From: Desulfobacterales bacterium | GTDB lineage: Bacteria; Desulfobacterota; Desulfobacteria; Desulfobacterales; JAFDDL01 | Direction: 5' to 3' | Length of the DNA: 64,000 bases | Assembly (NCBI GenBank): GCA_040235505.1 | Contig: JBECKW010000112.1 | Span: forward strand, 3,625 to 67,624 | Shown here: piece after piece, positions 1 through 64,000 of the stretch | Layout of the letters: each line of letters begins with the position of its first letter | How positions within the stretch are numbered: position 1 is the stretch's first letter | Made by a program: the position numbers and the translations under genes | Notes under the pieces: model-generated | The model's database searches: none | The model's input: the letters and a program-made list of their open reading frames with translations, nothing else | What the model was told of the DNA's origin: nothing

Positions 1-1137
1 GAGGGGGGTATGGGGGTAGATTCGGATTCCAACGGTAATTCGCATCAATTCAAAATCAAGACTCTGGACAAAAGCAAGGCTTTTTTCTACGGTCGCGCGG
101 GTTTCTCCGGGGCCGCCCAGCAGTAGAAATCCCATCCGCAAAATGCCGCCGGCTTTGAAGAGATTTGAAAGCCGGATGATCGTGGTCAGGTCGGTCCGTT
201 TGTTCATCTGTTTCAATATGCCTTCGTCACCGCTTTCAAAGCCCAGGGAAATCCTGACGCATCCGGCCTTCGCCATTTTCTCCACCAGTTCTTCATCCAC
301 GAAATTCGGGTAGATGATGGCCTGCCATCGGATATCGAGACCCGAAGCGATGATGGCGTCGCAGATCGTTTTCGCGTAGGACATGGGAATATTGAAGGTG
401 TTATCGACGAAAAAGAATTGGGTGAGGCCGGCATCCACATGGTGGCGGAGAGCTGAAACGACACTTTCGGGGGACCTTTTCCGAAGTCGGGTGCCTTCGA
501 TGAGCGGCGTGGAACAGTAACTGCAGACCATGGGGCATCCCCGCCGGGTTTGAAAAGGAAGCCATATATTTTTAGGATCGAAACCTGGATGGCTCGATAG
601 CGACCGGTCGGGGTCCGGCAGCGGGTAGGCATCAAGGAGTTTGACGGGTTCCGGGTTCCGTGCCGGACGGCCGTCCGAAAAGTAGAGGCCGGGGAGATCC
701 GGGACCGGCTCCTTCCTTGCCAGATGGGACAGCAGCCTGACAAATACTTCCTCCCCCTCGCCCCGGATTCCAAAATCCGCCCCCAGGTAATCCAGGACGC
801 TTTGGGGAAAAATGCTGTAGCCGGCGCCGCCGAGAATCACCGGGGCATTCGAAAGTCTCCGGCAGGCCGACATCACCGGTTTGACCGCATCCAGAAGGAA
901 GCGGGGAGATTCCCTGGACTGGTCGTCGATATTTCGAACCGAAATGCCGATAGCTTCCGGGCCGAACTCCCGGATGGCGCCGGGAAGGAGTTCGTCGATG
1001 TCCGCCCTCGTCATCAAGTTGAGGGCCCGAACCGAATTCCCCGCCCGCCGGGCGGCCTCTTTCACGCAGGCCAGTCCCAGCGGCATCACCGGCATGTTGA
1101 TCTGCTCTGTATTTGCGGAGATTAGAAGGACTTTCAT
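1..1137 (-). CDS. B12-binding-domain radical SAM protein (C-terminal part runs off the left edge)
   Basis: Open frame from the ATG at complement 1135-1137 down to position 1 with no stop. It is absent from the ORF track because it is truncated. My translation reads MKVLLISANTEQINMPVMPLGLACV..., then RRGCPMVCSYCS (CxxxCxxC radical-SAM cluster), then GFESGDEGILKQMNK. Track ORFs 213..773 and 632..1270 are off-frame shadows. Confidence 0.8.
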   Translation of the reverse strand, partial: MKVLLISANTEQINMPVMPLGLACVKEAARRAGNSVRALNLMTRADIDELLPGAIREFGPEAIGISVRNIDDQSRESPRFLLDAVKPVMSACRRLSNAPVILGGAGYSIFPQSVLDYLGADFGIRGEGEEVFVRLLSHLARKEPVPDLPGLYFSDGRPARNPEPVKLLDAYPLPDPDRSLSSHPGFDPKNIWLPFQTRRGCPMVCSYCSTPLIEGTRLRKRSPESVVSALRHHVDAGLTQFFFVDNTFNIPMSYAKTICDAIIASGLDIRWQAIIYPNFVDEELVEKMAKAGCVRISLGFESGDEGILKQMNKRTDLTTIIRLSNLFKAGGILRMGFLLLGGPGETRATVEKSLAFVQSLDFELMRITVGIRIYPHTPL

Positions 1138-1218
1138 GGCAATACCATAGCACGAAAACAGGTGCGGTGCACGGGTGTTTCAGAGCCTCTATTTCAGAGC
1201 CTCGGAAAGACGCGGCCC

Positions 1219-4128
1219 TTATTTCGAAACCTCCCTCACTGCCTTTCGCTGGAGGCGTTGGAGGGGCCACCCCTCCGCCGCAAACTGGCTGGTGGTGCCG
1301 GTGGGCAGGCTCATGCTGATATTGGTTGTAAAGTCAATGCCTGTCATGTCTCCATCGATCGTCAGCGTGGTGGGCTGGTCCACGGAAAGGTAGGCCCCGC
1401 AGGATTCCCCCTCGTCGCAGATGTAGTCGTCGTTGTTCGGATCCGTGCCGGCATATACGAGATACGAATCGCCGTAGGAAAGGCCCGAAAATTCATATGA
1501 ATACTGCCCGCTGCTGTCCGGAGCCACGCCGACGGTGTCGATGGTGGACAGGGTGTCCGGGTCCAGCAGTACGACATAATGGTATCCACCGTCCAGCGAT
1601 ACGGCGGCGGTCCCCACCTGCATGGAAACCGAAACCGTGGTTTCCTCCCCGTCGGTGGATTCAAAAGTGACCTTGCCGGTATAGGTTCCGTCGGAAAGCG
1701 AGCTGCGGTCCGCGGCGACGGTATAAGTGCCCAGTCCGGTATCGCTGTCCACGTCCGAGGGGGTGACCGTCAGCCATGATGAATCCGAGGTGTAACTGCT
1801 GAGGGTCAGGGCCTCGCCGCCCCCGCCGTTTTTAACCGTCACATCGGTACTCTCAATGAAGCTGCCGAAACTCAGGGTGCTCGGAGTGACCGTGAGGATG
1901 GCCGGAAGCCCGCCGCTGTCACCACCCTCCTTTGCGATCAAGACCGCCTTGTAAGCGTCGATCAGCCCATAACCGTATTTGTCGTCCCGGCCCGAATCGC
2001 CGAGATCCTGGGTCAAGTACCCCCCCTGAAGCAGCGCGTCGAATTTATCCGGCGTCAGGCCGCTGTAAAGCGATTTCATCAGGGCCGCCACACCGGTAAC
2101 GTGCGGGGCCGCCATGCTGGTACCGATCATAGTGCCATAGATCATCTCGATAGTTCCGCTACTGTCGTCCCCGAGGGTGCTCCACACCCAGTCCGGGACC
2201 CCGTCCCCGTTTTGGTCGAGCTGGGAGCCCCCGGGAGCCGCCACGTCGATGGTGCTACCGTAGTTGGAATAGGGAGCCAGGGATTCGTCGTACCCCACCG
2301 CACTCACCGATACCACGCCGTCATAGGCCGCCGGGTACGTCTTGGTTGTGCTCCCGGTGTTTCCGGCGGCCGCAACGATGATGACGCCCTGGGCCCGGGC
2401 TTCGGCATATACTTCGGCTTCGGTCTCGGAGTAGCCGGTGCCCCCCAGGCTCAGGTTGATGATGTCCACGGGAGAGTCCAGTTGAATCCCGCTGTAATCG
2501 GTCGCAAGTCCCGCCGCATATTTCACCGCCTGGATGATATCGTAGGAGGTGCCCCCTCCTTTGCCCAGGACCCGCAAGGGCATGATTTTCACCCCCCATG
2601 CGACCCCCGCCACCCCGATGGCGTTGTTCGAGGCGGCGGCAATGGTCCCGGCCACGTGGGTTCCGTGGAAGGAACTCCCTCCCACATCGCCGTCCCCGGG
2701 ATCGTCGGGATTGTCATCGACGCCGTCTCCGTCCTGGGAAGTGTCCGGATCCGAAATAAAATCGTAGCCGGCCACAAGCTGCCCCTGCAGGTCCGGGTGC
2801 TTCAGCAACACACCGGTATCAATCACCGCCACCACCACGTTGCTGCTGCCGGTGGTCACGCTCCATGCTTTCGGGAGGTTTATCAGCGGATAGTTCCACT
2901 GTTTGGAATAGATGGGGTCGTTGGGCACCGTGAAGGCCTTTCGGATATAGTTGGGTTCCGCGATTTCGACGTCGGATTGTTTTCGAAGCCCCCGGATCAT
3001 CCAGAGGGTCTCGAGTTTGGCGGTGGTTTTCGAATCCGCTTTTCCCGCCGCCAGACTATGGGCCAGGCTAGCCTGGACCCCCAGCCGGGCAAACAGCGTG
3101 GCTTTCCCCACGGAATCGCTCCGGGCCAGAAGCCGGTCAAGCCCCGCGGTGCCCCCCTTGTCGGCAAAGCCAAGCGTCGATATGGTGGTTGCGGCCATGG
3201 CGGTGGCGGAAACGTTTCCCGTCGTGCCGTCCTTGAATCGCACCAGCACCTCTCCCGGGACAAAGTCGTCGCTCAGCCGGAGCGGGTATTGGGCGCTTGC
3301 GGAACCGGACTGCCCAAGAATCAGGACGTAGATGGACGCCCCTTCGGTGGCCGACACCCGGATGTAATAGGTCCCGTCGGAGGGCACGGTGAGGGAATCG
3401 ATCGCCCCCACGGTGAGGGATGCATCCACCGGCGTACTTGTGTCATTCGATGCATAAAGATACAGGCTCAGGTCGTCATTGGCCGAGTATTCCGCTGTAT
3501 AAAGGGTAATGTTCGTACCCCTCGTAAGGGTTGCCTTGAAATAATCGTCTTCATCTCCGGATGTGAACGAGCGGCCCGACGGTCCTTCACCGGGCAGGTT
3601 CACATACCCGCTGACCGAACAGGGCGATGAAATCGACTGAGCCTCGGCGGGCGTGTCGTTGGGAACATAATCGGCGTAAATATCATTGACGTCGCTGTCC
3701 GCCACCACGTATTCGGCGGATGTCACCGTGCCGCTGAGGCTGTATTGGGGTTTTACATCGATGTCGTGGGTTGCGGTGGCGCTCTTGCCGCCGTTGTCGG
3801 TAACGGTCAGCTCCGCCGTGTAGGTACCGGCTTCCGAATAGGTGTGGTCCGCGCTTACCCCGGTCCCGGTACCACCGTCCCCGAACGTCCATGCATATTT
3901 GCTGATACTGCCGTCGCTGTCGGTGGAAGCCGACGCATCGAAGGTGACTTCCAGCGGGTAGGAGCCGGAATCGGTGGAGACCGTAAAGCTCGCCTCGGGG
4001 GCGATGTCTTTCGATCCGGAAGAACCGCAACCCATCAGTATCAGGGTCAGAAACAGGAGGCCGAGCAAAACGCTTCGTCCGGAGTGCGCAGCCCGGGTGT
4101 GGATATATCGGGGAGGTCTTGTTTTCAT
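1219..4128 (-). CDS. Secreted multidomain subtilisin-like (S8) serine protease, probable lipoprotein, with PKD and PPC-like domains
   Basis: 969 aa. Leader ends LILMGC (lipobox-like). PKD-type repeat (VTFDASASTDSDGSISKYAWTFGDG...YTAELTVTDNGG). Catalytic motifs VAVIDTGV, HGTHVAGTIAA, GTSMAAPHVTGVAAL. Confidence 0.9.
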   Translation of the reverse strand: MKTRPPRYIHTRAAHSGRSVLLGLLFLTLILMGCGSSGSKDIAPEASFTVSTDSGSYPLEVTFDASASTDSDGSISKYAWTFGDGGTGTGVSADHTYSEAGTYTAELTVTDNGGKSATATHDIDVKPQYSLSGTVTSAEYVVADSDVNDIYADYVPNDTPAEAQSISSPCSVSGYVNLPGEGPSGRSFTSGDEDDYFKATLTRGTNITLYTAEYSANDDLSLYLYASNDTSTPVDASLTVGAIDSLTVPSDGTYYIRVSATEGASIYVLILGQSGSASAQYPLRLSDDFVPGEVLVRFKDGTTGNVSATAMAATTISTLGFADKGGTAGLDRLLARSDSVGKATLFARLGVQASLAHSLAAGKADSKTTAKLETLWMIRGLRKQSDVEIAEPNYIRKAFTVPNDPIYSKQWNYPLINLPKAWSVTTGSSNVVVAVIDTGVLLKHPDLQGQLVAGYDFISDPDTSQDGDGVDDNPDDPGDGDVGGSSFHGTHVAGTIAAASNNAIGVAGVAWGVKIMPLRVLGKGGGTSYDIIQAVKYAAGLATDYSGIQLDSPVDIINLSLGGTGYSETEAEVYAEARAQGVIIVAAAGNTGSTTKTYPAAYDGVVSVSAVGYDESLAPYSNYGSTIDVAAPGGSQLDQNGDGVPDWVWSTLGDDSSGTIEMIYGTMIGTSMAAPHVTGVAALMKSLYSGLTPDKFDALLQGGYLTQDLGDSGRDDKYGYGLIDAYKAVLIAKEGGDSGGLPAILTVTPSTLSFGSFIESTDVTVKNGGGGEALTLSSYTSDSSWLTVTPSDVDSDTGLGTYTVAADRSSLSDGTYTGKVTFESTDGEETTVSVSMQVGTAAVSLDGGYHYVVLLDPDTLSTIDTVGVAPDSSGQYSYEFSGLSYGDSYLVYAGTDPNNDDYICDEGESCGAYLSVDQPTTLTIDGDMTGIDFTTNISMSLPTGTTSQFAAEGWPLQRLQRKAVREVSK

Positions 4129-4506
4129 TTTTCTATCACCATTTCAAAAAAAACGGTGCCCGGTGGCTTCAACACCCGCTTTCCGGTTGCCCGAAGCGGA
4201 AGTGCCTGCCAGGCGCCTTAAACCCTGCAGGAATCCCTCAACAGGCTTCCCGCCAAATTCCGCCTGTCCGCCGGCAGCAACGCCGACATTGCAACCCACC
4301 AACACGTTAACGGTGCAGGATGTAAATTGTTACACCCCGGGCCGGATTCTCTCCGTAGTTTCTTTTATATCATTTTGCAGCCTTACAGGGAAAGGCGGGT
4401 CTTCAAAGGCCCTTCCGGGTTCCGATGACCTGCGTCGATGCCTGGTTTCGGACTTGAACGCAAGCTTTTGTAATATTTAGGTTGTATCCGCTCCCGTTCG
4501 GGGGGT

Positions 4507-7329
4507 ATGATGAAAGCCGTTGGAACCATGTCGAAGATCCCGATGTCGGGAAATTTTAAACCCCGAACCATCATAGGAGAACGCCAAATGGAAATAAGCC
4601 CTCGGACCTTTCGAACCCGGCGCTGGCTGCTGGTACTGATTCCTTTTCTTCTGATCGTCGCTCTCGTCAAAAGTTCCGATTTGATCCAGGACTGGATCTG
4701 GATGAGCCAGGTCGGGTATGGCGAGGTGTTCCGGCGTATTTTTTCCATCAAGCTGATGTTGGCCATACCGGCCTTTGTGATCTCCTTTCTATTCCTGTGG
4801 CTTAATCTTCGAATTGCGCTGGCCGGTATATTGCGGCAACAAGGCAGAGTTTCCGAAGGTAACGTGGTGCTTTATATGAAACAGGGTGCAGTGCTGTCTC
4901 CCGGTGTCTCCAAGGCGGCGGTGATGCTGGTTTCGGCGGTTCTGGGCGTCGGGTTTGCCGTTGCGTTTTACGTCCGGTGGGATGTTTTCCTGCGGTTTCA
5001 CTGGGGCGGCGCGTTCGGGCAGAGTGATCCGATATTCGGTAAGGACATCGGGTTTTACCTGTTCCACCTTCCCTTTTATGAAATCATCCAGAATTCGTTT
5101 TCGGGGCTCACGGTCCTCGCTCTGGCGGCTGTCGGGCTTACCTATTCCCAGTTCGGTCTGCTTCAGCCGGGAATGCTTCAGGCCGGTCATGCGGATCGGA
5201 AGATTTTCGGACATCTTTCGCTTCTCCTGCTTTTCTTTATGGCAAGCTGGGCCTGGGGAATTTACCTGGATCGCTTCGAACTGCTCTACTCCACCCGGGG
5301 CGTGGTGTACGGAGTCGGATATACCGCCTTTCACGCGGAGCGCATCGGCCTCTGGGTCATGCTGATCGCTACGGTCATTCTGGGGGCATTTATCCTTATT
5401 TGCGTTTTAAAACGTAGATTCGTTCTGGTTTTAATGGGAGCGGGGGGATATTTTGTTCTCTACTTCCTGGTCCTCGTTCTGCTGCCCGGTGTCATCCAGA
5501 AATACAAGGTCCAGCCCAACGAATTGCAACTCGAAGCACCCTTTCTGAAAAACAATATCGCCTTCACCCGCAAGGCCTTCCAGCTCGACCGGATCACGGA
5601 AAAAGCCTATCCAGCCCTGAGCGACATTACCTACAAGGATATTCAAAATCACGAGGACACCATTCAGAACATCCGCCTCTGGGATTGGCGCCCCATCCTT
5701 CAGACCTACCGGCAGACCCAGGAAATCCGGCTTTACTACCAGTTCGACTCGGTGGATGTGGACCGGTATCATCTGGCGGACGGCGGCACCCAGCAGGTCA
5801 TGCTGTCTGCGCGGCAACTGGCTTCACAACTGCCTGAGAAGGCGCGGACATGGGTGAATCAGAACCTGCAGTTCACCCACGGCTACGGACTGGTGATGAG
5901 CTTTGTTTCGAAGCAGGCCGAAGGCGGGCTCCCCGTCTATGTGCTCCAGGATATTCCGCCCAAATCCGACTACGGCCTCAAGGTCGATCAGCCGGCCATC
6001 TACTACGGAGAAGAGATGCCCGGCTACAGGATTGTGGCGACCCAGATCAAAGAGTTCGACTATCCGAAGGGAAACGATAATGTCTACACACAGTATGCCG
6101 GAAAAGGCGGCATCCCCCTGAATCATTACTGGAAAAAACTGCTGTTTGCGTGGACTCAGTCGGACATCAACATCCTGTTGACCGGCTACCTGACGCCGAA
6201 AAGCCGCATCCAGATCTATCGGGACGTCCAGACCCGGGTGCAGAAAATCGCCCCGTTTCTGGGCCTCGACAGCGATCCGTACCTCGTGCTGGCCGACGGG
6301 AAACTCTACTGGATCCAGGATGCCTATACCCTGTCGGACCGCTATCCTTATTCCCAGCCCACCGACGTTTCCCAAACGAAAATCAACTATATTCGAAACT
6401 CCGTCAAAGTGGTGGTGGATGCCTATAATGGTACCGTGAACTTCTACGTGAACGACACCGCCGACCCGGTTCTCAAGCTATACCGAAGCGCATTTCCCCA
6501 CATGTTCGAGCCCCTGGAAAGCATGCCGGAAGCGCTGAGATCCCACCTGCGCTATCCCCAGGACCTGTTCAAGATCCAGGCCAGCACGTACATGAACTAT
6601 CACATGACCGACCCCCAGGTGTTCTACAACCAGGAAGACCTGTGGACGCTGCCCCAGGAGAAGTACGCCGGTCAGGCGGTGACGTTTCAGCCATACTACA
6701 TCCTGATGCGTCTCCCCGACACCAAGAAGCTGCAGTATTTCCTGATGACGCCCTTTACACCCCAGGGCCGGGACAACATGATCGCCTGGATGGGAGCGAA
6801 CTGCGACGAGGATGATTACGGAAAGATTATCGTCTACCAGCTTCCCAAGGAGCGGCTGACCTTCGGGCCGATCCAGATCGAAGCGATGATCGACCAGAAC
6901 GCGGTCATCTCGGAGCAGCTCTCACTCTGGGATCAGCGGGGCTCCCAGGTGATCCGGGGGAATCTCGTGGTGATCCCCATCGACAATTCATTCCTCTATG
7001 TGGAACCGGTGTATCTTCTGGCCGAAGGGGTCAATATTCCCCAGCTCATCCGCGTGATCGTGATTTCCGGGAAGAAGGTGGTGATGGCGCCGACCCTGGA
7101 CGAGGCCATCGGAGAAGTATTCGGCACCGCCGCTCCTCCCGCCCAGGCCCAAACCGGAACCCTTCCCGCCGTCCTGTCGCCGGCGACAAACGAAACCCTG
7201 ATCCAGGCCGGAAAACAGTTTGACGACGCACAGAAGGCACTTAAAGAGGGGAGCTGGGAAGATTTCGGGAAAGCGATGGATCAGTTGAAACAGACATTGA
7301 AATCGAACCGGGACAAGGGGGATAAATGA
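4507..7329 (+). CDS. UPF0182 family large membrane protein
   Basis: 940 aa. N-terminal multi-TM region followed by a large soluble part with family-typical strings (LQFTHGYG, NYIRNSVKVVVDAYNGTVNFY, RYPQDLF, QGRDNMIAWM, IRGNLVVIPI..LYVEPVYL). True start may be an internal Met (e.g. MEISPRTFRTRRW). Confidence 0.8.
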   Translation: MMKAVGTMSKIPMSGNFKPRTIIGERQMEISPRTFRTRRWLLVLIPFLLIVALVKSSDLIQDWIWMSQVGYGEVFRRIFSIKLMLAIPAFVISFLFLWLNLRIALAGILRQQGRVSEGNVVLYMKQGAVLSPGVSKAAVMLVSAVLGVGFAVAFYVRWDVFLRFHWGGAFGQSDPIFGKDIGFYLFHLPFYEIIQNSFSGLTVLALAAVGLTYSQFGLLQPGMLQAGHADRKIFGHLSLLLLFFMASWAWGIYLDRFELLYSTRGVVYGVGYTAFHAERIGLWVMLIATVILGAFILICVLKRRFVLVLMGAGGYFVLYFLVLVLLPGVIQKYKVQPNELQLEAPFLKNNIAFTRKAFQLDRITEKAYPALSDITYKDIQNHEDTIQNIRLWDWRPILQTYRQTQEIRLYYQFDSVDVDRYHLADGGTQQVMLSARQLASQLPEKARTWVNQNLQFTHGYGLVMSFVSKQAEGGLPVYVLQDIPPKSDYGLKVDQPAIYYGEEMPGYRIVATQIKEFDYPKGNDNVYTQYAGKGGIPLNHYWKKLLFAWTQSDINILLTGYLTPKSRIQIYRDVQTRVQKIAPFLGLDSDPYLVLADGKLYWIQDAYTLSDRYPYSQPTDVSQTKINYIRNSVKVVVDAYNGTVNFYVNDTADPVLKLYRSAFPHMFEPLESMPEALRSHLRYPQDLFKIQASTYMNYHMTDPQVFYNQEDLWTLPQEKYAGQAVTFQPYYILMRLPDTKKLQYFLMTPFTPQGRDNMIAWMGANCDEDDYGKIIVYQLPKERLTFGPIQIEAMIDQNAVISEQLSLWDQRGSQVIRGNLVVIPIDNSFLYVEPVYLLAEGVNIPQLIRVIVISGKKVVMAPTLDEAIGEVFGTAAPPAQAQTGTLPAVLSPATNETLIQAGKQFDDAQKALKEGSWEDFGKAMDQLKQTLKSNRDKGDK

Positions 7330-7919
7330 AGTATGACCGAACAACTCGATGGCTTCATGCCGGACTGGCCCTGACCGTCCTTATTCAGCTTTTCTGCAGC
7401 CTGTTTATGGAAGTTGCCCGCCAGCAGGGGATGGCGCCTCCAGAGCCCGGGCGATTCTTTTTTCAGATTCATCGGTGGTCCGGGATCTGTGTGGCATGCC
7501 TGGTGCTCCTGCACTGGCTTCGGCTGTTGGCGGTCCGTCCGGTCAACGGTTGGGGGCATCTGCTGCCCTGGTTTTCCCGCGAACGCATGGGCCATTTGAA
7601 ATCGGATATAGTGGCAGTTCCGAACTGGATTCGAAACGGGTTCCCGGATCAGCGGACCGAAACGCTCCCCCTTGCGGGAGCCGTACACGGACTCGGCCTG
7701 CTGACCGTCTCGGCCATGGCCCTTACGGGCGGGACCATTTTCTTTGCAATGGCCCCGGAGGGCGGTATGTCCCCCCTGGTGGCTGGAATTGCCGAAGTCC
7801 ACAGCTTTTTCGGCGGTTTTATGTGGGCTTATCTCATCGGCCACGCGGGAATTGCGCTCTACCACCAGTTGCGGGATGTCCCGCTGATCAGCGACATGTT
7901 CAATCTGGTCCGAAGATAA
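7326..7919 (+). CDS. Cytochrome b561 / Ni-Fe-hydrogenase b-type cytochrome family membrane protein
   Basis: 197 aa with four predicted TM helices. N-terminus RTTRWLHAGLALTVLIQLF and conserved His positions (HRWSG, HWL, HSFFG) are typical of the family. The ATG overlaps the upstream stop (ATGA at 7326-7329). Confidence 0.7.
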   Translation: MKYDRTTRWLHAGLALTVLIQLFCSLFMEVARQQGMAPPEPGRFFFQIHRWSGICVACLVLLHWLRLLAVRPVNGWGHLLPWFSRERMGHLKSDIVAVPNWIRNGFPDQRTETLPLAGAVHGLGLLTVSAMALTGGTIFFAMAPEGGMSPLVAGIAEVHSFFGGFMWAYLIGHAGIALYHQLRDVPLISDMFNLVRR

Positions 7920-7952
7920 TTCTTTACCTCTAATCGAATTCAAACCTTATCT

Positions 7953-10802
7953 TCAAACGGCGCCGGGTGTCATTTCCGGCGCCCGGAAGCGGCTGAGCCG
8001 CAGGGCGTTGGAGACCACCGTGACAGACGAAAGGCCCATGGCCGCGGCAGCGAAAATGGGGTTTAGAAGAATCCCGAAAAAGGGGAAGAGGATCCCGGCG
8101 GCCACCGGAATCAGAATCGTGTTGTAGGCAAAGGCCCAGAAGAGATTCTGCTTGATGTTCCGGATCGTGGCCCGGCTAAGGGCGATGGCCGTGAGAACCC
8201 CCTTGAGATCTCCGCTGATCAGGGTGATATCGGCCGACTCCATGGCCACGTCGGTACCAGTGCCGATGGCAAGTCCCACGTCGGCCTGGGCCAATGCCGG
8301 TGCGTCGTTGATGCCGTCTCCCACCATGGCGACCTTTTTGCCTTCGGCCTGAAGCTTTTTCACTTCATCGGCCTTTCCGTCCGGAAGCACTTCGGCCAGG
8401 ACCCTGTCGATTCCGATCTGGCCGGCGATGGCTTCGGCGGTCCGCCGGTTGTCGCCGGTGATCATGGCCACCTCGATGCCCATCCGGTGAAGCGCATCCA
8501 CCGCCGACTTGGAATTCTCCTTGAGGGTGTCGGCCACGGCCACGATTCCGGCGGGCTTTCCGTCCACGGCCACGAACATGGGAGTTTTGCCCTGGCCAGA
8601 AAGCGACTCGGCCACTTCTTCGAGGGATTTCGAATCCACTCCCCGGTCCTGCATCAGTTTCAAATTGCCCAGAAGCAGGGCGCGGCCTTCCAGGGTCGCC
8701 TCGATCCCGCGGCCGGCCACGGCATTGAAGGCTTCCGGTTTGGCCAGGGTCAGGTTCTTCTCCATGGCCCGGCCGACGATGGCCTCGCCCAGGGGATGCT
8801 CGGAGCCTTTTTCCGCCGAGGCGGCAAGGCGGAGAATTTCATCTTCGGTAAACGGGGCCGGCGCCACAATGTCTGTCACCGACGGCTTTCCCTCGGTGAG
8901 GGTGCCGGTCTTGTCCAGCACGACGGCCGTGATCTTATGGGCCGTTTCCAGCGCCTCCCCGCCCCGGATCAGAACGCCGTACTCGGCACCCTTGCCCGTC
9001 CCCACCATGATGGAGGTGGGGGTGGCCAGTCCCAGGGCACAGGGACAGGCGATGATGAGCACGGCCACGAAATTCAGCAGCGCATAGGTCAGGGCGGGGG
9101 CCGGCCCGAACACGTACCAGACGATGAAGGTGACAATGGCGATCCCGATCACCGCCGGCACAAAGATACCGGCGATGATGTCCGCCAGCCGGGCAATGGG
9201 CGGTTTCGAGCCCTGGGCCGCCTCCACCATCTTGATGATCTGGGAGAGCATGGTGTCCTTGCCCACCTTGAAAGCCTCGAATTGAAAGGTGCCGGTCTTG
9301 TTGAGGGTGGCGCCGATGACCGAATCCCCCGCCTGCTTTTCCACCGGTATCGATTCCCCGGTCACCATGGACTCGTCCACAGCGGAGCGGCCTTCCCGGA
9401 CGACGCCGTCCACCGGAATCTTTTCTCCCGGGCGGACCACCACCCGGTCACCGATCATGACGTCCGCCACGGGGATGTCTTCTTCCTTCCCGCCTCTGAT
9501 TACCCGGGCGGTCTTGGCCTGGAGCCCGATGAGTTTCTTGATGGCTTCGGAGGTGCGCCCTTTGGCCCGGGCTTCAAGAAGCCGTCCCAACAGGATCAGG
9601 ACGACAATCGCCCCGGCGGTATCGAAATAGACCTCGGCCGCAAGCCCCTGGGCCGAAAACAGATGGGGAAATGCCATGGCCAGGACGCTATAAAGGTAGG
9701 CGGCGGAGGTGCCCACGGCAATCAGTGTGTTCATGTCCGCGGCGCCGTGTTTTCCCGCCTTCCAGGCCCCGGCGTAGAACTGCCACCCCACCCAGAACTG
9801 AATGGGCGTCTGAAACAAAAGCTGCAGGAGAAAATCCGTATTTCGATTCAAAGGATACAGCCGGTCCAGTCCGAACATCTTCCAGTACGCCAGAAGAAAC
9901 ACCGGGATCACCAGCACCAGGCCCGTGATGAATTTGCGCTTCAGTTTCCGGAACTCGGCTTCCCGGGCGGCCCGCTCCCGGTCCACCACATCCTCGGTCT
10001 CCACCGGGCCGATGTCCATGATCTCATAACCGGCGTCTTTTACCGCCTTTTTGAAATCCGCCACGGAAACCGCCCCGGGGATATACTGGACGGTGGCCCT
10101 TTCGGTGGCAAAGTTCACACCGGCGGACACCACACCGTCCAGTCCGCCGAGGGCGCTCTCCACCCGTTTGACGCAGGAGGCGCAGCTCATCCCCTGAACC
10201 GGCAGGGTCACCTTCTCAAGCCCCGCCTCGTAACCCAGGTCTTTGACCAGATCGATGAGCCCGCCCAGCCGGACCTGGGACGGATCGAACTGGACCGTCG
10301 CTTTCTCCGAAGCGAAATTCACCTTGGCCTCCTGAACCCCGGGCATTTTGGCCAGGCCCTTTTCAACCCGTGCCACGCAGCTCGCGCAGCTCATACCGGA
10401 AACCGGGAAATCCACCTTTTTCAGACCCGCCGGAGACCCGGTTGCGGGCGGGCGGCCCGCCAGCGGTGATTTTCTACCGGGGTCCTTGATGTCGGCGGGT
10501 TTCAGATATTTTTCAGGATCTGCATCGAATTTCTGCTTGCAGGAGGGATTACAGAAGTAAATGAAAGCACCCTTGTGGACGCTCATGGCCGCAGCGTTCG
10601 GGATATCCACCTGCATCCCGCAAACCGGATCCACGGCCTGTCCCCAGGATTTTTCGGCGCCGATATATTTCCCAGGGTCTTTGCCGAAGGCATCCCGGCA
10701 GTACTCGGCACAGAAAAAATAGTTCTTCCCCTCATGCTGCATCCGGGCAGGTGCCGAAGATTCATCGACAATCATTCCGCAAACAAGGTCAATGGCCATC
10801 AT
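7953..10802 (-). CDS. copA: Copper-translocating P1B-type ATPase with two N-terminal TRASH/YHS-like and two HMA domains
   Basis: Two CGM...C..C TRASH-like modules. Two GMSCASC HMA motifs. CPC ([11 protein letters not shown]), [15 protein letters not shown]. Start placed at the ATGATG preceded by AAAGGAG; the track ORF extends 18 codons further to 10856. Confidence 0.95.
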
Positions 10803-10900
10803 ACAACTCCTTTCCGGGGGAGAATTCTCCAAATTAATTGAAGAATTTTGTCGCAACCTCCAGCATAGTGTATCACAACCGAAAGCATCCTGTCATGGAT

Positions 10901-11173
10901 TCAATCATGGCGATGGCGCCGACTGTCCCCGACGCTTTCCTGCATCTCGCCGTCATCCGGAAGGACTTTGTAATCGTCTTTGCTCAGATCGATAATTTCC
11001 GGCTCGTGGTCAACTCCTGAAAAGCGGTCTGAGGGGCCGTTTTGGAAGGGATACGAATGATAACGGCCGTGGTTTCCATGCCCATGGCTGCCGTAGTACC
11101 CCATACCGCCGCCTTTTCTGAACATCAGAAACAAAACCACGCCGATGAATATGAGGCCAAACAGGTTGTCCAT
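10901..11173 (-). CDS. Small membrane-anchored His/Gly-rich protein, probably co-transcribed with copA
   Basis: Internal Met of track ORF 10901..11317, preceded by GGGAGG. MDNLFGLIFIGVVLFLMFRKGGGMGYYGSHGHGNHGRYH...: one TM helix plus a His-rich tail. Lies 98 nt upstream of copA on the same strand. Confidence 0.5.
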   Translation of the reverse strand: MDNLFGLIFIGVVLFLMFRKGGGMGYYGSHGHGNHGRYHSYPFQNGPSDRFSGVDHEPEIIDLSKDDYKVLPDDGEMQESVGDSRRHRHD

Positions 11174-11598
11174 TCTATGCCTCCCGTCATAAGGTTGTTT
11201 CAGTAATTGACTTCTAATAACGCAACAACCATACCACAAAGTGAGAATATACTGGCAACCCACCGTTTTAACATGGTATTTTGTGCCAAACCTTTGTGAG
11301 AAACCCGAAATGCCCATTCTGGAAAAAAGCCGGATGGATATTTTGGATACAATCTGTGCGTGCCGACCGAATTATGTGTGAAAAAAATGCGCGCCTGGGC
11401 TTTGTACCGCATTGATCTTCTGAGAAAATCGAATTTTTTAGATTCCATTTTCAATTCAAGTGCTGCGTAAACAAATTTGCAAATACGAATCTGACATGCA
11501 AGTATAATAAATGAAGCTTATGCCCCTGGAGCGGCTTCCGACATTCGAAGGGAAAACTCCGGGGCGATCAACCACAGCAACAAAAAAGGGGCGCCATC

Positions 11599-12210
11599 AT
11601 GAAAACATTTTTTATTGTTCTTCTTACGATATGCGTTCTCATTGCCGGGGCGGTAGTATTTGCAGTGTCGGGCACATACAATATCTCCGCAAGGGTTCCA
11701 CACCTGTCCCTCACATTTCAACTCATGGAGCTTGTTCGGGACCGTTCGGTTGCCCACCACAGTCATGAAGTAAAATTGCCCTCCTTTGACGATCCATCGC
11801 TTGCCTTGAAAGGCGTTATCCACTTTGACGAAACCTGCCGAAAATGCCATGGCGCACCGGGCATCTCCCAGGAAGAATTTGCGGAAGGATTATATCCGGC
11901 ACCGCCTTCTCTTCAATTGTCAACGACCGATATGAATCGTCAGGAGATTTATTGGATCATCGATAATGGTATCAAAATGACGGGAATGCCGGCCTTCGGG
12001 ATCAACCATAACAGTGAAGAGCTTGCCGCCATGACGGCATTTATAAAGAAGCTTCCGGAGCTTGATGCACAGCACTATGCACAATTTGTCCAACAGGCCG
12101 GGAGTGCCGATCTCGGTGAAAATCACCACCACCACGAAGAATCGGCAGGGGAAGCAGCCGAGCCTGACACCCATGAACAAACGGTAGAAGGAAATGAGCA
12201 GTCGAACTGA
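11599..12210 (+). CDS. Membrane-anchored mono-haem c-type cytochrome with His-rich C-terminal tail
   Basis: 203 aa. N-terminal hydrophobic anchor. Single CRKCHG haem motif followed by ...GIKMTGMPAFG (Met ligand region). Tail GENHHHHEES. Confidence 0.8.
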   Translation: MKTFFIVLLTICVLIAGAVVFAVSGTYNISARVPHLSLTFQLMELVRDRSVAHHSHEVKLPSFDDPSLALKGVIHFDETCRKCHGAPGISQEEFAEGLYPAPPSLQLSTTDMNRQEIYWIIDNGIKMTGMPAFGINHNSEELAAMTAFIKKLPELDAQHYAQFVQQAGSADLGENHHHHEESAGEAAEPDTHEQTVEGNEQSN

Positions 12211-12603
12211 AATACGTGCTGCTGATCGGAAGTAAATTCATCAAAACATCCGAAAACGACATGCGCGATTTTTATACAGCTTGAGAGAACGGCACTCCAA
12301 AACCGGGTAAATCAAACACACCTTCCAGGATGTGATTTTTCTCCCTGCCGAAGCAGCCCAAGCAATCAGCGCCCCATAGCAATAGAATACGCCATTATTT
12401 ATTATAGTTAAAGACAAGACAGGAGTATTTCGCTGTTCGCTGGCATGCACTTTGCTCAATAATTATGTCAAACGGCAGTCTCCATCGGATTTTCCGATGG
12501 AGACGGAAGACGAAAGAAAAACGAATGAAAAATTCTTGAATGAAGAGGTTCGTGGCACAGCCTGCTTTTTTACCACGAACATGATTGGAAAGGAGGTTAC
12601 ATC

Positions 12604-12726
12604 ATGGAAAACATTTTAAACAGCCATAGTGACCATGTGTATGAGATTATCGAGAAGGTCGAGGATATCTTTATCACTGTCGTTGGCATCGCGATCGGGT
12701 TATCTCCGCTTCTGATTCTCTTGTAG
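12604..12726 (+). CDS. Candidate 40-aa small membrane protein
   Basis: Not in the track (too short). ATG is 6 nt downstream of a strong AAGGAGG. MENILNSHSDHVYEIIEKVEDIFITVVGIAIGLSPLLILL* has a C-terminal TM helix. Confidence 0.35.
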   Translation: MENILNSHSDHVYEIIEKVEDIFITVVGIAIGLSPLLILL

Positions 12727-13272
12727 GTATTTTTATTCAAGACCTCCGCTTCGTCTCGATTAGAGGGCGCTATCTTTTCTCCGGGGAAAAAAATCACGCT
12801 GGTGATAGTCGGCGACAGATTGCACCCTGCTCAGTCACTTCGATCAATTACTTTTACCAGGAATAGCCCGAAAACAAGTCCGGTAATGCAGAAGATTAAC
12901 GAAGCGGTGCCGGCGCTCAACCCGATGTGCAATGTACACCCCGCCCCGGCGCCAGGCAACTGTGACAGTGTCCGGCGCCGCTGTCACAACCGCCGCAAGC
13001 CCCCGACCTGTTGGTTTTAATGCGGGCGTCTCCATCGCCGCTATTTTCAAGGGCAGTTTCTCACGCGAGCTGCAAAACCATTTCGCACTGGTTCCCCGGT
13101 GGACCGACCCAAACGAGAAATTTTTTCGTATCGTTCCCGGTTTTTTTAAGAGTTTTTCTTCAAGAGTGGTTGCGGGTCACCGAGGTTATCGATGCAAGTG
13201 CCGGCGCCTGCCACCAGCAACGTGCAACGTGGCGAGAGTGGATGAAAACAAACCGCTGATGGCAATAATGGC

Positions 13273-13776
13273 TTATTTGCAGCAGGCGGTTCCGGTTGGG
13301 CTATTCATATCCAAATGTCCGGTCTCGATTACTCTGCTGTGGTGTTCTACCACCCGGGTGATTCGGGGGGTTATCGTCTGGCCGAACTTCGAAGATCTCG
13401 AAATAATCATGGCGATCAGGAGGCCGGTTGCAAGCCCCAGGAATCCGAATAATATCGCGCCGCCGGTTGCGCCGATCCGCCAGCCAGTCCCCATGCCGTC
13501 ACCGATAATCCCGCCGGCCAGCAGCCACAACACCGGGACGATGTACAAAAAAATGGCCCCCGTCCACAGGACGGAATCTTCCAGAAAAATGGTCACCAGG
13601 TCCCCGGCGTGAGCACCGACGGGATTTTGCACAGTGGCAACGAGATGGGCGCTGGTCAGACACGTCCGGCAATTATGGGCCTCGCTGCACCCGCTGCAAG
13701 CGTCTTTTCGGTCGGTAAGCACCTCGGCTGTTCTGTTCTCAAACGTATTGAGCACCAATCCGACATGTTCAGCCAT
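13273..13776 (-). CDS. RseC/MucC (SoxR-reducing-system) family membrane protein
   Basis: 167 aa. N-terminal Cys cluster (CSGCSEAHNCRTC), then two TM helices (AIFLYIVPVLWLLAGG, GGAILFGFLGLATGLL), as in RseC-family proteins. C-terminal extension ends in CC. Confidence 0.65.
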   Translation of the reverse strand: MAEHVGLVLNTFENRTAEVLTDRKDACSGCSEAHNCRTCLTSAHLVATVQNPVGAHAGDLVTIFLEDSVLWTGAIFLYIVPVLWLLAGGIIGDGMGTGWRIGATGGAILFGFLGLATGLLIAMIISRSSKFGQTITPRITRVVEHHSRVIETGHLDMNSPTGTACCK

Positions 13777-13882
13777 TTTTCGTCACCTCCCTCCCTGTCA
13801 CCCTTCCTGAATCAGACGAATTCATTCATCTTTATCTTGCGGAAGGCGGCTGGATGCCGCCTTCCGTCGAACGCGGGGGGGA

Positions 13883-14392
13883 TTACCACCAGTATCCGCC
13901 GCGGTGTCCATGGCCCATCCACCCCAGGGCGAGATCCGGAAACGTCTTTCGCAGGTCCAGCCGATGTTCCAGCGATTTTTGTGCAAACTCGGCCTGGAGC
14001 TTGGAAAGCTCTTTCTGCAGATTGAGCGCCGTGTCGCGGTCCGGAGTCTCCTTTTGGAGTTCCTGACGCAAGGCAAGCTCTTTTTGCTCAATTGAATTTC
14101 GAAGGTCCTGGGTGTCGTTGTAAAATTTCTTCTGGGCCGCCTGCAGTTTGGCGGAATCTTCCTTCGACAGGTTGGTTTTCCCATTCTGTGTGACACCCAC
14201 CATGCGACCGCCATATCCCATACCGTAGCCCATCATCTGACGGTGATACCCCATGCCATAACCCATCATCCCCGGGCCCATCATATATCCGCCGTTTTCG
14301 GCGCCGCTTCCGTCATTCGCCAATGCCACCGCGAAAATACCCAACGTCAGTAAAACAACGATCAAACCGATTTTGGTCTTGAAATGTTTCAT
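13883..14392 (-). CDS. Periplasmic Spy/CpxP/ZraP-family protein (heavy-metal/envelope stress)
   Basis: 169 aa. Signal peptide, then a Met/Gly/His-rich segment (GYMMGPGMMGYGMGYHRQMMGYGMGYGG), then helical LTxxQ-like repeats (LSKEDSAKLQAAQKKF, LNLQKELSKLQAEF). Confidence 0.8.
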   Translation of the reverse strand: MKHFKTKIGLIVVLLTLGIFAVALANDGSGAENGGYMMGPGMMGYGMGYHRQMMGYGMGYGGRMVGVTQNGKTNLSKEDSAKLQAAQKKFYNDTQDLRNSIEQKELALRQELQKETPDRDTALNLQKELSKLQAEFAQKSLEHRLDLRKTFPDLALGWMGHGHRGGYWW

Positions 14393-14464
14393 GACGATAC
14401 TCCTTTGCTACCGGTTGAGAACACATCCCCGTGAACGCCGCATTCACGGCTTCATTCTAATGGA

Positions 14465-14481
14465 TAGCAACGGCTGTACCA
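14465..14481 (-). promoter_or_regulatory. Candidate sigma54 (-24/-12) promoter for the ZraP/CpxP-like gene
   Basis: Minus-strand sequence TGGTACAGCCGTTGCTA fits TGGCAC-N5-TTGCW with correct GG-N10-GC spacing. It lies about 75 nt upstream of the start codon at 14392. Confidence 0.45.
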
Positions 14482-14649
14482 ATCCAGGCCCCATCCGGCA
14501 ACATTCGGCTAAATATTTTTATTTATCGCATTGTTACAATTATAAACGAGGGCTCGGTCATGGCGGAATCCGGTGGATATAAAGGAACCAGTTTTAGGTC
14601 GATTCATGAAAAAGGTGTGTAAAAAAAGGGCGACCGGATGGCGACGTTC

Positions 14650-14683
14650 AAAAAAAGGGCCGCCTCATGTTTGAGACGGCCCC
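14650..14683 (-). terminator. Rho-independent terminator downstream of the 711-aa gene
   Basis: Minus strand reads GGGGCCGTCTC-loop-GAGGCGGCCC followed by TTTTTTT (the A-run at 14650-14656 on the plus strand). Confidence 0.6.
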
Positions 14684-14738
14684 TCTTTTACCGGGTCTGG
14701 TTGTTTTCGGAAATCCCGGTCGAACCCGGGCAATCCGG

Positions 14739-16874
14739 CTACCTATCTCCTGAAACGGTCAGAAGGATATTCCCTTTGTAAGTCCCGGCATTGATAGCCG
14801 TTTTTTTTCCATCGACTGTCATTGTCAAGGCTCTGCCGCCGGGTGCCGCGATCACGACCCCCTTCCCGATGGTCAAGGCGGTGAGGGTACTCTTGCCGGT
14901 CACGGTCCAGACGCAATCTGTGCCCAATGTCAGGTGAACACCATGCACGGTCTTATAGCCGTCGGGATCGATGATGAGGCTCTCAAACCCCTTTTCTTTG
15001 CACAGGGCGTTCCAGCCCTCGGCCGTCCCGCTGACGATTTTGCCGGTGAGGGAAACGCTGTTCAGGGTCAGTATCGTATCCCGCTGATAGTCCTCGCTGA
15101 GGATGTCTCCGGCCAGGGTCATATCGGTCATGTGGACCTTGACGCCGGGATATGTCTGGCCATCTGGGACCTTGATCATGAACCGGGAGTCGTTGTTGAT
15201 GAGGGTGTGAATCAGGGCGCCGGAACCCTTCGGATCCGCGATAAGCTTTACCCGGTTCAGGTTGATATCGGTGTTGCTGCTCTTGATGGCGATCACCGAA
15301 CCGGCATGATGATCGATATAGGCCTGGCGCTCCGCGGGGTATGCCAGGTGCTTATCGAGACTCAGATCCGTGGCCAGGGTGCTTTCGTGAACCGAAATCT
15401 CGGCGGAATAGAGTGGAATTTCCTCCTTGCTGTAGCCCTTGTTCGCCCAATAAGGCGGCAGGTTGACGCTGTGGATCATCAGGGCGTTCCGACCGCCGGT
15501 CACCACCGAACCGGCGTTCTTGTCGCTGTGGGCGTTTCGGTCGGATGCCGTCAGATGGGATGCCAGCGCCGTGTCAGACTCGCCGTCCGCGATGGTGCCG
15601 ACAGTGACTCTTCCGTAGGTCCCGCTGATGATACCGATTTCGGCCGAATCGATCACTGAGCCGAAAAGGTACACATTGCAGAAAAGGTCGGAATAGGTGC
15701 CGTATCCGCCTTCAAGGGTCCGCGCGGTGGTGCCGTAGGCATAAAGACCGAGTTCCTTCTGGCCCGGCGCCGTCACCATTTTGGCCGCGTCGGTGGAAAG
15801 GGCGGCCCAGTCCTTGGAGTTGACTTCGGAATTGATATAAAAGGCCTGGGATTGTCCCAGGGTCAGGGTGGTGCGGATGCTGCCCCCCACCAGAAGACCA
15901 CCAGGGTTTCCGGCCAGGGGCTGGGTCTTTATCGACGTGTCGCCGTCGATCCTGGAATTTCGCACCACCAGAACGGACTGGTCGGAATTTTGAACCGCCG
16001 AACCGCCAAGGTTGAAAATGCGGGTATTGTCGATGGTCCGGCTGCCGCTGCCCAGCTGTACGGGGTGATTATGGAGAACCCTGGGGATGAGCCCGCTTCC
16101 GTCGCTGAGGGAAAGCGCGGTGGCGATCATCCCCGCAGCGCTGTCCCGGGAGATGGTCTTGGAAAGATCCAAGCCCCCGAGGCCTTTTGTCAGGTCGTAT
16201 TGTTTGAACGCATCGGCCACCACGGAATCACCGCCGGAAACCTTTTGGACGCCCAGGGCCATCAGAAGCATTCGGGCCACATCATAGCCGGTGACAGATT
16301 GATCCGGAGAAGCCGCCTTTTTCAGCAGCTCCTTTCCGACACAATAGGCAACAGGATCTTTTGGCGCATCCCCCTTGACCAACAGTGTGGCTCCCGCCAC
16401 CGCCTTTGCCAACTCGCCAAGGGTCAGATTCTTTTCCTGACAGAAGGCCGGGGCGCCCCCACTGCCGGCACAGGCGTCCATCAGTCCGAAATCATACACG
16501 GTGATGACGGCATCCTTGTTTTTCACGGAATCGAAGTCTGCAAGCTGCGACTCGGCGGCGCTGACCACCGGTTCGGCCGACATGGCCTCCGCCCCGATAT
16601 TGACATCACCTGGACCGCCGGGACCACCCGGCCCACCGGGGCCGCCCCCCGGACCGCCGGCACCTCCGGGGGCTCCCATACCACCAGGGCCCCCGGGAGC
16701 GCCCTGGCCGGGCGTCTCGCTGGCCGCCAGGACCAGGTTGCCGTTGCCTGAAGTTGTAAACATTCCGCTGTCGTTCAGAGTGTTCTGCGCGGCAAAAGCC
16801 CCCAAAGGCAGAAACAGCACAAACGAGGCGGCGGCAGCAATGGAAGTACTGAAGAATCTTCTCTTTAAGACCAT
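14739..16874 (-). CDS. Secreted 711-aa protein of unknown function with Gly/Pro-rich linker and beta-helix-like C-terminal region
   Basis: Signal peptide (FLPLGAFAAQN). GP tract at aa 55-89. The remainder is rich in short G/N/T-containing beta-strand-like repeats. No catalytic motif recognised. Confidence 0.75.
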   Translation of the reverse strand: MVLKRRFFSTSIAAAASFVLFLPLGAFAAQNTLNDSGMFTTSGNGNLVLAASETPGQGAPGGPGGMGAPGGAGGPGGGPGGPGGPGGPGDVNIGAEAMSAEPVVSAAESQLADFDSVKNKDAVITVYDFGLMDACAGSGGAPAFCQEKNLTLGELAKAVAGATLLVKGDAPKDPVAYCVGKELLKKAASPDQSVTGYDVARMLLMALGVQKVSGGDSVVADAFKQYDLTKGLGGLDLSKTISRDSAAGMIATALSLSDGSGLIPRVLHNHPVQLGSGSRTIDNTRIFNLGGSAVQNSDQSVLVVRNSRIDGDTSIKTQPLAGNPGGLLVGGSIRTTLTLGQSQAFYINSEVNSKDWAALSTDAAKMVTAPGQKELGLYAYGTTARTLEGGYGTYSDLFCNVYLFGSVIDSAEIGIISGTYGRVTVGTIADGESDTALASHLTASDRNAHSDKNAGSVVTGGRNALMIHSVNLPPYWANKGYSKEEIPLYSAEISVHESTLATDLSLDKHLAYPAERQAYIDHHAGSVIAIKSSNTDINLNRVKLIADPKGSGALIHTLINNDSRFMIKVPDGQTYPGVKVHMTDMTLAGDILSEDYQRDTILTLNSVSLTGKIVSGTAEGWNALCKEKGFESLIIDPDGYKTVHGVHLTLGTDCVWTVTGKSTLTALTIGKGVVIAAPGGRALTMTVDGKKTAINAGTYKGNILLTVSGDR

Positions 16875-17178
16875 TTCATAATTCCTTCCTGAAAAAGATT
16901 GTTGGGCTGACAGATTTTTCGCGGCATATCGAAACGGCTCGCCGACGGTTCATATTACAGTATTCAGTGAATTTATGAGGTGTTCCAAGGACCGGCCTTC
17001 CGCAGGGAGACACCGGCAGACCGCCGGACCTTCCCGGCGGTCGGGTTAGTATATGATTAAAATATGGATAAATTGTGAGGAAAGCGAAAAGAAGTCTTGT
17101 CTGCGCATTCCCCCGGTAATATCCGGAACTCAAGAAATCATCGCGAGGGACGATGTTCTATGCAATAAAGAAAAGATT

Positions 17179-17311
17179 GAAGAGCGGAAGGCAGGAAGCG
17201 CCGAAGAGCCGTGAAAAACAGGGGGGCGGTCGTCCCTCTTCCTTCTCCCTTTCCCCCTTACGTCCTTCTGTTTTTTCACGGCTCTTCCGCTCTTCGCACC
17301 TTCCGCTCTTC
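17179..17311. repeat. Imperfect long inverted repeat built from GAAGAGC/GGAAGGC-type heptads
   Basis: Left arm 17179-17221, right arm 17268-17311. Ends are complementary (GAAGAGCGGAAGG / CCTTCCGCTCTTC; GAAGAGCCGTGAAAAA / TTTTTTCACGGCTCTTC). The ~46-nt spacer is C/T-rich. Confidence 0.7.
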
Positions 17312-17325
17312 GTTGCCTTTCAATA

Positions 17326-17664
17326 TTACTGCCTCGGCAACCCCGGTGCCTCATCTTCACTCAGATACCCGTCATGGTTTGCATCCAGAATATCGAATTG
17401 ATCCGCCGGGCCGTCGAACTCCGACCTTGAGACCGTCCCGTCGCCGTTATCCCGATAGGCCGGCGCATTCCCGCGGTATTGGGCATCCTGGCCATAAAAC
17501 GCTTCTCCGGAATTCGGGCAGGCAATCACTCCGGAATTGCTGTAACAATGGTCCTGTCCGGTATCGACCACCGGATAGGGTACCGCTCCGGCGAATGCAA
17601 GCCGGCATGTCAGAAGCAACACCAAAATCAGAGTATGAGGAAAATCTATGAATGTGTATTTCAT
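17326..17664 (-). CDS. Secreted mini-protein: DUF1566-type N-terminal Cys motif fused to an EF-hand
   Basis: 112 aa. Signal peptide. PYPVVDTGQDHCYSNSGVIACPNSGEAFYGQDAQY is typical of the start of DUF1566/Lcl-like proteins. Followed by a canonical EF-hand loop DANHDGYLSEDE. Confidence 0.55.
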   Translation of the reverse strand: MKYTFIDFPHTLILVLLLTCRLAFAGAVPYPVVDTGQDHCYSNSGVIACPNSGEAFYGQDAQYRGNAPAYRDNGDGTVSRSEFDGPADQFDILDANHDGYLSEDEAPGLPRQ

Positions 17665-17938
17665 GGTATACTTTCCTGTTGAAGTCGTTGGGTCGATTTG
17701 AGCTGCCAGCTATCGAGAGCAGAGGGAAGATCCGGAAAATCATTCTCCACCCCTTCTGTTTGAAGGCTAACCGCTGACGGCTGGACGTGTCAATCCTGAA
17801 ATATCCATTTCCGAAGGGCATCCCATGCTTCAATAATATGGTTGGTCGGCTGCTTGACTTGGGCAGGTTGGGGCTTATCCTTTGCCTATGCTCATGAGCA
17901 CTCGGAGTGCTTACGCATATCAGACAAAGGAGTCAGCC

Positions 17939-18244
17939 ATGAAAATGATAATGAACGTGAGAATACCTCACGAACCTTTCAACACATTGGTAAAAAGCGG
18001 AAAAGTCGGTGAGTTGCTGCACCGGATTATCGACGAAATGAAACCCGAATCGATTTATTTTACGGAACAAGGAGGGACCCGCGGCGCCGTGGCCGTCATC
18101 AACGTAGAAAATTCCTCAAAAATACCGTTTTTTGCGGAGCCGTTTTTCCTGAATTTCAACGCGGATGTCGAATTCAGGATCGCCATGTCACCCGAGGACC
18201 TCGGAAAATCGGGTCTCGAAGAGCTTGGAAGGAAGTGGAGCTGA
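17939..18244 (+). CDS. Small conserved hypothetical cytoplasmic protein (101 aa)
   Basis: Internal ATG of track ORF 17882..18244, preceded by AAGGAG. MKMIMNVRIPHEPFNTLVKSGKVGELL...YFTEQGGTRGAVAVINVENSSKIPFFAEPFF. Confidence 0.55.
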   Translation: MKMIMNVRIPHEPFNTLVKSGKVGELLHRIIDEMKPESIYFTEQGGTRGAVAVINVENSSKIPFFAEPFFLNFNADVEFRIAMSPEDLGKSGLEELGRKWS

Positions 18245-18414
18245 CGTCCAATTCCGGGCGCAAAAACAAGTGATATTCGAGACTGCCAGCAAACTGTGAC
18301 GGCGCTTGCCTGCAAGGCATGGATTATCTTAACTCGCTCGAAACCTGTTTTCGCGGCGAAGCAACTCCTTTCCAAAACCGCATAGGTTAAGAGAAAGGCA
18401 TGTGTTCTGTTATC

Positions 18415-18448
18415 GGCCCCTCATAGCCGCCTGTGGATATGAGGGGCC
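18415..18448. other. Perfect 11-bp stem hairpin without U-tract
   Basis: GGCCCCTCATA-12 nt loop-TATGAGGGGCC, in the 535-nt gap between the 101-aa gene and the Tat flavodoxin gene. Confidence 0.5.
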
Positions 18449-18779
18449 ATGAATCGTCTTCACACCCGGCTTTTATTTCACCTCTCAAGACATGCCCCGC
18501 ATCCCTATCTGCCGCTGGAATCAAGGCAACCCCTTCGGCATGCTGGGTACTGCAAATATCCGGCGGGCACCTCAATGTACGGAGCGGGGTACAAGTTCGA
18601 GTATCAAATGGAACAATCGTAAAAAAACGTTAATAATCAGGAATGAGGCTTGCCTTTCACCCGGGCAAGTTGTACGTAATTCCGACCACAAGCCCAAATC
18701 GAAATGAACATACGGCGTCGTACAGGCGCTTAATTGCATACCCGGATAATATTTGCACCAAAACCATTTGAAGGAGGGA

Positions 18780-20006
18780 ATGATGAAACTGATTCGATCG
18801 TTTATGGGAAGACGGCAATTTCTTTTTTCCGCGGGGGCTGCCTCCGCGTCGGCGCTTTTCGTTAAAAAGCTTGCCGGACTGCTGGATCCGTTTTCTAAAC
18901 CGGGCGTTGCAGAGGCCGCCATCAAAAAGAACGACACCAAATGCGTGGTCGTCTATTCATCGATGACGGGAAATACCGAAAAGGCTGCTCGGGCAATCCA
19001 AAAAGGGTTGGCGGAAGCCTCGGGCGCCTGCGACATCTTCTCCGTCAAGGATGCCGACCCGCACAAGCTGGCGGGCTATGACTTCATCGCCTTCGGGTAT
19101 CCCCTGATGGGACCGGCACTGAAGCTGGACGTCGATACGTTTCTGACCAATCTTCGATACGTGGGCGGGCTGCACATCGTTCTGTTTTCCACCAGCGACT
19201 CTGCGAGCAACAATCACGCCAAATGCCTTCCACTGCTTAAAAAACACGGCCTTATCACCCTTGGCTCCAGGAGCTGGCATGGGGCCGTCTACGGTCCGCT
19301 GGGCGATCCGACCCCGGGCCGGGGAGATGGACATCCCGACAAGACGGATCTTGCGGACGCCGCCAACTGGGCCAAGGAAAAGTGGGAACTGAGCAAGAAA
19401 ATCTATGCCGGTGATACCAGCCTGATTCCTGCGGCGCCTACCCAGACCGGTGAACGTGGTAAGGATGGCGGGCCTGGAGGCCCCCCCGGTGGGACTGGCG
19501 GAGCCCCCGGAGCAGCGGGCGGAGCGGCCGGTGGCCCACCGGCTGGCGCACCCGGCGGCGCCGGAGGCCGACAGGGCGGCATCCCCGAAGAATTGGTCGG
19601 CCTTGAAAACGACACACCCGAACAGCTAAAAAAACGCATCCATTTCGAGCTTGTCTATAACAAGGACAAATGCATGTTTCCCACGTGTACCCGATGCATG
19701 GATATCTGTCCGGTCAACGGCATCGATTATACGGTGGAGCCCCGCGTCTACGGCGATCCCTGCATGATGTGCGCCATGTGCGACCAGGTCTGCCCCACCG
19801 GCGCCATCTATGTCGACCCGAAGCACATGGAATGGCAGCGGCGAGTCGAGGGCTACGCGGATAACGTGGTACAGGTTTACCAGGCATATCCGAAACACCC
19901 CCGCTTCATCGTCGGCTACGGCCGCCCCTATGGGTACGATCCGTATACCAAGGAAGACCGGGGGGATGGGTCAAAGATGGGGATCGATAAAAAGCAGGAG
20001 TCGTAG
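18780..20006 (+). CDS. Tat-signal flavodoxin / 2x[4Fe-4S] ferredoxin fusion protein with Gly/Pro-rich linker
   Basis: Start at ATGATG after GGAGGG. Twin-arginine leader MMKLIRSFMGRRQFLFSAGAASASA. Flavodoxin signature VVYSSMTGNTE. GP tract at nt 19455-19580. C-terminal CTRCMDICP and CMMCAMCDQVCP. Confidence 0.85.
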   Translation: MMKLIRSFMGRRQFLFSAGAASASALFVKKLAGLLDPFSKPGVAEAAIKKNDTKCVVVYSSMTGNTEKAARAIQKGLAEASGACDIFSVKDADPHKLAGYDFIAFGYPLMGPALKLDVDTFLTNLRYVGGLHIVLFSTSDSASNNHAKCLPLLKKHGLITLGSRSWHGAVYGPLGDPTPGRGDGHPDKTDLADAANWAKEKWELSKKIYAGDTSLIPAAPTQTGERGKDGGPGGPPGGTGGAPGAAGGAAGGPPAGAPGGAGGRQGGIPEELVGLENDTPEQLKKRIHFELVYNKDKCMFPTCTRCMDICPVNGIDYTVEPRVYGDPCMMCAMCDQVCPTGAIYVDPKHMEWQRRVEGYADNVVQVYQAYPKHPRFIVGYGRPYGYDPYTKEDRGDGSKMGIDKKQES

Positions 20007-20022
20007 GAGTGCCTCGAGCGTA

Positions 20023-20260
20023 GGGAACCGAGGGACGAGGGAAGACCGCTTCGCCAGGACGAGGGACGAAAGGGGCAACTGCTTTTACACGTCCTTTGTC
20101 CCGGCAGAGCGATTCATCAACGTCCTTCGGTTTTTTTCGTCCTGGGATCTTACAAAGTAATCATCTCTTATTCCCATGAAGTGCTCATTTTTCGCCTTTC
20201 AGCTTTTTGCGTCCCTCGTCCTAGTCCCGCCGTTTTTAGCGGGATCCCTCGGCTTTCTCC
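20023..20260. repeat. Inverted-repeat element with GAGGGAC-type heptad arms
   Basis: Left arm has CCGAGGGACGAGGGAA...AGGACGAGGGACG. Right arm has CGTCCCTCGTCCT...ATCCCTCGG, i.e. colinear reverse complements. Core is about 133 bp. Confidence 0.6.
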
Positions 20261-20374
20261 TGCAGAGCCCCCTTAATCCCTCCACCACTTAATCACCTAA
20301 ATCCACCTTGATTATCTTGATTCCAGCGCGTAAAAATAAAGGTGAACTCTTTTGACAAAAAGGAGGACCTACCC

Positions 20375-21112
20375 ATGGGGAACATGTCTGCTTTATTTTT
20401 GTCGGCTCTGATGATGGTTTCGGCTTCGGCGGAGGCTGCCGGTTCTTACCGGACGGATATCATCAAAACATCCGCTGGAGAATTGAACATCACTTTCATC
20501 GGTCACGGATCACTGATGCTCACCTTCGGCTCGACGGTGATTCATGTGGACCCATATTCCAAGGTCGCCGACTACTCGATCTTCCCGAAGGCCGATATTA
20601 TTCTGCTCACCCACGATCACCCTGATCACCTGGACCTGAGCGCCCTGAACCTCGTTCGCACCGACCACAGCCGGGTGGTCATGACCGAGACCTGTGCCCA
20701 GCAGCTTCAAGGCGGCATCATCTTAAAAAACGGCGATGTTCGAACCATCGACGGATTTACCGTCGAAGCGGTTCCGGCCTACAACCTGGTCCATAAGCGG
20801 GATAACGGACAGCCCTTTCATCCCAAGGGCGTTGGCAACGGGTACATTCTTACCTTCGGCGACAAGCGGGTGTATATCGCGGGGGACACGGAAAACACGC
20901 CGGAGATGAAATCACTTCAAAACATCGACATCGCCTTCCTGCCCATGAATTTGCCCTATACCATGACCCCCGAAATGGTGGCCGATGCGGCCCGGGCGTT
21001 TCAGCCGAAAATTCTATACCCCTATCATTTCGGTGACACGGATACTTCTCGTCTGGTGAAACTGCTGGAAGATCAACCGGGGATCGAGGTCAGAATTCGG
21101 AATATGAGTTGA
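20375..21112 (+). CDS. Secreted MBL-fold metallo-hydrolase
   Basis: ATG after AGGAGG. Sec-type leader MGNMSALFLSALMMVSASAEAAG. LLTHDHPDHLD metal-binding motif. Confidence 0.85.
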   Translation: MGNMSALFLSALMMVSASAEAAGSYRTDIIKTSAGELNITFIGHGSLMLTFGSTVIHVDPYSKVADYSIFPKADIILLTHDHPDHLDLSALNLVRTDHSRVVMTETCAQQLQGGIILKNGDVRTIDGFTVEAVPAYNLVHKRDNGQPFHPKGVGNGYILTFGDKRVYIAGDTENTPEMKSLQNIDIAFLPMNLPYTMTPEMVADAARAFQPKILYPYHFGDTDTSRLVKLLEDQPGIEVRIRNMS

Positions 21113-21123
21113 GCATGGAGGGG

Positions 21124-21172
21124 ATAGAGGTCGAAGATCCGCCTCTGGCGGAATCTCCGACCTCTATTTCTC
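21124..21172 (+). terminator. Long hairpin terminator between the convergent MBL and OYE-like genes
   Basis: ATAGAGGTCG...CGACCTCTAT 10-bp outer stem with an inner GATCCGCC/GGCGGAATC stem, followed by TTTCTC. Confidence 0.5.
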
Positions 21173-21174
21173 AA

Positions 21175-23202
21175 TTACACCTCAGAGGCCGAATAAAAGG
21201 CGCTACGGATGCTCTTCTGGATATTGCCACCCATATCACTGCAGTCGCCGATGGCAAAGAATTGCTTGGCGGTGCCGTAAAACTTCAACGCCTCGTCCTT
21301 TCTCGGCTTGAATCCCGCATAGATCACCACACTGTCGGCCTTGAGCGATTTTTCAGTCCCCCCTGCATCTTTGTATGTGACCTTTCCGGAAGAAATTCCC
21401 GTCGGGACCGCCTCGGTGATAACGAGGAAGTTCTTCAGATCCTCGTAGGTCTGGATAATCGTTTCGGGATAGTGGGGGCGGTTGTTCGGAAAGAGCTCCT
21501 TGCCCGCGGTCACCATCGTTACGTTATGACCTGCGTTGGCAAGATACATCCCCACATCCGCTCCGAATTCTCCGCCGCCTATAAATACTACGTTCTTCCC
21601 CATGGATTTTTCGTTGCTGTAGGCCTCGACAATGTTATAGACCCCTTTGCCGTCGGCGCCCGGAATGCGAGGCACGACGGGGTCGGAACCCACTGCGACC
21701 AGGATTGTGTCGTAGCCCCCGGCTCGAATCATCTCGGGGGTGGCCTCGGTTTTCAGAAGTACTTCTACACCGGCTTTGCCCATCTGGTGAGCCAGAAAAT
21801 TTTTGAAACCTTTGATGGCCCACTTGTAGGGGGAATAATCCGCATGCCGGGCAAGCCCGCCCAGGACCTCGCTCTTTTCGTAAAGGGTGACCCTGTGGCC
21901 CCGTTCCGCTGCCGTCAGAGCCGCCTTCATCCCTGCAGGCCCCCCACCAACCACCGCCACCTTCTTTGAAGCGCCGGGGGGACGGATCGATTTCACGGCC
22001 GCCGGAATTCCGACTTTGGGGTTTACGGAGCACACCGTGTACCAGGGCCCCTTGAACATGTCCTCCCCGTGGCACTTGTTGCACCGGATGCAGGGCGTGA
22101 CATCTTCGCCCCGGCCGGCTGCCATCTTTTGGCCATATTCCCAGTCGCAAATAAAGGCACGGGCCAGGGTGAACATATCCGATTTTCCGTCTTTGAGATA
22201 GCCTTCCATCAGATCCAGATCCTGGAAGCCGCCGCCGGGGGCCACGATGACCTTGGTGCCGCTTTTCTTAATTGCCTGGGCATAGTGAATGGCATAGGGA
22301 TCGCTCTTATTCGAATTCCAGGTGGTGGCGTGGGCGGCCGAGGCGTCGGCGATTCTCACCATGGCGATATCCGCCTTTCCCTCCAGTTTTTTTGCATAGG
22401 CAATAGCCTCGTCGACGGTGCCCCCGGCCTTGTAGTAGTTGTCTTCTTTATGCTGGGTGATGGACGGCTCCCGGACAAAAATCTCGGTAATGGTCAGCAT
22501 GTCCGGTACGGCTGCCTTGACCGCTTCGCATGCCGCCAAGGTCATCTTTTCATTTCCCCGGGCGACAATCTGAATCGCGTCGAAGCCGTGTGATTCATAA
22601 AACTTTGCTTCGGTAACGACATTTTCGAGTATTTTTTGATTATTTTCTTCTGAGTCTTCAGATTGGGTCCCTGGCATACCGGGCATTCTCATCCCCGCCA
22701 TGACGCCGGCACATGCCTTGGAGCCGTAAATATGAATGCCTTCAATCATCTGGTCCATGTAATTCAGGACTCCGGCGTCCTCCAGATCGTAGATCACCAT
22801 GTGAGCGCTGTCGCCCTTTAGGTCTTTACGGACCCGGTTGGACATAATGCGCACGGAGATAATCCCTGCCCCGTTTTTGGCCATGTTCACGTAGTAGTCG
22901 CGCATCACCTCGGCTGGAAAGTTTTCGGGCCCCTGAAGAAAATGCGGCGTGGATTGGGGGGCCAGGAACCGGTTCTTCAACACCTGGTTTCCAATCTTTA
23001 AGGGCGAAAGAAGATGGCTGTAGCGGTCGCTTACCATCTTCAGATCAACCCCTCCCGGGGTTTCGGATGCCCTTGCGCTTTCCGGCTGCAGCGCCGGGGT
23101 TCCACTTGCAATGAATTTCCCGAGAGCCAGTGCCGAGGCAGATCCCACACCCGCGGCGGTCAGGAACTGCCGTCTTCCCATCAAAGATCTAATCAGTTTC
23201 AT
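21175..23202 (-). CDS. Tat-signal OYE / 2,4-dienoyl-CoA-reductase-like FMN + [4Fe-4S] + FAD/NAD(P)-fold oxidoreductase
   Basis: 675 aa. Leader MKLIRSLMGRRQFLTAAGVGSASALA. OYE-type N-domain (LKIGNQVLKNRFLAPQS). CIRCNKC...C cluster motif. VAVVGGGPAGMKAA and a second dinucleotide-fold motif (VFIGGGEFG). Confidence 0.9.
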   Translation of the reverse strand: MKLIRSLMGRRQFLTAAGVGSASALALGKFIASGTPALQPESARASETPGGVDLKMVSDRYSHLLSPLKIGNQVLKNRFLAPQSTPHFLQGPENFPAEVMRDYYVNMAKNGAGIISVRIMSNRVRKDLKGDSAHMVIYDLEDAGVLNYMDQMIEGIHIYGSKACAGVMAGMRMPGMPGTQSEDSEENNQKILENVVTEAKFYESHGFDAIQIVARGNEKMTLAACEAVKAAVPDMLTITEIFVREPSITQHKEDNYYKAGGTVDEAIAYAKKLEGKADIAMVRIADASAAHATTWNSNKSDPYAIHYAQAIKKSGTKVIVAPGGGFQDLDLMEGYLKDGKSDMFTLARAFICDWEYGQKMAAGRGEDVTPCIRCNKCHGEDMFKGPWYTVCSVNPKVGIPAAVKSIRPPGASKKVAVVGGGPAGMKAALTAAERGHRVTLYEKSEVLGGLARHADYSPYKWAIKGFKNFLAHQMGKAGVEVLLKTEATPEMIRAGGYDTILVAVGSDPVVPRIPGADGKGVYNIVEAYSNEKSMGKNVVFIGGGEFGADVGMYLANAGHNVTMVTAGKELFPNNRPHYPETIIQTYEDLKNFLVITEAVPTGISSGKVTYKDAGGTEKSLKADSVVIYAGFKPRKDEALKFYGTAKQFFAIGDCSDMGGNIQKSIRSAFYSASEV

Positions 23203-23567
23203 TGATTCCCCCCCTTTTTTTCTGTCGGAAATTAAGATTAAGCTACGAATATGTCTGCGACTTCATCTTTAATTCATATTTGTTTTATTTTTCATAAAAT
23301 TTAATCTTTAGTTATGATTTGGTGTGTGATGGGAATTATATACAGCCTGCCCAATTGAAAGGTAAACAGCTATCTCATTTTTTTACGCTTTTTTACGTTT
23401 TTCGCCGATTCCGTTCCGGTCACCGCAAAGGTTTCAGCTCCAAAGTCCAGAGCTGGAATCGTAAGTATGGCTTTCAATCTCTAAATTAATTGGCTGTTCC
23501 GAGGATTGAAATTTGAACTAAAGCAAAGATTGGCCAAACCGGGTCGTTTTGAAATTGGCTCTCCAGT

Positions 23568-24326
23568 TTATGGGATCAGTTCAAACTCGGATTTCATCAC
23601 ATCACGAAGCTCTTCCCCGATGGCAAGACCGGTATCGATAAAGCCGGGACCATACTTTTTACCGGTCCGGCTGCGGAACGTCTCCCGGATTCTGACGAGG
23701 GTATCCATGCCTTCGGCATAATGGGCCACAAAACGGGAAACGGGAACCTTTGAAAAGGCAAGCATATCCCAAAGGGTAAAGGAGAAGTTGTCGGTGCCCC
23801 AACGGAATTTGTCCGCATCGTACAGACAATCGGAAATCAGTCGGCCCACCCGGGTCTGCAGGGGAAGCGTCTGCTTGAAGGCTTCGTGGTTGTATATGGC
23901 GCGGCAGATGTGGTCCACCTCTTTATCGGTGAAGGGGTAGCCGGCGAGGTATTCCCTCGCTCTTTCCGCTCCCTTTTGTGCATGGTTTTCCTCAACCCGG
24001 CAAATGTCATGAAGAAGTCCGGCGGATTGCACCAGCATCAGCAGCCGGTCGATATAAAATTTTGAATATCCGGCCGCCTGCCCCTCTATCATGACAAGCA
24101 GGCCGGCATCGACGGCAACTTTGACGGCATGTTCGAAACTGTGCCCCAGATTTTCGTTCAAGCGGCCGGAAACGAGATTTTGAATCAGCAGGAGAGATGG
24201 ATTCCTGTTCAGGAAGGAGTTGGCATAATCGTTTTCCCGGCGATATCGGCGATATAACACCGGGCGGGGATACTTCCCTGCGATGTCACGGGTTCGATTT
24301 TTCAGGATTTCGTATATGGGATCCAT
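23568..24326 (-). CDS. HD-domain phosphohydrolase-like protein
   Basis: 252 aa. H...HD pair (HSFEHAVKV...GLLHDICR). Confidence 0.75.
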   Translation of the reverse strand: MDPIYEILKNRTRDIAGKYPRPVLYRRYRRENDYANSFLNRNPSLLLIQNLVSGRLNENLGHSFEHAVKVAVDAGLLVMIEGQAAGYSKFYIDRLLMLVQSAGLLHDICRVEENHAQKGAERAREYLAGYPFTDKEVDHICRAIYNHEAFKQTLPLQTRVGRLISDCLYDADKFRWGTDNFSFTLWDMLAFSKVPVSRFVAHYAEGMDTLVRIRETFRSRTGKKYGPGFIDTGLAIGEELRDVMKSEFELIP

Positions 24327-24359
24327 CCGACAGCGGTATTTCCCCCATGATGGTTGATG

Positions 24360-24833
24360 CTATCCTTTTTTCTGCAGCGGTAGAGAGGTCTTGCAAATCC
24401 GCCACCGGCCATCTTTGTACTGAAGCTGAAAGCTTGCATCGACATCATACGTTTTTCCAAGCTTAAAGATCCCGGCGACATACACATAAAGGGGGTTGAT
24501 ATCAAGACGCCGGTGGGCGGTTAAATGGACGACGGCGTCCGAATGATCGAGATATTCGGTCTTCGTTTCGATGTGGGAAAGGGCATATCGGGCGCATTTC
24601 GAGGAATATCCCCGCTCAGCAGCATTCGTATCGGATGTGTAGATGTAGTTGTCGACGGATGAGGCGTCACAGAGCCAATCGGTCATGGCGGGAGAAAGCT
24701 CGTAATAATCCTTCGCAAATGAAACGGCGGCGTCCGAGGGCGTATTCGAATGATCGAGTGCAATAAGTCCGACCTCCAGAAGCAAGCCGATCAGCACAAC
24801 GATAACCAGGGAAGTAATATTTTTACGGGTCAT
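24360..24833 (-). CDS. Membrane-anchored hypothetical protein
   Basis: Start at MTRKNITSLVIVVLIGLL after AAGGAG (track ORF begins 16 codons upstream). Single N-terminal TM helix. Lies 33 nt upstream of the HD gene. Confidence 0.5.
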   Translation of the reverse strand: MTRKNITSLVIVVLIGLLLEVGLIALDHSNTPSDAAVSFAKDYYELSPAMTDWLCDASSVDNYIYTSDTNAAERGYSSKCARYALSHIETKTEYLDHSDAVVHLTAHRRLDINPLYVYVAGIFKLGKTYDVDASFQLQYKDGRWRICKTSLPLQKKG

Positions 24834-24988
24834 GACCTTCTCCTTGCATATCATGATGGATTGAATCGTCAGCTTTTGCATCCCGCCGGTGGAATCCTCT
24901 TCACCGGCTCAAAGGGGTCAGATACCATGGAAACCAACTCTTGACAAGAAGTTTGTCTCCCCGATGCGGAGGAACCGTATTTAAAGCG

Positions 24989-25156
24989 CGAACATCCAAC
25001 GTCGAACATCCAACATCCAACGTCCAATGGAAGGATGGGCATCTGTTTTTAATATGCTCGTAAGCGTTACTTTCCTAGTGGTCCGTATTGGCCGTCGTAG
25101 GGAGCGGGGGTATCAAATGGATATAAATCCCTATTGGATGTTGGATGTTGGACGTT
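24989..25156. repeat. Heptad-armed inverted-repeat element, copy 1 (CCAACAT/CCAACGT words)
   Basis: Left array CGAACAT CCAACGT CGAACAT CCAACAT CCAACGT CCAATGG. Right array ATTGGATGTTGGATGTTGGACGTTC. 25-bp arms match with 2 mismatches. The 104-bp core has ends that resemble the 41500 copy in reverse orientation. Confidence 0.8.
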
Positions 25157-25264
25157 CATTTTTCGATTCCCGGCGGCTTTTCGGCACCGTGAATCTAATT
25201 CATTAATTACAGATCTATTTAAAAAGATAATTTTATTTATTTTTATCCGCCTTTGATAAAGAGG

Positions 25265-25291
25265 TTGACAACTTGCCTGCCCGAATATAAG
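25265..25291 (+). promoter_or_regulatory. Candidate promoter for rrf2-hmc
   Basis: TTGACA (25265-25270) and TATAAG (25286-25291), but with only 15-nt spacing. The same stretch also reads aGGttgacaacTTGCc (GG-N10-GC). Ambiguous. Confidence 0.3.
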
Positions 25292-25356
25292 AAAACTCTT
25301 TCTCGACTGTCACACTCGGGAAATAACCCGACACACAGAGTCAAGAAAGCATCCCT

Positions 25357-25791
25357 ATGCTGGTTACAAAGAAAAATCAATATGCCCTTCGCGCGGTGTT
25401 TGAACTTGCAAAACATCAGGGGAAGGGACCCATCAAGATATCCCATATCGCAGAGGTCCAGGCGATTCCGGAACGATTTTTAGAGGTTATCCTCGGTCAG
25501 CTGAAAAAAAGCGGTTTTGTCCAATCCAAACGAGGATATCAGGGGGGCTACCTTCTGGTGGTACCGGCGAGTGAACTTTCCGTTGGCGATCTCATGCGGT
25601 TTCTGCAACGCAACGCCCCCACCGAGGCATGCATGGCGCCGGTACCGGAAAGCAGCTGCCCGTTTCGGGGGGACTGTGTTTTTTTCCCCATGTGGCGTCG
25701 GGTCCGGGAGGCTATCTATGATGTGTACGACCAGACGAGCATCCAGGATCTTTTGGACGATGATCGGGGTGGCAAGGGTTATCCATTGTAA
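25357..25791 (+). CDS. Rrf2-family transcriptional regulator
   Basis: 144 aa. N-terminal wHTH string KNQYALRAVFELAKH...ISHIAEVQAIPERFLEVILGQLKKSGFVQSKRGYQGGYLL. C-terminal Cys residues (C..C......C). Confidence 0.9.
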   Translation: MLVTKKNQYALRAVFELAKHQGKGPIKISHIAEVQAIPERFLEVILGQLKKSGFVQSKRGYQGGYLLVVPASELSVGDLMRFLQRNAPTEACMAPVPESSCPFRGDCVFFPMWRRVREAIYDVYDQTSIQDLLDDDRGGKGYPL

Positions 25792-25837
25792 CCATTAGAT
25801 TTTTTATGAAACGACGAGAGGTTCGGTAAGGATTGAT

Positions 25838-27454
25838 ATGATGCAGAAAAAAGCGCATGTGAAACAACTTGCTGTATGGACGGCCGCTGCCATAATGATC
25901 TTTTTTGCCGCGGAAGCCGTCGCTTCCGTGGATACATCGACTGCCGACGAGCAGCCGCGGGCCGACATGATCACGATCGACGGCATGAAGACATTCGGTC
26001 CCCTGGAAAGAGCTTCGGTTGAATTTCTGCATGACAAGCACACGGAAACCTTGAAGAAAGACGGAAAGGACTGCCTCGCCTGTCATATCCAGGATAAAAC
26101 CTCGGGAAAGCTGAGCATCAAGTTTCAGCGTACCGAGGACAAGGACCGGCAGACCGTCATGGACACCTACCACAAGGGATGCATCTCATGCCATAACGAG
26201 CTGCTTTCCGAGGGAAAATCCAGCGGGCCGGTGGAATGTGCCGAATGCCATAACGACAAGACCAAGGCGACCTCCAACTGGCAGGAAATCGGCATGGACC
26301 ATTCCCTTCACTATCGCCATACCAAAGCCCTGGATAAAAAATGCGAAACCTGCCATCACGAATATGACCAGACCACCAAAAAGCTTGTCTATGTAAAAGG
26401 TGAGGAAGGCACCTGCCGGTATTGCCATAAAGAACAGACCGAAGACAACCGAATCGCGATGCGGCAGGCCGCCCATATCGACTGTGTCAATTGCCACCGT
26501 ACCCGCATTGCTCAAAACAAATCCGCGGGCCCGGTTGAGTGTGCCGGATGTCATGATCCGAAGCATCAGGCGGCGATCGAAAAAATAGCGGACGTTCCCC
26601 GGATGGAAATGAAGCAACCGGACACCGTTTTTGTAAAGGCACAACCGGCGGATGCCACGGATACAGAGGCCATCCGGATGAAGCAGGTGCCCTTCGACCA
26701 CAAAGCCCACGAAACTTACAACGATACATGCCGTGCCTGTCACCATGCAAGCATGAAGGGAAATTTGACGGGCTGTACCGACTGCCACACGCTCAAGGGT
26801 GAAAAAGAGGGCGATTGGGTGAGCCTTGAAGAGGCCATGCACCGGAGCAAGGCGGGCGAAAGCTGTGAGGGTTGCCACAAGGAGAAACAGACGGCAAAAG
26901 AGTGCGCCGGATGCCACGGTTCCATGGTCCAGACGGCAACGAAATCGCCGACCTATTGCAATACCTGTCACCTGGTACCGTTGGTCGAAAAAACTGAAGG
27001 CGAAACGACACCGGCTGCTGCCGAAACGGAACCGGTTACGACCGAAACGGCTGCCGATGCCCTGGCGGCCAGGGTACCTACCCTGGAAACCTATCCGGTG
27101 GAGGATATCCCTGAGACGGTAACCATCAAGTCCCTGTCCGAAACTTACCAGCCGGTGGAACTGCCCCACCGGAAGATCGTGCTGACCCTGCTGAAGGGAA
27201 TCCAGGGCAGCAAGCTGGCGCAATATTTCCATACGCAGCCCGGTACGCTCTGCCAGGGATGCCATCACAACAGCCCGGCGGCCGTCAAACCGCCCAAGTG
27301 CGAATCGTGTCATGGCAAGGCGTTTCAGAACGACCAGCCATACCGGCCGGGGCTCAAGGCGGCGTATCATCAGGAGTGCATGGGATGTCACAAACAAATG
27401 AATATCGAAAAACCGGCCAGCCGGGACTGTGTCGCTTGCCATAAGAAAAAGTAG
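25838..27454 (+). CDS. hmcA: High-molecular-weight 16-haem cytochrome c
   Basis: 538 aa. Signal peptide. I count 16 CxxCH motifs (CLACH, CISCH, CAECH, CETCH, CRYCH, CVNCH, CAGCH, CRACH, CTDCH, CEGCH, CAGCH, CNTCH, CQGCH, CESCH, CMGCH, CVACH). Confidence 0.95.
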   Translation: MMQKKAHVKQLAVWTAAAIMIFFAAEAVASVDTSTADEQPRADMITIDGMKTFGPLERASVEFLHDKHTETLKKDGKDCLACHIQDKTSGKLSIKFQRTEDKDRQTVMDTYHKGCISCHNELLSEGKSSGPVECAECHNDKTKATSNWQEIGMDHSLHYRHTKALDKKCETCHHEYDQTTKKLVYVKGEEGTCRYCHKEQTEDNRIAMRQAAHIDCVNCHRTRIAQNKSAGPVECAGCHDPKHQAAIEKIADVPRMEMKQPDTVFVKAQPADATDTEAIRMKQVPFDHKAHETYNDTCRACHHASMKGNLTGCTDCHTLKGEKEGDWVSLEEAMHRSKAGESCEGCHKEKQTAKECAGCHGSMVQTATKSPTYCNTCHLVPLVEKTEGETTPAAAETEPVTTETAADALAARVPTLETYPVEDIPETVTIKSLSETYQPVELPHRKIVLTLLKGIQGSKLAQYFHTQPGTLCQGCHHNSPAAVKPPKCESCHGKAFQNDQPYRPGLKAAYHQECMGCHKQMNIEKPASRDCVACHKKK

Positions 27455-27497
27455 CGTATTGCGTTAATTCCCGACTCGAATATTTGAGGTGTCATCA

Positions 27498-28634
27498 ATG
27501 AGTATTTCACGGAGAAAGTTTTTAGGATGGATGGGAGCCGCCGGTGCCGCGACCATGGTGGGAAAAACGGCAACCGCCTCGACCAACAAGGAATTCCCCG
27601 GATACCCCGGGAGCCACGGCGTCCTGTATGACGCCACGCGCTGCGTCGGCTGCCGACGTTGCGAAGAGGGATGCAACAAGGTCAACGAGCTGCCGGCTCC
27701 GGACCGGCCGTTCGAGGACCTTTCGGTGCTGGATGAAAAACGCCGCACGGATGCCACCCACTTCACCGTGGTGAATGAGTACAAAAAAACCGGCGGGGAA
27801 GCCGGGCCGGTGTTCCGGAAAATTCAGTGCAACCACTGCCTGGAGCCCGCCTGCGCCAATGTCTGCTTCGTCAAGGCGTTCACGAAAACCGAAACCGGCG
27901 CGGTGGTCTACAACCCGAATGTCTGTGTGGGATGCCGTTACTGCATGATCGCCTGCCCCTTTGAAATCCCGGCCTACGAGTACAACGAGCCGCTGACGCC
28001 CCGGGTCCGCAAATGCACCATGTGCTACCCGAGAATCGTAAAGGGACAGCTTCCGGGTTGCGTGGAGGCCTGCCCCATGGAGGCGCTGACCTTCGGAACA
28101 CGCGAGGATCTTCTGAAAATCGCCCGGGACCGGATCGAGAACTATCCGGATCGCTATATTGATCATATTTACGGAGAACGGGAAATGGGCGGCACAAGCT
28201 GGCTCTATATCTCCGGAGTTCCTTTCAAAGAAATCGGCCTTCGGGAGGATCTCGGCACCAAGCCCGCACCGGAATTCACGCTCGGTGCACTCAGTGGCGT
28301 GCCCATGGTGATCGGTCTGTGGCCGGTTCTTCTGACCGGTATTTATGCGATAAACAAACGCAAGGAAAAAATCGCTGCAAAAGAACAATCCGAAGCTGTA
28401 ACCGCCGCAGTGGACGCCGCCAATGATGACGCCACCCAAAAACTTTCCGCATCACTGGAAAAGGCGGAAAAAGACAAGACCTCGGCCATCGACAAGGCCG
28501 TGAAAAAAGCCCTTGAAGAAGCGGAAAAAGCCCGCGCCGAGGAGGAAGCGGCCAAAGCTCAGGCCGAGGCCCCGGAGAGTGCACAAGCACCTGAAGAAGA
28601 TTCCGAGAAAGATACACCACAGGAGGATGCCTGA
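27498..28634 (+). CDS. hmcB: Hmc complex periplasmic 4x[4Fe-4S] ferredoxin subunit with Tat leader and C-terminal anchor
   Basis: [18 protein letters not shown] leader after [42 protein letters not shown]...C motifs. TM helix, then a long Ala/Glu/Lys-rich tail. Confidence 0.9.
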
Positions 28635-29806
28635 TGTCTCGCGATACCAAAACCAACGGCAAGCCGCTCTTGACGCCGTTTAACCTCGTTGCCGGAATTA
28701 TTCTGATTATCGGCGCCGTCGTGACCTTTCTGCGGTTCACCCGGGGTCTGGGGCCGGTGACCAACCTGTCGAACTATAACCCCTGGGGAATCTGGATCGG
28801 GTTCGACCTGCTGGTTGGGGTAGCGCTCGCGGCCGGGGGATTTGTCACCTCTGCGGCCTGCTATATTTTCGGCATGAAAAAATTCCATTCGGCCGTTCGA
28901 CCCGCGATCCTCACCGGCTTCCTCGGCTACGCCATGGTGGTGCTCGCCCTGAACTACGATGTCGGCCGGCCCTGGCGCTTGCCCTACCCCTTCATCGTCT
29001 CCCAGGGAACCACCTCCATGCTCTTCGAAGTGGGTGCCTGCGTGGCCCTGTACCTCACGGTGCTGTTTCTTGAGTTCTCACCGGCGGCGCTGGAATGGCT
29101 GGGGTTGAAAAAACTTCGGAATGTCCTGCATTCGGTGACGCTGGTGCTGACCATTTTAGGGGTGATTCTCTCGACGCTGCATCAGTCATCCCTGGGAGCA
29201 CTCTTCTTGATCGCACCATCAAAATTGCACCCACTATGGTACTCGTCCTATCTGCCCATCTATTTCTTCATTTCAGCCGTCATCGCCGGGCTTTCCATGG
29301 TAATTTTCGAGGGCACCCTTTCACATCACTACTTTGAAGACAAGATGGATAAAACCCATATGGAAGAAAAGGATGGGGTGGTGCTGGGGTTCGGCAAGGC
29401 GGCTTCCTGGGTGCTGGCCGGATACTTCATCATCAAGGTTATCGGGATTGCGGTAGACAACAACTGGCATTATCTTGCCACCGGCTACGGTGCCTGGTAC
29501 CTGGTGGAGATTTTGGGGTTTGTGGCCCTGCCCTGCTTCCTGTATGCCATTGGCACCCGGGAAAAGAACCTCACCCTCATTAAATGGACTGCGGCCTGGA
29601 CCGTGCTGGGCATCATGGTGAACCGCCTGAACGTTTCGCTCATTGCCTTCAACTGGCAACTGCCTTCAAGTGAGCGGTATTTCCCCAGTTGGATGGAGAT
29701 TTCCATCACGCTTTTCGTTATCACCATCGGGATACTGGTGTTTCGTTTCATCGTCACCCGCATGCCGATTTTTTACGAACATCCCGAATACGGCGATTCA
29801 CACTAG
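28634..29806 (+). CDS. hmcC: Hmc complex NrfD/PsrC-like integral membrane subunit
   Basis: 390 aa, polytopic. TGATG overlap with hmcB. Size and position match HmcC. Confidence 0.9.
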   Translation: MSRDTKTNGKPLLTPFNLVAGIILIIGAVVTFLRFTRGLGPVTNLSNYNPWGIWIGFDLLVGVALAAGGFVTSAACYIFGMKKFHSAVRPAILTGFLGYAMVVLALNYDVGRPWRLPYPFIVSQGTTSMLFEVGACVALYLTVLFLEFSPAALEWLGLKKLRNVLHSVTLVLTILGVILSTLHQSSLGALFLIAPSKLHPLWYSSYLPIYFFISAVIAGLSMVIFEGTLSHHYFEDKMDKTHMEEKDGVVLGFGKAASWVLAGYFIIKVIGIAVDNNWHYLATGYGAWYLVEILGFVALPCFLYAIGTREKNLTLIKWTAAWTVLGIMVNRLNVSLIAFNWQLPSSERYFPSWMEISITLFVITIGILVFRFIVTRMPIFYEHPEYGDSH

Positions 29807-29818
29807 AGGAGGCCTGTC

Positions 29819-29950
29819 ATGCACGGGATTTATTACACGCTTCAGCAATTTCTGACCCACGCCAAGGGGGTCACCTACATCATCATGGTGCTGGCACTGC
29901 TTGCCTTTCTGGGGTTCTGGCGGTTTCTGGCAGGAAACGACGAAGACTAA
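29819..29950 (+). CDS. hmcD: Hmc complex small single-TM subunit (43 aa)
   Basis: Not in the track. ATG after AGAGGAGG. MHGIYYTLQQFLTHAKGVTYIIMVLALLAFLGFWRFLAGNDED*. Lies exactly in the hmcC-hmcE gap where HmcD sits in Desulfovibrio. Confidence 0.6.
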   Translation: MHGIYYTLQQFLTHAKGVTYIIMVLALLAFLGFWRFLAGNDED

Positions 29951-29965
29951 AGGAGAGAAACAGCC

Positions 29966-30643
29966 ATGTATGAATTTGTCACCGGCCCATTGGCATGGTT
30001 TGCCTTTGCCGTCTTTTTCATCGGAATTCTTTACCGGATTGTCTGGTATTTCCGGGGCCTCGACTGGCAGGCCGACCGGGTTGCCTACACCGAGCATGCA
30101 GCTTACGGACTGCGGGGAGCCATCCGGTCCATCGTGTACTGGATCGTTCCCTTCGGAAGCCACAGCTGGCGTTTTTATAAGGGGACGACCGTCCTGGTGT
30201 TCGCCTTCCATATCGGACTTCTCTTCACCCCGATTTTCCTGCGGGCGCACAATGTGCTGCTTTTCGAGAAATGGGGCGTGCACCTCTGGTCCATGCCAGA
30301 AGGGCTTGCGGATGTGTTGACGGTGGTGGTGATGGTGGCGGCCCTGTTTTTACTGCTTCGCCGAATCGCCTACCCCCAGATCCGGATCCTCACGAACCTG
30401 TATGACTATCTGCTGCTGGTGATCGCAGTGGCGCCTTTTGTAACGGGGTTTCTGGCCCATCATCAGGTGGGGAACTACAATTTCTGGCTGATTGCCCATA
30501 TTCTCTGCGGGGAGTTGTGGCTGGTGGCCGTACCGCTGACGAAGCTCTCCCACTTTATTCTATTTTTCCTGTCCCGCGCCCAGATCGGCATGGATTTCGG
30601 CATCAAACGCGGCGGCATGAAAAACAAGGGGATGGTCTGGTAA
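29966..30643 (+). CDS. hmcE: Hmc complex b-type cytochrome membrane subunit (NarI/DsrM/HdrE-like)
   Basis: 225 aa, about 5-6 TM helices with conserved His residues. RBS AAAGGAGAG. Confidence 0.85.
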   Translation: MYEFVTGPLAWFAFAVFFIGILYRIVWYFRGLDWQADRVAYTEHAAYGLRGAIRSIVYWIVPFGSHSWRFYKGTTVLVFAFHIGLLFTPIFLRAHNVLLFEKWGVHLWSMPEGLADVLTVVVMVAALFLLLRRIAYPQIRILTNLYDYLLLVIAVAPFVTGFLAHHQVGNYNFWLIAHILCGELWLVAVPLTKLSHFILFFLSRAQIGMDFGIKRGGMKNKGMVW

Positions 30644-30677
30644 CTATTAACCGCCATAGACAGGATGGAAACGTAAA

Positions 30678-32066
30678 ATGCCTGAAGGAATACTCTGCAA
30701 CAAAAAGCCGGTAACGACCAAGGAAATGCTGGATGCGCTTTTGGCCGACAAGAGCGGAAAACAGTATTACGAAGAGATGAAACAGCTGGATGTGGACCAG
30801 AAGGCCCTGTGGGCCGCCATCCAGAAGAGCCTGAAATCCCGGACCAAGACCTGGCTCGAAATCTGCGCCCACTGCGGCATGTGTGCCGACAGCTGCTTTT
30901 TCTACCTGGCCAACAACAAGGACCCCAAGCAGGTACCCTCCTACAAGATCCAGTCGACCCTCGGTGAATTGGTCCGGCGAAAAGGAAAAGTGGACAACGA
31001 GTTCATGATCAAGGTCATGGACACGGCCTGGGGAAAATGCACCTGCTGCAACCGGTGCGGCCTGTATTGCCCCTTCGGCATCGACATGGGCGTCATGTTC
31101 AGCTATCTGCGGGGCCTCTGCTATTCCCAGGGATTCGTGCCGTGGGAGATGAAAATAGGTGCCGGCATGCACCGGATCTACCGGGCCCAGATGGACATCA
31201 CCACCGAGGACTGGGTGGAGACCTGCGAGTGGATGGCCGAGGAGTACGAGGAGGATTGGCCGGGGCTCGAGATTCCGGTGGACAAGGAGGACGCGGACAT
31301 CATCTACACGGTCAACGCCCGGGAACCCAAGCATTATCCCGAGGATCTGGCCGAAGCGGCGATCCTGTTTCACCTGGCGGGCGAAAACTGGACCGTGCCC
31401 AGCGAAGGGTGGGAGGAAACCAGCCTGGCCATGTTTGCCGGCGACTGGGAGGCCTGCAAGATTCAGGTACAATCGGTCTATGATGCCATCGACCGGCTCA
31501 AGCCAAAGAAAATGGTGGTCACCGAGTGCGGCCATGCCTACCGCGCCACGGTCATCGAAGGCCCCTATTGGGCCGGGCTCAAAACCGGCCGCACACCGGT
31601 GGAGAGCTTCCACTACGTGGAATGGGTGGCGGAAATGCTTCGCACCGGACGTATCAAGATCGACCCGGCCAAGAAAATCAAGGAGCCCGTCACCTACCAG
31701 GATTCCTGTAACTACATCCGGAACGCCGGCCTCAAGGAAGCCGCCCGGGAAATCATGAGTTACATTGCCGAAGACTTCCGGGAGATGAAACCCTGCAAGG
31801 AGCACAACTTCTGTTGCGGCGGTGGCGGCGGCATGAACGGCGTCGGCCGGTACCGGACGCAGCGAAACATCGGCCTCCAGGTCAAGCGGGATCAGATCCT
31901 TGCCACCGGGGCAAAACTGGTCATCAGTCCTTGCCACAACTGCTGGGACGCCATCCGGGATCTTGAGGAAGTCTATAAAATCGGCATTCGCTGGTCCTTC
32001 CTGAAACCGCTTCTGATCGAAATGGCCATCGTGCCGGATCATCTGAAACCACCGGAGGACGAATAG
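30678..32066 (+). CDS. hmcF: Hmc complex cytoplasmic Fe-S subunit (HdrD/DsrK-like, CCG domains)
   Basis: 462 aa. [11 protein letters not shown] and [10 protein letters not shown] ferredoxin-like motifs. CNY...CCGGGGG CCG-type motif. Confidence 0.9.
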
Positions 32067-32158
32067 ATTGATGAAGTCGTAAAAGATCGGGATCACCACG
32101 AAGAATTCTGTTTAATGCCCCCTTGAGGGGTACACGAAGAGCACGAAGAAAAAAATAA

Positions 32159-32198
32159 AGGCGTAGACGTTGAAATGTTTCAGGGTCTGCGCCTTTTT
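32159..32198 (+). terminator. Rho-independent terminator after hmcF
   Basis: AGGCGTAGAC-16 nt loop-GTCTGCGCCT (one G-U pair) followed by TTTTT. Confidence 0.5.
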
Positions 32199-32255
32199 GT
32201 ATGAAGAGTCGCTTTTTAAAGAACGCGCAAATGAAGTCGCCAGATACGCAAACTA

Positions 32256-32469
32256 GCCGATCCGGGGAAGGATTTTGGCGGAAGCCGGGTCGCCTGTTTG
32301 AAACGGATTACAGATTCTTAAGAAAATCAGAATGGGATCCCGGAAATGAGTACTGTTCGCCCCAAGATTTATGGGGTCGTATCTTCAATGGTTCCGGCGC
32401 TGATTTTCTTTAGAAGCTGTTATCCGTGAGTTCGAGCCGGCTTCCGCCAAAATCCTTCCCCGGATCGGC
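32256..32469. repeat. 214-bp near-palindromic element with perfect 33-bp terminal inverted repeats
   Basis: 32256-32288 GCCGATCCGGGGAAGGATTTTGGCGGAAGCCGG is the exact reverse complement of 32437-32469. Inner segments also pair (AACGGATTACAGATTCTTAAGAAAATCAG with CTGATTTTCTTTAGAAGCTGTTATCCGTG). Confidence 0.9.
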
Positions 32470-32602
32470 GGGTCTCACCCCCCAAACGAAATTTAATCCT
32501 TCTTCCTGAAGTATTATGCTTCAAGCCTTTAGGCCATTTCCACCTATTTTCCAGATGAATTCTTCGCAATCTGCAGGTATAATAATAGATCGGGGTTAAA
32601 CC

Positions 32603-35600
32603 ATGGGAGAAAAAGCAATGAACAAAGATGCCATGGATGTTATCACCACACGGGCCATTGACCGCGCCAAACTTTGGCAGGCGCTTTCCGACAGGGAGAA
32701 AACTCCCGACGAAAAAATCCTCCTCCGGCGGCTCGACAGACTCATTTCCCGACCCGACGGGAAGGCGGCCATGGTGAAGCTCATCGACCAGAGCTTCCGT
32801 TCGAAAAACCCCGAAAGGGTGGCCGATCAGATTCAATTCATTTTCAAGACCCACGGTATCCCGAATTATTTCTCCGCCGGAGACCGCCTGCTGGTACAGC
32901 TGTTTCTCCAGGTGGGCCGGCATTTCCCCCGCCTGTCGGTTCCCGCCATCATCGCCAGAATGCGAAAGGACAGCAGCCGGTCCATTATCTCCGGACACCG
33001 GCCGGCATTTACCCGATATCTGGACAAACGCAAAACCGAAGGCGTCCGCCTCAACATCAACCACCTCGGCGAGGCGGTACTCGGCGAAGGAGAGGCCCGC
33101 CGGCATTTTGAAACGTACCTTTCCGACCTGAACGATCCCCGCATCGAATGCATCTCGGTCAAGGCCTCATCCCTCTACTCCCAGATCACCCCCCTGGCCT
33201 TCGACGCGTCCCTCCGAATTCTCCGGGAACGCCTGGAAGGCCTTTACCGAACGGCCGCTCGCTGCCGCTACCGGTCGATGGACGGCCGACAGGTTCCCAA
33301 ATTCGTCAACCTGGACATGGAGGGTTACCGGGATGTCGAGCTCACGGTGGCCGCCTTTCGCGCCGCCCTCGAACTTCCGGAACTGGTGGACGTTTCGGCG
33401 GGCATCGCCCTCCAAGCCTACCTTCCGGATGCCGCCGCAATCCAGGAAACGCTCACTGCGTGGGCCGAAGACCGGGTCCGCCGGGGCGGGGCACCCATTT
33501 ATCTTCGCATCGTCAAGGGCGCCAACATGGAAATGGAACGCGTCGAATCGGCCATCCGAAACTGGCCCTCCCCGACCTTTGACAACAAGCTTGCCGTGGA
33601 CGCTAATTTCAAGCGAATGATAACCTTCGGCATGACGGGAGACAGGACCCGGTCCGTTCACCTCGGCATCGCCTCCCACAACCTGTTTGATATTGCCTGG
33701 GCCTGGGAGCTTTCCCTGGCGGAACGGGTCGCAGACAACGTCACCTTCGAGATGCTCGAGGGGATGGCCGACCATGTCCGGCGGGCTGTTCAGATGGATG
33801 TGGGTCGGATGCTTCTCTATGCGCCGGTGGCGGATCGGCACAATTTCATCAGCGCCATCGCCTACCTGGTGCGGCGTCTCGATGAGAACACCGGCTCCGA
33901 CAACTTCCTCCATCATGCCCCCCGGCTTCAAGCCGGATCGAAGGCCTGGCGGGGCCTGGAGCGCCAGTTCCTGGCCTCACTCCGGTCCTGGGACGAAATT
34001 CCGGGCGCCCCCTTCCGAACCCAGAACCGGTTGGCGGAATCCCCGTCTGAATCCCACCGGCTTTCTCCGGACGCCCCGTTCACCAACGAGCCGGATACCG
34101 ACTTTTCCCTTTCCCAAAACCGTGAGTGGGCTGGCGGCATCCGGGAAAAATGGAAACCCGGCCCCGAAACCGAAGCCATTGAAATCCCCCTCGCCATTGC
34201 CGGTGAAGATGTTTTTTCCGGTCGGGATACCGCCGGATGCCCAGACCCGTCCCGACCAAATCCATCCCAACCCGATCCATCCCAACCCGAGCCTTCCCAG
34301 GCGGGAGAGGGAAAGGCTGCCGCTCCCGGCCCATTTGCCCGGTTCGCCCTTGCCACCGAGGCGGACGCTGCCCGGGCAGCCCTCACGGCCGCCGATGATT
34401 CCGACGGATGGCGGAAAAAATCCGGGGAGGAGCGGCGACGGATTTTTGCCGAGGTGGCCAGGCAACTCCGAATCCACCGGGGGGACCTCATGGGAGCTGC
34501 GGCCGCCGAGACGGGAAAGCTTTTTCCCGAGTCGGACCCGGAGGTCTCCGAGGCCATCGATTTCGTGGAATATTATCCCCGCTCCGCTGACGCCTTTGTT
34601 CGGCTTCCCACAATCTCCGCCCAACCCAAGGGGGTGGGGTTGGTTATCGCTCCCTGGAATTTTCCCATTGCCATCCCCTGCGGCGGTATTACGGCGGCGC
34701 TTTCGGCCGGAAACACCGTCATTTTCAAACCTTCTTCCCAGGCGGTCCTCACGGGCCGGGAGCTTTGCCGCTGCTTCTGGGACGCCGGAATTTCGAAAAA
34801 CACGCTCCAGTTCATTCCCTGTCGGGGAGAAGCCGCCGCAGGCACCCTGACGCAGCGTCCGGAAATCGATTTCATTATCTTCACCGGCGGCACCGACACG
34901 GCTCTGAATATCCTCTCCGGGCGGCCGGACATCCGGCTGGCGGCGGAAACCGGGGGCAAAAACGCCACCATCGTGACGGCCATGGCCGATCGGGACCAGG
35001 CGATTTTGGACGTGGTGCATTCGGCCTTTTCAAACAGCGGCCAGAAATGCTCGGCCACCTCCCTCCTGATCCTGGAAAAGGAGGTCTATGACGATCCGAA
35101 CTTCAAGGCCCGGCTCGTAGATGCCGCCGAAAGCCTTCCGGTGGGCTCGGCCTGGGCCTTTGAAACCCGCATGGGACCCCTCATCCGGCCCCCTTCCGGG
35201 AAGCTCCTGGAGGCCCTCACCCGGCTTCTGCCCGGCGAGTCCTGGGCCTTGAAACCCCGGCGGCGCCCGGAAAACCCGTACCTGTGGACCCCCGGCATCA
35301 AATGGGGCGTACGCCCCGGCAGCATTACGCACACCACGGAATTTTTCGGCCCGCTCCTCGGGGTTATGCGGGCCGAAAACCTGGCGGAGGCCGTAGCCCT
35401 GGCGAATCAAACCGGCTACGGTCTCACCGCCGGCCTGGAAAGCCTGGATGCCCGGGAGCAGGAATACTGGAAGGAGTCCCTCCGGGCCGGGAATCTCTAC
35501 ATCAACCGCGGCACCACCGGGGCCGTAGTCCTGCGGCAACCCTTCGGCGGCATGGGAAAATCCGCCCTGGGCGCCGGTATCAAGGCGGGCGGTCCCAATT

Positions 35601-36295
35601 ATGTGAGCCAGTTCATGGACTTCAGCGACGCCGGACCGTCCCCGGCGGGCCCCATCCGACACGAGCATCGCCTGCTTCACCTGATTCAAGACTGGGAGCA
35701 GAAGCTTCGTTGGGGAAGCTGGCCGGTGGAAACAGGGACGGACATCGAACGGACCCTTCAGGCGGTGAAGAACTACCTTCACCGGCATGAGGATTTTGCC
35801 GCCGAAACGGACTTTTTCAATATCCGGGGTCAGGACAACCTGCTCCGATATCTGCCCCTGGGAAGGGTGGTTGTCAGGCTTCATGAAAAAGACTCTCTTT
35901 TCGAGGTCCTTGGACGTCTTGCGGCAGCCGAAATCGCCGGTTGCCGGCCCGAGGCAAGTCTTCCCCCCGGACTTGAAACCTCTGCAACGGAATTTCTGCG
36001 CGGGTCCGAAGGCATCCGGTTTTTAGACACCATCCCTCTTCGCACACAGACTGATGAAGAACTCGCTGCAGTGGTATCGAGGAAGATCCGTCTTCGCTAT
36101 GCCGCGCCGGATCGTGTCCCGGAGCAAATCCTCCGGTGCGCGGCGGCCGCCGGAGCCTACATCGCCCGGGCCCCCGTACTGATGGAAGGCCGCCTGGAAT
36201 TCCTTCATTACCTGCAGGAGCAGAGCATCTGCCATAACTACCACCGGTACGGCAACCTGGGCGACCGGGCGCCGGCATTCTCGGGCGGCGCATGA
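32603..36295 (+). CDS. putA: Bifunctional proline dehydrogenase / L-glutamate-gamma-semialdehyde (P5C) dehydrogenase
   Basis: 1230 aa. PRODH barrel strings ([38 protein letters not shown]). ALDH domain ([16 protein letters not shown], catalytic GQKCSATS). Start may be the second ATG at 32618. Confidence 0.9.
34241..34300 (+). repeat. 4 x 15-nt in-frame tandem repeat inside putA ([20 protein letters not shown])
   Basis: CCAGACCCGTCCCGA CCAAATCCATCCCAA CCCGATCCATCCCAA CCCGAGCCTTCCCAG, in the linker between the PRODH and ALDH domains. Confidence 0.85.
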
Positions 36296-36324
36296 CCGGG
36301 ACAATCGAATACGGAGGACCACTG

Positions 36325-37518
36325 ATGGATACGGCAGAATATATCGCCCTTGAAGAAACCTACGGTGCCCACAACTACCATCCTCTGGATGTCGTGTTGT
36401 CCCGTGGAGAGGGTGTATGGGTCTGGGACGTGAAAGGCCGGCGGTATCTGGACTGTTTGTCCGCCTATTCCGCGGTCAACCAGGGCCACTGCCACCCCCG
36501 CATCCTGAAAACCCTTGTGGAACAGGCCCAAAGGCTTACCCTCACCTCCCGGGCCTTTCGAAACGATCAGCTGGGTCTTTTCTATAAGGAACTCTGCGAA
36601 GCAACCCGCTCACACAAGGTACTGCCTATGAACAGCGGGGCGGAGGCCGTGGAAACCGCCATTAAAACCGTCCGGAAATGGGGTTACCAGACAAAAGGCA
36701 TCCCCGGGGACCGGGCGGAAATCATCGCGTGCGCCGGCAACTTTCACGGCCGCACCATCACCATCGTCGGTTTCAGCACCGAGGAGACTTCCCGTCGGGG
36801 CTTCGGCCCATTTACCCCCGGATTTAAAATCGTTCCCTTCGGCGACGCCGATGCCTTTGAGGCGGCCGTCACTCCCAATACGGTCGGCTTTCTGGTGGAA
36901 CCGATCCAGGGGGAAGCGGGGGTCATCATCCCCCCCGACGATTATCTTTCGAAGGTCAAAACCGTTTGCCGCCAACGGGGAATCCTGCTGATCCTGGATG
37001 AAATCCAGACCGGTCTCGGCCGGACCGGCAAACTTCTCGCCGAGGAACACAGCGGCATCGAGGCGGACCTCACCCTGGTGGGGAAAGCACTTTCCGGAGG
37101 ATTCTATCCCGTCTCCGCGGTGCTCTCGAACAGCGAAGTCATGGACGTGCTCAAACCCGGAGAACATGGCAGCACCTTTGGCGGAAACCCCCTTGCCTGC
37201 GCCGTGGCCCGGACCGCCCTGAAGGTGCTGCTGGAGGAGGGCATGATCGAAAACGCACGGGAAACCGGCGCTTATTTTCTCGACAGCCTGCGACAGATCG
37301 CCACCCCCGAAGTGCGGGAGGTCCGGGGCAAGGGCCTCATGATCGCCATGGAATTTCACCCGGAAGTCGGGGGTGCCCGGCGGATCTGCGAAAAGCTGAT
37401 GGGACGGGGCCTCCTGTGCAAGGAAACCCACGAACACATCCTCCGGTTCGCCCCGCCGCTGATCGTCGACCGGGAAACGGTGGACTGGGCCGTTGAACGA
37501 ATCAGTGAGGTCATATGA
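36325..37518 (+). CDS. rocD: Ornithine--oxo-acid aminotransferase
   Basis: [48 protein letters not shown] and class-III PLP fold strings. Start placed at the ATG after ACGGAGG. An alternative ATG at 36292 overlaps the putA stop (ATGA). Confidence 0.9.
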
Positions 37519-38837
37519 TCGAAAACGTTATCATCATGGGTGCGGCCGGACGCGATTTTCACAACTTCAACGTCTATTTCCGGGGGAATCCACGGTACCG
37601 CGTCATCGGCTTTACCGCCACCCAGATCCCGAACATCGACGGCCGGCGCTACCCGTCCGCCCTGGCGGGCCCGGATTATCCCGAGGGCATTCCAATTTTT
37701 CCAGATGCCCGCCTGGCGGATCTCATCCGAGAACACCGGGTAGACCTCGTGGCTTTCTCCTACAGCGACGTATCGCACGAGGAAGTCATGCACAAAGCCG
37801 CCATTGTGACCGCGGCGGGGGCGGATTTCCTCATGATCGGGGCATCCTACACCATGCTGGCCTCTCGAAAAACAGTGGTCTCCGTCTGCGCGGTCCGAAC
37901 CGGATGCGGGAAATCCCAAACCAGCCGGGAGGTGGTCCGGATCCTGAAGGCGATGGGGAAAAGGGTGGTCCTGGTCCGGCATCCCATGCCTTACGGCGAT
38001 CTGGCCCGCCAGGTGGTTCAGCGCTTCGCCGTCCCGGAGGACCTCGACCGGCACCAGTGCACCATCGAGGAGCGGGAAGAGTACGAGCCGATCATCTCCA
38101 TGGGCGCCGTGGTCTATGCCGGGGTGGACTATGAGAAGATCCTGATGCAGGCCGAGGCGGAGGCCGATGTCGTGGTCTGGGACGGCGGTAACAACGATAC
38201 CCCCTTTTTCAAACCGGACGTGGCCATCGTCGTCTTCGATCCCCATCGGGCCGGGCATGAAACCGCCTATCACCCCGGCGAAACCAATATGCTCATGGCC
38301 GATATCGCCGTCATCAACAAGGTAGACAGTGCCGATGCGGACAAGGTGGACCGGGTCCGCCAGACCATCGGCCGCCACAACCCCGCCGCGGACATCATCC
38401 TGGCCGATTCGAAAATTACCGCGGATAATCCCGGACAAATCCGGGGCAAACGGGTGCTCGTTATCGAGGACGGCCCCACCCTGACCCATGGCGGGATGGC
38501 CTTTGGGGCCGGCACCTTAGCCGCCCGAAGGTTTCTTGCCGCCGAAGCCGTCGACCCCCGGCCGTATCTGAAGGGGAGCCTGAAAAAAACCTTTGCCGCC
38601 TACCCGGCGATCGGCCGGCTGCTTCCGGCCATGGGATACAACCCCCGACAGATCGAGGACCTGGAGGCCACCATCAATTCCACCGACTGCGACCTGGTGC
38701 TCGCCGCCACCCCCATTGATCTCACCCGGGTCGTGCGTGTTGAAAAACCGATCATTCGAATCCGGTACGAATACAAAGACCATGGTTCGCCCGCCCTGGC
38801 CGCCGTACTCCGGAAAAGATTGGAAACGACACCGTGA
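37515..38837 (+). CDS. COG2403-like P-loop protein (predicted GTPase / cyclic-2,3-diphosphoglycerate-synthetase-like), function unknown
   Basis: 440 aa. N-terminus [19 protein letters not shown]. Walker [15 protein letters not shown] overlap with rocD and GTGA overlap with arcC. Confidence 0.65.
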
Positions 38838-39766
38838 ACCGGGTCCCCAAACCGATTCTGCTGGTGGCCCTGGGGGGAAACGCCCTGATCCGGAAGGGTC
38901 AGCGGGGCACCCTCCGGGAGCAGCTCGATAATCTGAAGCTGCCCATGAAACAGATTGCCCGGCTTTCCCGAAGCTACCGGATCATCCTCACCCACGGAAA
39001 CGGCCCCCAGGTGGGCAATCTCCTGCTCCAGCAGGAATGCTGCCCCGACATTCCCCGCCTTCCCCTGGAAATCCTGGTCGCCCAGACCGAAGGCCAGATC
39101 GGTTACATGATCGAATCCACCCTGGACAGCGAATTGATGGCCATCGGTATCGATCACAAGCCCCTGATAAGTTTAATCACATACGTTGTGGTGGATAGGG
39201 ACGACCCCTCATTTAAAACCCCCTCCAAGCCCATCGGTCCCGTGTACCCTGAAGAAAAAATCGCGGGTCTTCCGTTTCCGGTGACCCGAACCGCCAAAGG
39301 CTTCCGTCGGGTGGTGGCCTCCCCCGAGCCGGTGACCATCATTGAAAAACGGGAAATCCAGAAGCTGATCGATGCGGATTTCATCGTTGTCTGTTGCGGG
39401 GGCGGCGGAATCCCCGTAATTCGGAAAGGACGGGCCTTCAACGGAGTGGATGCAGTGATCGACAAGGACCTTGCCGGCGGCAAGCTGGCGGCGGAAGTGG
39501 GGGTGGATATCTTCTGTATCGCCACGGATGTAAAGGGAGTGGCGCTGAATTACGGCACCGGAAACGAGCGGTTTTTAGAAGGGTTGACGGTGCCTGAGGC
39601 CGCCCGGTTTGCCGCCGAGGGCCATTTCCCCCCGGGCTCCATGGGGCCCAAGGTAACCGCGGCCACCCGCTTTTGCGCCGCCACCGGGCGCCGGGCCGTC
39701 ATCACCGCCATCGATGCCATAGAAGCGGCAGTGGCGGGACGGAAGGGAACTACGATCCTGCCGTAA
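38834..39766 (+). CDS. arcC: Carbamate kinase
   Basis: 310 aa. LVALGGNALIRKG...ILTHGNGPQVGNLLLQ and VVCCGGGGIPV motifs. GTG start. Confidence 0.9.
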   Translation: MNRVPKPILLVALGGNALIRKGQRGTLREQLDNLKLPMKQIARLSRSYRIILTHGNGPQVGNLLLQQECCPDIPRLPLEILVAQTEGQIGYMIESTLDSELMAIGIDHKPLISLITYVVVDRDDPSFKTPSKPIGPVYPEEKIAGLPFPVTRTAKGFRRVVASPEPVTIIEKREIQKLIDADFIVVCCGGGGIPVIRKGRAFNGVDAVIDKDLAGGKLAAEVGVDIFCIATDVKGVALNYGTGNERFLEGLTVPEAARFAAEGHFPPGSMGPKVTAATRFCAATGRRAVITAIDAIEAAVAGRKGTTILP

Positions 39767-39771
39767 GCCTG

Positions 39772-39860
39772 ATCCGACGACGTCGGATGCTGGGAGGCCG
39801 GGAGGCTTGGACGCTGGAAGGCAGAGAGGTCCCGACGCCGGGATCTTCGACTGGGAGGCA
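39772..39860. repeat. 17-nt palindrome followed by a degenerate 8-nt-period array (CNGGGAGG words)
   Basis: ATCCGACGaCGTCGGAT, then CTGGGAGG CCGGGAGG CTTGGACG CTGGAAGG CAGAGAGG ... GACTGGGAGGC. Confidence 0.6.
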
Positions 39861-39919
39861 AAGAGCTTTTTAACGATGCGCTTTTTTTGTGTGTTTCCGA
39901 ACAGGATTAAAAGGGCGAC

Positions 39920-40924
39920 ATGATGCATGACCCCGTAAAAAAGGGAATCATCGGCACTTTCATCTTCTTATTGGGGATGCAGGCTGTAAGCCTTGCGGCC
40001 GGCCTGGGCCCCTTGCAGACGGAGAACCGCTTTACCCCCCACCTGATGTTCCTGACGCCTGTGCCCACCGCACCGATGGACCTGTCCGGAAGCCGGCTGC
40101 AGGGCGCCTTGACGGTTAATTACAGCAGCCTGTTTGTCAACGAGGAATCGGCGCACTGGTCGGCCCTGATCGACATGGAGATGACAATCCTCGAGGGCTC
40201 CCTCGAATATCGTTTGAACCGGCGAGTCCGGGTGGGAATCCGTCTCCCGCTTGTCAGCATGAACAGCGGATTTATGGACAGTTTTTTAGAAAATTACCAC
40301 CATTCCCTGGGAGTGCCCGACTACGGGCGTGAAACCCGGCCGAAAAACGAATTTGCCTATCGGCTGCAAAAAAACGGTCTTGACTGGATATCCTCCCGTT
40401 CCGGCGGTCTGCATCTTGCCGACAGCAGCATTGATCTGAGGGTGGCGCTTCTGCGCAACGAGGGGGAATTGCCGCTGAGTGCCGATCTGCAGTATGTTCT
40501 CAAGCTCCCCCTCGGCAACGCCGAGCAGGGATTCGGCAGCGGAAAGATCGACCAGGGATTTTTTATACCCATGCAGCTGGATTTCTCATCCTGGGATATC
40601 TACCTGATGCCGGGAATCATCCTGCCGGCAAAACCCGATACCCTGGGGGCCGATGTCCATGTCAATACGATGGGCAGCGCATTCCTGGGGATTGACTATG
40701 CACTTTCCCCCCGGTGGTCGGCGGCGGCGCAGATCAACTACTATTCCTCGCCCCTTGAAACGACCGGTATTCGGCCACTGGACCAGGGGAGTTTCGAACT
40801 CGCACTGGGGGCCGTGCGACAGATGACGGCCGGAACCGCTCTGGAGGTCGCGTTCTGCGAAGACCTTTCACGCAGCGCCCCCGATTTTTCGCTCCAGGTA
40901 GGCCTGCGGTTCAACGCCTTTTAG
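39920..40924 (+). CDS. Putative outer-membrane beta-barrel protein (possibly DUF3187-like)
   Basis: 334 aa. Signal peptide. Alternating-hydrophobicity strands. C-terminus ...LQVGLRFNAF ends in Phe, as in an OMP beta-signal. Confidence 0.5.
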   Translation: MMHDPVKKGIIGTFIFLLGMQAVSLAAGLGPLQTENRFTPHLMFLTPVPTAPMDLSGSRLQGALTVNYSSLFVNEESAHWSALIDMEMTILEGSLEYRLNRRVRVGIRLPLVSMNSGFMDSFLENYHHSLGVPDYGRETRPKNEFAYRLQKNGLDWISSRSGGLHLADSSIDLRVALLRNEGELPLSADLQYVLKLPLGNAEQGFGSGKIDQGFFIPMQLDFSSWDIYLMPGIILPAKPDTLGADVHVNTMGSAFLGIDYALSPRWSAAAQINYYSSPLETTGIRPLDQGSFELALGAVRQMTAGTALEVAFCEDLSRSAPDFSLQVGLRFNAF

Positions 40925-41361
40925 GAACCACGGAGCATTCTCTCAAGATCTGATATCCGGACCCTTACAATCTCCGGCAGTGTGGTTTTGACCTGGTTTC
41001 GATAGTCAAAGGCAACCACCTCCGCCTCTCCCAATGCAGCGATTTTTTGGTACTTGCTGCTGGCAATGGCGTACTTCATGAAAAACCGGTCCTTTTCCAT
41101 GCGATCGGCTCTTGCCCCCACCCGTATCAGGTCCGGAAATGTCAGCGGGATTTTGTATCGACACCGTGTGGAGGCCAGGATGGGGCCGACTCCGGAAGTG
41201 TTCACGGTCGCCAGAAAATCGATTTTTTCAAGATACACCACCCGGACACTCTCGAAATACCTGAAATATACCATGTTATTGACGTGCTGAAGCGCGTCCA
41301 TTTCTCCCCAGGCGATCTGAATGTCGATAAACACCGGATATTCGTTTAGCAGATCGTTCAT
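40921..41361 (-). CDS. Acyl-CoA thioesterase (4HBT/YbgC-like hotdog fold)
   Basis: IQIAWGEMDALQHVNNMVYFRYFE motif. Start set at MNDLLNEYP after AAGGAA. The track ORF N-extension (to 41394) runs into a heptad array. Confidence 0.8.
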   Translation of the reverse strand: MNDLLNEYPVFIDIQIAWGEMDALQHVNNMVYFRYFESVRVVYLEKIDFLATVNTSGVGPILASTRCRYKIPLTFPDLIRVGARADRMEKDRFFMKYAIASSKYQKIAALGEAEVVAFDYRNQVKTTLPEIVRVRISDLERMLRGS

Positions 41362-41393
41362 ACTTTTCCTTGATTTGGATAAGGAGGTTGCCA

Positions 41394-41435
41394 TAGGCGA
41401 TAGGCCATGGGCTATAGGCTATGGGTGTAGGTTTA
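41394..41435. repeat. Unpaired degenerate heptad array (ATAGGCN x6)
   Basis: ATAGGCG ATAGGCC ATGGGCT ATAGGCT ATGGGTG TAGGTTT. Confidence 0.7.
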
Positions 41436-41499
41436 CAGCTAAACAACCTTTCTCAGGGATGTAGAGGCCAAGTCAAGGTTTATTTGTATCCATAGAAAT

Positions 41500-41731
41500 G
41501 AACGTCCAACGTTCAACATCCAATGTGGACTTTATATCGTTTGAGAATCCCTCGCCTCCGCTTGAAATATAGTTGAACTGCAGGCGACAACGAAATAAGC
41601 CTCTGAATACCTCAACCGGCCCTATCCTGCTTTTAATGTCGAACCCTTAATCCCGGCGTCGAGATTTCCTTTAAATCAGACCCCATCCTTTCATTGGATG
41701 TTGGATGTTCGACGTTGAACGTTGGACGTTC
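41500..41731. repeat. Heptad-armed inverted-repeat element, copy 2 (same family as 24989-25156, opposite orientation)
   Basis: Left arm GAACGTCCAACGTTCAACATCCAAT. Right arm ATTGGATGTTGGATGTTCGACGTTGAACGTTGGACGTTC. Core ends GGACTTTATATCGTTTGAGAATCCCTCGCCTCC and CAGACCCCATCCTTTC resemble the reverse complement of copy 1 (GGATTTATATCCATTTGATACCCCCGCTCC ... CAGATGCCCATCCTTCC). Confidence 0.8.
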
Positions 41732-41779
41732 GTCTGTTATTTTATGGGTAATATCAATTGCGCAAAGGAATTTTTTTTC

Positions 41780-42844
41780 ATGACCTCATGTTTTCCATCA
41801 AACGAATACGACTTTGAAACCGGCGTTTACCGTCCGCCCAGTGAGGGCGGCAGCGATTCCCTGCTGCTGAGGCTTACGCGAAACTGTCCATGGAACCACT
41901 GCACATTTTGCGGCATGTACAAAGAAGAAAAATTTCAGCTTCGCGGCGTGGACGAAATTAAACGCGATATTGATGCCATATCCGCCATCCGGGATGATCT
42001 CCGAAGTATCTCTTTGGAAATGGGCTATGCCGGAGACATTACCCCGGAGACGGCGTATGCCTTGATTCAGAAAAAGCCTGAACTCAACTACCACCAGGGA
42101 TTCGCCATGGTGTTCCACTGGCTCCAATCCGGCGCCCGGACGGCTTTTTTACAGGACGCCGACAGCCTGATCATGAAAAGCGAGCAGATGACAGCGATCC
42201 TTGAATACCTTCGGGCGACCTTTCCAACCCTTGAACGCGTCACCACCTATGCCCGGTCCAAAACCCTGGCCCGCAAACCTTTGGACGAGCTCAAAGCCAT
42301 TCACCGGGCGGGCCTCGACCGGGTCCATGTGGGACTGGAGAGTGGAGATGATTTCGTTTTGAAAAAAATCAAAAAGGGCGCCACCGGCGAAATCCATATT
42401 CAAGGGGGGCGAAAAGCCAAGGAGGCGGGCTTTCAACTCTCGGAATACTGGATGCCCGGATTGGGCGGCAAGGCGCTCTGGGAGTCCCACGCCGTCAATA
42501 CCGCAAAGGTTCTCAGCGCCATCGATCCCGATTATATCCGCTCCAGGCCTCTTCATATCTGGGCCGGCACGCCACTCCAAAACGAATTTTCAGGCGGTGA
42601 ATTCGAAACGCAGTCCGGAAGGGAGCACCTGTATGAGCTGAAGGTGACCATCGAACACCTGGACGTCACCTCGAGGGTGTGTTTCGACCATGCGGGCAAC
42701 TACTGGAAAAATCGTTCGGGGGGCCACCTGCTCTCCATGCGCTACGAGGGGTATAAATTCCCCGAAGAAAAGCAAAGTGTTTTGAAGCTGATCGAAGATG
42801 GGCTGGAGTTCAACAAAACCCGACCGAATTTCATGCGTATGTAG
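41780..42844 (+). CDS. Radical SAM protein with CX4CX2C cluster motif
   Basis: MTSCFPSNEYDFETGVYRPPSEGG...RLTRNCPWNHCTFCGMY. Start placed after the repeat element; the track ORF begins at 41705 inside the heptad arm. Confidence 0.8.
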   Translation: MTSCFPSNEYDFETGVYRPPSEGGSDSLLLRLTRNCPWNHCTFCGMYKEEKFQLRGVDEIKRDIDAISAIRDDLRSISLEMGYAGDITPETAYALIQKKPELNYHQGFAMVFHWLQSGARTAFLQDADSLIMKSEQMTAILEYLRATFPTLERVTTYARSKTLARKPLDELKAIHRAGLDRVHVGLESGDDFVLKKIKKGATGEIHIQGGRKAKEAGFQLSEYWMPGLGGKALWESHAVNTAKVLSAIDPDYIRSRPLHIWAGTPLQNEFSGGEFETQSGREHLYELKVTIEHLDVTSRVCFDHAGNYWKNRSGGHLLSMRYEGYKFPEEKQSVLKLIEDGLEFNKTRPNFMRM

Positions 42845-42914
42845 AGAACCGGCAGCCACGGATAGTTTCTATCTGACCCGGAAAGATAGTACATGGCATA
42901 GAAGCATCAAAGCG

Positions 42915-43220
42915 CTATCTTCTTCCGCCCAGCATAAACAGGCTGGTTTCGCGTCTCCAGACGGAGTGGTGAATCCGGCCTTCTTCAGAAAAAACATCCG
43001 CCAACCGGGCGCCGAGAGAACTTTTTCCGTTTTCGGGAATTTCGCCCTGCCACGTCAGTCGGATACAAAAACCGTTGGCAGCATCATGACTGCACAGCAA
43101 GGCAATATCCGCAAGGTCCTTTTCGGGTGCAAGGGGCGACAACTTATAGAATTTAGAAATGACCTGTGTTTTATCAACAGGGATATCCGCATTAATCGTT
43201 ATCATTTCAGTCCAGGTCAT
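42915..43220 (-). CDS. Hypothetical protein (101 aa)
   Basis: ORF with GAGG 6 nt upstream of the ATG. No motif recognised. Confidence 0.4.
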   Translation of the reverse strand: MTWTEMITINADIPVDKTQVISKFYKLSPLAPEKDLADIALLCSHDAANGFCIRLTWQGEIPENGKSSLGARLADVFSEEGRIHHSVWRRETSLFMLGGRR

Positions 43221-43329
43221 ATCCGCCTCAATTTATGGTTTTGCAATAGCACGGTTCAAATAACTGTCTTTTCTTATCGACCATTTTTCGGATTCTTTGA
43301 GTTTTTTTGGTGAACGGCCATCATGTGCC

Positions 43330-43689
43330 CTAAATTTTTTCCGGACCTTCCGGATCATCGCCGAAAAAACATCCGTTCATTTTCCTGTGAAACGGGGGAT
43401 GGTTTCCGTTTTTATGATGACCGAATCCACCGAACAGAAGACGTGACAAAATGATCAGCCCCACCGCCTGCCAGTAAGATATCAGCGGCAGATCGAACAG
43501 TGGGGAAAGCGTCACTGCCCAGAGCCACTTCACCAGGAACCCGAAGATCAGGGCAAAAAAGCACGCCAAAGAAAGACCGGCAACCACCCATCCGATAATC
43601 CGAAAGATCTTCGATGGGGTCATCTTTCCAAAATGGCGCGAGCAGCGGTTGTTGTTTTCATTGGCCTGGATCGACTCCGTGCTGTTCAT
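43330..43689 (-). CDS. Small membrane protein, possibly the partner (anti-sigma-like) of the upstream decayed sigma gene
   Basis: 119 aa with two TM helices (IIGWVVAGLSLACFFALIFGFLV; AVGLIILSRLLFGGFG). Starts 6 nt after the sigma remnant stop. Confidence 0.55.
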   Translation of the reverse strand: MNSTESIQANENNNRCSRHFGKMTPSKIFRIIGWVVAGLSLACFFALIFGFLVKWLWAVTLSPLFDLPLISYWQAVGLIILSRLLFGGFGHHKNGNHPPFHRKMNGCFFGDDPEGPEKI

Positions 43690-43694
43690 GAGTA

Positions 43695-43995
43695 TTACTC
43701 CCTTTCAGGTTGTTCTTGTTGGATACGCCTCCGCATTTTCGCGATGGCGCGTGATTTCCGGGACAACAGGGTATTAATGGGGACATTCCAAATTTTCGCC
43801 AGATCACTGAATGTCTGTCCTTTTACTTCCGTCGCGATAATCAATATCGAACAGGTGAACCGCCACATCATGGATGAAATCTTCCGCATCCTGAGCGGCC
43901 ATATCATCGACGCGTCGTCTTACAAACCCCAGCAGTTTCCGGTATTCAGTCCGGAAAAACTCCGCCAGGCGTCCTTTTTCGCTATCTGAAGCCAT
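43695..43995 (-). pseudogene. ECF-type sigma-70 family sigma factor remnant (internal deletion plus frameshift)
   Basis: Frame A (43804..43995) encodes a region-2.1/2.2-like segment, FFRTEYRKLLGFVRRRV..AEDFIHDVAVHLF. Frame B (43695..43907) encodes a region-4.2 HTH, IIATEVKGQTFSDLAKIWNVPINTLLSRKSRAIAKMRRRI. The two are in different frames and total about 100 aa, with regions 2.3/2.4 missing. Confidence 0.6.
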
Positions 43996-45050
43996 CTATC
44001 GCCGCCGCTGATAAATATCGCCGTTTAATTGCCGGTTCTGAATGAACACCGTCATGATCCCCGGGATGTTTTTGTTTGTAATGCCAAGACGTGTCTGTGG
44101 ATTGATTTATTGCATGCCTTCAAAAAAACTGACGCTTCTCGAATGGGAAATAGTCGCCCCGAATGAACCGAATTCACCTGATGATCATTTTCCTGTTGCC
44201 AATCCCGCTATTATGGATTATATATATAACAGTTCTGGTGTGAAAAGCTCGTCAAAATGGAATTCAGCATTTCTCCTTCGTAACGCTGCATTCACCATCG
44301 ACATTGCCATTTCTGATTACATTTTGCCAGTGTAACATTATCCATGGCAGAGACATGGGCGAATACATCAAGCAGCATGGGCGGCAGGTTCCTCGGTCGG
44401 AATTAAATCACCAAACGCCGGGCTCAACGGAAGACCCCTGAGTGGGACTCACTTTAGTTTTCCCGAAAAACAGCCAAGTAAAAAAAATATGCGGCCTCCC
44501 AGAATTGCGGGGCTATTTATCAAACGGAACACTTGTGGTTCCGGCATCGTAGAACAAAAAACAATCACTACAAACGAAAGTATAAACAGAAAAATGGAAG
44601 AGAAAAAATTAAAAGAAATTGAAGCCAGGTTGAACCAGCTTCTCAAAGAAAACGAAAAATCTCAGAAACCGGAAACCCGCTCCTCCCCCGTCAACCTCCA
44701 GGGCGTCGAGGTGATCCGGCGTCGCAAAGGCCATAGGGATCTTCATATCGCCTGATTATGGAAAACCAGGGTGGCGAAATTCGTCGCCCTGTTGACCCGC
44801 CGACGCTCCCAGCGCAGCTTTTTTCATATAATCCAAGCCCTTAGCCGCTTCCGTATAGGATTTTTGCTTTTTGTATCCTTACCATCCGATGGATAACCAT
44901 CCGTCAGGTTTGATGCACGAAGTGTAATTCGCTCGGACGCTGAATAAGATTCATTAAATTTATACTTGATTAATGTGTAGATTTATATATATTTGTTCAA
45001 TCTCAGGATAATTAAAAGAATCTATTCGGCATCTTGAATTGGAGGCATCC

Positions 45051-45290
45051 ATGGCTCGCCCCACAGATCTTACAGGCAAACATCTGCAGCCCTTTTCCCG
45101 GCAGAATGTCACACCAGGTGCCATCCTCATATCCCTGGGAGATCGACCCCGGAAAAAAACGGCTGAAATTTTAACAGGTTTGGGTATCCATAAAGATTAT
45201 ATCGACGATGCCCTCAAGGGCAAGCCGTATGGGGCAAAAGTCATTGATCTGGAGGAATACAGGTGGATGCGGCTGTTTGACGAATTGTAA
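45051..45290 (+). CDS. Hypothetical protein (79 aa) in AT-rich island
   Basis: ATG 5 nt after GGAGG. MARPTDLTGKHLQPFSRQNVTPGAILISLG... No motif recognised. Confidence 0.4.
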   Translation: MARPTDLTGKHLQPFSRQNVTPGAILISLGDRPRKKTAEILTGLGIHKDYIDDALKGKPYGAKVIDLEEYRWMRLFDEL

Positions 45291-45536
45291 TCCTGACCCG
45301 GCCTGTCTCCCGGACATTTTACTTCCGGACCCGCAATATTCTTGCGTCTGCTGCATTTCTCCAAACGCTTTCCCGGTTTTTACAAATTAGACGATATCCC
45401 TTCACACACACCGATTTTTTATTGTCAAACGCCTCATTTCTTCGATTTCCGTTTGACATTCCACCCTGTTACAGATGATATTAGAAACAGTAAAAATCCG
45501 GAAACCGAAACCCCAAAACCAGGAAATGGATCAGGT

Positions 45537-45896
45537 ATGGACGAAACTGATGATATTGCCAAGTATAAAGATGAGTTGATGTCCTTTAACGCCGGCGAGT
45601 TTATCTTTCAAAAGGATGAAGAAGGCCATGTCATGTATATGGTTGTCAAGGGAGAGGTCGAAATCCTCATTCACCACAAGGTGGTTGAGAAAGTATTGCC
45701 CGGCGGGGTGATCGGTGAAATGGCCCTCCTGGATATGGGCCCCAGAAGCGCAACCGCCATTGCCAAAACCGATTGTCTGCTTCTGGCCATTGACCGGAAC
45801 CGTTTTCAACTGCAGGTCAAAAAATCTCCCAGTTTTTCCCTGCAGGTCATGCGGATTATGGCCGAACGCCTGCGGCGGCTTGATCAATTCATTTAA
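45537..45896 (+). CDS. Stand-alone cyclic-nucleotide-binding domain protein
   Basis: 119 aa from an internal Met. FNAGEFIFQKDEEGHVMYMVVKGEVEI...GGVIGEMALLDMGPRSATAIAKTDC is the cNMP-binding beta-roll with the PBC-like GEMAL..RSAT motif. Confidence 0.75.
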   Translation: MDETDDIAKYKDELMSFNAGEFIFQKDEEGHVMYMVVKGEVEILIHHKVVEKVLPGGVIGEMALLDMGPRSATAIAKTDCLLLAIDRNRFQLQVKKSPSFSLQVMRIMAERLRRLDQFI

Positions 45897-45901
45897 CGAC
45901 A

Positions 45902-46097
45902 GTTACAGGTTGGCGGGTTCCAAGTTCCAGGTTAAAAAAGCAGGCGATGCTCCAGGTTGGCGCAGCGCCTGTTCGCGTGATAAGGCATACATTAAAAGCT
46001 CACCCCACTTCTGAACCCAAAATCTTAGAGCGCGCATTTCCTAAGATGCTTAGATGTCGCCGTTTAACCTGGAACGTGCAACCTGCAAACCTGAAAC
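45902..46097. repeat. Heptad-armed inverted-repeat element (CCAGGTT/CAAGTT words) overlapping the 3' end of the MscS-family ORF
   Basis: Left arm GTTACAGGTTGGCGGGTTCCAAGTTCCAGGTTAAA. Right arm TTTAACCTGGAACGTGCAACCTGCAAACCTGAAAC. About 35-bp arms with about 7 mismatches, 126-bp core. Confidence 0.75.
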
Positions 46098-47351
46098 TTT
46101 TTCTGTTGCCAGTTTCACAAGATCCGTCCCCGATGGGTACTGATAGACCTTCAGGTCGAACTCGCCGGCGATGGCCAGCAGATGGTCGAAAATGTCCGAC
46201 TGGATCGATTCATAATTGGCCCAGACCTTGTCTTTGCAAAACACGTAGATCTCCAGTGGAAGCCCGTGCTGGGTGGGGGCCAGTTGCCGGATCAGAAAGG
46301 TCATGTCGGTATTGATCATGGGATGGTTCTGAAGGTATGCGAAAACGTAGGCCCGGAATGTTCCGATATTGGTGAGCCGGCGGGCGTTTGCGCCGTCCCT
46401 GGTTTCGATGCCACGTTCGGCGTTGTGCGCTTCGATCTCCCGGTTTTTCCGCTGCATGTAATCTGCGATGTACCGGATTCTCGAAAACCGTTCGAGCATT
46501 TCCGGCGTACAGAAACGGATCGTATTCATGTCGATATAAACGGCCCGCTTGATGCGCCGCCCCTGTGATTCCTGCATGCCTCGCCAGTTTTTGAAAGAAT
46601 CGTTGATCAGAGCATAGGTCGGAATGGTGGTAATCGTCCTGTCGAAGTTGCGCACCTTCACCGTAGTGAGGGTGATGTCGATCACATCCCCGTCGGCGCC
46701 GTATTTGGGCATTTCGATCCAGTCCCCCTGTTTGAGCATCCGGTTTGAAATCAGCTGAATCCCTGCAACGAACCCCAGGATCGGGTCCTTGAAAATCAGC
46801 ATGAGCACGGCCGTCATAGCCCCCAGGCCGCTCAGCAAATACACCGGCGATCGATCCAGCACCACGGAAAGGGCCATGATCAGACCGGCGCACACCAGCA
46901 CGATCTTGAGCACCTGGGCAAATCCCTTGAGGGGAATCTCCCTGGAAACATCGAATCTCTGGTAAACGCCGTGAAAGAAATTAATCAATGCATCCAGGGC
47001 CAGAAGCACCACCACGATGAAATAGATACCAACGGCGCCGGAAGCGGCGGCGCTGACCCGGGGATAGGCACTCAGCACCAGCGGCAGAAAGAGCTGAAAA
47101 ACAATGGCCGGCACCAGCAGGGTCAGACGCATGAAAAACCGGCTCTCCTCCAGAAGATCGTCCCAGGTGGCCCGGGTGTGCCTGAAAATCCGGTGAACCA
47201 CCGTCGCCACGACCCGGCGGCTGATGAAAAAGGCGATAACCCCTGCCACCAGCACCAGAATGGTCAGAATGGTGCTGGCAAGGGCGCCGGTGATGCCCGC
47301 ATTGAGGTTGAATCCGGAAAGCCATGACCTCAGGAGTTCGAATAGGGACAT
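46050..47351 (-). CDS. Mechanosensitive ion channel (MscS) family protein
   Basis: 433 aa. N-terminal TM helices. Conserved beta-domain string GDWIEMPKYGADGDVIDITLTTVKVRNFDRTITTIPTYALI. RBS GGGAGG. Confidence 0.9.
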   Translation of the reverse strand: MSLFELLRSWLSGFNLNAGITGALASTILTILVLVAGVIAFFISRRVVATVVHRIFRHTRATWDDLLEESRFFMRLTLLVPAIVFQLFLPLVLSAYPRVSAAASGAVGIYFIVVVLLALDALINFFHGVYQRFDVSREIPLKGFAQVLKIVLVCAGLIMALSVVLDRSPVYLLSGLGAMTAVLMLIFKDPILGFVAGIQLISNRMLKQGDWIEMPKYGADGDVIDITLTTVKVRNFDRTITTIPTYALINDSFKNWRGMQESQGRRIKRAVYIDMNTIRFCTPEMLERFSRIRYIADYMQRKNREIEAHNAERGIETRDGANARRLTNIGTFRAYVFAYLQNHPMINTDMTFLIRQLAPTQHGLPLEIYVFCKDKVWANYESIQSDIFDHLLAIAGEFDLKVYQYPSGTDLVKLATEKVSGLQVARSRLNGDI

Positions 47352-47374
47352 GAACGCCTCCCTGTATAGATGAT

Positions 47375-47403
47375 GCCGAGAATCCTTTCAGCAGATTCTC
47401 GGC
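47375..47403 (-). other. 10-bp hairpin spanning the hypE stop codon
   Basis: GCCGAGAATC-9 nt-GATTCTCGGC. One arm encodes the HypE C-terminal PRIC. No U-tract. It is followed by the RBS of the MscS gene. Confidence 0.5.
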
Positions 47404-48428
47404 AGTTGATCCCCGGCCGGCATTGAAACGATGCGCGTGCCACCGATTCGGGTTCTCAGATGGACCTTGCCGGGGTGATCGGAGCGCACCTCTCCGATGA
47501 TTTGCGCTTCCACTCCCAGGGGATCGGAACGCAGGTCTGCAAGGATTTTTTCAGCCGCCGGCCTGGCCGCAAACGCCAGGAGTTTTCCCTCGTTTGCCAC
47601 ATACAGCGGATCGATCCCCAGAAGCTCGCACAACCCTGCCACCGCGGGTTTTATCGGCAGATTCTCTTCAAAAATATCGATGCCGACGTTCGAGCGTTCC
47701 GAAATTTCGCACAGCGCCGTCCCCACACCGCCCCGGGTGGGATCCCGAAGCACATGGATATCTTTACGGTTACCTTTATGGTTATCTTTGCCGGCTGCCA
47801 GCAGTTTCTGCGTCAGCCGGTGAAGCGGTGCCGTATCACTCGTAATGCCATGAGAAAAAGACAGCTTCTCCCGCTCGTTTAAGATGGTCATGCCGTGGTC
47901 CGCCATGGAGCCGCTTAAAATAACGACGTCCCCGGGCCGGGCCCCGTCGGCCGAAACATGAACATGATCCGGAATCCGTCCGATCCCCGATGTGTTGATG
48001 AATATCTTGTCCGCGGCCCCCCGGGGAACGACCTTTGTGTCCCCGGTGACAATCAGCACGCCGGCGGCTTTCGCCGCACGCTTCATGCTGGAAAGTATCC
48101 GGGACAAATCCGACATGTTAAATCCTTCTTCCATGATGAGCCCAACGCTCAGATAAAGCGGCAGAGCCCCGCACATGGCAAGATCGTTGACGGTGCCGTT
48201 TACCGCCAGGTCGCCGATATCTCCGCCCGGAAAGAAAATCGGGTCCACCACGAAAGAATCCGTGGAAAAGGCGAGCCGCACGCCGTCCACTTCCAGCGCG
48301 GCCCCGTCATCCAGTTTCGACAGAATGGGATTGTCGAAAGCAGGCAGCAGGAGCTTCGATATCAGTTCACCGGAAATTCTTCCACCGCTGCCATGGTCCA
48401 GACGGATTATATCGTTTTGGCCGGTCAT
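47388..48428 (-). CDS. hypE: Hydrogenase maturation protein HypE
   Basis: Start MTGQNDIIRLDHGSGG after GGAGGAAAG. AIR-synthase-like fold. C-terminal PRIC signature. Confidence 0.95.
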   Translation of the reverse strand: MTGQNDIIRLDHGSGGRISGELISKLLLPAFDNPILSKLDDGAALEVDGVRLAFSTDSFVVDPIFFPGGDIGDLAVNGTVNDLAMCGALPLYLSVGLIMEEGFNMSDLSRILSSMKRAAKAAGVLIVTGDTKVVPRGAADKIFINTSGIGRIPDHVHVSADGARPGDVVILSGSMADHGMTILNEREKLSFSHGITSDTAPLHRLTQKLLAAGKDNHKGNRKDIHVLRDPTRGGVGTALCEISERSNVGIDIFEENLPIKPAVAGLCELLGIDPLYVANEGKLLAFAARPAAEKILADLRSDPLGVEAQIIGEVRSDHPGKVHLRTRIGGTRIVSMPAGDQLPRIC

Positions 48429-48471
48429 TTCTTCTTTCCTCCGCTCTTCCGATCTTCTCAACGTCTCTCGT

Positions 48472-49566
48472 TCATGATGCCCCTCCATACCGGTGAAACG
48501 CAGCGCAGGTACCCTCACTCGAAACCATACAGGGGCCTACCGGCTTGACAGGTGTACAGGCGGTCCCGAACAGGGGACAGTCAGGCGGCGTAATTTTTCC
48601 GATCAACACCTCTCCGCATCGGCATCCGGCGGGGGATTCGGACGCAGGAACGCAAAGCGGCAATACCTTTCCGGCGTCAAACCCGGCGTATTCGGGTTTG
48701 AGTGCCAGACCGCTTTTGGGAATGACACCCAGCCCCCGCCACGGGGCATCGGTCACCTGAAACGTGTTTTCCAGAAGCATTTGGGCTGCCTGATTTCCCT
48801 TTTCGGAAACCGCGCGTTTGTATGCATTTTCAAGCCGGGCCTCTCCGGCTTCGATCTGGGACACCAGCATGCCGATGGCCTGAAGCAGGTCCACCGGCTC
48901 GAAGCCGGCTACTACGGCGGGACATCGACTCGTTTCCACAAACGGCCGATAAGCCCCGCTTCCGATGATAACCGAAACATGCCCCGGCAGCAGGAATCCG
49001 TCGATTCGAAGGTCGGGGTTTTTTGAAATGGCCGCAAGCGCCGGCGGAACCAGCTTATGGGCCGAGTAAATGAAAAAATTGGCAAGCCCCTCCTGCAGCG
49101 CCTGGGACACGGCCGCCGCCACAGTGGGGGCGGTGGTTTCAAAGCCGACCCCCAGAAAGACCACTTTGCGATCCGGGTTTTCCCGGGCCACGGCCAGCGC
49201 GTCCAGGGGGCTGTAAACCACACGGATATCCCGCCCTTCGGATTTGAGCTCCAGCAGAGACCCTTGGCTTCCGGGGACCCGCATGAGATCTCCGAAGGTC
49301 GCCACGGTGACTCCCTCCATCCGGGCAAGGGCCAGGAAGGCATCGATATCCCCCGGGTCCGTGACGCACACCGGACATCCGGGCCCGGAAACAAGGGAAA
49401 TCGTATCCGGGAGCAGGCTGCGGATGCCGCTTCGAAAAATCGAAACAGTGTGGGTGCCGCAGACCTCCATCAGCCGGATCTTTTTCCGGCTGATCTTTGC
49501 GATCCACCGGACAAGTTGCCCGGCAAGGGTGGGGTCCCGATAGCTATCCGATAGTTCTTTGCTCAT
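48472..49566 (-). CDS. hypD: Hydrogenase maturation protein HypD
   Basis: MSKELSDSYRDP...MEVCGTHT, GPGCPVCV, and C-terminal CxxxxxxC...C motifs. The track N-extension overlaps hypF. Confidence 0.95.
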   Translation of the reverse strand: MSKELSDSYRDPTLAGQLVRWIAKISRKKIRLMEVCGTHTVSIFRSGIRSLLPDTISLVSGPGCPVCVTDPGDIDAFLALARMEGVTVATFGDLMRVPGSQGSLLELKSEGRDIRVVYSPLDALAVARENPDRKVVFLGVGFETTAPTVAAAVSQALQEGLANFFIYSAHKLVPPALAAISKNPDLRIDGFLLPGHVSVIIGSGAYRPFVETSRCPAVVAGFEPVDLLQAIGMLVSQIEAGEARLENAYKRAVSEKGNQAAQMLLENTFQVTDAPWRGLGVIPKSGLALKPEYAGFDAGKVLPLCVPASESPAGCRCGEVLIGKITPPDCPLFGTACTPVKPVGPCMVSSEGTCAAFHRYGGAS

Positions 49567-49582
49567 TTTCCCATCCGCTTCC

Positions 49583-51883
49583 TTATCTTCTGCTTCCGGC
49601 CACCAGCGCCTGCCCCAGGCACAAACCGCCGTCATTGGCGGGAACCCGGCTGTGGGAATAGACCTTGAATCCATTTTTTGCCAGAGAGCGGCTGAGCCCG
49701 GAGAGAATCAGGGCATTCTGAAACACGCCGCCGCTCAGGACCGTATCCCGGATCCCCGTTTCCCTGCCGAGGACGACGCAAAGATCCGTGAAAAGATCGA
49801 TCACCGTAAGGTGAAACCGCCGGCTGATTTCCCGCCGAGGCGCGTCGGACATCACATCTTCGGTGACCGCGCGGATCAGGGGGCCGAGCCCCACATGCCG
49901 CACGGCGCCGGGCGTCCCATGGATGTCATAGGGATACCGGGGGCCCCCATTAAATAACCGGGTACCCGCCACCGCTTCGAGTTCCATGGCGGCCTGGCTT
50001 TCGAAGGTCACCCGCTGTCGAAGGCCCGTCAGGGCCGCCACACCGTCAAAGAGCCTGCCCAGGCTGGAGGTGAGGGGCGTATTTACCTTCCCGGATATCA
50101 TTTTTTCCGTCATTGCGACAGCCTCGGCATCGAGCATTCCAAGCATCGCCAGGTCGAGATCCCGAAACCCGCTGCCATAGGCATGGTGCAAATAACCCAG
50201 GGCCATCCGCCACGGTTCACGGACAGCGGCATCCCCTCCCGGCATCGGCACATAGTCGAGGTGGGCGGCACGGTGAAAACGGGTGGTATCGGCGACCAGC
50301 ACCTCTCCCCCCCACACGGCCCCGTCGCCGCCGTAACCGCTGCCGTCCAGGGCAAGACCGATCACCGGCCCCGTTAGATGGTGTTCGGCCATGCAGGCGG
50401 CCACATGGGCATGATGGTGCTGCACGGCGATTTTTTCAACCCCGAAGAGATGCTGCGCATACCGGGTGGTCTCGAAATCGGGATGAAGATCATGGGCAAC
50501 GCATTCCGGAGAAATTCCGAGGACATGCTTCATGTGATGGACGGTCTCTTCAAAAACGCGGAAAGTGTCCGCATCCGTCATGTCTCCGATGTGCTGACTC
50601 AAAAAGGCGTACTGCTGCCGGGTGAGGCAGATCGTGTTTTTGAGCTCTCCTCCCACGGCCAGCACCTGGGGCATCGCGTTTTTCAACCGAATCGGCGACG
50701 GGGCAAATCCCCTGGCACGACGCACCATTCGAGATCCTCCGCCCACATGCTGAACGACTGAATCATCGCAACGCTGATAAATCATCCGGTCATGGACCAG
50801 GAAGTAATCAGCAACTCCGGAAAGGGAGGCAAAGGCCCGGTCCGTGTCCTTTTCAACCGGACTTCCCACCGCATTTCCGCTGGTCATCACCAGGGCCGTG
50901 GTCCCTTCGGTCAGAAGATAATGCAGGGGTGTGTAGGGCAGCATGACGCCCGCACGCCGGTTTCCCGGGGCCACCGCTTCGGACAGAAGGCAGGGGGATT
51001 TTTTTTTGAGAAGTACAATGGGTTTCGTATGGGCCTGCAGCGTTTTCGCCTCACCGGGCGATACCATCGCATAGCGGGTGATTTCCGCAAGGGAGGGTGA
51101 CATGATCGCCAGGGGTTTGTCCGGGCGCTTTTTCCGGTCTCGAAGCCTTTTGACGGCGTCGTCGTTCAGTGCATCCACAGCCAGGTGAAAACCGCCGAGC
51201 CCCTTGATCGCCAAGATGTGGCCGGACTTCAGAAGATCCCGGGCTTCCAGAATCGGATCCGGGCCCGGTACGAGGCGCCGCCCCGCATCATAAAGGAAAA
51301 CCCTGGGGCCGCAGTCCGGGCAGGCGATGGGCTGCGCATGAAACCGGCGACTGGCGGGATCCTCGTACTCGGCCCGGCAGGCCTTGCACATGGGGAAGGC
51401 ATTCATCATGGTCAGCGGCCGGTCATAGGGAAGATCCTCGATGATGGAATACCGGGGACCGCAATGGGTACAAGTGATGAAGGGATATCGATAGCGCCGG
51501 TCCCGGGGATCACGAAGCTCCGAAAGACAATTGTCGCAGACCCCCACATCCGGTGGGATGAATGCCGCTTTTTCGAGATGGGAGACGCTCTCTCCGATTG
51601 AAAAGCCCGTGACACCTTCAGGAGAAACGGCCTTGCTCGAGATAGCGGTGATGTGTGAGAGCGGTGGCGGCTCTTTTTTCAGGATCTTGCAGAATATGTC
51701 GACGGCGGCCCGGGCTCCCTCGACATGGATTGCGACCCCTTCACTGGTATTCGATACCATCCCACCGAGATCCAGGCGGGTCGCCAGTTGAAACACAAAG
51801 GGCCTGAACCCGACGCCTTGGATCGTTCCACGTACAGACAGACATTTTGCGATATTCGGTGCCATGGGCACGCTCCGCTTCAA
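49583..51883 (-). CDS. hypF: Carbamoyltransferase HypF
   Basis: 766 aa. Acylphosphatase domain (GTIQGVGFRPFV). Two zinc-finger CxxC pairs (CDNC...CTHCGPRY; CKAC...CPDCGP). YrdC-like and Kae1-like domains. Confidence 0.95.
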   Translation of the reverse strand: MKRSVPMAPNIAKCLSVRGTIQGVGFRPFVFQLATRLDLGGMVSNTSEGVAIHVEGARAAVDIFCKILKKEPPPLSHITAISSKAVSPEGVTGFSIGESVSHLEKAAFIPPDVGVCDNCLSELRDPRDRRYRYPFITCTHCGPRYSIIEDLPYDRPLTMMNAFPMCKACRAEYEDPASRRFHAQPIACPDCGPRVFLYDAGRRLVPGPDPILEARDLLKSGHILAIKGLGGFHLAVDALNDDAVKRLRDRKKRPDKPLAIMSPSLAEITRYAMVSPGEAKTLQAHTKPIVLLKKKSPCLLSEAVAPGNRRAGVMLPYTPLHYLLTEGTTALVMTSGNAVGSPVEKDTDRAFASLSGVADYFLVHDRMIYQRCDDSVVQHVGGGSRMVRRARGFAPSPIRLKNAMPQVLAVGGELKNTICLTRQQYAFLSQHIGDMTDADTFRVFEETVHHMKHVLGISPECVAHDLHPDFETTRYAQHLFGVEKIAVQHHHAHVAACMAEHHLTGPVIGLALDGSGYGGDGAVWGGEVLVADTTRFHRAAHLDYVPMPGGDAAVREPWRMALGYLHHAYGSGFRDLDLAMLGMLDAEAVAMTEKMISGKVNTPLTSSLGRLFDGVAALTGLRQRVTFESQAAMELEAVAGTRLFNGGPRYPYDIHGTPGAVRHVGLGPLIRAVTEDVMSDAPRREISRRFHLTVIDLFTDLCVVLGRETGIRDTVLSGGVFQNALILSGLSRSLAKNGFKVYSHSRVPANDGGLCLGQALVAGSRR

Positions 51884-52125
51884 CGCGTTTTCTTCCCGGC
51901 CCCCTCATCGGAGATCGCCGCCGCCTCCCTGAGCAGCGACAGAGACTCCTTTGCGGCCGCTTCATCTAGAATCTGAATGGCAAATCCAGCATGAACAATC
52001 ACGTAATCACCCACCGATGCGTCGGAGACCAGTACCAGGCTTGCCTCCCGGCGAACGCCGTCCACGTCGACAACGGCCGTCTTCCGGTCAATGGAAACAA
52101 TTTTTGAAGGAATGGCGATGCACAT
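51880..52125 (-). CDS. hypC: Hydrogenase assembly chaperone HypC/HupF
   Basis: 81 aa. Starts MCIAIPSKIV (essential Cys2). 4-nt overlap with hypF. Confidence 0.9.
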   Translation of the reverse strand: MCIAIPSKIVSIDRKTAVVDVDGVRREASLVLVSDASVGDYVIVHAGFAIQILDEAAAKESLSLLREAAAISDEGAGKKTR

Positions 52126-52268
52126 GACAAAAAGTCCTTATGAGCCGTGGATGGCGAAAATCATACCAACAAAAAAGAAGGCCGTCGAGCCAATTTCAAT
52201 GGACTGGTTCAAAACATTTTGAGCTTGGCTCCGTCGAAAAATACTTCAATGAAAGAACCGGATGAGGA

Positions 52269-53039
52269 TTATTTCAATTTTTCCCGGGCATGGGACCGGA
52301 CCCATTCGAGCCAGGGTTCGAGCCCTTCTCCGGTCCTGGCCGATGTTTTAAAAACCGGCATGCCGGGATGGACTCGCAGGATATTGTCCTCGGCCAGTTT
52401 CACATCGTAGTCGAGGTGCGGCAGAAGATCGATTTTATTAAGCAGGGCCGCGTGGCACTCCCGGAACATGAGGGGGTACTTGATGGGTTTGTCTTCGCCC
52501 TCGGTGACGCTCAAAATCACCACCCGCCTGTCTTCGCCGATATCGAATTCCGCCGGGCAGACCAGGTTGCCGATGTTTTCCACGATAAGCAGGTCCACAT
52601 TTTCCAGGTTCAACTCCTCCAGGGCCTTTTCGATGACATGGGCGGCCAAGTGACAGTCGCCGCCGAATTCGTCGGTATTGATCTGCACCACGGGGGCCCC
52701 GCTCACGGCCAGACGGTCCGCATCCGCAGAGGTGCAGATATCGCCCACGATCACGGCGCAGCGGAATTCCGCCATCAAGAGCTTCAAGCTCTTCTCGAGG
52801 AGAGTGGTTTTACCGGAGCCGGGGGAACTCATCAGGTTGAGCACGAAGACCCGGTTTTCAGCGAAGCGTTTTCGGATTGCTGCCGCCATCATGTCGTTTG
52901 CTTCCAGCACGCGCCGTACGACCTTGACTTCACGCCCGCTGCCGGCATGGGTTTTCCGGGGAACGTCCACCGAAGGGCCTCCGTGGTGATCTGTTTTATG
53001 GTGATGCGCCCTGAAGACTTTGAAGCCGTTTTGAAACAT
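52269..53039 (-). CDS. hypB: Hydrogenase nickel-incorporation GTPase HypB
   Basis: Start MFQNGFKVFRAHHHKTDHHGG (His-rich). P-loop MSSPGSGKTTLL. The track ORF N-extension (to 53279) overlaps hypA out of frame. Confidence 0.9.
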   Translation of the reverse strand: MFQNGFKVFRAHHHKTDHHGGPSVDVPRKTHAGSGREVKVVRRVLEANDMMAAAIRKRFAENRVFVLNLMSSPGSGKTTLLEKSLKLLMAEFRCAVIVGDICTSADADRLAVSGAPVVQINTDEFGGDCHLAAHVIEKALEELNLENVDLLIVENIGNLVCPAEFDIGEDRRVVILSVTEGEDKPIKYPLMFRECHAALLNKIDLLPHLDYDVKLAEDNILRVHPGMPVFKTSARTGEGLEPWLEWVRSHAREKLK

Positions 53040-53040
53040 A

Positions 53041-53397
53041 TCAGGATTCCTCTTCCGACAATTCGATTGATTCGATATCCAGTTCGCGACCGGACAGCAG
53101 GCGGATGTCGCCGCTGCGGCAGGCAGGGCAGGTGAAATCCGGCGCTTCAATACTCCACTCGTTGCGGCACGCATTGCAATGCGCCCGAACCGGAACTTCC
53201 GTGATATGAAGACGGGAGCCCTCCAACGGCGTATCTCTGGTCGCCACCTCGAAGCAGAACCGCAGGCTGTCGGCGACAATGGCGGAGAGTTTGCCGATTT
53301 TCAGGTTGACGATTTCGATCCGGGACCCGGTCAGGTCGCTCGGGATCGAAGCCGCGGCAATTTCCACGATCTGCATGGCGATCCCCATTTCATGCAT
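53041..53397 (-). CDS. hypA: Hydrogenase nickel insertion protein HypA
   Basis: Starts MHEMGIAMQIVEIA (MHE Ni-binding N-terminus). Zn site CNAC...CPAC. Confidence 0.9.
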   Translation of the reverse strand: MHEMGIAMQIVEIAAASIPSDLTGSRIEIVNLKIGKLSAIVADSLRFCFEVATRDTPLEGSRLHITEVPVRAHCNACRNEWSIEAPDFTCPACRSGDIRLLSGRELDIESIELSEEES

Positions 53398-53498
53398 GGA
53401 AGTTATCGTCCCCCGGTTGTTAAAAGTCGAAAACGAGCTTTCTGTCGGTGCCGTATTTACTAGTATCTGCCGAAATGGCCGTTGGTTGTCAATCGATA

Positions 53499-53539
53499 AT
53501 ACCAAAGACCCGGAATAAATCCGGGCCGTTGGTATTTTT
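53499..53539 (+). other. Two-tier hairpin with T-run upstream of hypA
   Basis: ATACCAA-AGA-CCCGGA-ATAAA-TCCGGG-CCG-TTGGTAT followed by TTTT. It has terminator form only on the plus strand, where no gene precedes it. Confidence 0.4.
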
Positions 53540-53947
53540 ATGGCACCCGCACATTCCGTTTATTCAAATGAGGAGGTGCCCCCTAAGTACGCCTCCTTCA
53601 GTTAAAAAGCGTCCAGCGGCATCAAGAGCAACCCAAAACCCTAAAGCTAACACAGCATGATAACCTAAATATAGTTTGGCATAACAACCTAAAAACAACA
53701 AATGCATCCACATCTAATATTGCCATCTACCCGTAAAAAAAGTAAATAAAATAAGGGATTAAATACAAACTAATGGAAAAGAGGCAAAAGTCGAGTAGAC
53801 ATGGAGCTCTTCCCCTCAGCCCATCACAGAACCTTACGTGACAGTCGCCATACACTGGATGACCGTGCTGTTATGGCTTTATCTGTTCGGGAAAGAAATC
53901 TGTTGCTTTGTCGGACCGGCTGATTTTATTGAGCGAGCTATCTTGCA

Positions 53948-55264
53948 TCACCGATAAGGGAACATGCAGTCCGGCAAAAATGTGGTGATCACAGGTAGAA
54001 ATAAAATCAGTATAAGGCCGATAAACATGGTAATAAAAAAAGGCAAAACGCCCTTGAAGATTTGATGGATCGGTATTTCCTTGTTCATGCCGCCGATGGC
54101 GAAAACCACGATCCCGAACGGTGGGCTGATGGAGCCGAGCATCACCGTCAATACCGCCATGACACCAAAGTGAAGCGGATCGAAGCCAAGCGCTTTAACA
54201 ATGGGAAAGAAAATTGGAAGGGTAATTACCAGAATCGCGTAAATGTCCAACACAAAACCCGCCAGAAGGTAAATTAGCAGAATAATACCCATGACGACAT
54301 AACGATTGATTGCGAGCGTCGATACGAGGTTGGATAATGCGTTCGGTATCTGGGAGGAGGTCGTAAATGCGCCAAAGAACATGGCCCCGATGATCATCAG
54401 CATGATCATGGCGCTGACGAACATCGTTTCCCGCAGGGAATCGACAAAGGTTTTCCATTTCAGCTTCCGGTTTGCGATCCCGATGATCAAAACCACAAAC
54501 ACACCGCAGGAGGCACCTTCCGTGGGAGTGAATATTCCGAAGTAAATACCCCCCATGACCAGCAGGAACAAGACTGAAATAGCCCATAATCCTTTAATGC
54601 TCTTCCCTTTATCCTTCCAGCTGAATTTCGGTCCGGCAGGACCGAGTTCGGGATTGAACTTGCATTGAAGGTAGATTTGGATACACAACAAAACGGTCAG
54701 CAGCAGGCCCGGCAAAATACCGGCAATAAAAAGCGAAGCGATTGAAGTTTCCGTAAGAAAACCGTAAAGGATGAAAGCGCCACTGGGCGGGATCATGATG
54801 CCCAGATTGCCGCTGGCGGCGATGCAGCCAAGGGAGAACGAATCGGAATACTTGTACTTTCTCATTTCCGGCAACGCCACGGATCCCATGGTGGCTGCGG
54901 TTGCGATGTGATTGCCGCACACGGCGCCGAAGGCTGCACAGGCGCCGGTGCAGGCCATTGCCAGCCCGCCGGGGAGATGACCGACCCATCGGTAGAGGGA
55001 AGAAAAAGCATCCTTGCTGATTCCCCCGCGTGATGCCAGCATTCCCATCCACGTAAACAGCGGGATGACAATCAGAATATCGTTCAGCCCCTGCCGCCAT
55101 ACAATAATGCCGAGCCCCGATTGCGCCGCCGGAAACCCGCGAATCCAGGCAAAACCGAGAAAACCGGCCAGAAGCATGCTCACGCCGATGGGCATCCTTA
55201 AAAACATGAGGATGACCGCCAGGGCGGTCATCAGAAAGCCTATTTCAACGGGTGATATATTCAA
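53948..55264 (-). CDS. dctM: TRAP transporter large permease subunit
   Basis: 438 aa polytopic membrane protein. 4-nt overlap with the small subunit gene. Position after DctP/DctQ-type genes. Confidence 0.9.
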   Translation of the reverse strand: MNISPVEIGFLMTALAVILMFLRMPIGVSMLLAGFLGFAWIRGFPAAQSGLGIIVWRQGLNDILIVIPLFTWMGMLASRGGISKDAFSSLYRWVGHLPGGLAMACTGACAAFGAVCGNHIATAATMGSVALPEMRKYKYSDSFSLGCIAASGNLGIMIPPSGAFILYGFLTETSIASLFIAGILPGLLLTVLLCIQIYLQCKFNPELGPAGPKFSWKDKGKSIKGLWAISVLFLLVMGGIYFGIFTPTEGASCGVFVVLIIGIANRKLKWKTFVDSLRETMFVSAMIMLMIIGAMFFGAFTTSSQIPNALSNLVSTLAINRYVVMGIILLIYLLAGFVLDIYAILVITLPIFFPIVKALGFDPLHFGVMAVLTVMLGSISPPFGIVVFAIGGMNKEIPIHQIFKGVLPFFITMFIGLILILFLPVITTFLPDCMFPYR

Positions 55265-55785
55265 CGGTTATTCTCCATCATACTGCCCATCGCCGACAGG
55301 AAGTTGATAAAAAACGCCAGCGTCATCATCGCCATGCTCAGGGTAGATAGATACACGAAAGGATAAAGAGGGATCCCCAGTACCGAGGTTTCGGCGTTCA
55401 TTGTCTGAAGCCGAATGCCCTGCCTCATCAGCTGCCAGCATACAACGCCCAGTGTTGCTGTTGTCATAAACAGAATGCAGGCTTCGATGAATCGCCTTGG
55501 TTTTTCAGGCAGTCTGTTTACCAAAACTGTCAAATCCACATGGCGATCCATCAGCGCACACCAACCCATGGGTAGAAAGACTACCAGCGAAAAACCGATG
55601 GAGGTGATATCATGCGCGCCCAGGATGGGGGCATTGAACAGACGCCGCAGAAGCACGTCGGCAACCACTATAAGCATCAGGCCTGCAAGCACCGCAAGAC
55701 TGATATTGTTCAAAAAACGGCTCACGGGCGCAATGACCTTTTTCATGTTATTCGCCGTCCCTTTAAACATGTCGACCGCCTCCAT
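55261..55785 (-). CDS. dctQ: TRAP transporter small permease subunit
   Basis: About 170 aa with 4 TM helices. The likely true start is the second ATG (MFKGT, 55770), preceded by GGAGG. Confidence 0.8.
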   Translation of the reverse strand: MEAVDMFKGTANNMKKVIAPVSRFLNNISLAVLAGLMLIVVADVLLRRLFNAPILGAHDITSIGFSLVVFLPMGWCALMDRHVDLTVLVNRLPEKPRRFIEACILFMTTATLGVVCWQLMRQGIRLQTMNAETSVLGIPLYPFVYLSTLSMAMMTLAFFINFLSAMGSMMENNR

Positions 55786-55788
55786 TTT

Positions 55789-56847
55789 TCACCTGAGTCC
55801 TCTGGCCATCTCAACAAGGTCAAGTGCGTCATTCAGCACGATTCTGCCGGGCAGTCCCTTATTTGCCATCTCGGCGACCCATTCATCCCAGACGCCCTTG
55901 CAGGCCTCTTTCCATTTGTTTCTCTCCGTGTCGGACAGAACGATAAAAGGCGGGTTGCCCACTTTCTGGTCAAATCCGACAATAGCCGCTTTCGCACTGT
56001 TTTCCATGACCATGTGGGCGGCGGCGTAGCGTTGGGTCGCCTGGACGGTGGCGTATTCCATGAATATTTTCTGGATATCATCCGGCAGCCTGTTAAAGGC
56101 GTCTTTGTTCATGGCGACCATAAAAACTTTGGGGAAAATATTGCCCTGGGTACGGAACTGGGTGACATCCTTGACCCCGAAAGCAAGCGAGCCGGCAAAC
56201 GTGAAGAAACAGCCGTCCACCACTCTTTTATCCAGCGCGGCAGCGAGTTCCCCGGTCCCGACATTAACCGGGACCGCCCCAAGGGCCTGAACCGTATGGG
56301 CCTCGATTTTTCCGGAGGAACGGATCTTCATGCCTTTAAAATCAGACAGCACGGCAACCTCTTTCCGCCCCAGGTACTGCATGCTGTGTATGGGCGCCAT
56401 GATCATCAGTTTGACTTCCCGGAATTCGGTGCTCGCGCAGTATTTCACAAGCAGCTGGTGGGCCACGATGCCGGCGGTCTCGCTGTCCGGGTACATGAAG
56501 GGCAGGCTGTTGACAGCGGCCAGTGGGAATCTGCCCGGGTTCTCTTCGGGGTCAATCAGGGCAATGTCACAGAGCCCTGTGGCGACGGCATCGTATGCAT
56601 CCGGGCCCTTCACCAGCGTTCCACCCGGATGCCGTATGATTTTTACTCTGCCGCCCGCAGCGTTTTCAATGTCGTTGGCCCAAGGTTCAAGAATCGCCTT
56701 TGTCAGGGACGCCTGGGGAGGCGCATGATAAGAAAAGGTAAGTTCAATGGGCCTGTCTGCCGCAGATGCTGGACCCGGAGCGGCCGCAACAAACAGGAAC
56801 CCTGTCACCACAATTAACCGGATAATAACGAACAAGTGTTTATTCAT
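55789..56847 (-). CDS. dctP: TRAP transporter substrate-binding protein (DctP family)
   Basis: 352 aa. Signal peptide. DctP-like strings (ELTFSYHAPPQ, KIRSSGK.., NKDAFNRLPDDIQ). Confidence 0.9.
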   Translation of the reverse strand: MNKHLFVIIRLIVVTGFLFVAAAPGPASAADRPIELTFSYHAPPQASLTKAILEPWANDIENAAGGRVKIIRHPGGTLVKGPDAYDAVATGLCDIALIDPEENPGRFPLAAVNSLPFMYPDSETAGIVAHQLLVKYCASTEFREVKLMIMAPIHSMQYLGRKEVAVLSDFKGMKIRSSGKIEAHTVQALGAVPVNVGTGELAAALDKRVVDGCFFTFAGSLAFGVKDVTQFRTQGNIFPKVFMVAMNKDAFNRLPDDIQKIFMEYATVQATQRYAAAHMVMENSAKAAIVGFDQKVGNPPFIVLSDTERNKWKEACKGVWDEWVAEMANKGLPGRIVLNDALDLVEMARGLR

Positions 56848-57253
56848 ATTGCCTCCGGATGATGAGTAGGGGGACAGTCGTGGAGGATTCCGACTGGAAG
56901 GCTTTCACATGACCGCCCCCTTTCAGATACTTGTATTCTCGATATGTAAAGAGGTTATTTAGCCATGGAGGTTTTTTGTAATTAAAGTGTAAATTAGTCA
57001 CGCCGCGACAGCATCTATTCGTAAAAGTGGTGATGAGACGATGGGTCGGCCGGTTTTTATCCCTGCCTCCGGGACAAGAGGGTGGGCTGGAGAAGTTTGT
57101 GGCAAGGTATGCAAAAAAATAGTGTCGCGCGGAATGGGATTTTACGCAGCAAAATGTGTCTTTTGTAATTTACTTGGGTTTACTCTGTTTTATACGGATT
57201 TCTATTTTTGTTGTTGGGCATAGTGTTGGGTATGAGATTTATTACCAAAGATA

Positions 57254-57283
57254 AAGGGGTTAAGATTTTCATCATAACCCCTT
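57254..57283 (-). terminator. Hairpin terminator downstream of tRNA-fMet
   Basis: AAGGGGTTA-12 nt-TAACCCCTT. The minus strand is followed by a weakly U-rich tract (TATCTTTGG). Confidence 0.4.
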
Positions 57284-57292
57284 GATTTTATT

Positions 57293-57369
<77 letters not shown>

Positions 57370-57419
57370 TCAGGTAAGGGAGGTTCTAAATGAAAAGCGG
57401 GCGCCTGTCAAGGGGGTTT

Positions 57420-57716
57420 TTATTTCATGGCTTTTTCGAGGGCGGTTTTGATATCCCCGAGACCGCCACCGCGAACCAGCACCTGTTTCTGGCGGGACGA
57501 CTGCCCGGAGACGATTTCGAGGGTCGATTTGGAAGTGCCGAGGCACTTGGCAAGAAAGGCGACGCACATCTTGTTGGCGGCCCCCTCCACCGGGGGGGCT
57601 GTCAGCCGAACCTTCAGACTGTCGCCCTGGAGGCCGGTGATTTCATTTTTTGACGCCCGGGGTTGAATCAGCAGGGAAATCAGGACGCCTTCGGATGTTT
57701 CCCGAATCCAGGCCAT
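57420..57716 (-). CDS. DUF167 (YggU) family protein
   Basis: 98 aa. ...LIQPRASKNEITGLQGDSLKVRLTAPPVEGAANK... is a typical YggU string. Confidence 0.85.
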   Translation of the reverse strand: MAWIRETSEGVLISLLIQPRASKNEITGLQGDSLKVRLTAPPVEGAANKMCVAFLAKCLGTSKSTLEIVSGQSSRQKQVLVRGGGLGDIKTALEKAMK

Positions 57717-57720
57717 GGCA

Positions 57721-58143
57721 TCAGGAATCCGTCCGGGATGCTTTTTTTAGCGGTCCCGTGATGAAGGCAGGCGGCCGTATCACCCGTCCGTCCTTTCCCA
57801 GGCAGGCATGCAGGGTGTGTCCCTTGGCAGCGATGCGCATATCTTCCTTCCGGTAGATCACGTAGTCTATTTTGAGACCGCTTCGCACCGAGGGATCCAG
57901 GGTAGTTTCGATAATGATCTCGTCATCGTAGCACACGGAGGAAATATATTTGCAGTTCGCCTCGGACACCGGCAGCATCACCCCCTGCCGTTCGATTTCC
58001 GTGTAGGGAAGCCCCACGGACCGCAACAGTTCGTTCCGACCGATTTCAAACCATCTGAGATAATTGGCGTAATAGGCCACCCCCATCAGGTCCGTGTCAC
58101 CGTATATAACGCGGTAGGTGGTTTGGTTGGATACTGGTTTCAT
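57721..58143 (-). CDS. YbgC-like acyl-CoA thioesterase (hotdog fold)
   Basis: 140 aa. YRVIYGDTDLMGVAYYANYLRWFEIGRNELLRSVG. Confidence 0.85.
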   Translation of the reverse strand: MKPVSNQTTYRVIYGDTDLMGVAYYANYLRWFEIGRNELLRSVGLPYTEIERQGVMLPVSEANCKYISSVCYDDEIIIETTLDPSVRSGLKIDYVIYRKEDMRIAAKGHTLHACLGKDGRVIRPPAFITGPLKKASRTDS

Positions 58144-58751
58144 ATTGATGATTTCAAGAGAGTGTCCAATACTTCCCTGAGCTGGTTGTAATCCTGCGTC
58201 ACGGGAAATTCCGGATATTCCTCGATGACGTTCGAAGGCGGACGAAATAAAATGCCGTGGGCCGCCGTCTTGAGCATGGTGATATCATTATAGGAATCGC
58301 CCATGGCAATCACCTCGTAATTCAGGGATGAAAACGCTTCCACCACCTTTCGCTTCCCGTCTTTCTGCCGCAGCCGGTAGTCGGCGACATGATCGACATC
58401 GTCGATAATCAGAGTGTTGCACAGCAGGGTGGGCCACCCGAGTTTTTCCATCAGGGGGGCTGCAAATTGGGTGAAGGTGTCTGAAACAATAACCACCTGG
58501 GTGCGCTGCCGCATCCAGTTCATGAACTCAGGCGCCCCGGGCAGAGGGTCCATGGTGGCGATGACATCCTGAATGTCCTTCAACTTCAGGTTGTGGGTCT
58601 CCAGGATGCCAAGCCGCTGTTTCATCAGCAGGTCGTAATCGGAGATATCCCGGGTGGTGACCCGAAGCTCTTCGATACCGGTTTTTTCCGCTACGTTGAT
58701 CCATATTTCCGGAACAAATACCCCTTCCAGATCCGAACAAATCAGTTGCAT
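58140..58751 (-). CDS. thrH: ThrH-type phosphoserine phosphatase / homoserine phosphotransferase (HAD family)
   Basis: 203 aa. MQLICSDLEGVFVPEIWINVAEKTGIEELRVTTRDISDYD resembles Pseudomonas ThrH. HAD DxE/D nucleophile motif. 4-nt overlap with the downstream thioesterase gene. Confidence 0.8.
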   Translation of the reverse strand: MQLICSDLEGVFVPEIWINVAEKTGIEELRVTTRDISDYDLLMKQRLGILETHNLKLKDIQDVIATMDPLPGAPEFMNWMRQRTQVVIVSDTFTQFAAPLMEKLGWPTLLCNTLIIDDVDHVADYRLRQKDGKRKVVEAFSSLNYEVIAMGDSYNDITMLKTAAHGILFRPPSNVIEEYPEFPVTQDYNQLREVLDTLLKSSI

Positions 58752-58776
58752 TATTATCTCTTTCTTTGTTTTTTCT

Positions 58777-58839
58777 ATCAGCTATGAGCCATCAGCTTCT
58801 CACGGCCTCTGACTTCTGACCCCTGATCTCCGGCCTCTA
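58777..58839. repeat. Unpaired degenerate heptad array between hom and thrH
   Basis: ATCAGCT ATGAGCC ATCAGCT TCTCACG GCCTCTG ACTTCTG ACCCCTG ATCTCCG GCCTCTA. Confidence 0.6.
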
Positions 58840-60153
58840 TTATTCCCCATCCTCATCCTCAATCCGGATAACCATGGGGCGGTCGCCCACGACATCGAGC
58901 CGGGATATTTCAGCCATGGCTTTTTTGACATCCGCCTCCTTGGCCCGGTGGGTGAACATGACGATGGGAACCGGCCCCTCGGTCTCACGTCCTTCCTGGT
59001 GCACGGACTTCAGGCTGATGCCGTAACGGCCGAGAATACCGGCGATTTTGGAGAGCACGCCGGGCTGATCCTGGGCCGAGAACCTGAAATAGTACTGGGT
59101 TTCGATCTCGTCAATGGGAAGCACTGGAATCGTCCGGATATGTTCCGGCTGGTAGGAAAGCATGGGAACCCTGCCCGAAACCCCGCAGAGAATGTTTCGG
59201 GCAATATCGACGATATCGCTCACAACGGCACTTGCCGTGGGCAGCATGCCGGCGCCGTGGCCGTTTAAGATCATCTCTCCCACCGCATCACCGGTGATCA
59301 TGAGTGCGTTCAGGCTGCCGCCGACATTGCTCATGAGGTTTCCCACCGGAATCATGGTGGGGTGCACACGGGATTCCACGGCCGTCCCCTTGTTTTTGGC
59401 AATGGCAAGGAGCTTGATCCGGTAACCGAACTGGCCGGCAAATTGAATGTCCAGGGGGGTGATTCTGGAAATCCCCTCGACATAGAAATCATCCAGATTA
59501 ATGGTCATGCCAGAGGCCAACGCCGTCATGATGGCAAGCTTGTGGGCCGTATCCCCCCCCTCGATATCCAGGGTCGGATCTGCTTCGGCATAGCCTTTCG
59601 CCTGGGCCTCGGCCAGGGCATCCTCGAAGGTGCTGCCGTCCGCGGTTATTTTGGTAAGGATATAGTTGCAGGTGCCGTTCAGAATGCCGATCATGGACTC
59701 GATACGGTTTCCCACCAGGGACTCGCGAAAACTCTTGATGATGGGCATGCAGCCCCCGCAGCTTGCCTCGTAGGCCAGGTCCACGCCCTTTGCCCCGGCG
59801 GCCTTCACAATGGCATTGCCTTCCCGGGCCAGAAGCGCCTTGTTGGCGGTCACCACATGCTTTCCGTTTTCGATGGCCCGGAAAATGAATTTTTTGGCGA
59901 TCCCTTCCCCTCCGATCATTTCCAGAATGATATCGATATCGGGGTCCGTGAGCACGCTTTCGGCATCGGTGGTCAAAACGCCCGGATCCAAACGAACGCC
60001 CCGGTCGGTTTCAATGTCGATATCGGCAACCCGCTTCAATACCAGTTCCGCGCCGACCCGTTGCTGAATAAGCTCCTTTTTCTCAAGAAGAATTTTGGCA
60101 ACCCCCGTGCCCACCGTTCCGAACCCGAGAAGCCCGATATTGACCTTACGCAT
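58840..60153 (-). CDS. hom: Homoserine dehydrogenase
   Basis: 437 aa. N-terminal GLLGFGTVGTG Rossmann motif, catalytic domain, and C-terminal ACT domain. Confidence 0.95.
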   Translation of the reverse strand: MRKVNIGLLGFGTVGTGVAKILLEKKELIQQRVGAELVLKRVADIDIETDRGVRLDPGVLTTDAESVLTDPDIDIILEMIGGEGIAKKFIFRAIENGKHVVTANKALLAREGNAIVKAAGAKGVDLAYEASCGGCMPIIKSFRESLVGNRIESMIGILNGTCNYILTKITADGSTFEDALAEAQAKGYAEADPTLDIEGGDTAHKLAIMTALASGMTINLDDFYVEGISRITPLDIQFAGQFGYRIKLLAIAKNKGTAVESRVHPTMIPVGNLMSNVGGSLNALMITGDAVGEMILNGHGAGMLPTASAVVSDIVDIARNILCGVSGRVPMLSYQPEHIRTIPVLPIDEIETQYYFRFSAQDQPGVLSKIAGILGRYGISLKSVHQEGRETEGPVPIVMFTHRAKEADVKKAMAEISRLDVVGDRPMVIRIEDEDGE

Positions 60154-60168
60154 TTCCTGAAACTCCTT

Positions 60169-61335
60169 TTACATAATCTTTCGTATCCCGCGGATCGCCT
60201 GATTGATACGCATGGGATTTTCAATCAAGGCAAAACGGACATAATCATCGCCGTATTCGCCGAATCCCAGGCCGGGGGATACCGCCACCTGGGATTCGTT
60301 TATCAGCATTTTCGAAAACTCAACGGACTTCATGTGGGAGAATTTTTCGGGAATCTTCGCCCAGACGAACATGGTGCCCTTGGGGCTTTCCACCGGCCAC
60401 CCGATTCTGTTCAGTCCTGAAATCAGCGCATCCCTGCGTTCCTTGTAAGTAAGCCGGATCTCTTCCACCGGTTCCTGGGGCCCGTTCAGGGCAATGATGG
60501 AGGCGATCTGGATCGGCTGAAATATACCGTAATCCAGGTAGCTCTTGATCCGCTTCAGGGCGGCCACGGTTTCGCGGTTTCCGACGCAGAAACCCACCCG
60601 CCAACCGGCCATATTGTAGCTCTTGGATAGTGAAAAAAATTCGACCCCAACGTCTTTCGCCCCTTTGGCCTGAAGGAAACTGGGGGCCTTGTAACCGTCA
60701 TACGTCAGGTCGGCATAGGCGAAGTCATGAATCACCAGGATGTTGTGTTCCTTGGCAAACGCGACGATTTTTTCAAAAAATGCCAAATCCACCACCTCGG
60801 TGGTGGGATTGTGGGGATAGCTGATAATCAGCAATTTCGGTTTCGGCCACATCTGACGTGTTGCCTGGACCAGGTTGTCGAAAAAATCCTGGTCCGGTCC
60901 GACCGGAATGCCCCGGACATCCCCGCCGGCGATAATGGCGGAATAGGGATGAATCGGGTAAGTGGGGGTGGGGGTAAACACCACATCCCCCGGGCGGATG
61001 GTGACCAGCACCAAATGGCTCATTCCCTCTTTTACACCGATGGTGACGATGGCCTCGCTTTCATAATCGATATCCACGTCATATCTGCGTTTGTACCAGT
61101 CCGCAATGGCCATTCGGAGTTTTTTAATCCCCATGGAGGCAGAGTAGCGGTGATTATGGGATTTCTTTGCGGCCTCCACCAGTTTGTCCACGACATGATC
61201 CGGGGTTCCCATATCCGGGTTGCCCATTCCCATGTCAATAATATCGATGCCCGAATGCCTGGCTTCCATTTTGAGTTCCGAGACCGTGGCGAATACATAG
61301 GGCGGAAGCCGGTCCAATCTTGCGAAGTTCTTCAT
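60169..61335 (-). CDS. Class I/II PLP-dependent aminotransferase (aspartate/alanine aminotransferase-like)
   Basis: 388 aa. ...NPDMGTP..., SYPHNPT, and [15 protein letters not shown] (Schiff-base Lys) motifs. Confidence 0.9.
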
Positions 61336-61349
61336 TGTGCACCCTTGTT

Positions 61350-61450
61350 GGTGAGGTTGAAGGCTGAAGGCCGAAGACTGAGAGAAAATAACGAATAAAA
61401 GCAGATCTTGCTATACCTTCAGTCTTCAGCCTTGAGTCTTCAGCCTTGTG
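61350..61450. repeat. Heptad-armed hairpin element (GAAGGCT/GAAGACT words)
   Basis: Left GGTGAGG TTGAAGG CTGAAGG CCGAAGA CTGAGAG. Right CCTTCAG TCTTCAG CCTTGAG TCTTCAG CCTTGTG. About 31-nt A-rich spacer. Confidence 0.75.
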
Positions 61451-61511
61451 TAGTTATTCTAAAAGTCTTTTTAATTACAATACCTAAGCGATAATGTCAA
61501 AAAAAATTGTT

Positions 61512-61540
61512 TTGACTTTTGGGTGAAAGCGGTCTAATTT
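61512..61540 (+). promoter_or_regulatory. Candidate sigma70 promoter for purM
   Basis: TTGACT (61512-61517), 17 nt, TAATTT (61535-61540), about 45 nt upstream of the purM start. Confidence 0.35.
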
Positions 61541-61585
61541 CTTCTGATTGTTATGGAATGATTAGACGTTATGGAGGAACTGAGC

Positions 61586-62629
61586 ATGCCGCAACACATC
61601 ACATACGCCGATGCCGGCGTTGATGTTGATAAAGCCAATAAATTCGTTGATACCATCAAGTCGATCGCAGGAGAAACCACCCGTTCGGGGGTCATGAGCG
61701 AAATCGGAGGATTCGGGGGGATGTTTGCCCTCAATGCCGCCAACTATTCGAACCCGGTACTGGTCAGTTCCACCGATGGTGTGGGCACCAAGCTGAAAAT
61801 CGCTTTCATGATGAACCGGCACGACACCGTCGGTATCGATCTGGTGGCCATGTGCGTAAACGACATTGCCGTACAAGGTGCCAAGCCCCTCTTCTTTCTC
61901 GACTACCTGTCCATGGGGAAACTCGATACCAATGTGGCGGCTGAAATCATTAAAGGCATCGCAGAGGGCTGTAAGATTGCCAAGTGCGCACTTATCGGCG
62001 GCGAAACAGCCGAGATGCCGGGGATGTATACCACCAATGAATACGATCTTGCCGGGTTTACCGTGGGCGTGGTGGATAACGATCGGATTATCGACGGATC
62101 GGACATTCACATGGGCAACCGCCTGATCGGTATCTCCTCCAGCGGTCTTCACAGCAACGGTTACTCCCTGGCCCGGAAGGTCTGCTTTGACATTCTGAAA
62201 ATGGATTTCGATACCCATGTTCCCGAACTGGGAAAAACACTTGGAGAAGAGCTCCTGACACCTACTAAAATTTATGCCGAGACGATCCAGAGCGTTATTC
62301 GTGATCTTCCGGTAAAAGGCATGGCCCATATCACCGGCGGAGGCATTCCGGATAATATTATTCGCATCATCCCCAACGCCTGCCAGGTTCAAATCCAAAA
62401 GGGCAGTTGGGAGACGCCGCCGATCTTCACATTTCTGAAAGAAGGCGGAAACATTGCCGAAAACGAGATGATGAGGACCTTCAACAACGGTATCGGATTG
62501 ATCATGGTCGTGCCGGAAGACTCGGTCCAGGAAGTACTTGAACGCCTGAATGCCATGAACGAAAAAGCTTTTGCCATCGGCGAAATAGCCGAAAGAAAAG
62601 AATCCGAAGAAAAACTAAAATGGGTGTAA
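61586..62629 (+). CDS. purM: Phosphoribosylformylglycinamidine cyclo-ligase (AIR synthase)
   Basis: MPQHITYADAGVDVDKAN...GGFGGMF...STDGVGTK. Start at the ATG after GGAGGAA (track ORF begins 5 codons earlier). Confidence 0.95.
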   Translation: MPQHITYADAGVDVDKANKFVDTIKSIAGETTRSGVMSEIGGFGGMFALNAANYSNPVLVSSTDGVGTKLKIAFMMNRHDTVGIDLVAMCVNDIAVQGAKPLFFLDYLSMGKLDTNVAAEIIKGIAEGCKIAKCALIGGETAEMPGMYTTNEYDLAGFTVGVVDNDRIIDGSDIHMGNRLIGISSSGLHSNGYSLARKVCFDILKMDFDTHVPELGKTLGEELLTPTKIYAETIQSVIRDLPVKGMAHITGGGIPDNIIRIIPNACQVQIQKGSWETPPIFTFLKEGGNIAENEMMRTFNNGIGLIMVVPEDSVQEVLERLNAMNEKAFAIGEIAERKESEEKLKWV

Positions 62630-62703
62630 GCCCCCTCCCGTAACTTAACCTGCCTGTGGACGTTCTTTAATAGGATTTTCGGACACGGTTACGGAACAAT
62701 AAA

Positions 62704-64000
62704 ATGTACTTTCTACTACCATCTTTTGCCTTTCTGTTGTGTATCGCCCTGACGCCTCTGGTCCGGTGCCTGGCATCCAAAAAGGGGTGGGTCGCCCATC
62801 CCACGAAAGACCGCTGGCACCAAAAACCCACGGCCCTCATGGGCGGGATTGCAATTTATATCGCCATCGCCCTGCCGCTTTTTATCAAGGCGGATTTCGC
62901 CCCCATGGCAGGTATCCTGACGGGAGCCCCAAAAACAATCTCAAATATGTCCTTTACCGCCGTCCTATTGATAGGGGTTACGGTAATTTTTCTACTGGGT
63001 CTGCTGGATGATTTTATCAACATCAAGCCCCACACAAAACTGGTGGGCCAGATCCTGGTGGCCTCCTTTACGACGTTTCTCGGATTCCGGCTCCATTGGC
63101 TCTCTTCCATGACGCTCGATACCTTGCTGAGTATCGTCTGGATCGTGGGCATCACCAACGCTTTCAATCTCATCGACAATATGGACGGCCTGTGTTCCGG
63201 CATCGGACTTATTGCCGCCGCATTTCTAGCGGTAATTTTCTGCGGGTTTTCTTCCAGTGCTTGCCAGACGACACTGATTGTCGCCGCCCCCCTGGCCGCC
63301 TTTTTATTCTATAATTTCTCTCCCGCATCCATTTTCATGGGGGACAGCGGCAGTCTGATCATCGGTTACAGTATTTCGGTGCTGGCCCTGTATTTCGCCC
63401 AGATGCATGCGATCACGCCGATGGCGGCATATTCGGTCCCGGTACTTGCACTCATGGTCCCCATCCTGGACACCACCCTGGTAACCCTGATTCGGATCCT
63501 GAGCGGCCGGAAGGCATCCATGGGCGGCAAGGATCATACTTCCCACCGGTTGGTACTCATGGGGCTTTCGGAACGCGGCGCCGTGATGTTCCTGTATCTT
63601 ACGGGGATCACCTCGGGGTTTGCAGCGCTGTTTGTCAGCAGAAGCGACAGTATGACGTCACCTGCGGTCATCATCCCGGTGATACTGGCATTCCTTCTCA
63701 TGGGGATTTATCTGGCCCAGCTTCGGGTCTATCCGGAAAAAGAATTTTCTCTTCTCCGGGATCACTCCTATACCCCCGTCCTGATGGAACTGACTCATAA
63801 AAAGCAAATTCTTCTGGTGATATTGGACTTTGCATTGGTGGCGTTTTCCTACTATCTTGCTTACCGGCTCCGATTTAATGAATCCGAGTTCGTGAAGTTT
63901 TTTACCCCCTTCCTGCAATCTCTTCCCGCGATTATCGCCTGCAAGATGCTGATCTTTTTCATCCTCGGCGTTTACAGGGGTATCTGGGGATGCATGAGCA
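62704..64000 (+). CDS. MraY/WecA-family (GT4) polyprenyl-phosphate sugar-phosphate transferase, apparently fused to a CapD/PglF-like N-terminal membrane domain (runs off the right edge)
   Basis: Not in the track (no stop in window). My translation MYFLLPSFAFLLCIALTPLV... contains LLGLLDDF, NAFNLIDNMDGL, FMGDSGSL and HTSHRL. The last ~80 aa (KKQILLVILDFALVAFSYYLAYRLRF...) look like the start of a CapD-type polysaccharide biosynthesis protein. Confidence 0.8.
   Translation, partial: MYFLLPSFAFLLCIALTPLVRCLASKKGWVAHPTKDRWHQKPTALMGGIAIYIAIALPLFIKADFAPMAGILTGAPKTISNMSFTAVLLIGVTVIFLLGLLDDFINIKPHTKLVGQILVASFTTFLGFRLHWLSSMTLDTLLSIVWIVGITNAFNLIDNMDGLCSGIGLIAAAFLAVIFCGFSSSACQTTLIVAAPLAAFLFYNFSPASIFMGDSGSLIIGYSISVLALYFAQMHAITPMAAYSVPVLALMVPILDTTLVTLIRILSGRKASMGGKDHTSHRLVLMGLSERGAVMFLYLTGITSGFAALFVSRSDSMTSPAVIIPVILAFLLMGIYLAQLRVYPEKEFSLLRDHSYTPVLMELTHKKQILLVILDFALVAFSYYLAYRLRFNESEFVKFFTPFLQSLPAIIACKMLIFFILGVYRGIWGCMS

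Follow-up and report, generated by a model that had tools for sequence, protein, structure and literature searches.

A conserved twin-arginine leader and a neighbouring flavodoxin-ferredoxin suggest NAD(P)H-independent work outside the cytoplasm for an Fe-S flavoenzyme of the OYE branch

An iron-sulfur flavoenzyme encoded in a 64,000-nucleotide stretch of Desulfobacterales DNA (hereafter the window) carries, unlike the relatives that have been studied, a conserved twin-arginine (Tat) leader. A neighbouring gene encodes a flavodoxin-ferredoxin with the same signal. Both facts make it probable that the enzyme acts outside the cytoplasm and does so independently of NAD(P)H. OYE-family and dienoyl-CoA-reductase-type enzymes are regarded as cytoplasmic and NAD(P)H-linked. 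The explanation we prefer, and to which we give about an even chance, is a soluble, periplasmic, Tat-exported reductase of the Fe-S OYE branch that is independent of NAD(P)H and fed by the co-exported flavodoxin-ferredoxin. The features of the enzyme gene are as follows.

21175..23202, minus strand: coding sequence of a three-domain Fe-S flavoenzyme (2-enoate-reductase / DCR / NCR type), 675 aa, from the ORF, domain matches and fold
23203..23225, minus strand: ribosome-binding site AAAGGGGGGG, 5' of the ATG, from the sequence; a GGAGG counterpart also lies upstream of the partner gene
23068..23202, minus strand: twin-arginine leader, residues 1-45, from conservation, a leader profile and sub-threshold Tat HMMs
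22123..23031, minus strand: TIM barrel of divergent OYE-like type (residues ∼58-360), which presumably binds FMN and substrate, from Pfam and the AlphaFold2 (AF2) model
22549..22578, minus strand: shortened beta4-alpha4 loop, residues 209-218, IQIVARGNEK, from alignment
22030..22092, minus strand: [4Fe-4S] motif C371-x2-C374-x2-C377-x13-C391, all four Cys invariant
21874..21960, minus strand: first Rossmann motif (FAD), G419-x-G421-x-x-G424 ... E442, from sequence conservation
21820..21822, minus strand: W461, aligned with W459 of NCR and invariant in the leader clade
21562..21588, minus strand: second glycine-rich loop, VFIG542-G-G544-E-F-G547, from alignment
21499..21510, minus strand: end of beta2 in the second Rossmann fold, T565-A-G-K568, without the Glu or Arg of leaderless relatives

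An earlier note on this DNA had described a three-domain OYE/DCR-type oxidoreductase with intact dinucleotide-binding folds, and domain matches, fold comparison and the four-Cys linker all confirm it. The protein, whose N-terminus reads MKLIRSLMGRRQFLTAAGVGSASALALGKFIASG, consists of a TIM barrel, the [4Fe-4S] linker and two Rossmann domains. Pfam assigned residues 413-638 to Pyr_redox_2 (94 bits) and matched Oxidored_FMN weakly, over residues 64-169 only (38 bits). The AF2 model (pLDDT 86.5) has the three-domain 2-enoate-reductase/DCR architecture, with full-length fold matches to 2-naphthoyl-CoA reductase (NCR; 6qkg, TM 0.78), DCR (1ps9), histamine dehydrogenase (3k30) and TMADH (2tmd). Both dinucleotide motifs that had been noted are present, VAVVGGGPAGMKAALTAAERGHRVTLYEK at residues 415-443 and VFIGGGEFG at residues 539-547. 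The subfamily's four-Cys [4Fe-4S] motif is found together with an FAD GxGxxG loop and an acidic residue ending beta2 of the first Rossmann fold; G419, G421, G424 and E442 are invariant in all 312 sequences compared (160 leader-bearing and 152 leaderless). Scans for promoters and terminators returned matches no more numerous than in shuffled sequence.

The leader consists of an n-region (MKLIRSLMG), the motif R10-R11-Q-F-L, an h-region at residues 13-28 and a c-region that includes K29 and ends A43-R-A45, with cleavage predicted before S46. In full the motif reads G-R10-R11-Q-F13-L14-T and follows the Tat consensus S/T-R-R-x-F-L-K, except that Gly or Lys precedes the arginine pair instead of Ser or Thr. 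The h-region, FLTAAGVGSASALALG, is moderately hydrophobic (about 16 residues, Ala/Gly/Ser-rich, mean Kyte-Doolittle hydropathy 1.5) and is followed by the AxA signal-peptidase site of the c-region; a variable spacer of ∼15 residues separates leader and barrel. Curated Tat models narrowly missed their cut-offs (TIGR01409, 15.0 vs 16.7; PF10518, 16.0 vs 22.7), and the HmcB-like subunit of the window (27489-28634) likewise scored below the Tat-model cut-off, at 21.1. AF2 pLDDT is <50 over residues 1-52.

Conservation of the leader is wide. The earlier note had asked how many family members carry RR leaders, and the count is 111 of the 120 nearest clusters at 90% identity, and 11 (about 10 clusters) of the best 150 representatives at 50% identity. 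Of the nine clusters without it, eight start inside or beyond the leader region, most of them being shorter proteins (437-664 aa); the ninth (P0099) simply lacks it. Across 69 aligned relatives R10, R11 and F13 are invariant, and Q12, L14 and the AxA residues A43/A45 are at least 90% conserved. We regard the leader as genuine, because a strong Shine-Dalgarno sequence, AAAAAAGGGGGGGAATCA, lies directly upstream of the ATG at 23202, conservation is wide, and the closest clusters share no conserved internal Met. Judged from these alignments, it is not a start-codon artefact and is under strong purifying selection across sequences ∼50% identical overall; the idea that the true start lies downstream is disfavoured. 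Export of the protein by the Tat system and cleavage of the leader are predictions from sequence.

Based on a neighbour-joining tree built without the leader region, in which 60 of 61 dereplicated leader sequences formed one clade, the leader marks essentially a single lineage with leaderless sister clades. Leaderless relatives with complete N-termini begin M..Y.HLLSPLKIGN, i.e. directly at the barrel. At 90% identity the leader clade counts no fewer than 111 clusters, and tandem paralogues are frequent in it. Its traits represent a single phylogenetic event, and the clade counts given here, from sets of 160 leader-bearing and 152 leaderless sequences, are thus not independent. DNA runs holding the gene were sediment and mangrove metagenomes, and the gene was found in none of the RNA-seq runs. 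Taxonomic breadth rests on source labels, because a single-protein scan of genome contigs gave one locus only, in an Acidobacteriota MAG. Our literature search found no description of a leader-bearing OYE clade and nothing relevant on Tat with OYE, enoate reductase or dienoyl-CoA reductase; a recent family-wide OYE survey leaves signal peptides unmentioned.

The NADPH site was judged by the signature at the end of beta2 in the second Rossmann fold together with the published account of NCR. An acidic residue at 565 or a basic residue at 566, the marker of NADH or NADPH type, is present in 144 of the 152 leaderless relatives (95%). Neither occurs in 157 of the 160 leader-clade sequences (98%), whose consensus at 565-568 is T-S-E/G-K/R. 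This pattern suggests that NAD(P)H use was lost in the leader clade. In NCR, W459 is said to block the NADPH site and no NAD(P)H is bound. We considered whether the equivalent W461 could by itself mark the loss of NAD(P)H use and rejected this; the Trp alone is not diagnostic because 112 of the 152 leaderless relatives, with NAD(P)H-competent-looking beta2 signatures, carry it too.

The earlier note saw a paradox in an exported enzyme with an NAD(P)H-type site, and offered either a repurposed site or a Tat-dependent, membrane-associated protein as a way out. Retention of the fold is not paradoxical, since NCR, TMADH and histamine dehydrogenase keep it as a non-NAD(P)H module, and with the NCR precedent the difficulty largely dissolves. 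What stands of that interpretation is the conserved leader and the retention of both glycine-rich loops. Between its two options, repurposing is favoured by the missing 565/566 marker, by NCR, which has no NADPH site, with W461 at the equivalent position, and by the adjacent candidate donor; membrane association is not favoured, for reasons given below.

The second glycine-rich loop is stricter in the leader clade. G542 is found in 153, G544 in 149 and G547 in 138 of 160 sequences (86-96%, above the leaderless relatives), with G544 in only 87 of 152 on the leaderless side. This strictness suggests that a pyrophosphate-containing ligand may still bind in the second Rossmann site of the clade, and K/R568, which is conserved along with H577 and other pocket-region residues, could be a phosphate-binding residue. 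The same residues lend something to a possible, though rather unlikely, alternative in which the pocket holds a fixed, non-exchanging nucleotide (ADP, NAD(P) or similar) that is loaded before export and serves a structural or redox-tuning role. ADP in a vestigial dinucleotide site is known from TMADH and histamine dehydrogenase; the TMADH precedent, however, concerns the first (FAD) site, the second site of NCR is empty and blocked, and position 544 is Arg, Asp or Lys in some leader-clade representatives. A nucleotide of this kind could coexist with a periplasmic, NAD(P)H-independent reductase.

The barrel has been remodelled as well. The canonical OYE loop after beta4, with its proton-donor Tyr/His (DCR Y166) and NxRTDxYGG, is deleted, so that ∼25-30 residues bearing the catalytic E-G-Y / NxRTDxYGG segment of FadH and the leaderless relatives are missing. 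In 126 of the 160 leader sequences, among them the query, the span 206-227 measures 15-29 residues, as against at least 35 residues in 147 of 152 leaderless relatives (at least 40 in 146), and it is likewise long in FadH. By this alignment the canonical catalytic loop is absent from most of the leader clade, query included.

The putative electron donor is encoded 1.2 kb away, and a third gene lies between the two.

18783..20006, plus strand: partner gene, 407 aa, a flavodoxin-ferredoxin with a homologous Tat leader, from Pfam, NCBIfam, PDB and alignment
18783..18917, plus strand: partner leader, MKLIRSFMGRRQFLFSAGAASASALF...A43-E-A45, from the leader profile and alignment
20342..21112, plus strand: metallo-beta-lactamase (MBL)-fold protein with a Sec-type signal, from Pfam and the signal

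Behind its Tat leader the partner has a short-chain flavodoxin domain with the FMN loop TGNTE; a Gly/Pro linker joins this to a 2x[4Fe-4S] ferredoxin domain, and the C-terminal tail that follows is conserved. Its identification as a flavodoxin-ferredoxin is based on the conserved FMN loop (S60-M-T62-G63-N64-T65-E66), two CxxCxxCxxxCP-type motifs with invariant cysteines (C297, C302, C305, C309 and C327, C330, C333, C337), and flavodoxin matches in Pfam and PDB. The match to EFR1 (NF038196) was sub-threshold, at 62.8 for a cut-off of 75, and the AF2 model is good only for the flavodoxin domain and poor for the ferredoxin domain. The two leaders match at 13 of the first 14 residues, and the first 42 nt are ∼88% identical. 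A profile built from 88 leaders of the OYE-type family was run on six-frame translations of 84 loci and the window; it scored the partner family at 30-91 bits, versus 0-14 bits for other Tat leaders of the same loci, and gave no match there beyond the OYE-type and flavodoxin-ferredoxin families. The 48-residue leader alone, used as a protein query for other cargo families, returned two short fragments only.

The partner adjoins leader-bearing OYE genes in the window and on at least four other contigs (L002, L010, L011 and L052), one of which (L010) shows a 10-nt gap, with three paralogues following. A JGI contig has it between two genes of the OYE family, leader-bearing or not. Of 35 leader loci only 5 have the partner within 7 kb, and the Acidobacteriota homologue has none nearby. 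The partner family also includes leaderless versions; the leaderless homologue examined is not adjacent to an OYE gene. One partner homologue has genes for a [NiFe] hydrogenase and a cytochrome c as neighbours. We infer that the partner is a candidate electron donor of the OYE-type enzyme.

Around leader-bearing genes there are SnoaL-like proteins with Sec signals, FAD_binding_2 reductases with Tat leaders, and TonB-dependent receptors, and in one case also ApbE, FMN_bind and a NapH/NosR-like Fer4_5 protein; the neighbours of leaderless genes are MFS and TRAP transporters and LysR regulators. The leader-locus neighbourhoods fit an extracytoplasmic location. The window itself encodes an Hmc-like complex with a Tat Fe-S subunit, a c-type cytochrome and hyp genes; the host thus employs Tat and periplasmic redox chains. 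Whether the MBL-fold gene is part of the system is uncertain: one JGI contig likewise has a Lactamase_B gene with paralogues on either side, but no homologue was found in the loci searched as DNA, so the gene is not recurrent there. The earlier note mentioned neither the partner gene nor the paralogue arrays, nor that the canonical OYE catalytic loop is lost.

In the explanation we prefer, the enzyme would fold in the cytoplasm and be loaded there with FMN, with its [4Fe-4S] cluster and with FAD, then be exported through Tat by its 45-residue leader and cut after A43-x-A45. In the periplasm it would operate without NAD(P)H on electrons from the co-exported fusion protein, which would dock where the two Rossmann domains form a surface, as has been proposed for NCR. 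Electrons would pass from FAD to the [4Fe-4S] cluster and on to FMN, and a substrate would be reduced in the remodelled, more open barrel site. CoA substrates are not expected in the periplasm, and export would imply a non-CoA substrate. Periplasmic hydrogenase, cytochrome c or membrane complexes are candidate reductants of the partner.

More tentatively, and with somewhat less than even confidence, the Fe-S OYE branch may represent a third superfamily of extracytoplasmic respiratory reductases besides the flavin (FAD_binding_2) and molybdopterin ones, NAD(P)H-free and served by a flavodoxin-ferredoxin shuttle, in sediment Desulfobacterota and Acidobacteriota. Arrays of diversified OYE-type reductases would then be exported, and unsaturated organics respired or detoxified outside the cytoplasm; the proteins would share a single homologous Tat leader of unusual conservation, for which there might be one chaperone in common, and the partner would be the first exported flavodoxin.

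The reverse direction appears unlikely. A periplasmic dehydrogenase would oxidise an organic substrate and send electrons through Fe-S and FAD to the flavodoxin-ferredoxin, then to cytochromes or Hmc-type complexes and finally to cytoplasmic sulfate reduction. TMADH and histamine dehydrogenase have the same fold and a protein acceptor, the canonical proton-donor loop of ene-reductases is missing, and the Hmc-like complex and c-type cytochrome of the window, like the partner homologue next to [NiFe] hydrogenase and cytochrome c genes, would suit such a path. However, NCR, DCR, BaiCD and BilR are far closer in sequence (1e-50, 1e-33) than the amine dehydrogenases (1e-15 to 1e-19), the FAD site is fully intact where TMADH and histamine dehydrogenase hold only ADP, and the tandem paralogue arrays with co-located Tat FAD_binding_2 reductases resemble respiratory reductase arsenals.

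The membrane-associated option would require the leader to be an uncleaved Tat signal-anchor that tethers the enzyme to the membrane's outer face. The Rieske PetC transmembrane-anchor model matches weakly (14 bits) and the AF2 model has a low-confidence helix at residues 2-26, both of which point that way; the short, Ala/Gly/Ser-rich h-region (mean hydropathy 1.5), the conserved A43-x-A45 site and the variable spacer ahead of the barrel point to a soluble protein, and we consider a tether improbable. It is very doubtful that we are dealing with a usual enoate or dienoyl-CoA reductase, cytoplasmic and NAD(P)H-dependent, whose RR segment is a mis-called start or a relic. The GxGxxG loops are intact and public annotations name relatives a '2,4-dienoyl-CoA reductase-like NADH-dependent reductase', but the Shine-Dalgarno sequence stands at the first ATG with no conserved downstream start, purifying selection on the leader is strong, the NAD(P)H-discriminating residues and the DCR catalytic Tyr loop have been lost, and exported proteins are the neighbours. 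It is scarcely credible that the peptide instead targets both proteins to a protein compartment without export (e.g. as an encapsulation helix for a microcompartment): hydrophobic residues of the n-region are spaced amphipathically, as read from the sequence (L3, I4, L7, M8, F13, L14), and the peptide is common to two functionally linked proteins, but RR-x-F-L, h-region and AxA make a complete Tat signal, the neighbours bear Sec and Tat signals, and a PduA query, a weak test, found no BMC shell homologue in the window and 84 loci.

If the preferred explanation is true, these genes would define a new enzyme class for periplasmic electron-acceptor metabolism in anoxic sediments, a natural case of an NAD(P)H module converted to a protein-docking module, and a low-potential flavodoxin at work outside the cytoplasm; they would also supply catalysts of ene-reductase-like type whose active sites are open and which need no NAD(P)H. 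The automatic name 'NADH-dependent 2,4-dienoyl-CoA reductase' is probably wrong for genes of the leader clade.

Among known systems, NCR (PDB 6QKG), of the type III aryl-CoA reductases, is the best match in both sequence (3.7e-50) and fold (TM 0.78). Its three domains, with FMN, [4Fe-4S] and FAD, are those of the query, and it has a second alpha/beta domain without NAD(P)H and a Trp at the NADPH-blocking position (W459, query W461); its electron donor is thought to be ferredoxin. Unlike the query, NCR is cytoplasmic and leaderless and has a CoA thioester as substrate, its glycine loop has the degenerate form GGNEIS (canonical GGGEFG in the query), and a Glu ends its beta2; identity is ∼23% over the whole protein, and the query barrel lacks the beta4-alpha4 loop. 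FadH (DCR) shares the architecture, the four-Cys motif and the FAD motif, but is cytoplasmic and NADPH-dependent, with Phe424 in place of the Trp, a basic ...VMLQRK ending beta2 (as read from the sequence in L005) and a catalytic E164-G-Y166 loop that is deleted in the query. TMADH and histamine dehydrogenase (2TMD, 3K30) resemble the query in fold, in dinucleotide folds that persist without NAD(P)H and in passing electrons to a protein partner; they differ in their oxidative direction, in ADP instead of FAD, in ETF rather than a flavodoxin-ferredoxin as partner, in having no leader and in their much weaker similarity. FccB/SoxF is a Tat-exported periplasmic flavoprotein with two dinucleotide-binding domains, the second of which does not use NAD(P)H; it has neither an OYE barrel nor an Fe-S cluster, and oxidises sulfide with a cytochrome c partner.

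The best NCBIfam matches of the enzyme were bili_reduct_long (NF045599, 246.5 bits) and BaiCD (NF041087, 209 bits), well below the equivalog cut-offs of 750 and 825, and the partner weakly matched flavodox_BilS. For bilR-bilS, too, an OYE-type reductase gene paired with a flavodoxin-like one has been described; both proteins are described without signal peptides, however, and BilS has no ferredoxin domain. A further parallel is the extracytoplasmic reductase arsenals of the FAD_binding_2 and molybdopterin superfamilies, in which a signal peptide on a normally cytosolic superfamily marks respiratory use and genomes hold many paralogues; Tat FAD_binding_2, ApbE, FMN_bind and NapH/NosR-like genes adjoin homologues of the OYE-type gene. 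A survey of exported respiratory reductases covers flavin and molybdopterin superfamilies only, with OYE/2-ER enzymes outside it. The enzyme described here belongs to another superfamily than those arsenals, and the carrier proposed for it is an exported flavodoxin-ferredoxin.

The open reading frame at 21175-23202 (-) encodes 675 residues, begins MKLIRSLMGRRQFLTAAGVGSASALALGKFIASG and has a strong ribosome-binding site, AAAAAAGGGGGGGAATCA, directly before its first ATG. Pfam placed Pyr_redox_2 at residues 413-638 and gave a weak, partial match to Oxidored_FMN at residues 64-169 (38 bits), and sub-threshold NCBIfam matches were obtained to long-form bilirubin reductase, mycofactocin OYE_2 and BaiCD. 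By sequence, the nearest solved protein was 2-naphthoyl-CoA reductase (NCR; 6qkg, 3.7e-50), with the E. coli dienoyl-CoA reductase (DCR) FadH (1ps9) at 6e-33 and histamine and trimethylamine dehydrogenase (TMADH) at 1e-15 to 1e-19. An AlphaFold2 model built from 69 sequences had a pLDDT of 86.5, with low confidence confined to residues 1-52 and 173-182; Foldseek matched it over its full length to NCR (TM 0.78), next to DCR, and then to histamine dehydrogenase, HisD and TMADH. These results bear out the earlier note's description of a three-domain OYE/DCR-type protein that combines a twin-arginine (Tat) type leader with two dinucleotide motifs (residues 415-443 and 539-547). A Gly/Pro/Gln/Met-rich low-complexity insert occupies a loop of the OYE barrel (residues 171-182; 22657-22692 (-)). 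It is far longer in the family members P0122, P0123 and P0131, and similar inserts occur in the interdomain linker of a partner protein (about 19440-19590 (+)) and at the N-terminus of a 711-aa neighbour.

The FAD-site residues G419, G421, G424 and E442 and the [4Fe-4S] cysteines C371, C374, C377 and C391 were invariant. The earlier note also held that an NAD(P)H-type site is retained in an exported enzyme, which proved half right. The fold and the second glycine loop are kept in the leader clade (G542 in 153, G544 in 149 and G547 in 138 of 160 sequences, all such leader-clade counts coming from one clade and so not representing independent events), and the loop is less strictly conserved in leaderless relatives (G544 in 87/152). 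The nicotinamide-specificity signature did not stand. At the end of beta2, 144 of the 152 leaderless relatives belong either to an acidic, NADH-like Leu-Glu-Met class (75) or to a basic, NADPH-like Leu-Thr-Arg-Gln/Arg class (69); we read the FadH equivalent, from sequence L005, as ...VMLQRK. Neither class is found in 157/160 leader sequences, which have Thr-Ser-Glu/Gly-Lys/Arg instead (T-A-G-K in the query). According to the NCR paper, NCR is without an NADPH site; the FAD isoalloxazine is reported to be displaced by W459, the counterpart of F424 in DCR, in such a way that the site is blocked. The aligned query residue, W461, is Trp in 159/160 leader sequences; since 112/152 leaderless relatives share it, it is not diagnostic alone and was discarded as a stand-alone marker of NAD(P)H loss.

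Judged from the alignment, the second Rossmann fold is kept in the leader clade and its nicotinamide-specificity signature is lost; the reading we moderately favour is that the enzyme works without NAD(P)H and has the partner protein as its redox mate. NCR, TMADH and histamine dehydrogenase, which share the architecture, show that such domains persist as electron-entry or electron-exit modules. A nucleotide held permanently in the second Rossmann pocket is a tentative, distinctly less probable account of the retained fold, and one compatible with partner-driven reduction.

About 45 residues run from beta4 to alpha4 of the barrel in FadH and the leaderless relatives; in FadH they read ...MGSEGYLINEFLTLRTNQRSDQWGG... 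and include Tyr166, which donates the proton in DCR, and at this place the query reads IQIVARGNEK. A length of 15-29 residues was counted for span 206-227 in 126/160 leader sequences, and one of at least 35 in 147/152 leaderless relatives. The classical hydride-plus-Tyr-proton mechanism is therefore not to be assumed, and the active-site pocket is probably more open. Because CoA thioesters are, to our knowledge, not expected outside the cytoplasm, the substrate is presumably not a CoA ester. Catalysis would rather run in the reductive direction; an oxidative role like that of TMADH, which ranks behind NCR and DCR among the structural matches, is unlikely.

Among the nearest 90%-identity clusters (47-74% identical), 111/120 share the leader M.LI.SLMGRRQFL.AAG..S.SALA; of the nine clusters without it, eight start inside the leader region or past its end, most of them being shorter proteins (437-664 aa). 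In the 69-sequence alignment R10, R11 and F13 are invariant, and M1, Q12, L14, S21, A24, L25, A43 and A45 are at least 90% conserved. A43-x-A45 is a predicted signal-peptidase I site, separated by about 15 variable residues from the barrel start (Y61.HLLSPLKIGN). The query fails the curated Tat-model cut-offs, scoring just below them (15.0 vs 16.7 for TIGR01409; 16.0 vs 22.7 for PF10518); the Tat-leader Fe-S subunit of the Hmc-like complex in the window (27489-28634) is likewise sub-threshold. We consider export of the OYE-type protein quite probable. That the leader serves as an uncleaved anchor is decidedly unlikely, as its h-region is short, Ala/Gly/Ser-rich and of mean hydropathy 1.5, which is typical of cleavable Tat signals and not of anchors. 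A cytoplasmic NAD(P)H enzyme is very improbable. Comparison of the nearest 120 clusters found no conserved internal methionine, and a downstream start is thus unsupported. A compartment-targeting peptide can practically be dismissed; in a weak test with a PduA query, no shell genes were found in the window or in 84 loci.

When 1.84 billion representatives were searched exhaustively with phmmer, 12,993 relatives emerged, and 2,003 of these reached E <= 1e-30. The survey of twin-arginine leaders proposed in the earlier note thus extended beyond the nearest clusters: among the top 150 representatives at 50% identity, this leader is borne by ten and a different Tat leader by one more (P0138), while the rest with complete N-termini begin straight at M..(K/R)Y.HLLSPLKIGN. 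In a neighbour-joining tree from the mature part alone, 60/61 dereplicated leader sequences formed one clade, which also takes in two sequences truncated at the N-terminus, one with a variant leader (L059) and two that genuinely have none; P0138 fell outside. This topology points to essentially one gain of the leader, plus one independent gain. P0138 (759 aa; leader LSRRKFLTGTGGVSAALAVAS) keeps Glu at position 565 and looks like an independent acquisition of export. Family members came from sediment, mangrove and other environmental metagenomes and were labelled, where labels were given, Deltaproteobacteria and Acidobacteriota.

The candidate redox partner lies 1.2 kb from the OYE gene, on the opposite strand:

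18783-20006 (+), partner gene, 407 aa
flavodoxin domain of the short-chain type (FMN loop SMTGNTE)
Gly/Pro linker
two CxxCxxCxxxCP-type motifs
19830-20006 (+), highly conserved C-terminal tail, YPKHPRFIVGYGRPYGYDPYTKEDRG

The structure model was good for the flavodoxin domain and poor for the ferredoxin domain. Leader and leaderless forms alike have the tail, which could serve in docking. The N-terminus is MKLIRSFMGRRQFLFSAGAASASALF, in which 13 of the initial 14 residues are those of the OYE leader, and the first 42 coding nucleotides of the two genes (23161-23202 (-) and 18783-18824 (+)) are about 88% identical, synonymous positions included, with the remainder diverging; the pattern points to a recent gene conversion or to selection acting on the n-region, e.g. 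a chaperone-binding site. Both genes have a GGAGG/GGGGG ribosome-binding site. Partner homologues split as the OYE family does, about 35 having the same leader type, A43-x-A45 included, and five being leaderless (about 333 aa, beginning at MKCVVIYFS). A profile of 88 OYE leaders scored partner-family leaders at 30-91 bits vs 0-14 bits for other Tat leaders of the same loci (HmcB, FAD_binding_2 reductases, an amidohydrolase, P0138), and in six-frame translations of 84 loci and the window it matched nothing beyond these two families.

The partner adjoins a leader-OYE gene on the same strand in L002 (the closest homologue, 74% identical), lies 10 nt from one in L010, followed by three paralogues, and is next to one in L011 and L052, as in the window; on a JGI contig it sits between two genes scored as OYE-family only. 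It is not universal, occurring within 7 kb in 5/35 leader loci and being absent from an Acidobacteriota OYE locus. Two homologues sit elsewhere, one beside a [NiFe] hydrogenase and cytochrome c gene. A single shuttle serving many paralogues would be reasonable.

Other genes of the window include:

7953-10856 (-), P-type ATPase (copper/heavy-metal, YHS and HMA domains), upstream of the studied region
13883-14392 (-), Metal_resist periplasmic protein, likewise upstream
11599-12210 (+), monohaem cytochrome c, likewise upstream
14739-16874 (-), 711-aa protein: Sec-type signal, Gly/Pro-rich stretch
25838-32066 (+), Hmc-like transmembrane redox complex at a distance of 2.6 kb from the OYE-type gene, made up of a multihaem cytochrome c (538 aa) and Tat-leader 4Fe-4S, NrfD-type membrane, NarI-like and HdrD-like CCG subunits
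47388-53279 (-), hydrogenase-maturation (hyp) genes: HypE-like AIR-synthase family, HypD, HypF, HypB/CobW-like GTPase

The hyp genes indicate that the organism makes [NiFe] hydrogenases; together with the Hmc-like complex and a c-type cytochrome also encoded in the window, they indicate that it has both Tat export and periplasmic electron chains at its disposal.

Leader-type genes often stand in tandem arrays, with two or three family members in 15/35 leader loci. Their neighbours include Tat-leader FAD_binding_2 reductases with small Fe-S subunits, TonB-dependent receptors, a recurring exported protein of about 500-800 aa and unassigned family, and, at one locus, ApbE, FMN_bind and a NapH/NosR-like Fer4_5 membrane protein. 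Sec-signal SnoaL/DUF4440-like proteins lie immediately upstream; such small NTF2-fold proteins or SnoaL_4 genes were seen in L020, L024, L025 and L028 and on the JGI contigs of P0021, P0029 and P0053. The pairing brings to mind the NTF2-fold dehydratase BaiE, which pairs with BaiCD/BaiH-type reductases. The 711-aa protein had no match in Pfam or PDB; homologues directly adjoin OYE-family genes in L002, L021 and L079 and, with a leader paralogue on either side, in L015, and also occur in two leaderless loci, L027 and L055. At leaderless loci the neighbours are LysR regulators together with MFS and TRAP transporters, an anecdotal contrast that fits periplasmic substrate access for the leader clade and cytoplasmic access for its sisters.

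We infer the functions of both proteins from sequence, fold and gene context. The OYE-type protein would be loaded with cofactors in the cytoplasm, exported by Tat and cut after A45; the exported flavodoxin-ferredoxin would then reduce it at the FAD/second-Rossmann face, and electrons would pass via the [4Fe-4S] cluster to FMN and reduce some periplasmic substrate. Taken as a whole, this scheme is about evenly balanced between right and wrong. Full-text literature searches that combined Tat with OYE, enoate reductase or dienoyl-CoA reductase brought up nothing pertinent. Signal peptides go unmentioned for the 2-ER subfamily in a 2025 family-wide analysis, and a survey of respiratory reductases that are exported is confined to flavin and molybdopterin families. 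Compared with these systems, what is new is a clade within the Fe-S branch of OYE that bears a leader, probably works without NAD(P)H and has a dedicated flavodoxin-ferredoxin partner, itself predicted to be exported.

Follow-up and report, generated by a model that had tools for sequence, protein, structure and literature searches.

A heptad-armed hairpin element of a Desulfobacterales bacterium, probably a gene-less miniature of cassettes that carry a four-helix-bundle gene

Intervening sequences (IVS) of 23S rRNA that bear an ORF, as in Coxiella burnetii, Leptospira, Brucella and Xanthomonas, have complementary ends that form a stem of 25–40 bp. In Coxiella, the IVS has the S23p ORF and a terminal stem of 28 bp and carries GACAGAT heptamers in tandem where the RNase III cut was mapped; the number of heptamers in its 5' arm varies between strains (PMC4990558). 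The element at 24989–25165 of the window (the whole 64-kb stretch of DNA analysed here) has complementary ends of the same kind and also tandem heptads in its arms. Its full-length relatives resemble the 23S IVS further, in that the loop encodes an S23p/PF05635 protein in sense orientation and the ORF decays by deletion. Unlike the 23S IVS, the copies in the window are without an ORF and lie between protein-coding genes, not in helix 9, 25 or 45 of 23S rRNA, and their word is AACRTYS, whereas that of Coxiella is GACAGAT. A search with Rfam found no rRNA gene in the window.

Paired arrays of short tandem words have been annotated in Geobacter metallireducens, where classes 1–3 (Gmet_I sites; Aklujkar et al. 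2009) were named 'putative global regulator binding sites' (PMC2700814). By their description, the Geobacter sites have 3–5 tandem units of 7–9 nt and form opposite-strand pairs at variable distance, which is the same plan as that of the 24989 element. They occur in many copies, mostly between genes, one genome has several word classes, and they belong to a related lineage (former Deltaproteobacteria); in all this the elements described here are alike. The Geobacter words GTTGCTYN, TCTCCGTS[Y] and MTYCTGA differ from AACRTYS/TTSRAYG, and the Geobacter sites were read as IHF/HU sites, and neither a carried gene nor IVS was connected with them. In Xanthomonas, GGGAATC heptads occur in convergent pairs (Rehm et al. 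2015; PMC4692102). These are intergenic tandem heptads as in our case, with 70–75 opposite-strand pairs able to form stem-loops, and their unit number differs between relatives at conserved positions. They were the subject of a G-quadruplex study, are mostly located between co-directional genes and have no reported enclosed gene, whereas the elements of the window are mostly in divergent spacers. The STRR sequences of cyanobacteria are intergenic tandem heptanucleotides with many copies, and the window arrays share these features in a different taxon (Desulfobacterales). The 24989 element has at least three tandem units and an opposite-strand partner (loops of 5–480 nt in siblings) and is multi-copy and intergenic, as is characteristic of paired repeats. 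Its word did not match any of the published classes compared (GTTGCTYN, TCTCCGTS[Y], MTYCTGA, GGGAATC). The initial annotation had regarded inverted-pair heptad elements as undescribed. This does not hold, since Geobacter metallireducens (PMC2700814) and Xanthomonas (PMC4692102) have annotated elements of this plan, and the 23S rRNA IVS of Coxiella has heptamers in its arm (PMC4990558). The 24989-type elements are new members of an already known plan (Geobacter 2009, Xanthomonas 2015, Coxiella IVS 2016, STRR). Desulfosarcina ovata is among the named relatives, at 66% at the amino acid level.

REP/REPIN sequences with a RAYT gene are reportedly short intergenic inverted doublets that form hairpins. 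The RAYT gene, of single-copy type, is flanked by inverted REPs, and each gene lineage has its own repeat sequence. A REP is a 20–40-nt imperfect palindrome with a GTAG/CGTC head, and RAYT is a Y1 (IS200/IS605-like) transposase, the chemistry of which is known. The elements studied here are like REP/REPIN–RAYT by analogy only, in the hairpin doublets, the gene flanked by the same repeat and the lineage-specific repeat. They differ in that the arms consist of tandem heptads instead of palindromic units, and in that the gene encodes a PF05635 four-helix bundle without known catalytic activity.

The 24989 element and other hairpins of the window

The 24989 element adjoins a gene with a 173-aa ORF on one side and an Rrf2 gene on the other, and divergent promoters flank it (gene at 24360–24833 versus Rrf2 gene at 25357). 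It consists of the following parts.

24989–25030, plus strand: left arm, six degenerate heptads CGAACAT CCAACGT CGAACAT CCAACAT CCAACGT CCAATGG
25031–25132, plus strand: core (loop) of about 102–104 nt
25133–25165, plus strand: right arm, ATTGGATG TTGGATG TTGGACG TTC, then the conserved terminal CATTTTT

The left arm closes with the conserved inner boundary CCAATG, and the heptad array of the right arm (25133–25157) is ATTGGATGTTGGATGTTGGACGTTC. Both arrays read exactly as first reported. The reported 25-bp inverted arms around a 104-bp core were also recovered, as an inverted-repeat search gave arms of 25 nt with 92% complementarity and a spacing of 104 nt. The termini make an extended stem with arms of 25–32 nt and 84–92% complementarity. 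TRF found period 7 with 5.3 units on the left and 3.3 on the right, and the consensus of the degenerate 7-nt word is AACRTYS in the left arm and TTSRAYG in the right arm. The core (25031–25132) contains no four-helix-bundle ORF, intact or recognisable, and its conservation with the sibling element at 41497–41735 is limited to its two ends, GAAGGATGGG... and ...TCAAATGGATATAAATCCCT.

Other readings of the locus were rejected. The outer-left ATGAAC of many copies, which could have begun a leader peptide or ORF, is missing from the window copies, which have GACGAAC and GCGCGAAC instead. A 59-aa ORF at 25027–25206 is not conserved in the sibling copy, where a stop follows after 7 codons. A sigma-54 promoter in the core (TGG...GC) has a spacing that is off by one.

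The degenerate arm pattern was found 8 times in the window, whereas shuffles gave 0.00 matches. Six arrays of period 7 were found, against about 0.1 in shuffles, and all six are intergenic in a window with an intergenic share of 18%; every other period from 4 to 12 gave at most two arrays. The 24989 element has an MFE of −71 kcal/mol (z −5.2) and is thus far more stable than its shuffles, with z-scores of about −5 on both strands alike. The window contains the following further elements.

41497–41735, minus strand: homologous sibling element with the words of the 24989 element in opposite orientation and a core of about 165 nt (in element orientation, left arm 41690–41735 and right arm 41497–41526)
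41390–41425, strand not given: unpaired heptad array of about five ATAGGCN units, beside the thioesterase start
61354–61447, strand not given: heptad-armed hairpin with another word, GAAGGCT/GAAGACT ... AGTCTTC/AGCCTTC, loop of 37 nt
45901–46098, strand not given: hairpin with 7–8-nt arm units, CCAGGTT/CCAAGTT ... AACCTGG/AACCTGC, loop of 126 nt
17179–17311, strand not given: hairpin with irregular 7–9-nt units, GAAGAGC GGAAGGCA GGAAGCGCC GAAGAGC, loop of 53 nt
20023–20230, strand not given: weak degenerate candidate with GAGGGAC units and scattered GTCCCTC partners

The initial annotation proposed that the plan recurs at five loci with a word that differs per locus. Recurrence with a clear period of 7 was seen at 41500 and 61354. 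The elements at 45901 and 17179 are strong inverted repeats (z −5 to −7.5), but their periodicity is irregular (7–8 and 7–9 nt), and the signal at 20023 is weak (z −2.9), so that its membership in the set is doubtful. At 32256 there is a long hairpin that lacks heptads, in agreement with the initial annotation. The words do not differ at every locus, because the 41500 element has those of 24989, and the homology between 24989 (plus) and 41500 (minus) exceeds the heptads by about 15 nt inside each arm and includes the flank GTTCATTT. The ATAGGCN word, unpaired in the window, is a paired hairpin at the orthologous place in the relative L158, and the word family of the 45901 hairpin also makes a hairpin in this relative. 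Five of the seven window elements are in divergent promoter regions. This preference is not taken as general because the sample is small and the Xanthomonas data are opposite. The orientation of an element relative to its neighbours is uninformative, as in a divergent spacer either orientation faces a gene.

Cassettes with a four-helix-bundle gene and their miniatures

Arms of the AACRTYS type enclose a PF05635/TIGR02436 gene of about 120 aa in Desulfobacterota and Verrucomicrobiota (stretches L015, L025, L071, L104, L012, L152 and L157). PF05635/TIGR02436 is S23p, the '23S rRNA-intervening sequence protein', a four-helix bundle (FHB), and the family includes the DGR accessory protein Avd. Complementary arms of 16–74 nt were found at 19 of 19 FHB genes with readable flanks. 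Ten of these genes are plasmid-borne and were sampled independently by protein similarity alone, including that of N. punctiforme; an eleventh plasmid gene (Pseudanabaena) has heptad-rich flanks with a weak stem. In 50 kb of the N. punctiforme plasmid pNPUN02 there are just two period-7 arrays, and they bracket the single FHB gene among 47 genes. STRR-type heptads bracket every FHB gene examined in cyanobacteria, and the comparison with STRR in the initial annotation was therefore apt. Proteins with the same word average 66% identity across two phyla, and other pairs 31%. The arm word changes with the FHB protein lineage, with exceptions. A strict protein-to-word code was rejected, as proteins of 67% identity can carry different words. 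One FHB lineage alone comprises 7,927 clusters at 90% identity. The 64-kb window, including the hairpin cores, has no FHB gene or similarity to one.

Short gene-less copies grade into full-length ones via internal deletions. The 3' inner block GAGCGRAGCGAYATCATTATTCGATG is common to the miniatures L002, L019, L015b and L086 and to the full-length L157, truncated 'YDLEERL' ORF starts are present in L075, L094 and L099, and there are RNA contigs in which position ~472 of L015 is fused to positions late in the ORF or in the right arm. Descent by deletion from an FHB cassette is shown only for these four miniatures. What the window copies have in common with FHB-bearing elements is limited to the arms and the inner boundary, and their 3' inner block is of a different sub-family, so that for them we infer the same descent. 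Metatranscriptome assemblies contain sibling copies as well as the full-length cassette.

The presence of the element differs between relatives. In the syntenic region of L121 (Rrf2 77% identical), about 30 nt separate the conserved anchors, which were placed by eye, against about 230 nt in the window. The window copy is thus absent from the L121 spacer, although at this distance (77% aa) the junctions are not resolvable and loss and gain are indistinguishable. The left arm is retained at the same site in a relative of ~94% identity, and the orthologous spacer of L158 bears other, nested heptad hairpins. No direct repeat that would indicate a target-site duplication was visible at the ends of both window copies or at the aligned ends of 12 elements, the nearest empty site being distant.

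Left and right arms of the same element pair at 86.7%, compared with 76.9% for cross pairs (permutation p<1e-4). Mismatches were examined for strand bias on two independent data sets. There was no bias between G·U and A·C in the arms (55:41) and no excess of G·U on the mRNA strand (29:33, p=0.70). The lack of a G·U excess and the strand-symmetric complementarity indicate that arm pairing is kept at the DNA level. Strand symmetry favours DNA copying or conversion over selection on an RNA helix.

With a probability of about 0.7, we consider 24989–25165 to be a gene-less miniature belonging to dispersed heptad-armed hairpin repeats, of which the full-length relatives carry a PF05635/TIGR02436 gene. 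Its architecture would be that of the ORF-bearing 23S rRNA intervening sequences, here dispersed between ordinary genes. The element may be selfish or neutral, with gain, loss and turnover taking place at the DNA level, and the heptad arms may be its cis-acting ends. By analogy with the 23S rRNA IVS, any copy inside a transcript would offer a duplex of 25–40 bp as a substrate for RNase III. Because the 24989 element lies between divergent promoters, it is probably in neither mRNA and would have no dedicated function there.

Broader and alternative explanations

A broader reading, which we put forward tentatively, joins the heptad arrays and the PF05635/TIGR02436 proteins into one REPIN–RAYT-like system in which the protein acts on its own arms and the gene-less hairpins are non-autonomous satellites. 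The FHB protein would, for example, bind, copy or process the heptad arms that flank it, and STRR, the Geobacter and Xanthomonas pairs, the excess of heptamer repeats seen generally in bacteria and the ORF-bearing 23S IVS might all reflect this process. The searched literature did not yield a systematic link of heptad arms to a four-helix-bundle gene. Heptanucleotide tandem repeats have long been without a mechanism (STRR, Xanthomonas GGGAATC, the Geobacter paired sites, TAACTGA in Beggiatoaceae), and four-helix-bundle/S23p is a very large orphan family. The complementary arms, the word that tracks the lineage and the gene-less series tie the heptad repeats and the FHB family together and to the 23S rRNA intervening sequences. 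It becomes directly testable whether the FHB protein binds or processes its own arms and whether they depend on it to spread. In genome annotation, heptad hairpins should not be labelled as sRNA genes or regulator sites by default.

The arrays could instead be, as the initial annotation also offered, opposed protein-binding sites that regulate or architecturally organise divergent promoters, bound by a nucleoid protein (IHF/HU) or by the FHB protein itself. Tandem direct repeats are typical of cooperative protein binding, the location of five of the seven window elements would be suitable, and strand-symmetric mismatches fit a role of double-stranded DNA. The equivalent Geobacter sites were so interpreted by Aklujkar et al. 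(PMC2700814), and the S23p homologue XCC0516 is a homopentameric toroid, a number near the ~4–6 units of many arms (PMC4990558). However, each left arm fits its own right arm best, whereas binding sites should match a consensus, and the many words per genome would require many regulators. Moreover, one relative conserves the Rrf2 operator-like repeats but lacks the element in its syntenic promoter region, and the Xanthomonas pairs avoid divergent regions. We therefore consider this explanation unlikely.

Slightly less probable is a structured ncRNA gene or cis-regulatory RNA, either an sRNA or a stabilising, terminating or processing UTR element, that would function via the long helix. The fold, far more stable than shuffles, is consistent with such a role, as is the occurrence of sibling copies and arm sequences in metatranscriptome assemblies, where an X6 contig contains a sibling copy with a 39-nt core and other contigs extend from the left arm into the FHB ORF; this RNA evidence consists of assembled contigs that possibly include carried-over DNA. 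Furthermore, the Xanthomonas heptad repeats are mostly transcribed, the terminal pairing often extends into a run of A and a run of T, as in a bidirectional terminator, and RNase III processing is proven for IVS stems. Against this, Rfam 15 gave no match for the whole window at the gathering score or for 24900–25260 at E<=1, folding is equally good on the two strands, the core differs in sequence and length between copies, and the absence of a G·U/A·C bias, with no G·U excess on the sense strand, gives no indication of a selected RNA helix. A promoter and terminator scan found nothing bounding the 24989 element, which sits between two divergent promoters and upstream of both as inferred. RNA contigs of the Rrf2 message begin downstream of it, and its exact copy was absent from the RNA runs. 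The suggestion of a structured sRNA gene in the initial annotation was thus not borne out. The right arm contains GGAUGU, which is similar to the CsrA SELEX consensus. A role as a CsrA sponge was rejected, because the stem would sequester the GGA motifs, other words are without GGA and the relation to FHB cassettes explains the arms.

The 'MITE-like mobile hairpins' also suggested there came closest, in that the elements are short, non-coding, multi-copy and intergenic, have terminal inverted repeats, are present or absent at a syntenic site and form a series from longer, gene-carrying relatives to deletion derivatives with the same ends. A classical MITE, an IS deletion derivative that a transposase, recognising its inverted ends, would move in trans, is nevertheless the least probable of these alternatives, as the only gene found between the ends encodes a ~120-aa four-helix bundle without a match to any transposase family, no target-site duplication was seen at the window copies or in aligned ends, and the ends are arrays of variable unit number, not a fixed TIR, and wholly different between lineages of one cassette. 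No transposase, recombinase or reverse transcriptase was found associated with these elements.

Copy number and phyletic breadth of the arm word

The 24989 arm word is multi-copy in the source community. In the home metagenomes, contig depth rises 4–7x over the arms, and many arm-only contigs continue into differing flanks. The summed contig depth of the left arm was 377 and 4,956 in two mangrove metagenomes, compared with about 2 for the flanks. Nine contigs of P0050 represent one genomic site in several samples and do not provide independent insertion sites. Beyond these metagenomes, the arm word was found in at least 119 genome stretches, many of them with minus/plus pairs 5–480 nt apart, in Desulfobacterota, Verrucomicrobiota, Planctomycetota, Acidobacteriota, Bacteroidota and others. 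The hairpin arms break short-read assemblies, and contig ends fall in the arms.

The heptad hairpin and its spacer

The element at 24989-25165 is real and stands above chance. Its two arrays were read directly from the sequence:

24989-25030, left array: six degenerate heptads, CGAACAT CCAACGT CGAACAT CCAACAT CCAACGT CCAATGG
25133-25157, right array: ATTGGATG TTGGATG TTGGACG TTC

Tandem Repeats Finder gave both arrays a period of 7, with 5.3 and 3.3 copies. The 25-nt inverted arms around a 104-nt core, as described in the initial annotation, were recovered by a repeat finder at 92% complementarity, together with a longer 32-nt pairing. The degenerate arm (TTSRAYG three times, then TTS) has eight matches in the window and none in 100 shuffles. 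A period scan of the window found six period-7 arrays, compared with about 0.1 in shuffles, and at most two arrays for each other period from 4 to 12. All six are intergenic (P ~3e-5, because intergenic DNA makes up 18% of the window). Folding, which had been proposed as a check, gave a z of about -5 against shuffles on either strand of the element region.

On one side of the element is a small minus-strand gene (start at 24833, preceded by AAGGAG); on the other is a regulator gene of the Rrf2 family (25357-25791), with a multihaem cytochrome c gene after it. A minus-strand block, TTGTCA-17 nt-TATC[TA]G, at about 24929-24957 is kept in a relative, and the Rrf2 gene has a TTGACA box in front of it, at 25267. 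We infer that these are the two divergent promoters; if both are right, the element lies between them and outside both messages. RNA contigs of relatives start at 25253 and 25314, downstream of the element. At this locus the element is likely a silent passenger between two putative promoters. Between the TTGACA box and the Rrf2 start codon, operator-like repeats (TTTCTCGACT ... CTCGGGAAATAACCCGAC ... AGTCAAGAAAG, 25267-25356) show conservation across six metagenome relatives (L121-L126); they probably represent the Rrf2 autoregulatory site. The source organism is uncultured and comes from sediment metagenomes. Its nearest named relatives are Desulfobacterales, and its radical-SAM protein is 66% identical in Desulfosarcina ovata.

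Related repeats in the window and in the literature

The recurrence of this plan along the window, as first listed, stood in part. The elements at 41500 and 61354 are clear heptad hairpins; at 45901 and 17179 the inverted repeats are strong and their units irregular (7-9 nt); 20023 is a weak candidate (fold z -2.9). The suggestion that the word differs at each locus fails for the 41500 element (41497-41735), which uses the words of the window element and, on sequence comparison, is a homologous copy of it in opposite orientation. Also common to both are some 15 nt on the inner side of either arm (CCAATGRAAGGATGGG; TCAAAYG.ATATAAA.TCC..ATTGG), as well as the terminal GTTCATTT, and the middles of their cores are unlike in sequence and length. 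Three further repeats of the window are as follows:

32256-32469, nested hairpin: 214 nt, near-perfect, heptad periodicity absent, z ~-13
39783-39822, unpaired 8-nt-period array: CTGGGAGG CCGGGAGG CTTGGACG CTGGAAGG CAGAGAGG, within the 39766-39920 spacer
41390-41425, unpaired heptad array: ATAGGCN about five times, ~30 nt upstream of a thioesterase start codon

The nested hairpin, correctly described before as long and free of heptads, has outer arms of 37 nt (97% complementary) and inner arms of 28 nt (89%). It lies in a divergent spacer upstream of a 1230-aa ORF at 32603 and is probably a separate repeat class.

The initial annotation knew of no inverted-pair heptad elements in sulfate reducers, but the plan had been published for Geobacter metallireducens (PMC2700814) and Xanthomonas (PMC4692102). 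Aklujkar et al. 2009 described three Geobacter classes whose members pair across opposite strands with variable spacing, classes 1 and 2 being tandem 8-9-nt units and class 3 five tandem heptanucleotides; their guess for the paired sites was IHF/HU binding (PMC2700814). The octad array at 39783-39822 recalls the octanucleotide class of Geobacter. For Xanthomonas, Rehm et al. 2015 counted 70-75 pairs in which GGGAATC arrays converge from opposite strands, mostly transcribed and mostly in spacers of co-directional genes (PMC4692102), whereas the listed window elements, all intergenic, lie between divergent genes in five of seven cases. TAACTGA direct repeats are known from Beggiatoaceae, cyanobacteria and Bacteroidetes (MacGregor 2015, PMC4679880). 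The 23S rRNA intervening sequence (IVS) of Coxiella, 428 nt long and located in helix 45, is a hairpin element whose terminal stem measures 28 bp and which contains an S23p ORF; its 5' arm carries tandem GACAGAT heptamers whose count varies among strains (Warrier et al. 2016, PMC4990558). RNase III excises it, with the 5' cut mapping at the first repeat; the ORF is in decay, and the authors cite older proposals of IVSs as mobile elements (PMC4990558). The inverted-pair heptad-array plan is thus on record, one of its carriers being a relative of sulfate reducers, and the window element joins the known paired heptad-array hairpins as a new member. By analogy with Coxiella, the stem of transcribed copies would be expected to be cleaved by RNase III.

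Four-helix-bundle genes between heptad arms

At several loci with the same arms, the left arm directly precedes an ORF of about 120 aa, with the right arm lying behind its stop codon. This ORF matches two families: PF05635, the 23S rRNA-intervening sequence protein, at E 2e-14, and TIGR02436, the four helix bundle protein (FHB), at E 4e-25. Such cassettes with the same word occur in Desulfobacterota (L015, L025, L012, L152 and L157, the last being Desulfobacteraceae Eth-SRB1) and in Verrucomicrobiota (L071, L104); the 64-kb window itself holds no FHB gene. FHB genes elsewhere in the fetched loci also have inverted heptad arms with other words:

L051: GATGAAT...ATTCATC
L083: AGTAGCC...GACTACT
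L021: GGCAAAG...CCTTTGC

Because these loci had been picked by heptad pattern, an independent sample was drawn by tblastn of annotated plasmids, which gave 30 records with FHB genes. Eleven were examined, from Nostoc, Planktothrix, Gloeocapsa, Pseudanabaena, Euhalothece, Chlorohelix, Bernardetia, Chondrinema and Treponema. Tandem heptads flank the gene on both sides in 11/11, and the two arrays are reverse complements in at least nine of the 11, one with a perfect 32-bp stem (AATTCGT/ACGAATT). As a control, a 50-kb stretch of N. punctiforme pNPUN02 with 47 genes has exactly two period-7 arrays, and these flank its sole FHB gene. Complementary arms of 16-74 nt were found at all 19 FHB genes with readable flanks.

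The plasmid genes lie within operons, co-oriented with their neighbours (helicase/FHB/N6-methylase, DrmD/FHB/PglX, DUF1156/FHB/Swt1-HEPN, RND adaptor/FHB/permease and FHB/cas1; L143, L144, L147, L150, L151, L148). Several of these operons are defence systems. Gloeocapsa and Chlorohelix both have the DUF1156/Swt1 arrangement; the FHB proteins there are 69% identical, and the word is ATTTTAG in each.

A series of deletions leading from cassettes to gene-less short hairpins exists, judged by shared ends, the inner block of some short copies, truncated ORFs and RNA contigs that carry the junction. In the alignment of ends, short and full-length copies agree in an A-rich outer edge leading into GAYGAAC, in the heptads, and in C[CG]AATG... 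as inner boundary, and the 3' inner block GAGCGRAGCGAYATCATTATTCGATG is common to the short copies L002, L019, L015b and L086 and the full-length L157. The cores of L075, L094 and L099 open with truncated FHB N-termini. In four metatranscriptomes the gene body is covered end to end, with contigs spanning from the left arm into the ORF, and many RNA contigs join position ~472 of L015, just inside the left arm, to the late ORF or the right arm. This suggests that ~472 is a preferred deletion point in the conversion. The contigs with this breakpoint (runs X13, X15, X17, X19) have a common 5' breakpoint, varied 3' points and skips of 220-543 nt.

With a probability of roughly 0.7, the window element is related to an IVS-type cassette carrying a four-helix-bundle gene, and is itself gene-less and non-autonomous. 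The homology of the two window copies to FHB-bearing elements is confined to arms and boundary; by their 3' inner block they fall into a sub-family of their own, together with L111 and an RNA contig with a 39-nt core. In the literature we found neither a statement that FHB/S23p genes generally have such arms, which is weak evidence given poor coverage of subscription journals, nor intergenic heptad hairpins described as miniature FHB cassettes, again weak evidence given thin coverage of journals and curator notes. A bolder and less probable reading is that the protein and the arrays form one system, analogous to REPIN-RAYT.

FHB proteins with the same word have a mean identity of 66% (minimum 50% across two phyla), and those with different words 31%, with exceptions up to 67%. 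Word and protein are for the most part co-inherited, with occasional replacement of the word. The 67% pairs contradict a strict protein-to-word code. The lineage with the window word (L015 query) comprises 7,927 clusters at E<=1e-10, the best 120 of which are 88-97% identical and come from many different Desulfobacterota MAGs. Such conservation and abundance are unusually high for a 121-aa protein annotated without function.

Arm maintenance, turnover and spread

Since the family draws on few words, left and right arms taken from different elements already match fairly well (76.9%). Own partners pair at 86.7% (permutation p<1e-4), and therefore the two arms of an element co-vary. Selection on an RNA helix would predict G·U mismatches on the transcribed strand, and there is no such bias: transition mismatches are 55 G·U and 41 A·C in 31 same-word pairs, and 29 and 33 (p=0.70) in 19 FHB cassettes when scored along the known mRNA strand. 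Complementarity is strand-symmetric and thus argues for origin or maintenance at the DNA level, away from conserved RNA structure. Examples would be copying or conversion between arms, or recent inverted duplication.

Comparison of orthologous spacers, another proposed check, revealed both presence/absence and replacement. On the syntenic metagenome contig L121, whose Rrf2 is 77% identical, the minus-strand gene start and the Rrf2 promoter/operator block are as in the window, and the spacer has no heptad arrays. The anchor-to-anchor distance is ~30 nt against ~230 nt in the window, a difference that includes the whole element. Close relatives keep the element, since the sequence of a ~94%-identical one enters the left arm at this very site. 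The 41500 copy lies in a thioesterase/radical-SAM spacer; in L158, an 80% identical relative, the AACGTCC element is absent from the orthologous spacer, which holds two other, nested heptad hairpins. The outer one (2056-2089 / 2304-2351) has the word of the unpaired array 41390-41425 and the inner one belongs to the word family of the 45901 element. L121 and L158 thus mark the two spacers as places where insertion or replacement has recurred. A gene that weakly matches PF05635 (L160 1-13) lies 2.5 kb from the orthologue of the window radical-SAM gene in a 5.8-Mb relative genome.

The window element belongs to a multi-copy, widespread family. When contigs of the home metagenomes were aligned to the locus, depth rose 4-7-fold over the arms; many contigs match an arm alone and then enter other flanks, one being the 41500 copy. 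In two mangrove metagenomes the left-arm summed contig depth is 377 and 4,956, compared with ~2 for the flanks, and many sibling hairpins have 23-40-nt cores. With one genome per species, the arm pattern occurs in at least 119 genome stretches; the matches listed fall in Desulfobacterota, Verrucomicrobiota, Planctomycetota, Acidobacteriota, Bacteroidota and others, and many are minus/plus pairs, the inverted plan of the window element. In the 31 paired elements extracted, stem length ranges from 19 to 51 nt and loop length from 5 to 479 nt. Heptad arrays are themselves arrayed at a higher order in L021 (5161-5732), where six tandem ~85-nt units, each with CCTTTGC-type heptads and a TTCGATG-type right arm, adjoin the FHB gene armed with GGCAAAG/CCTTTGC.
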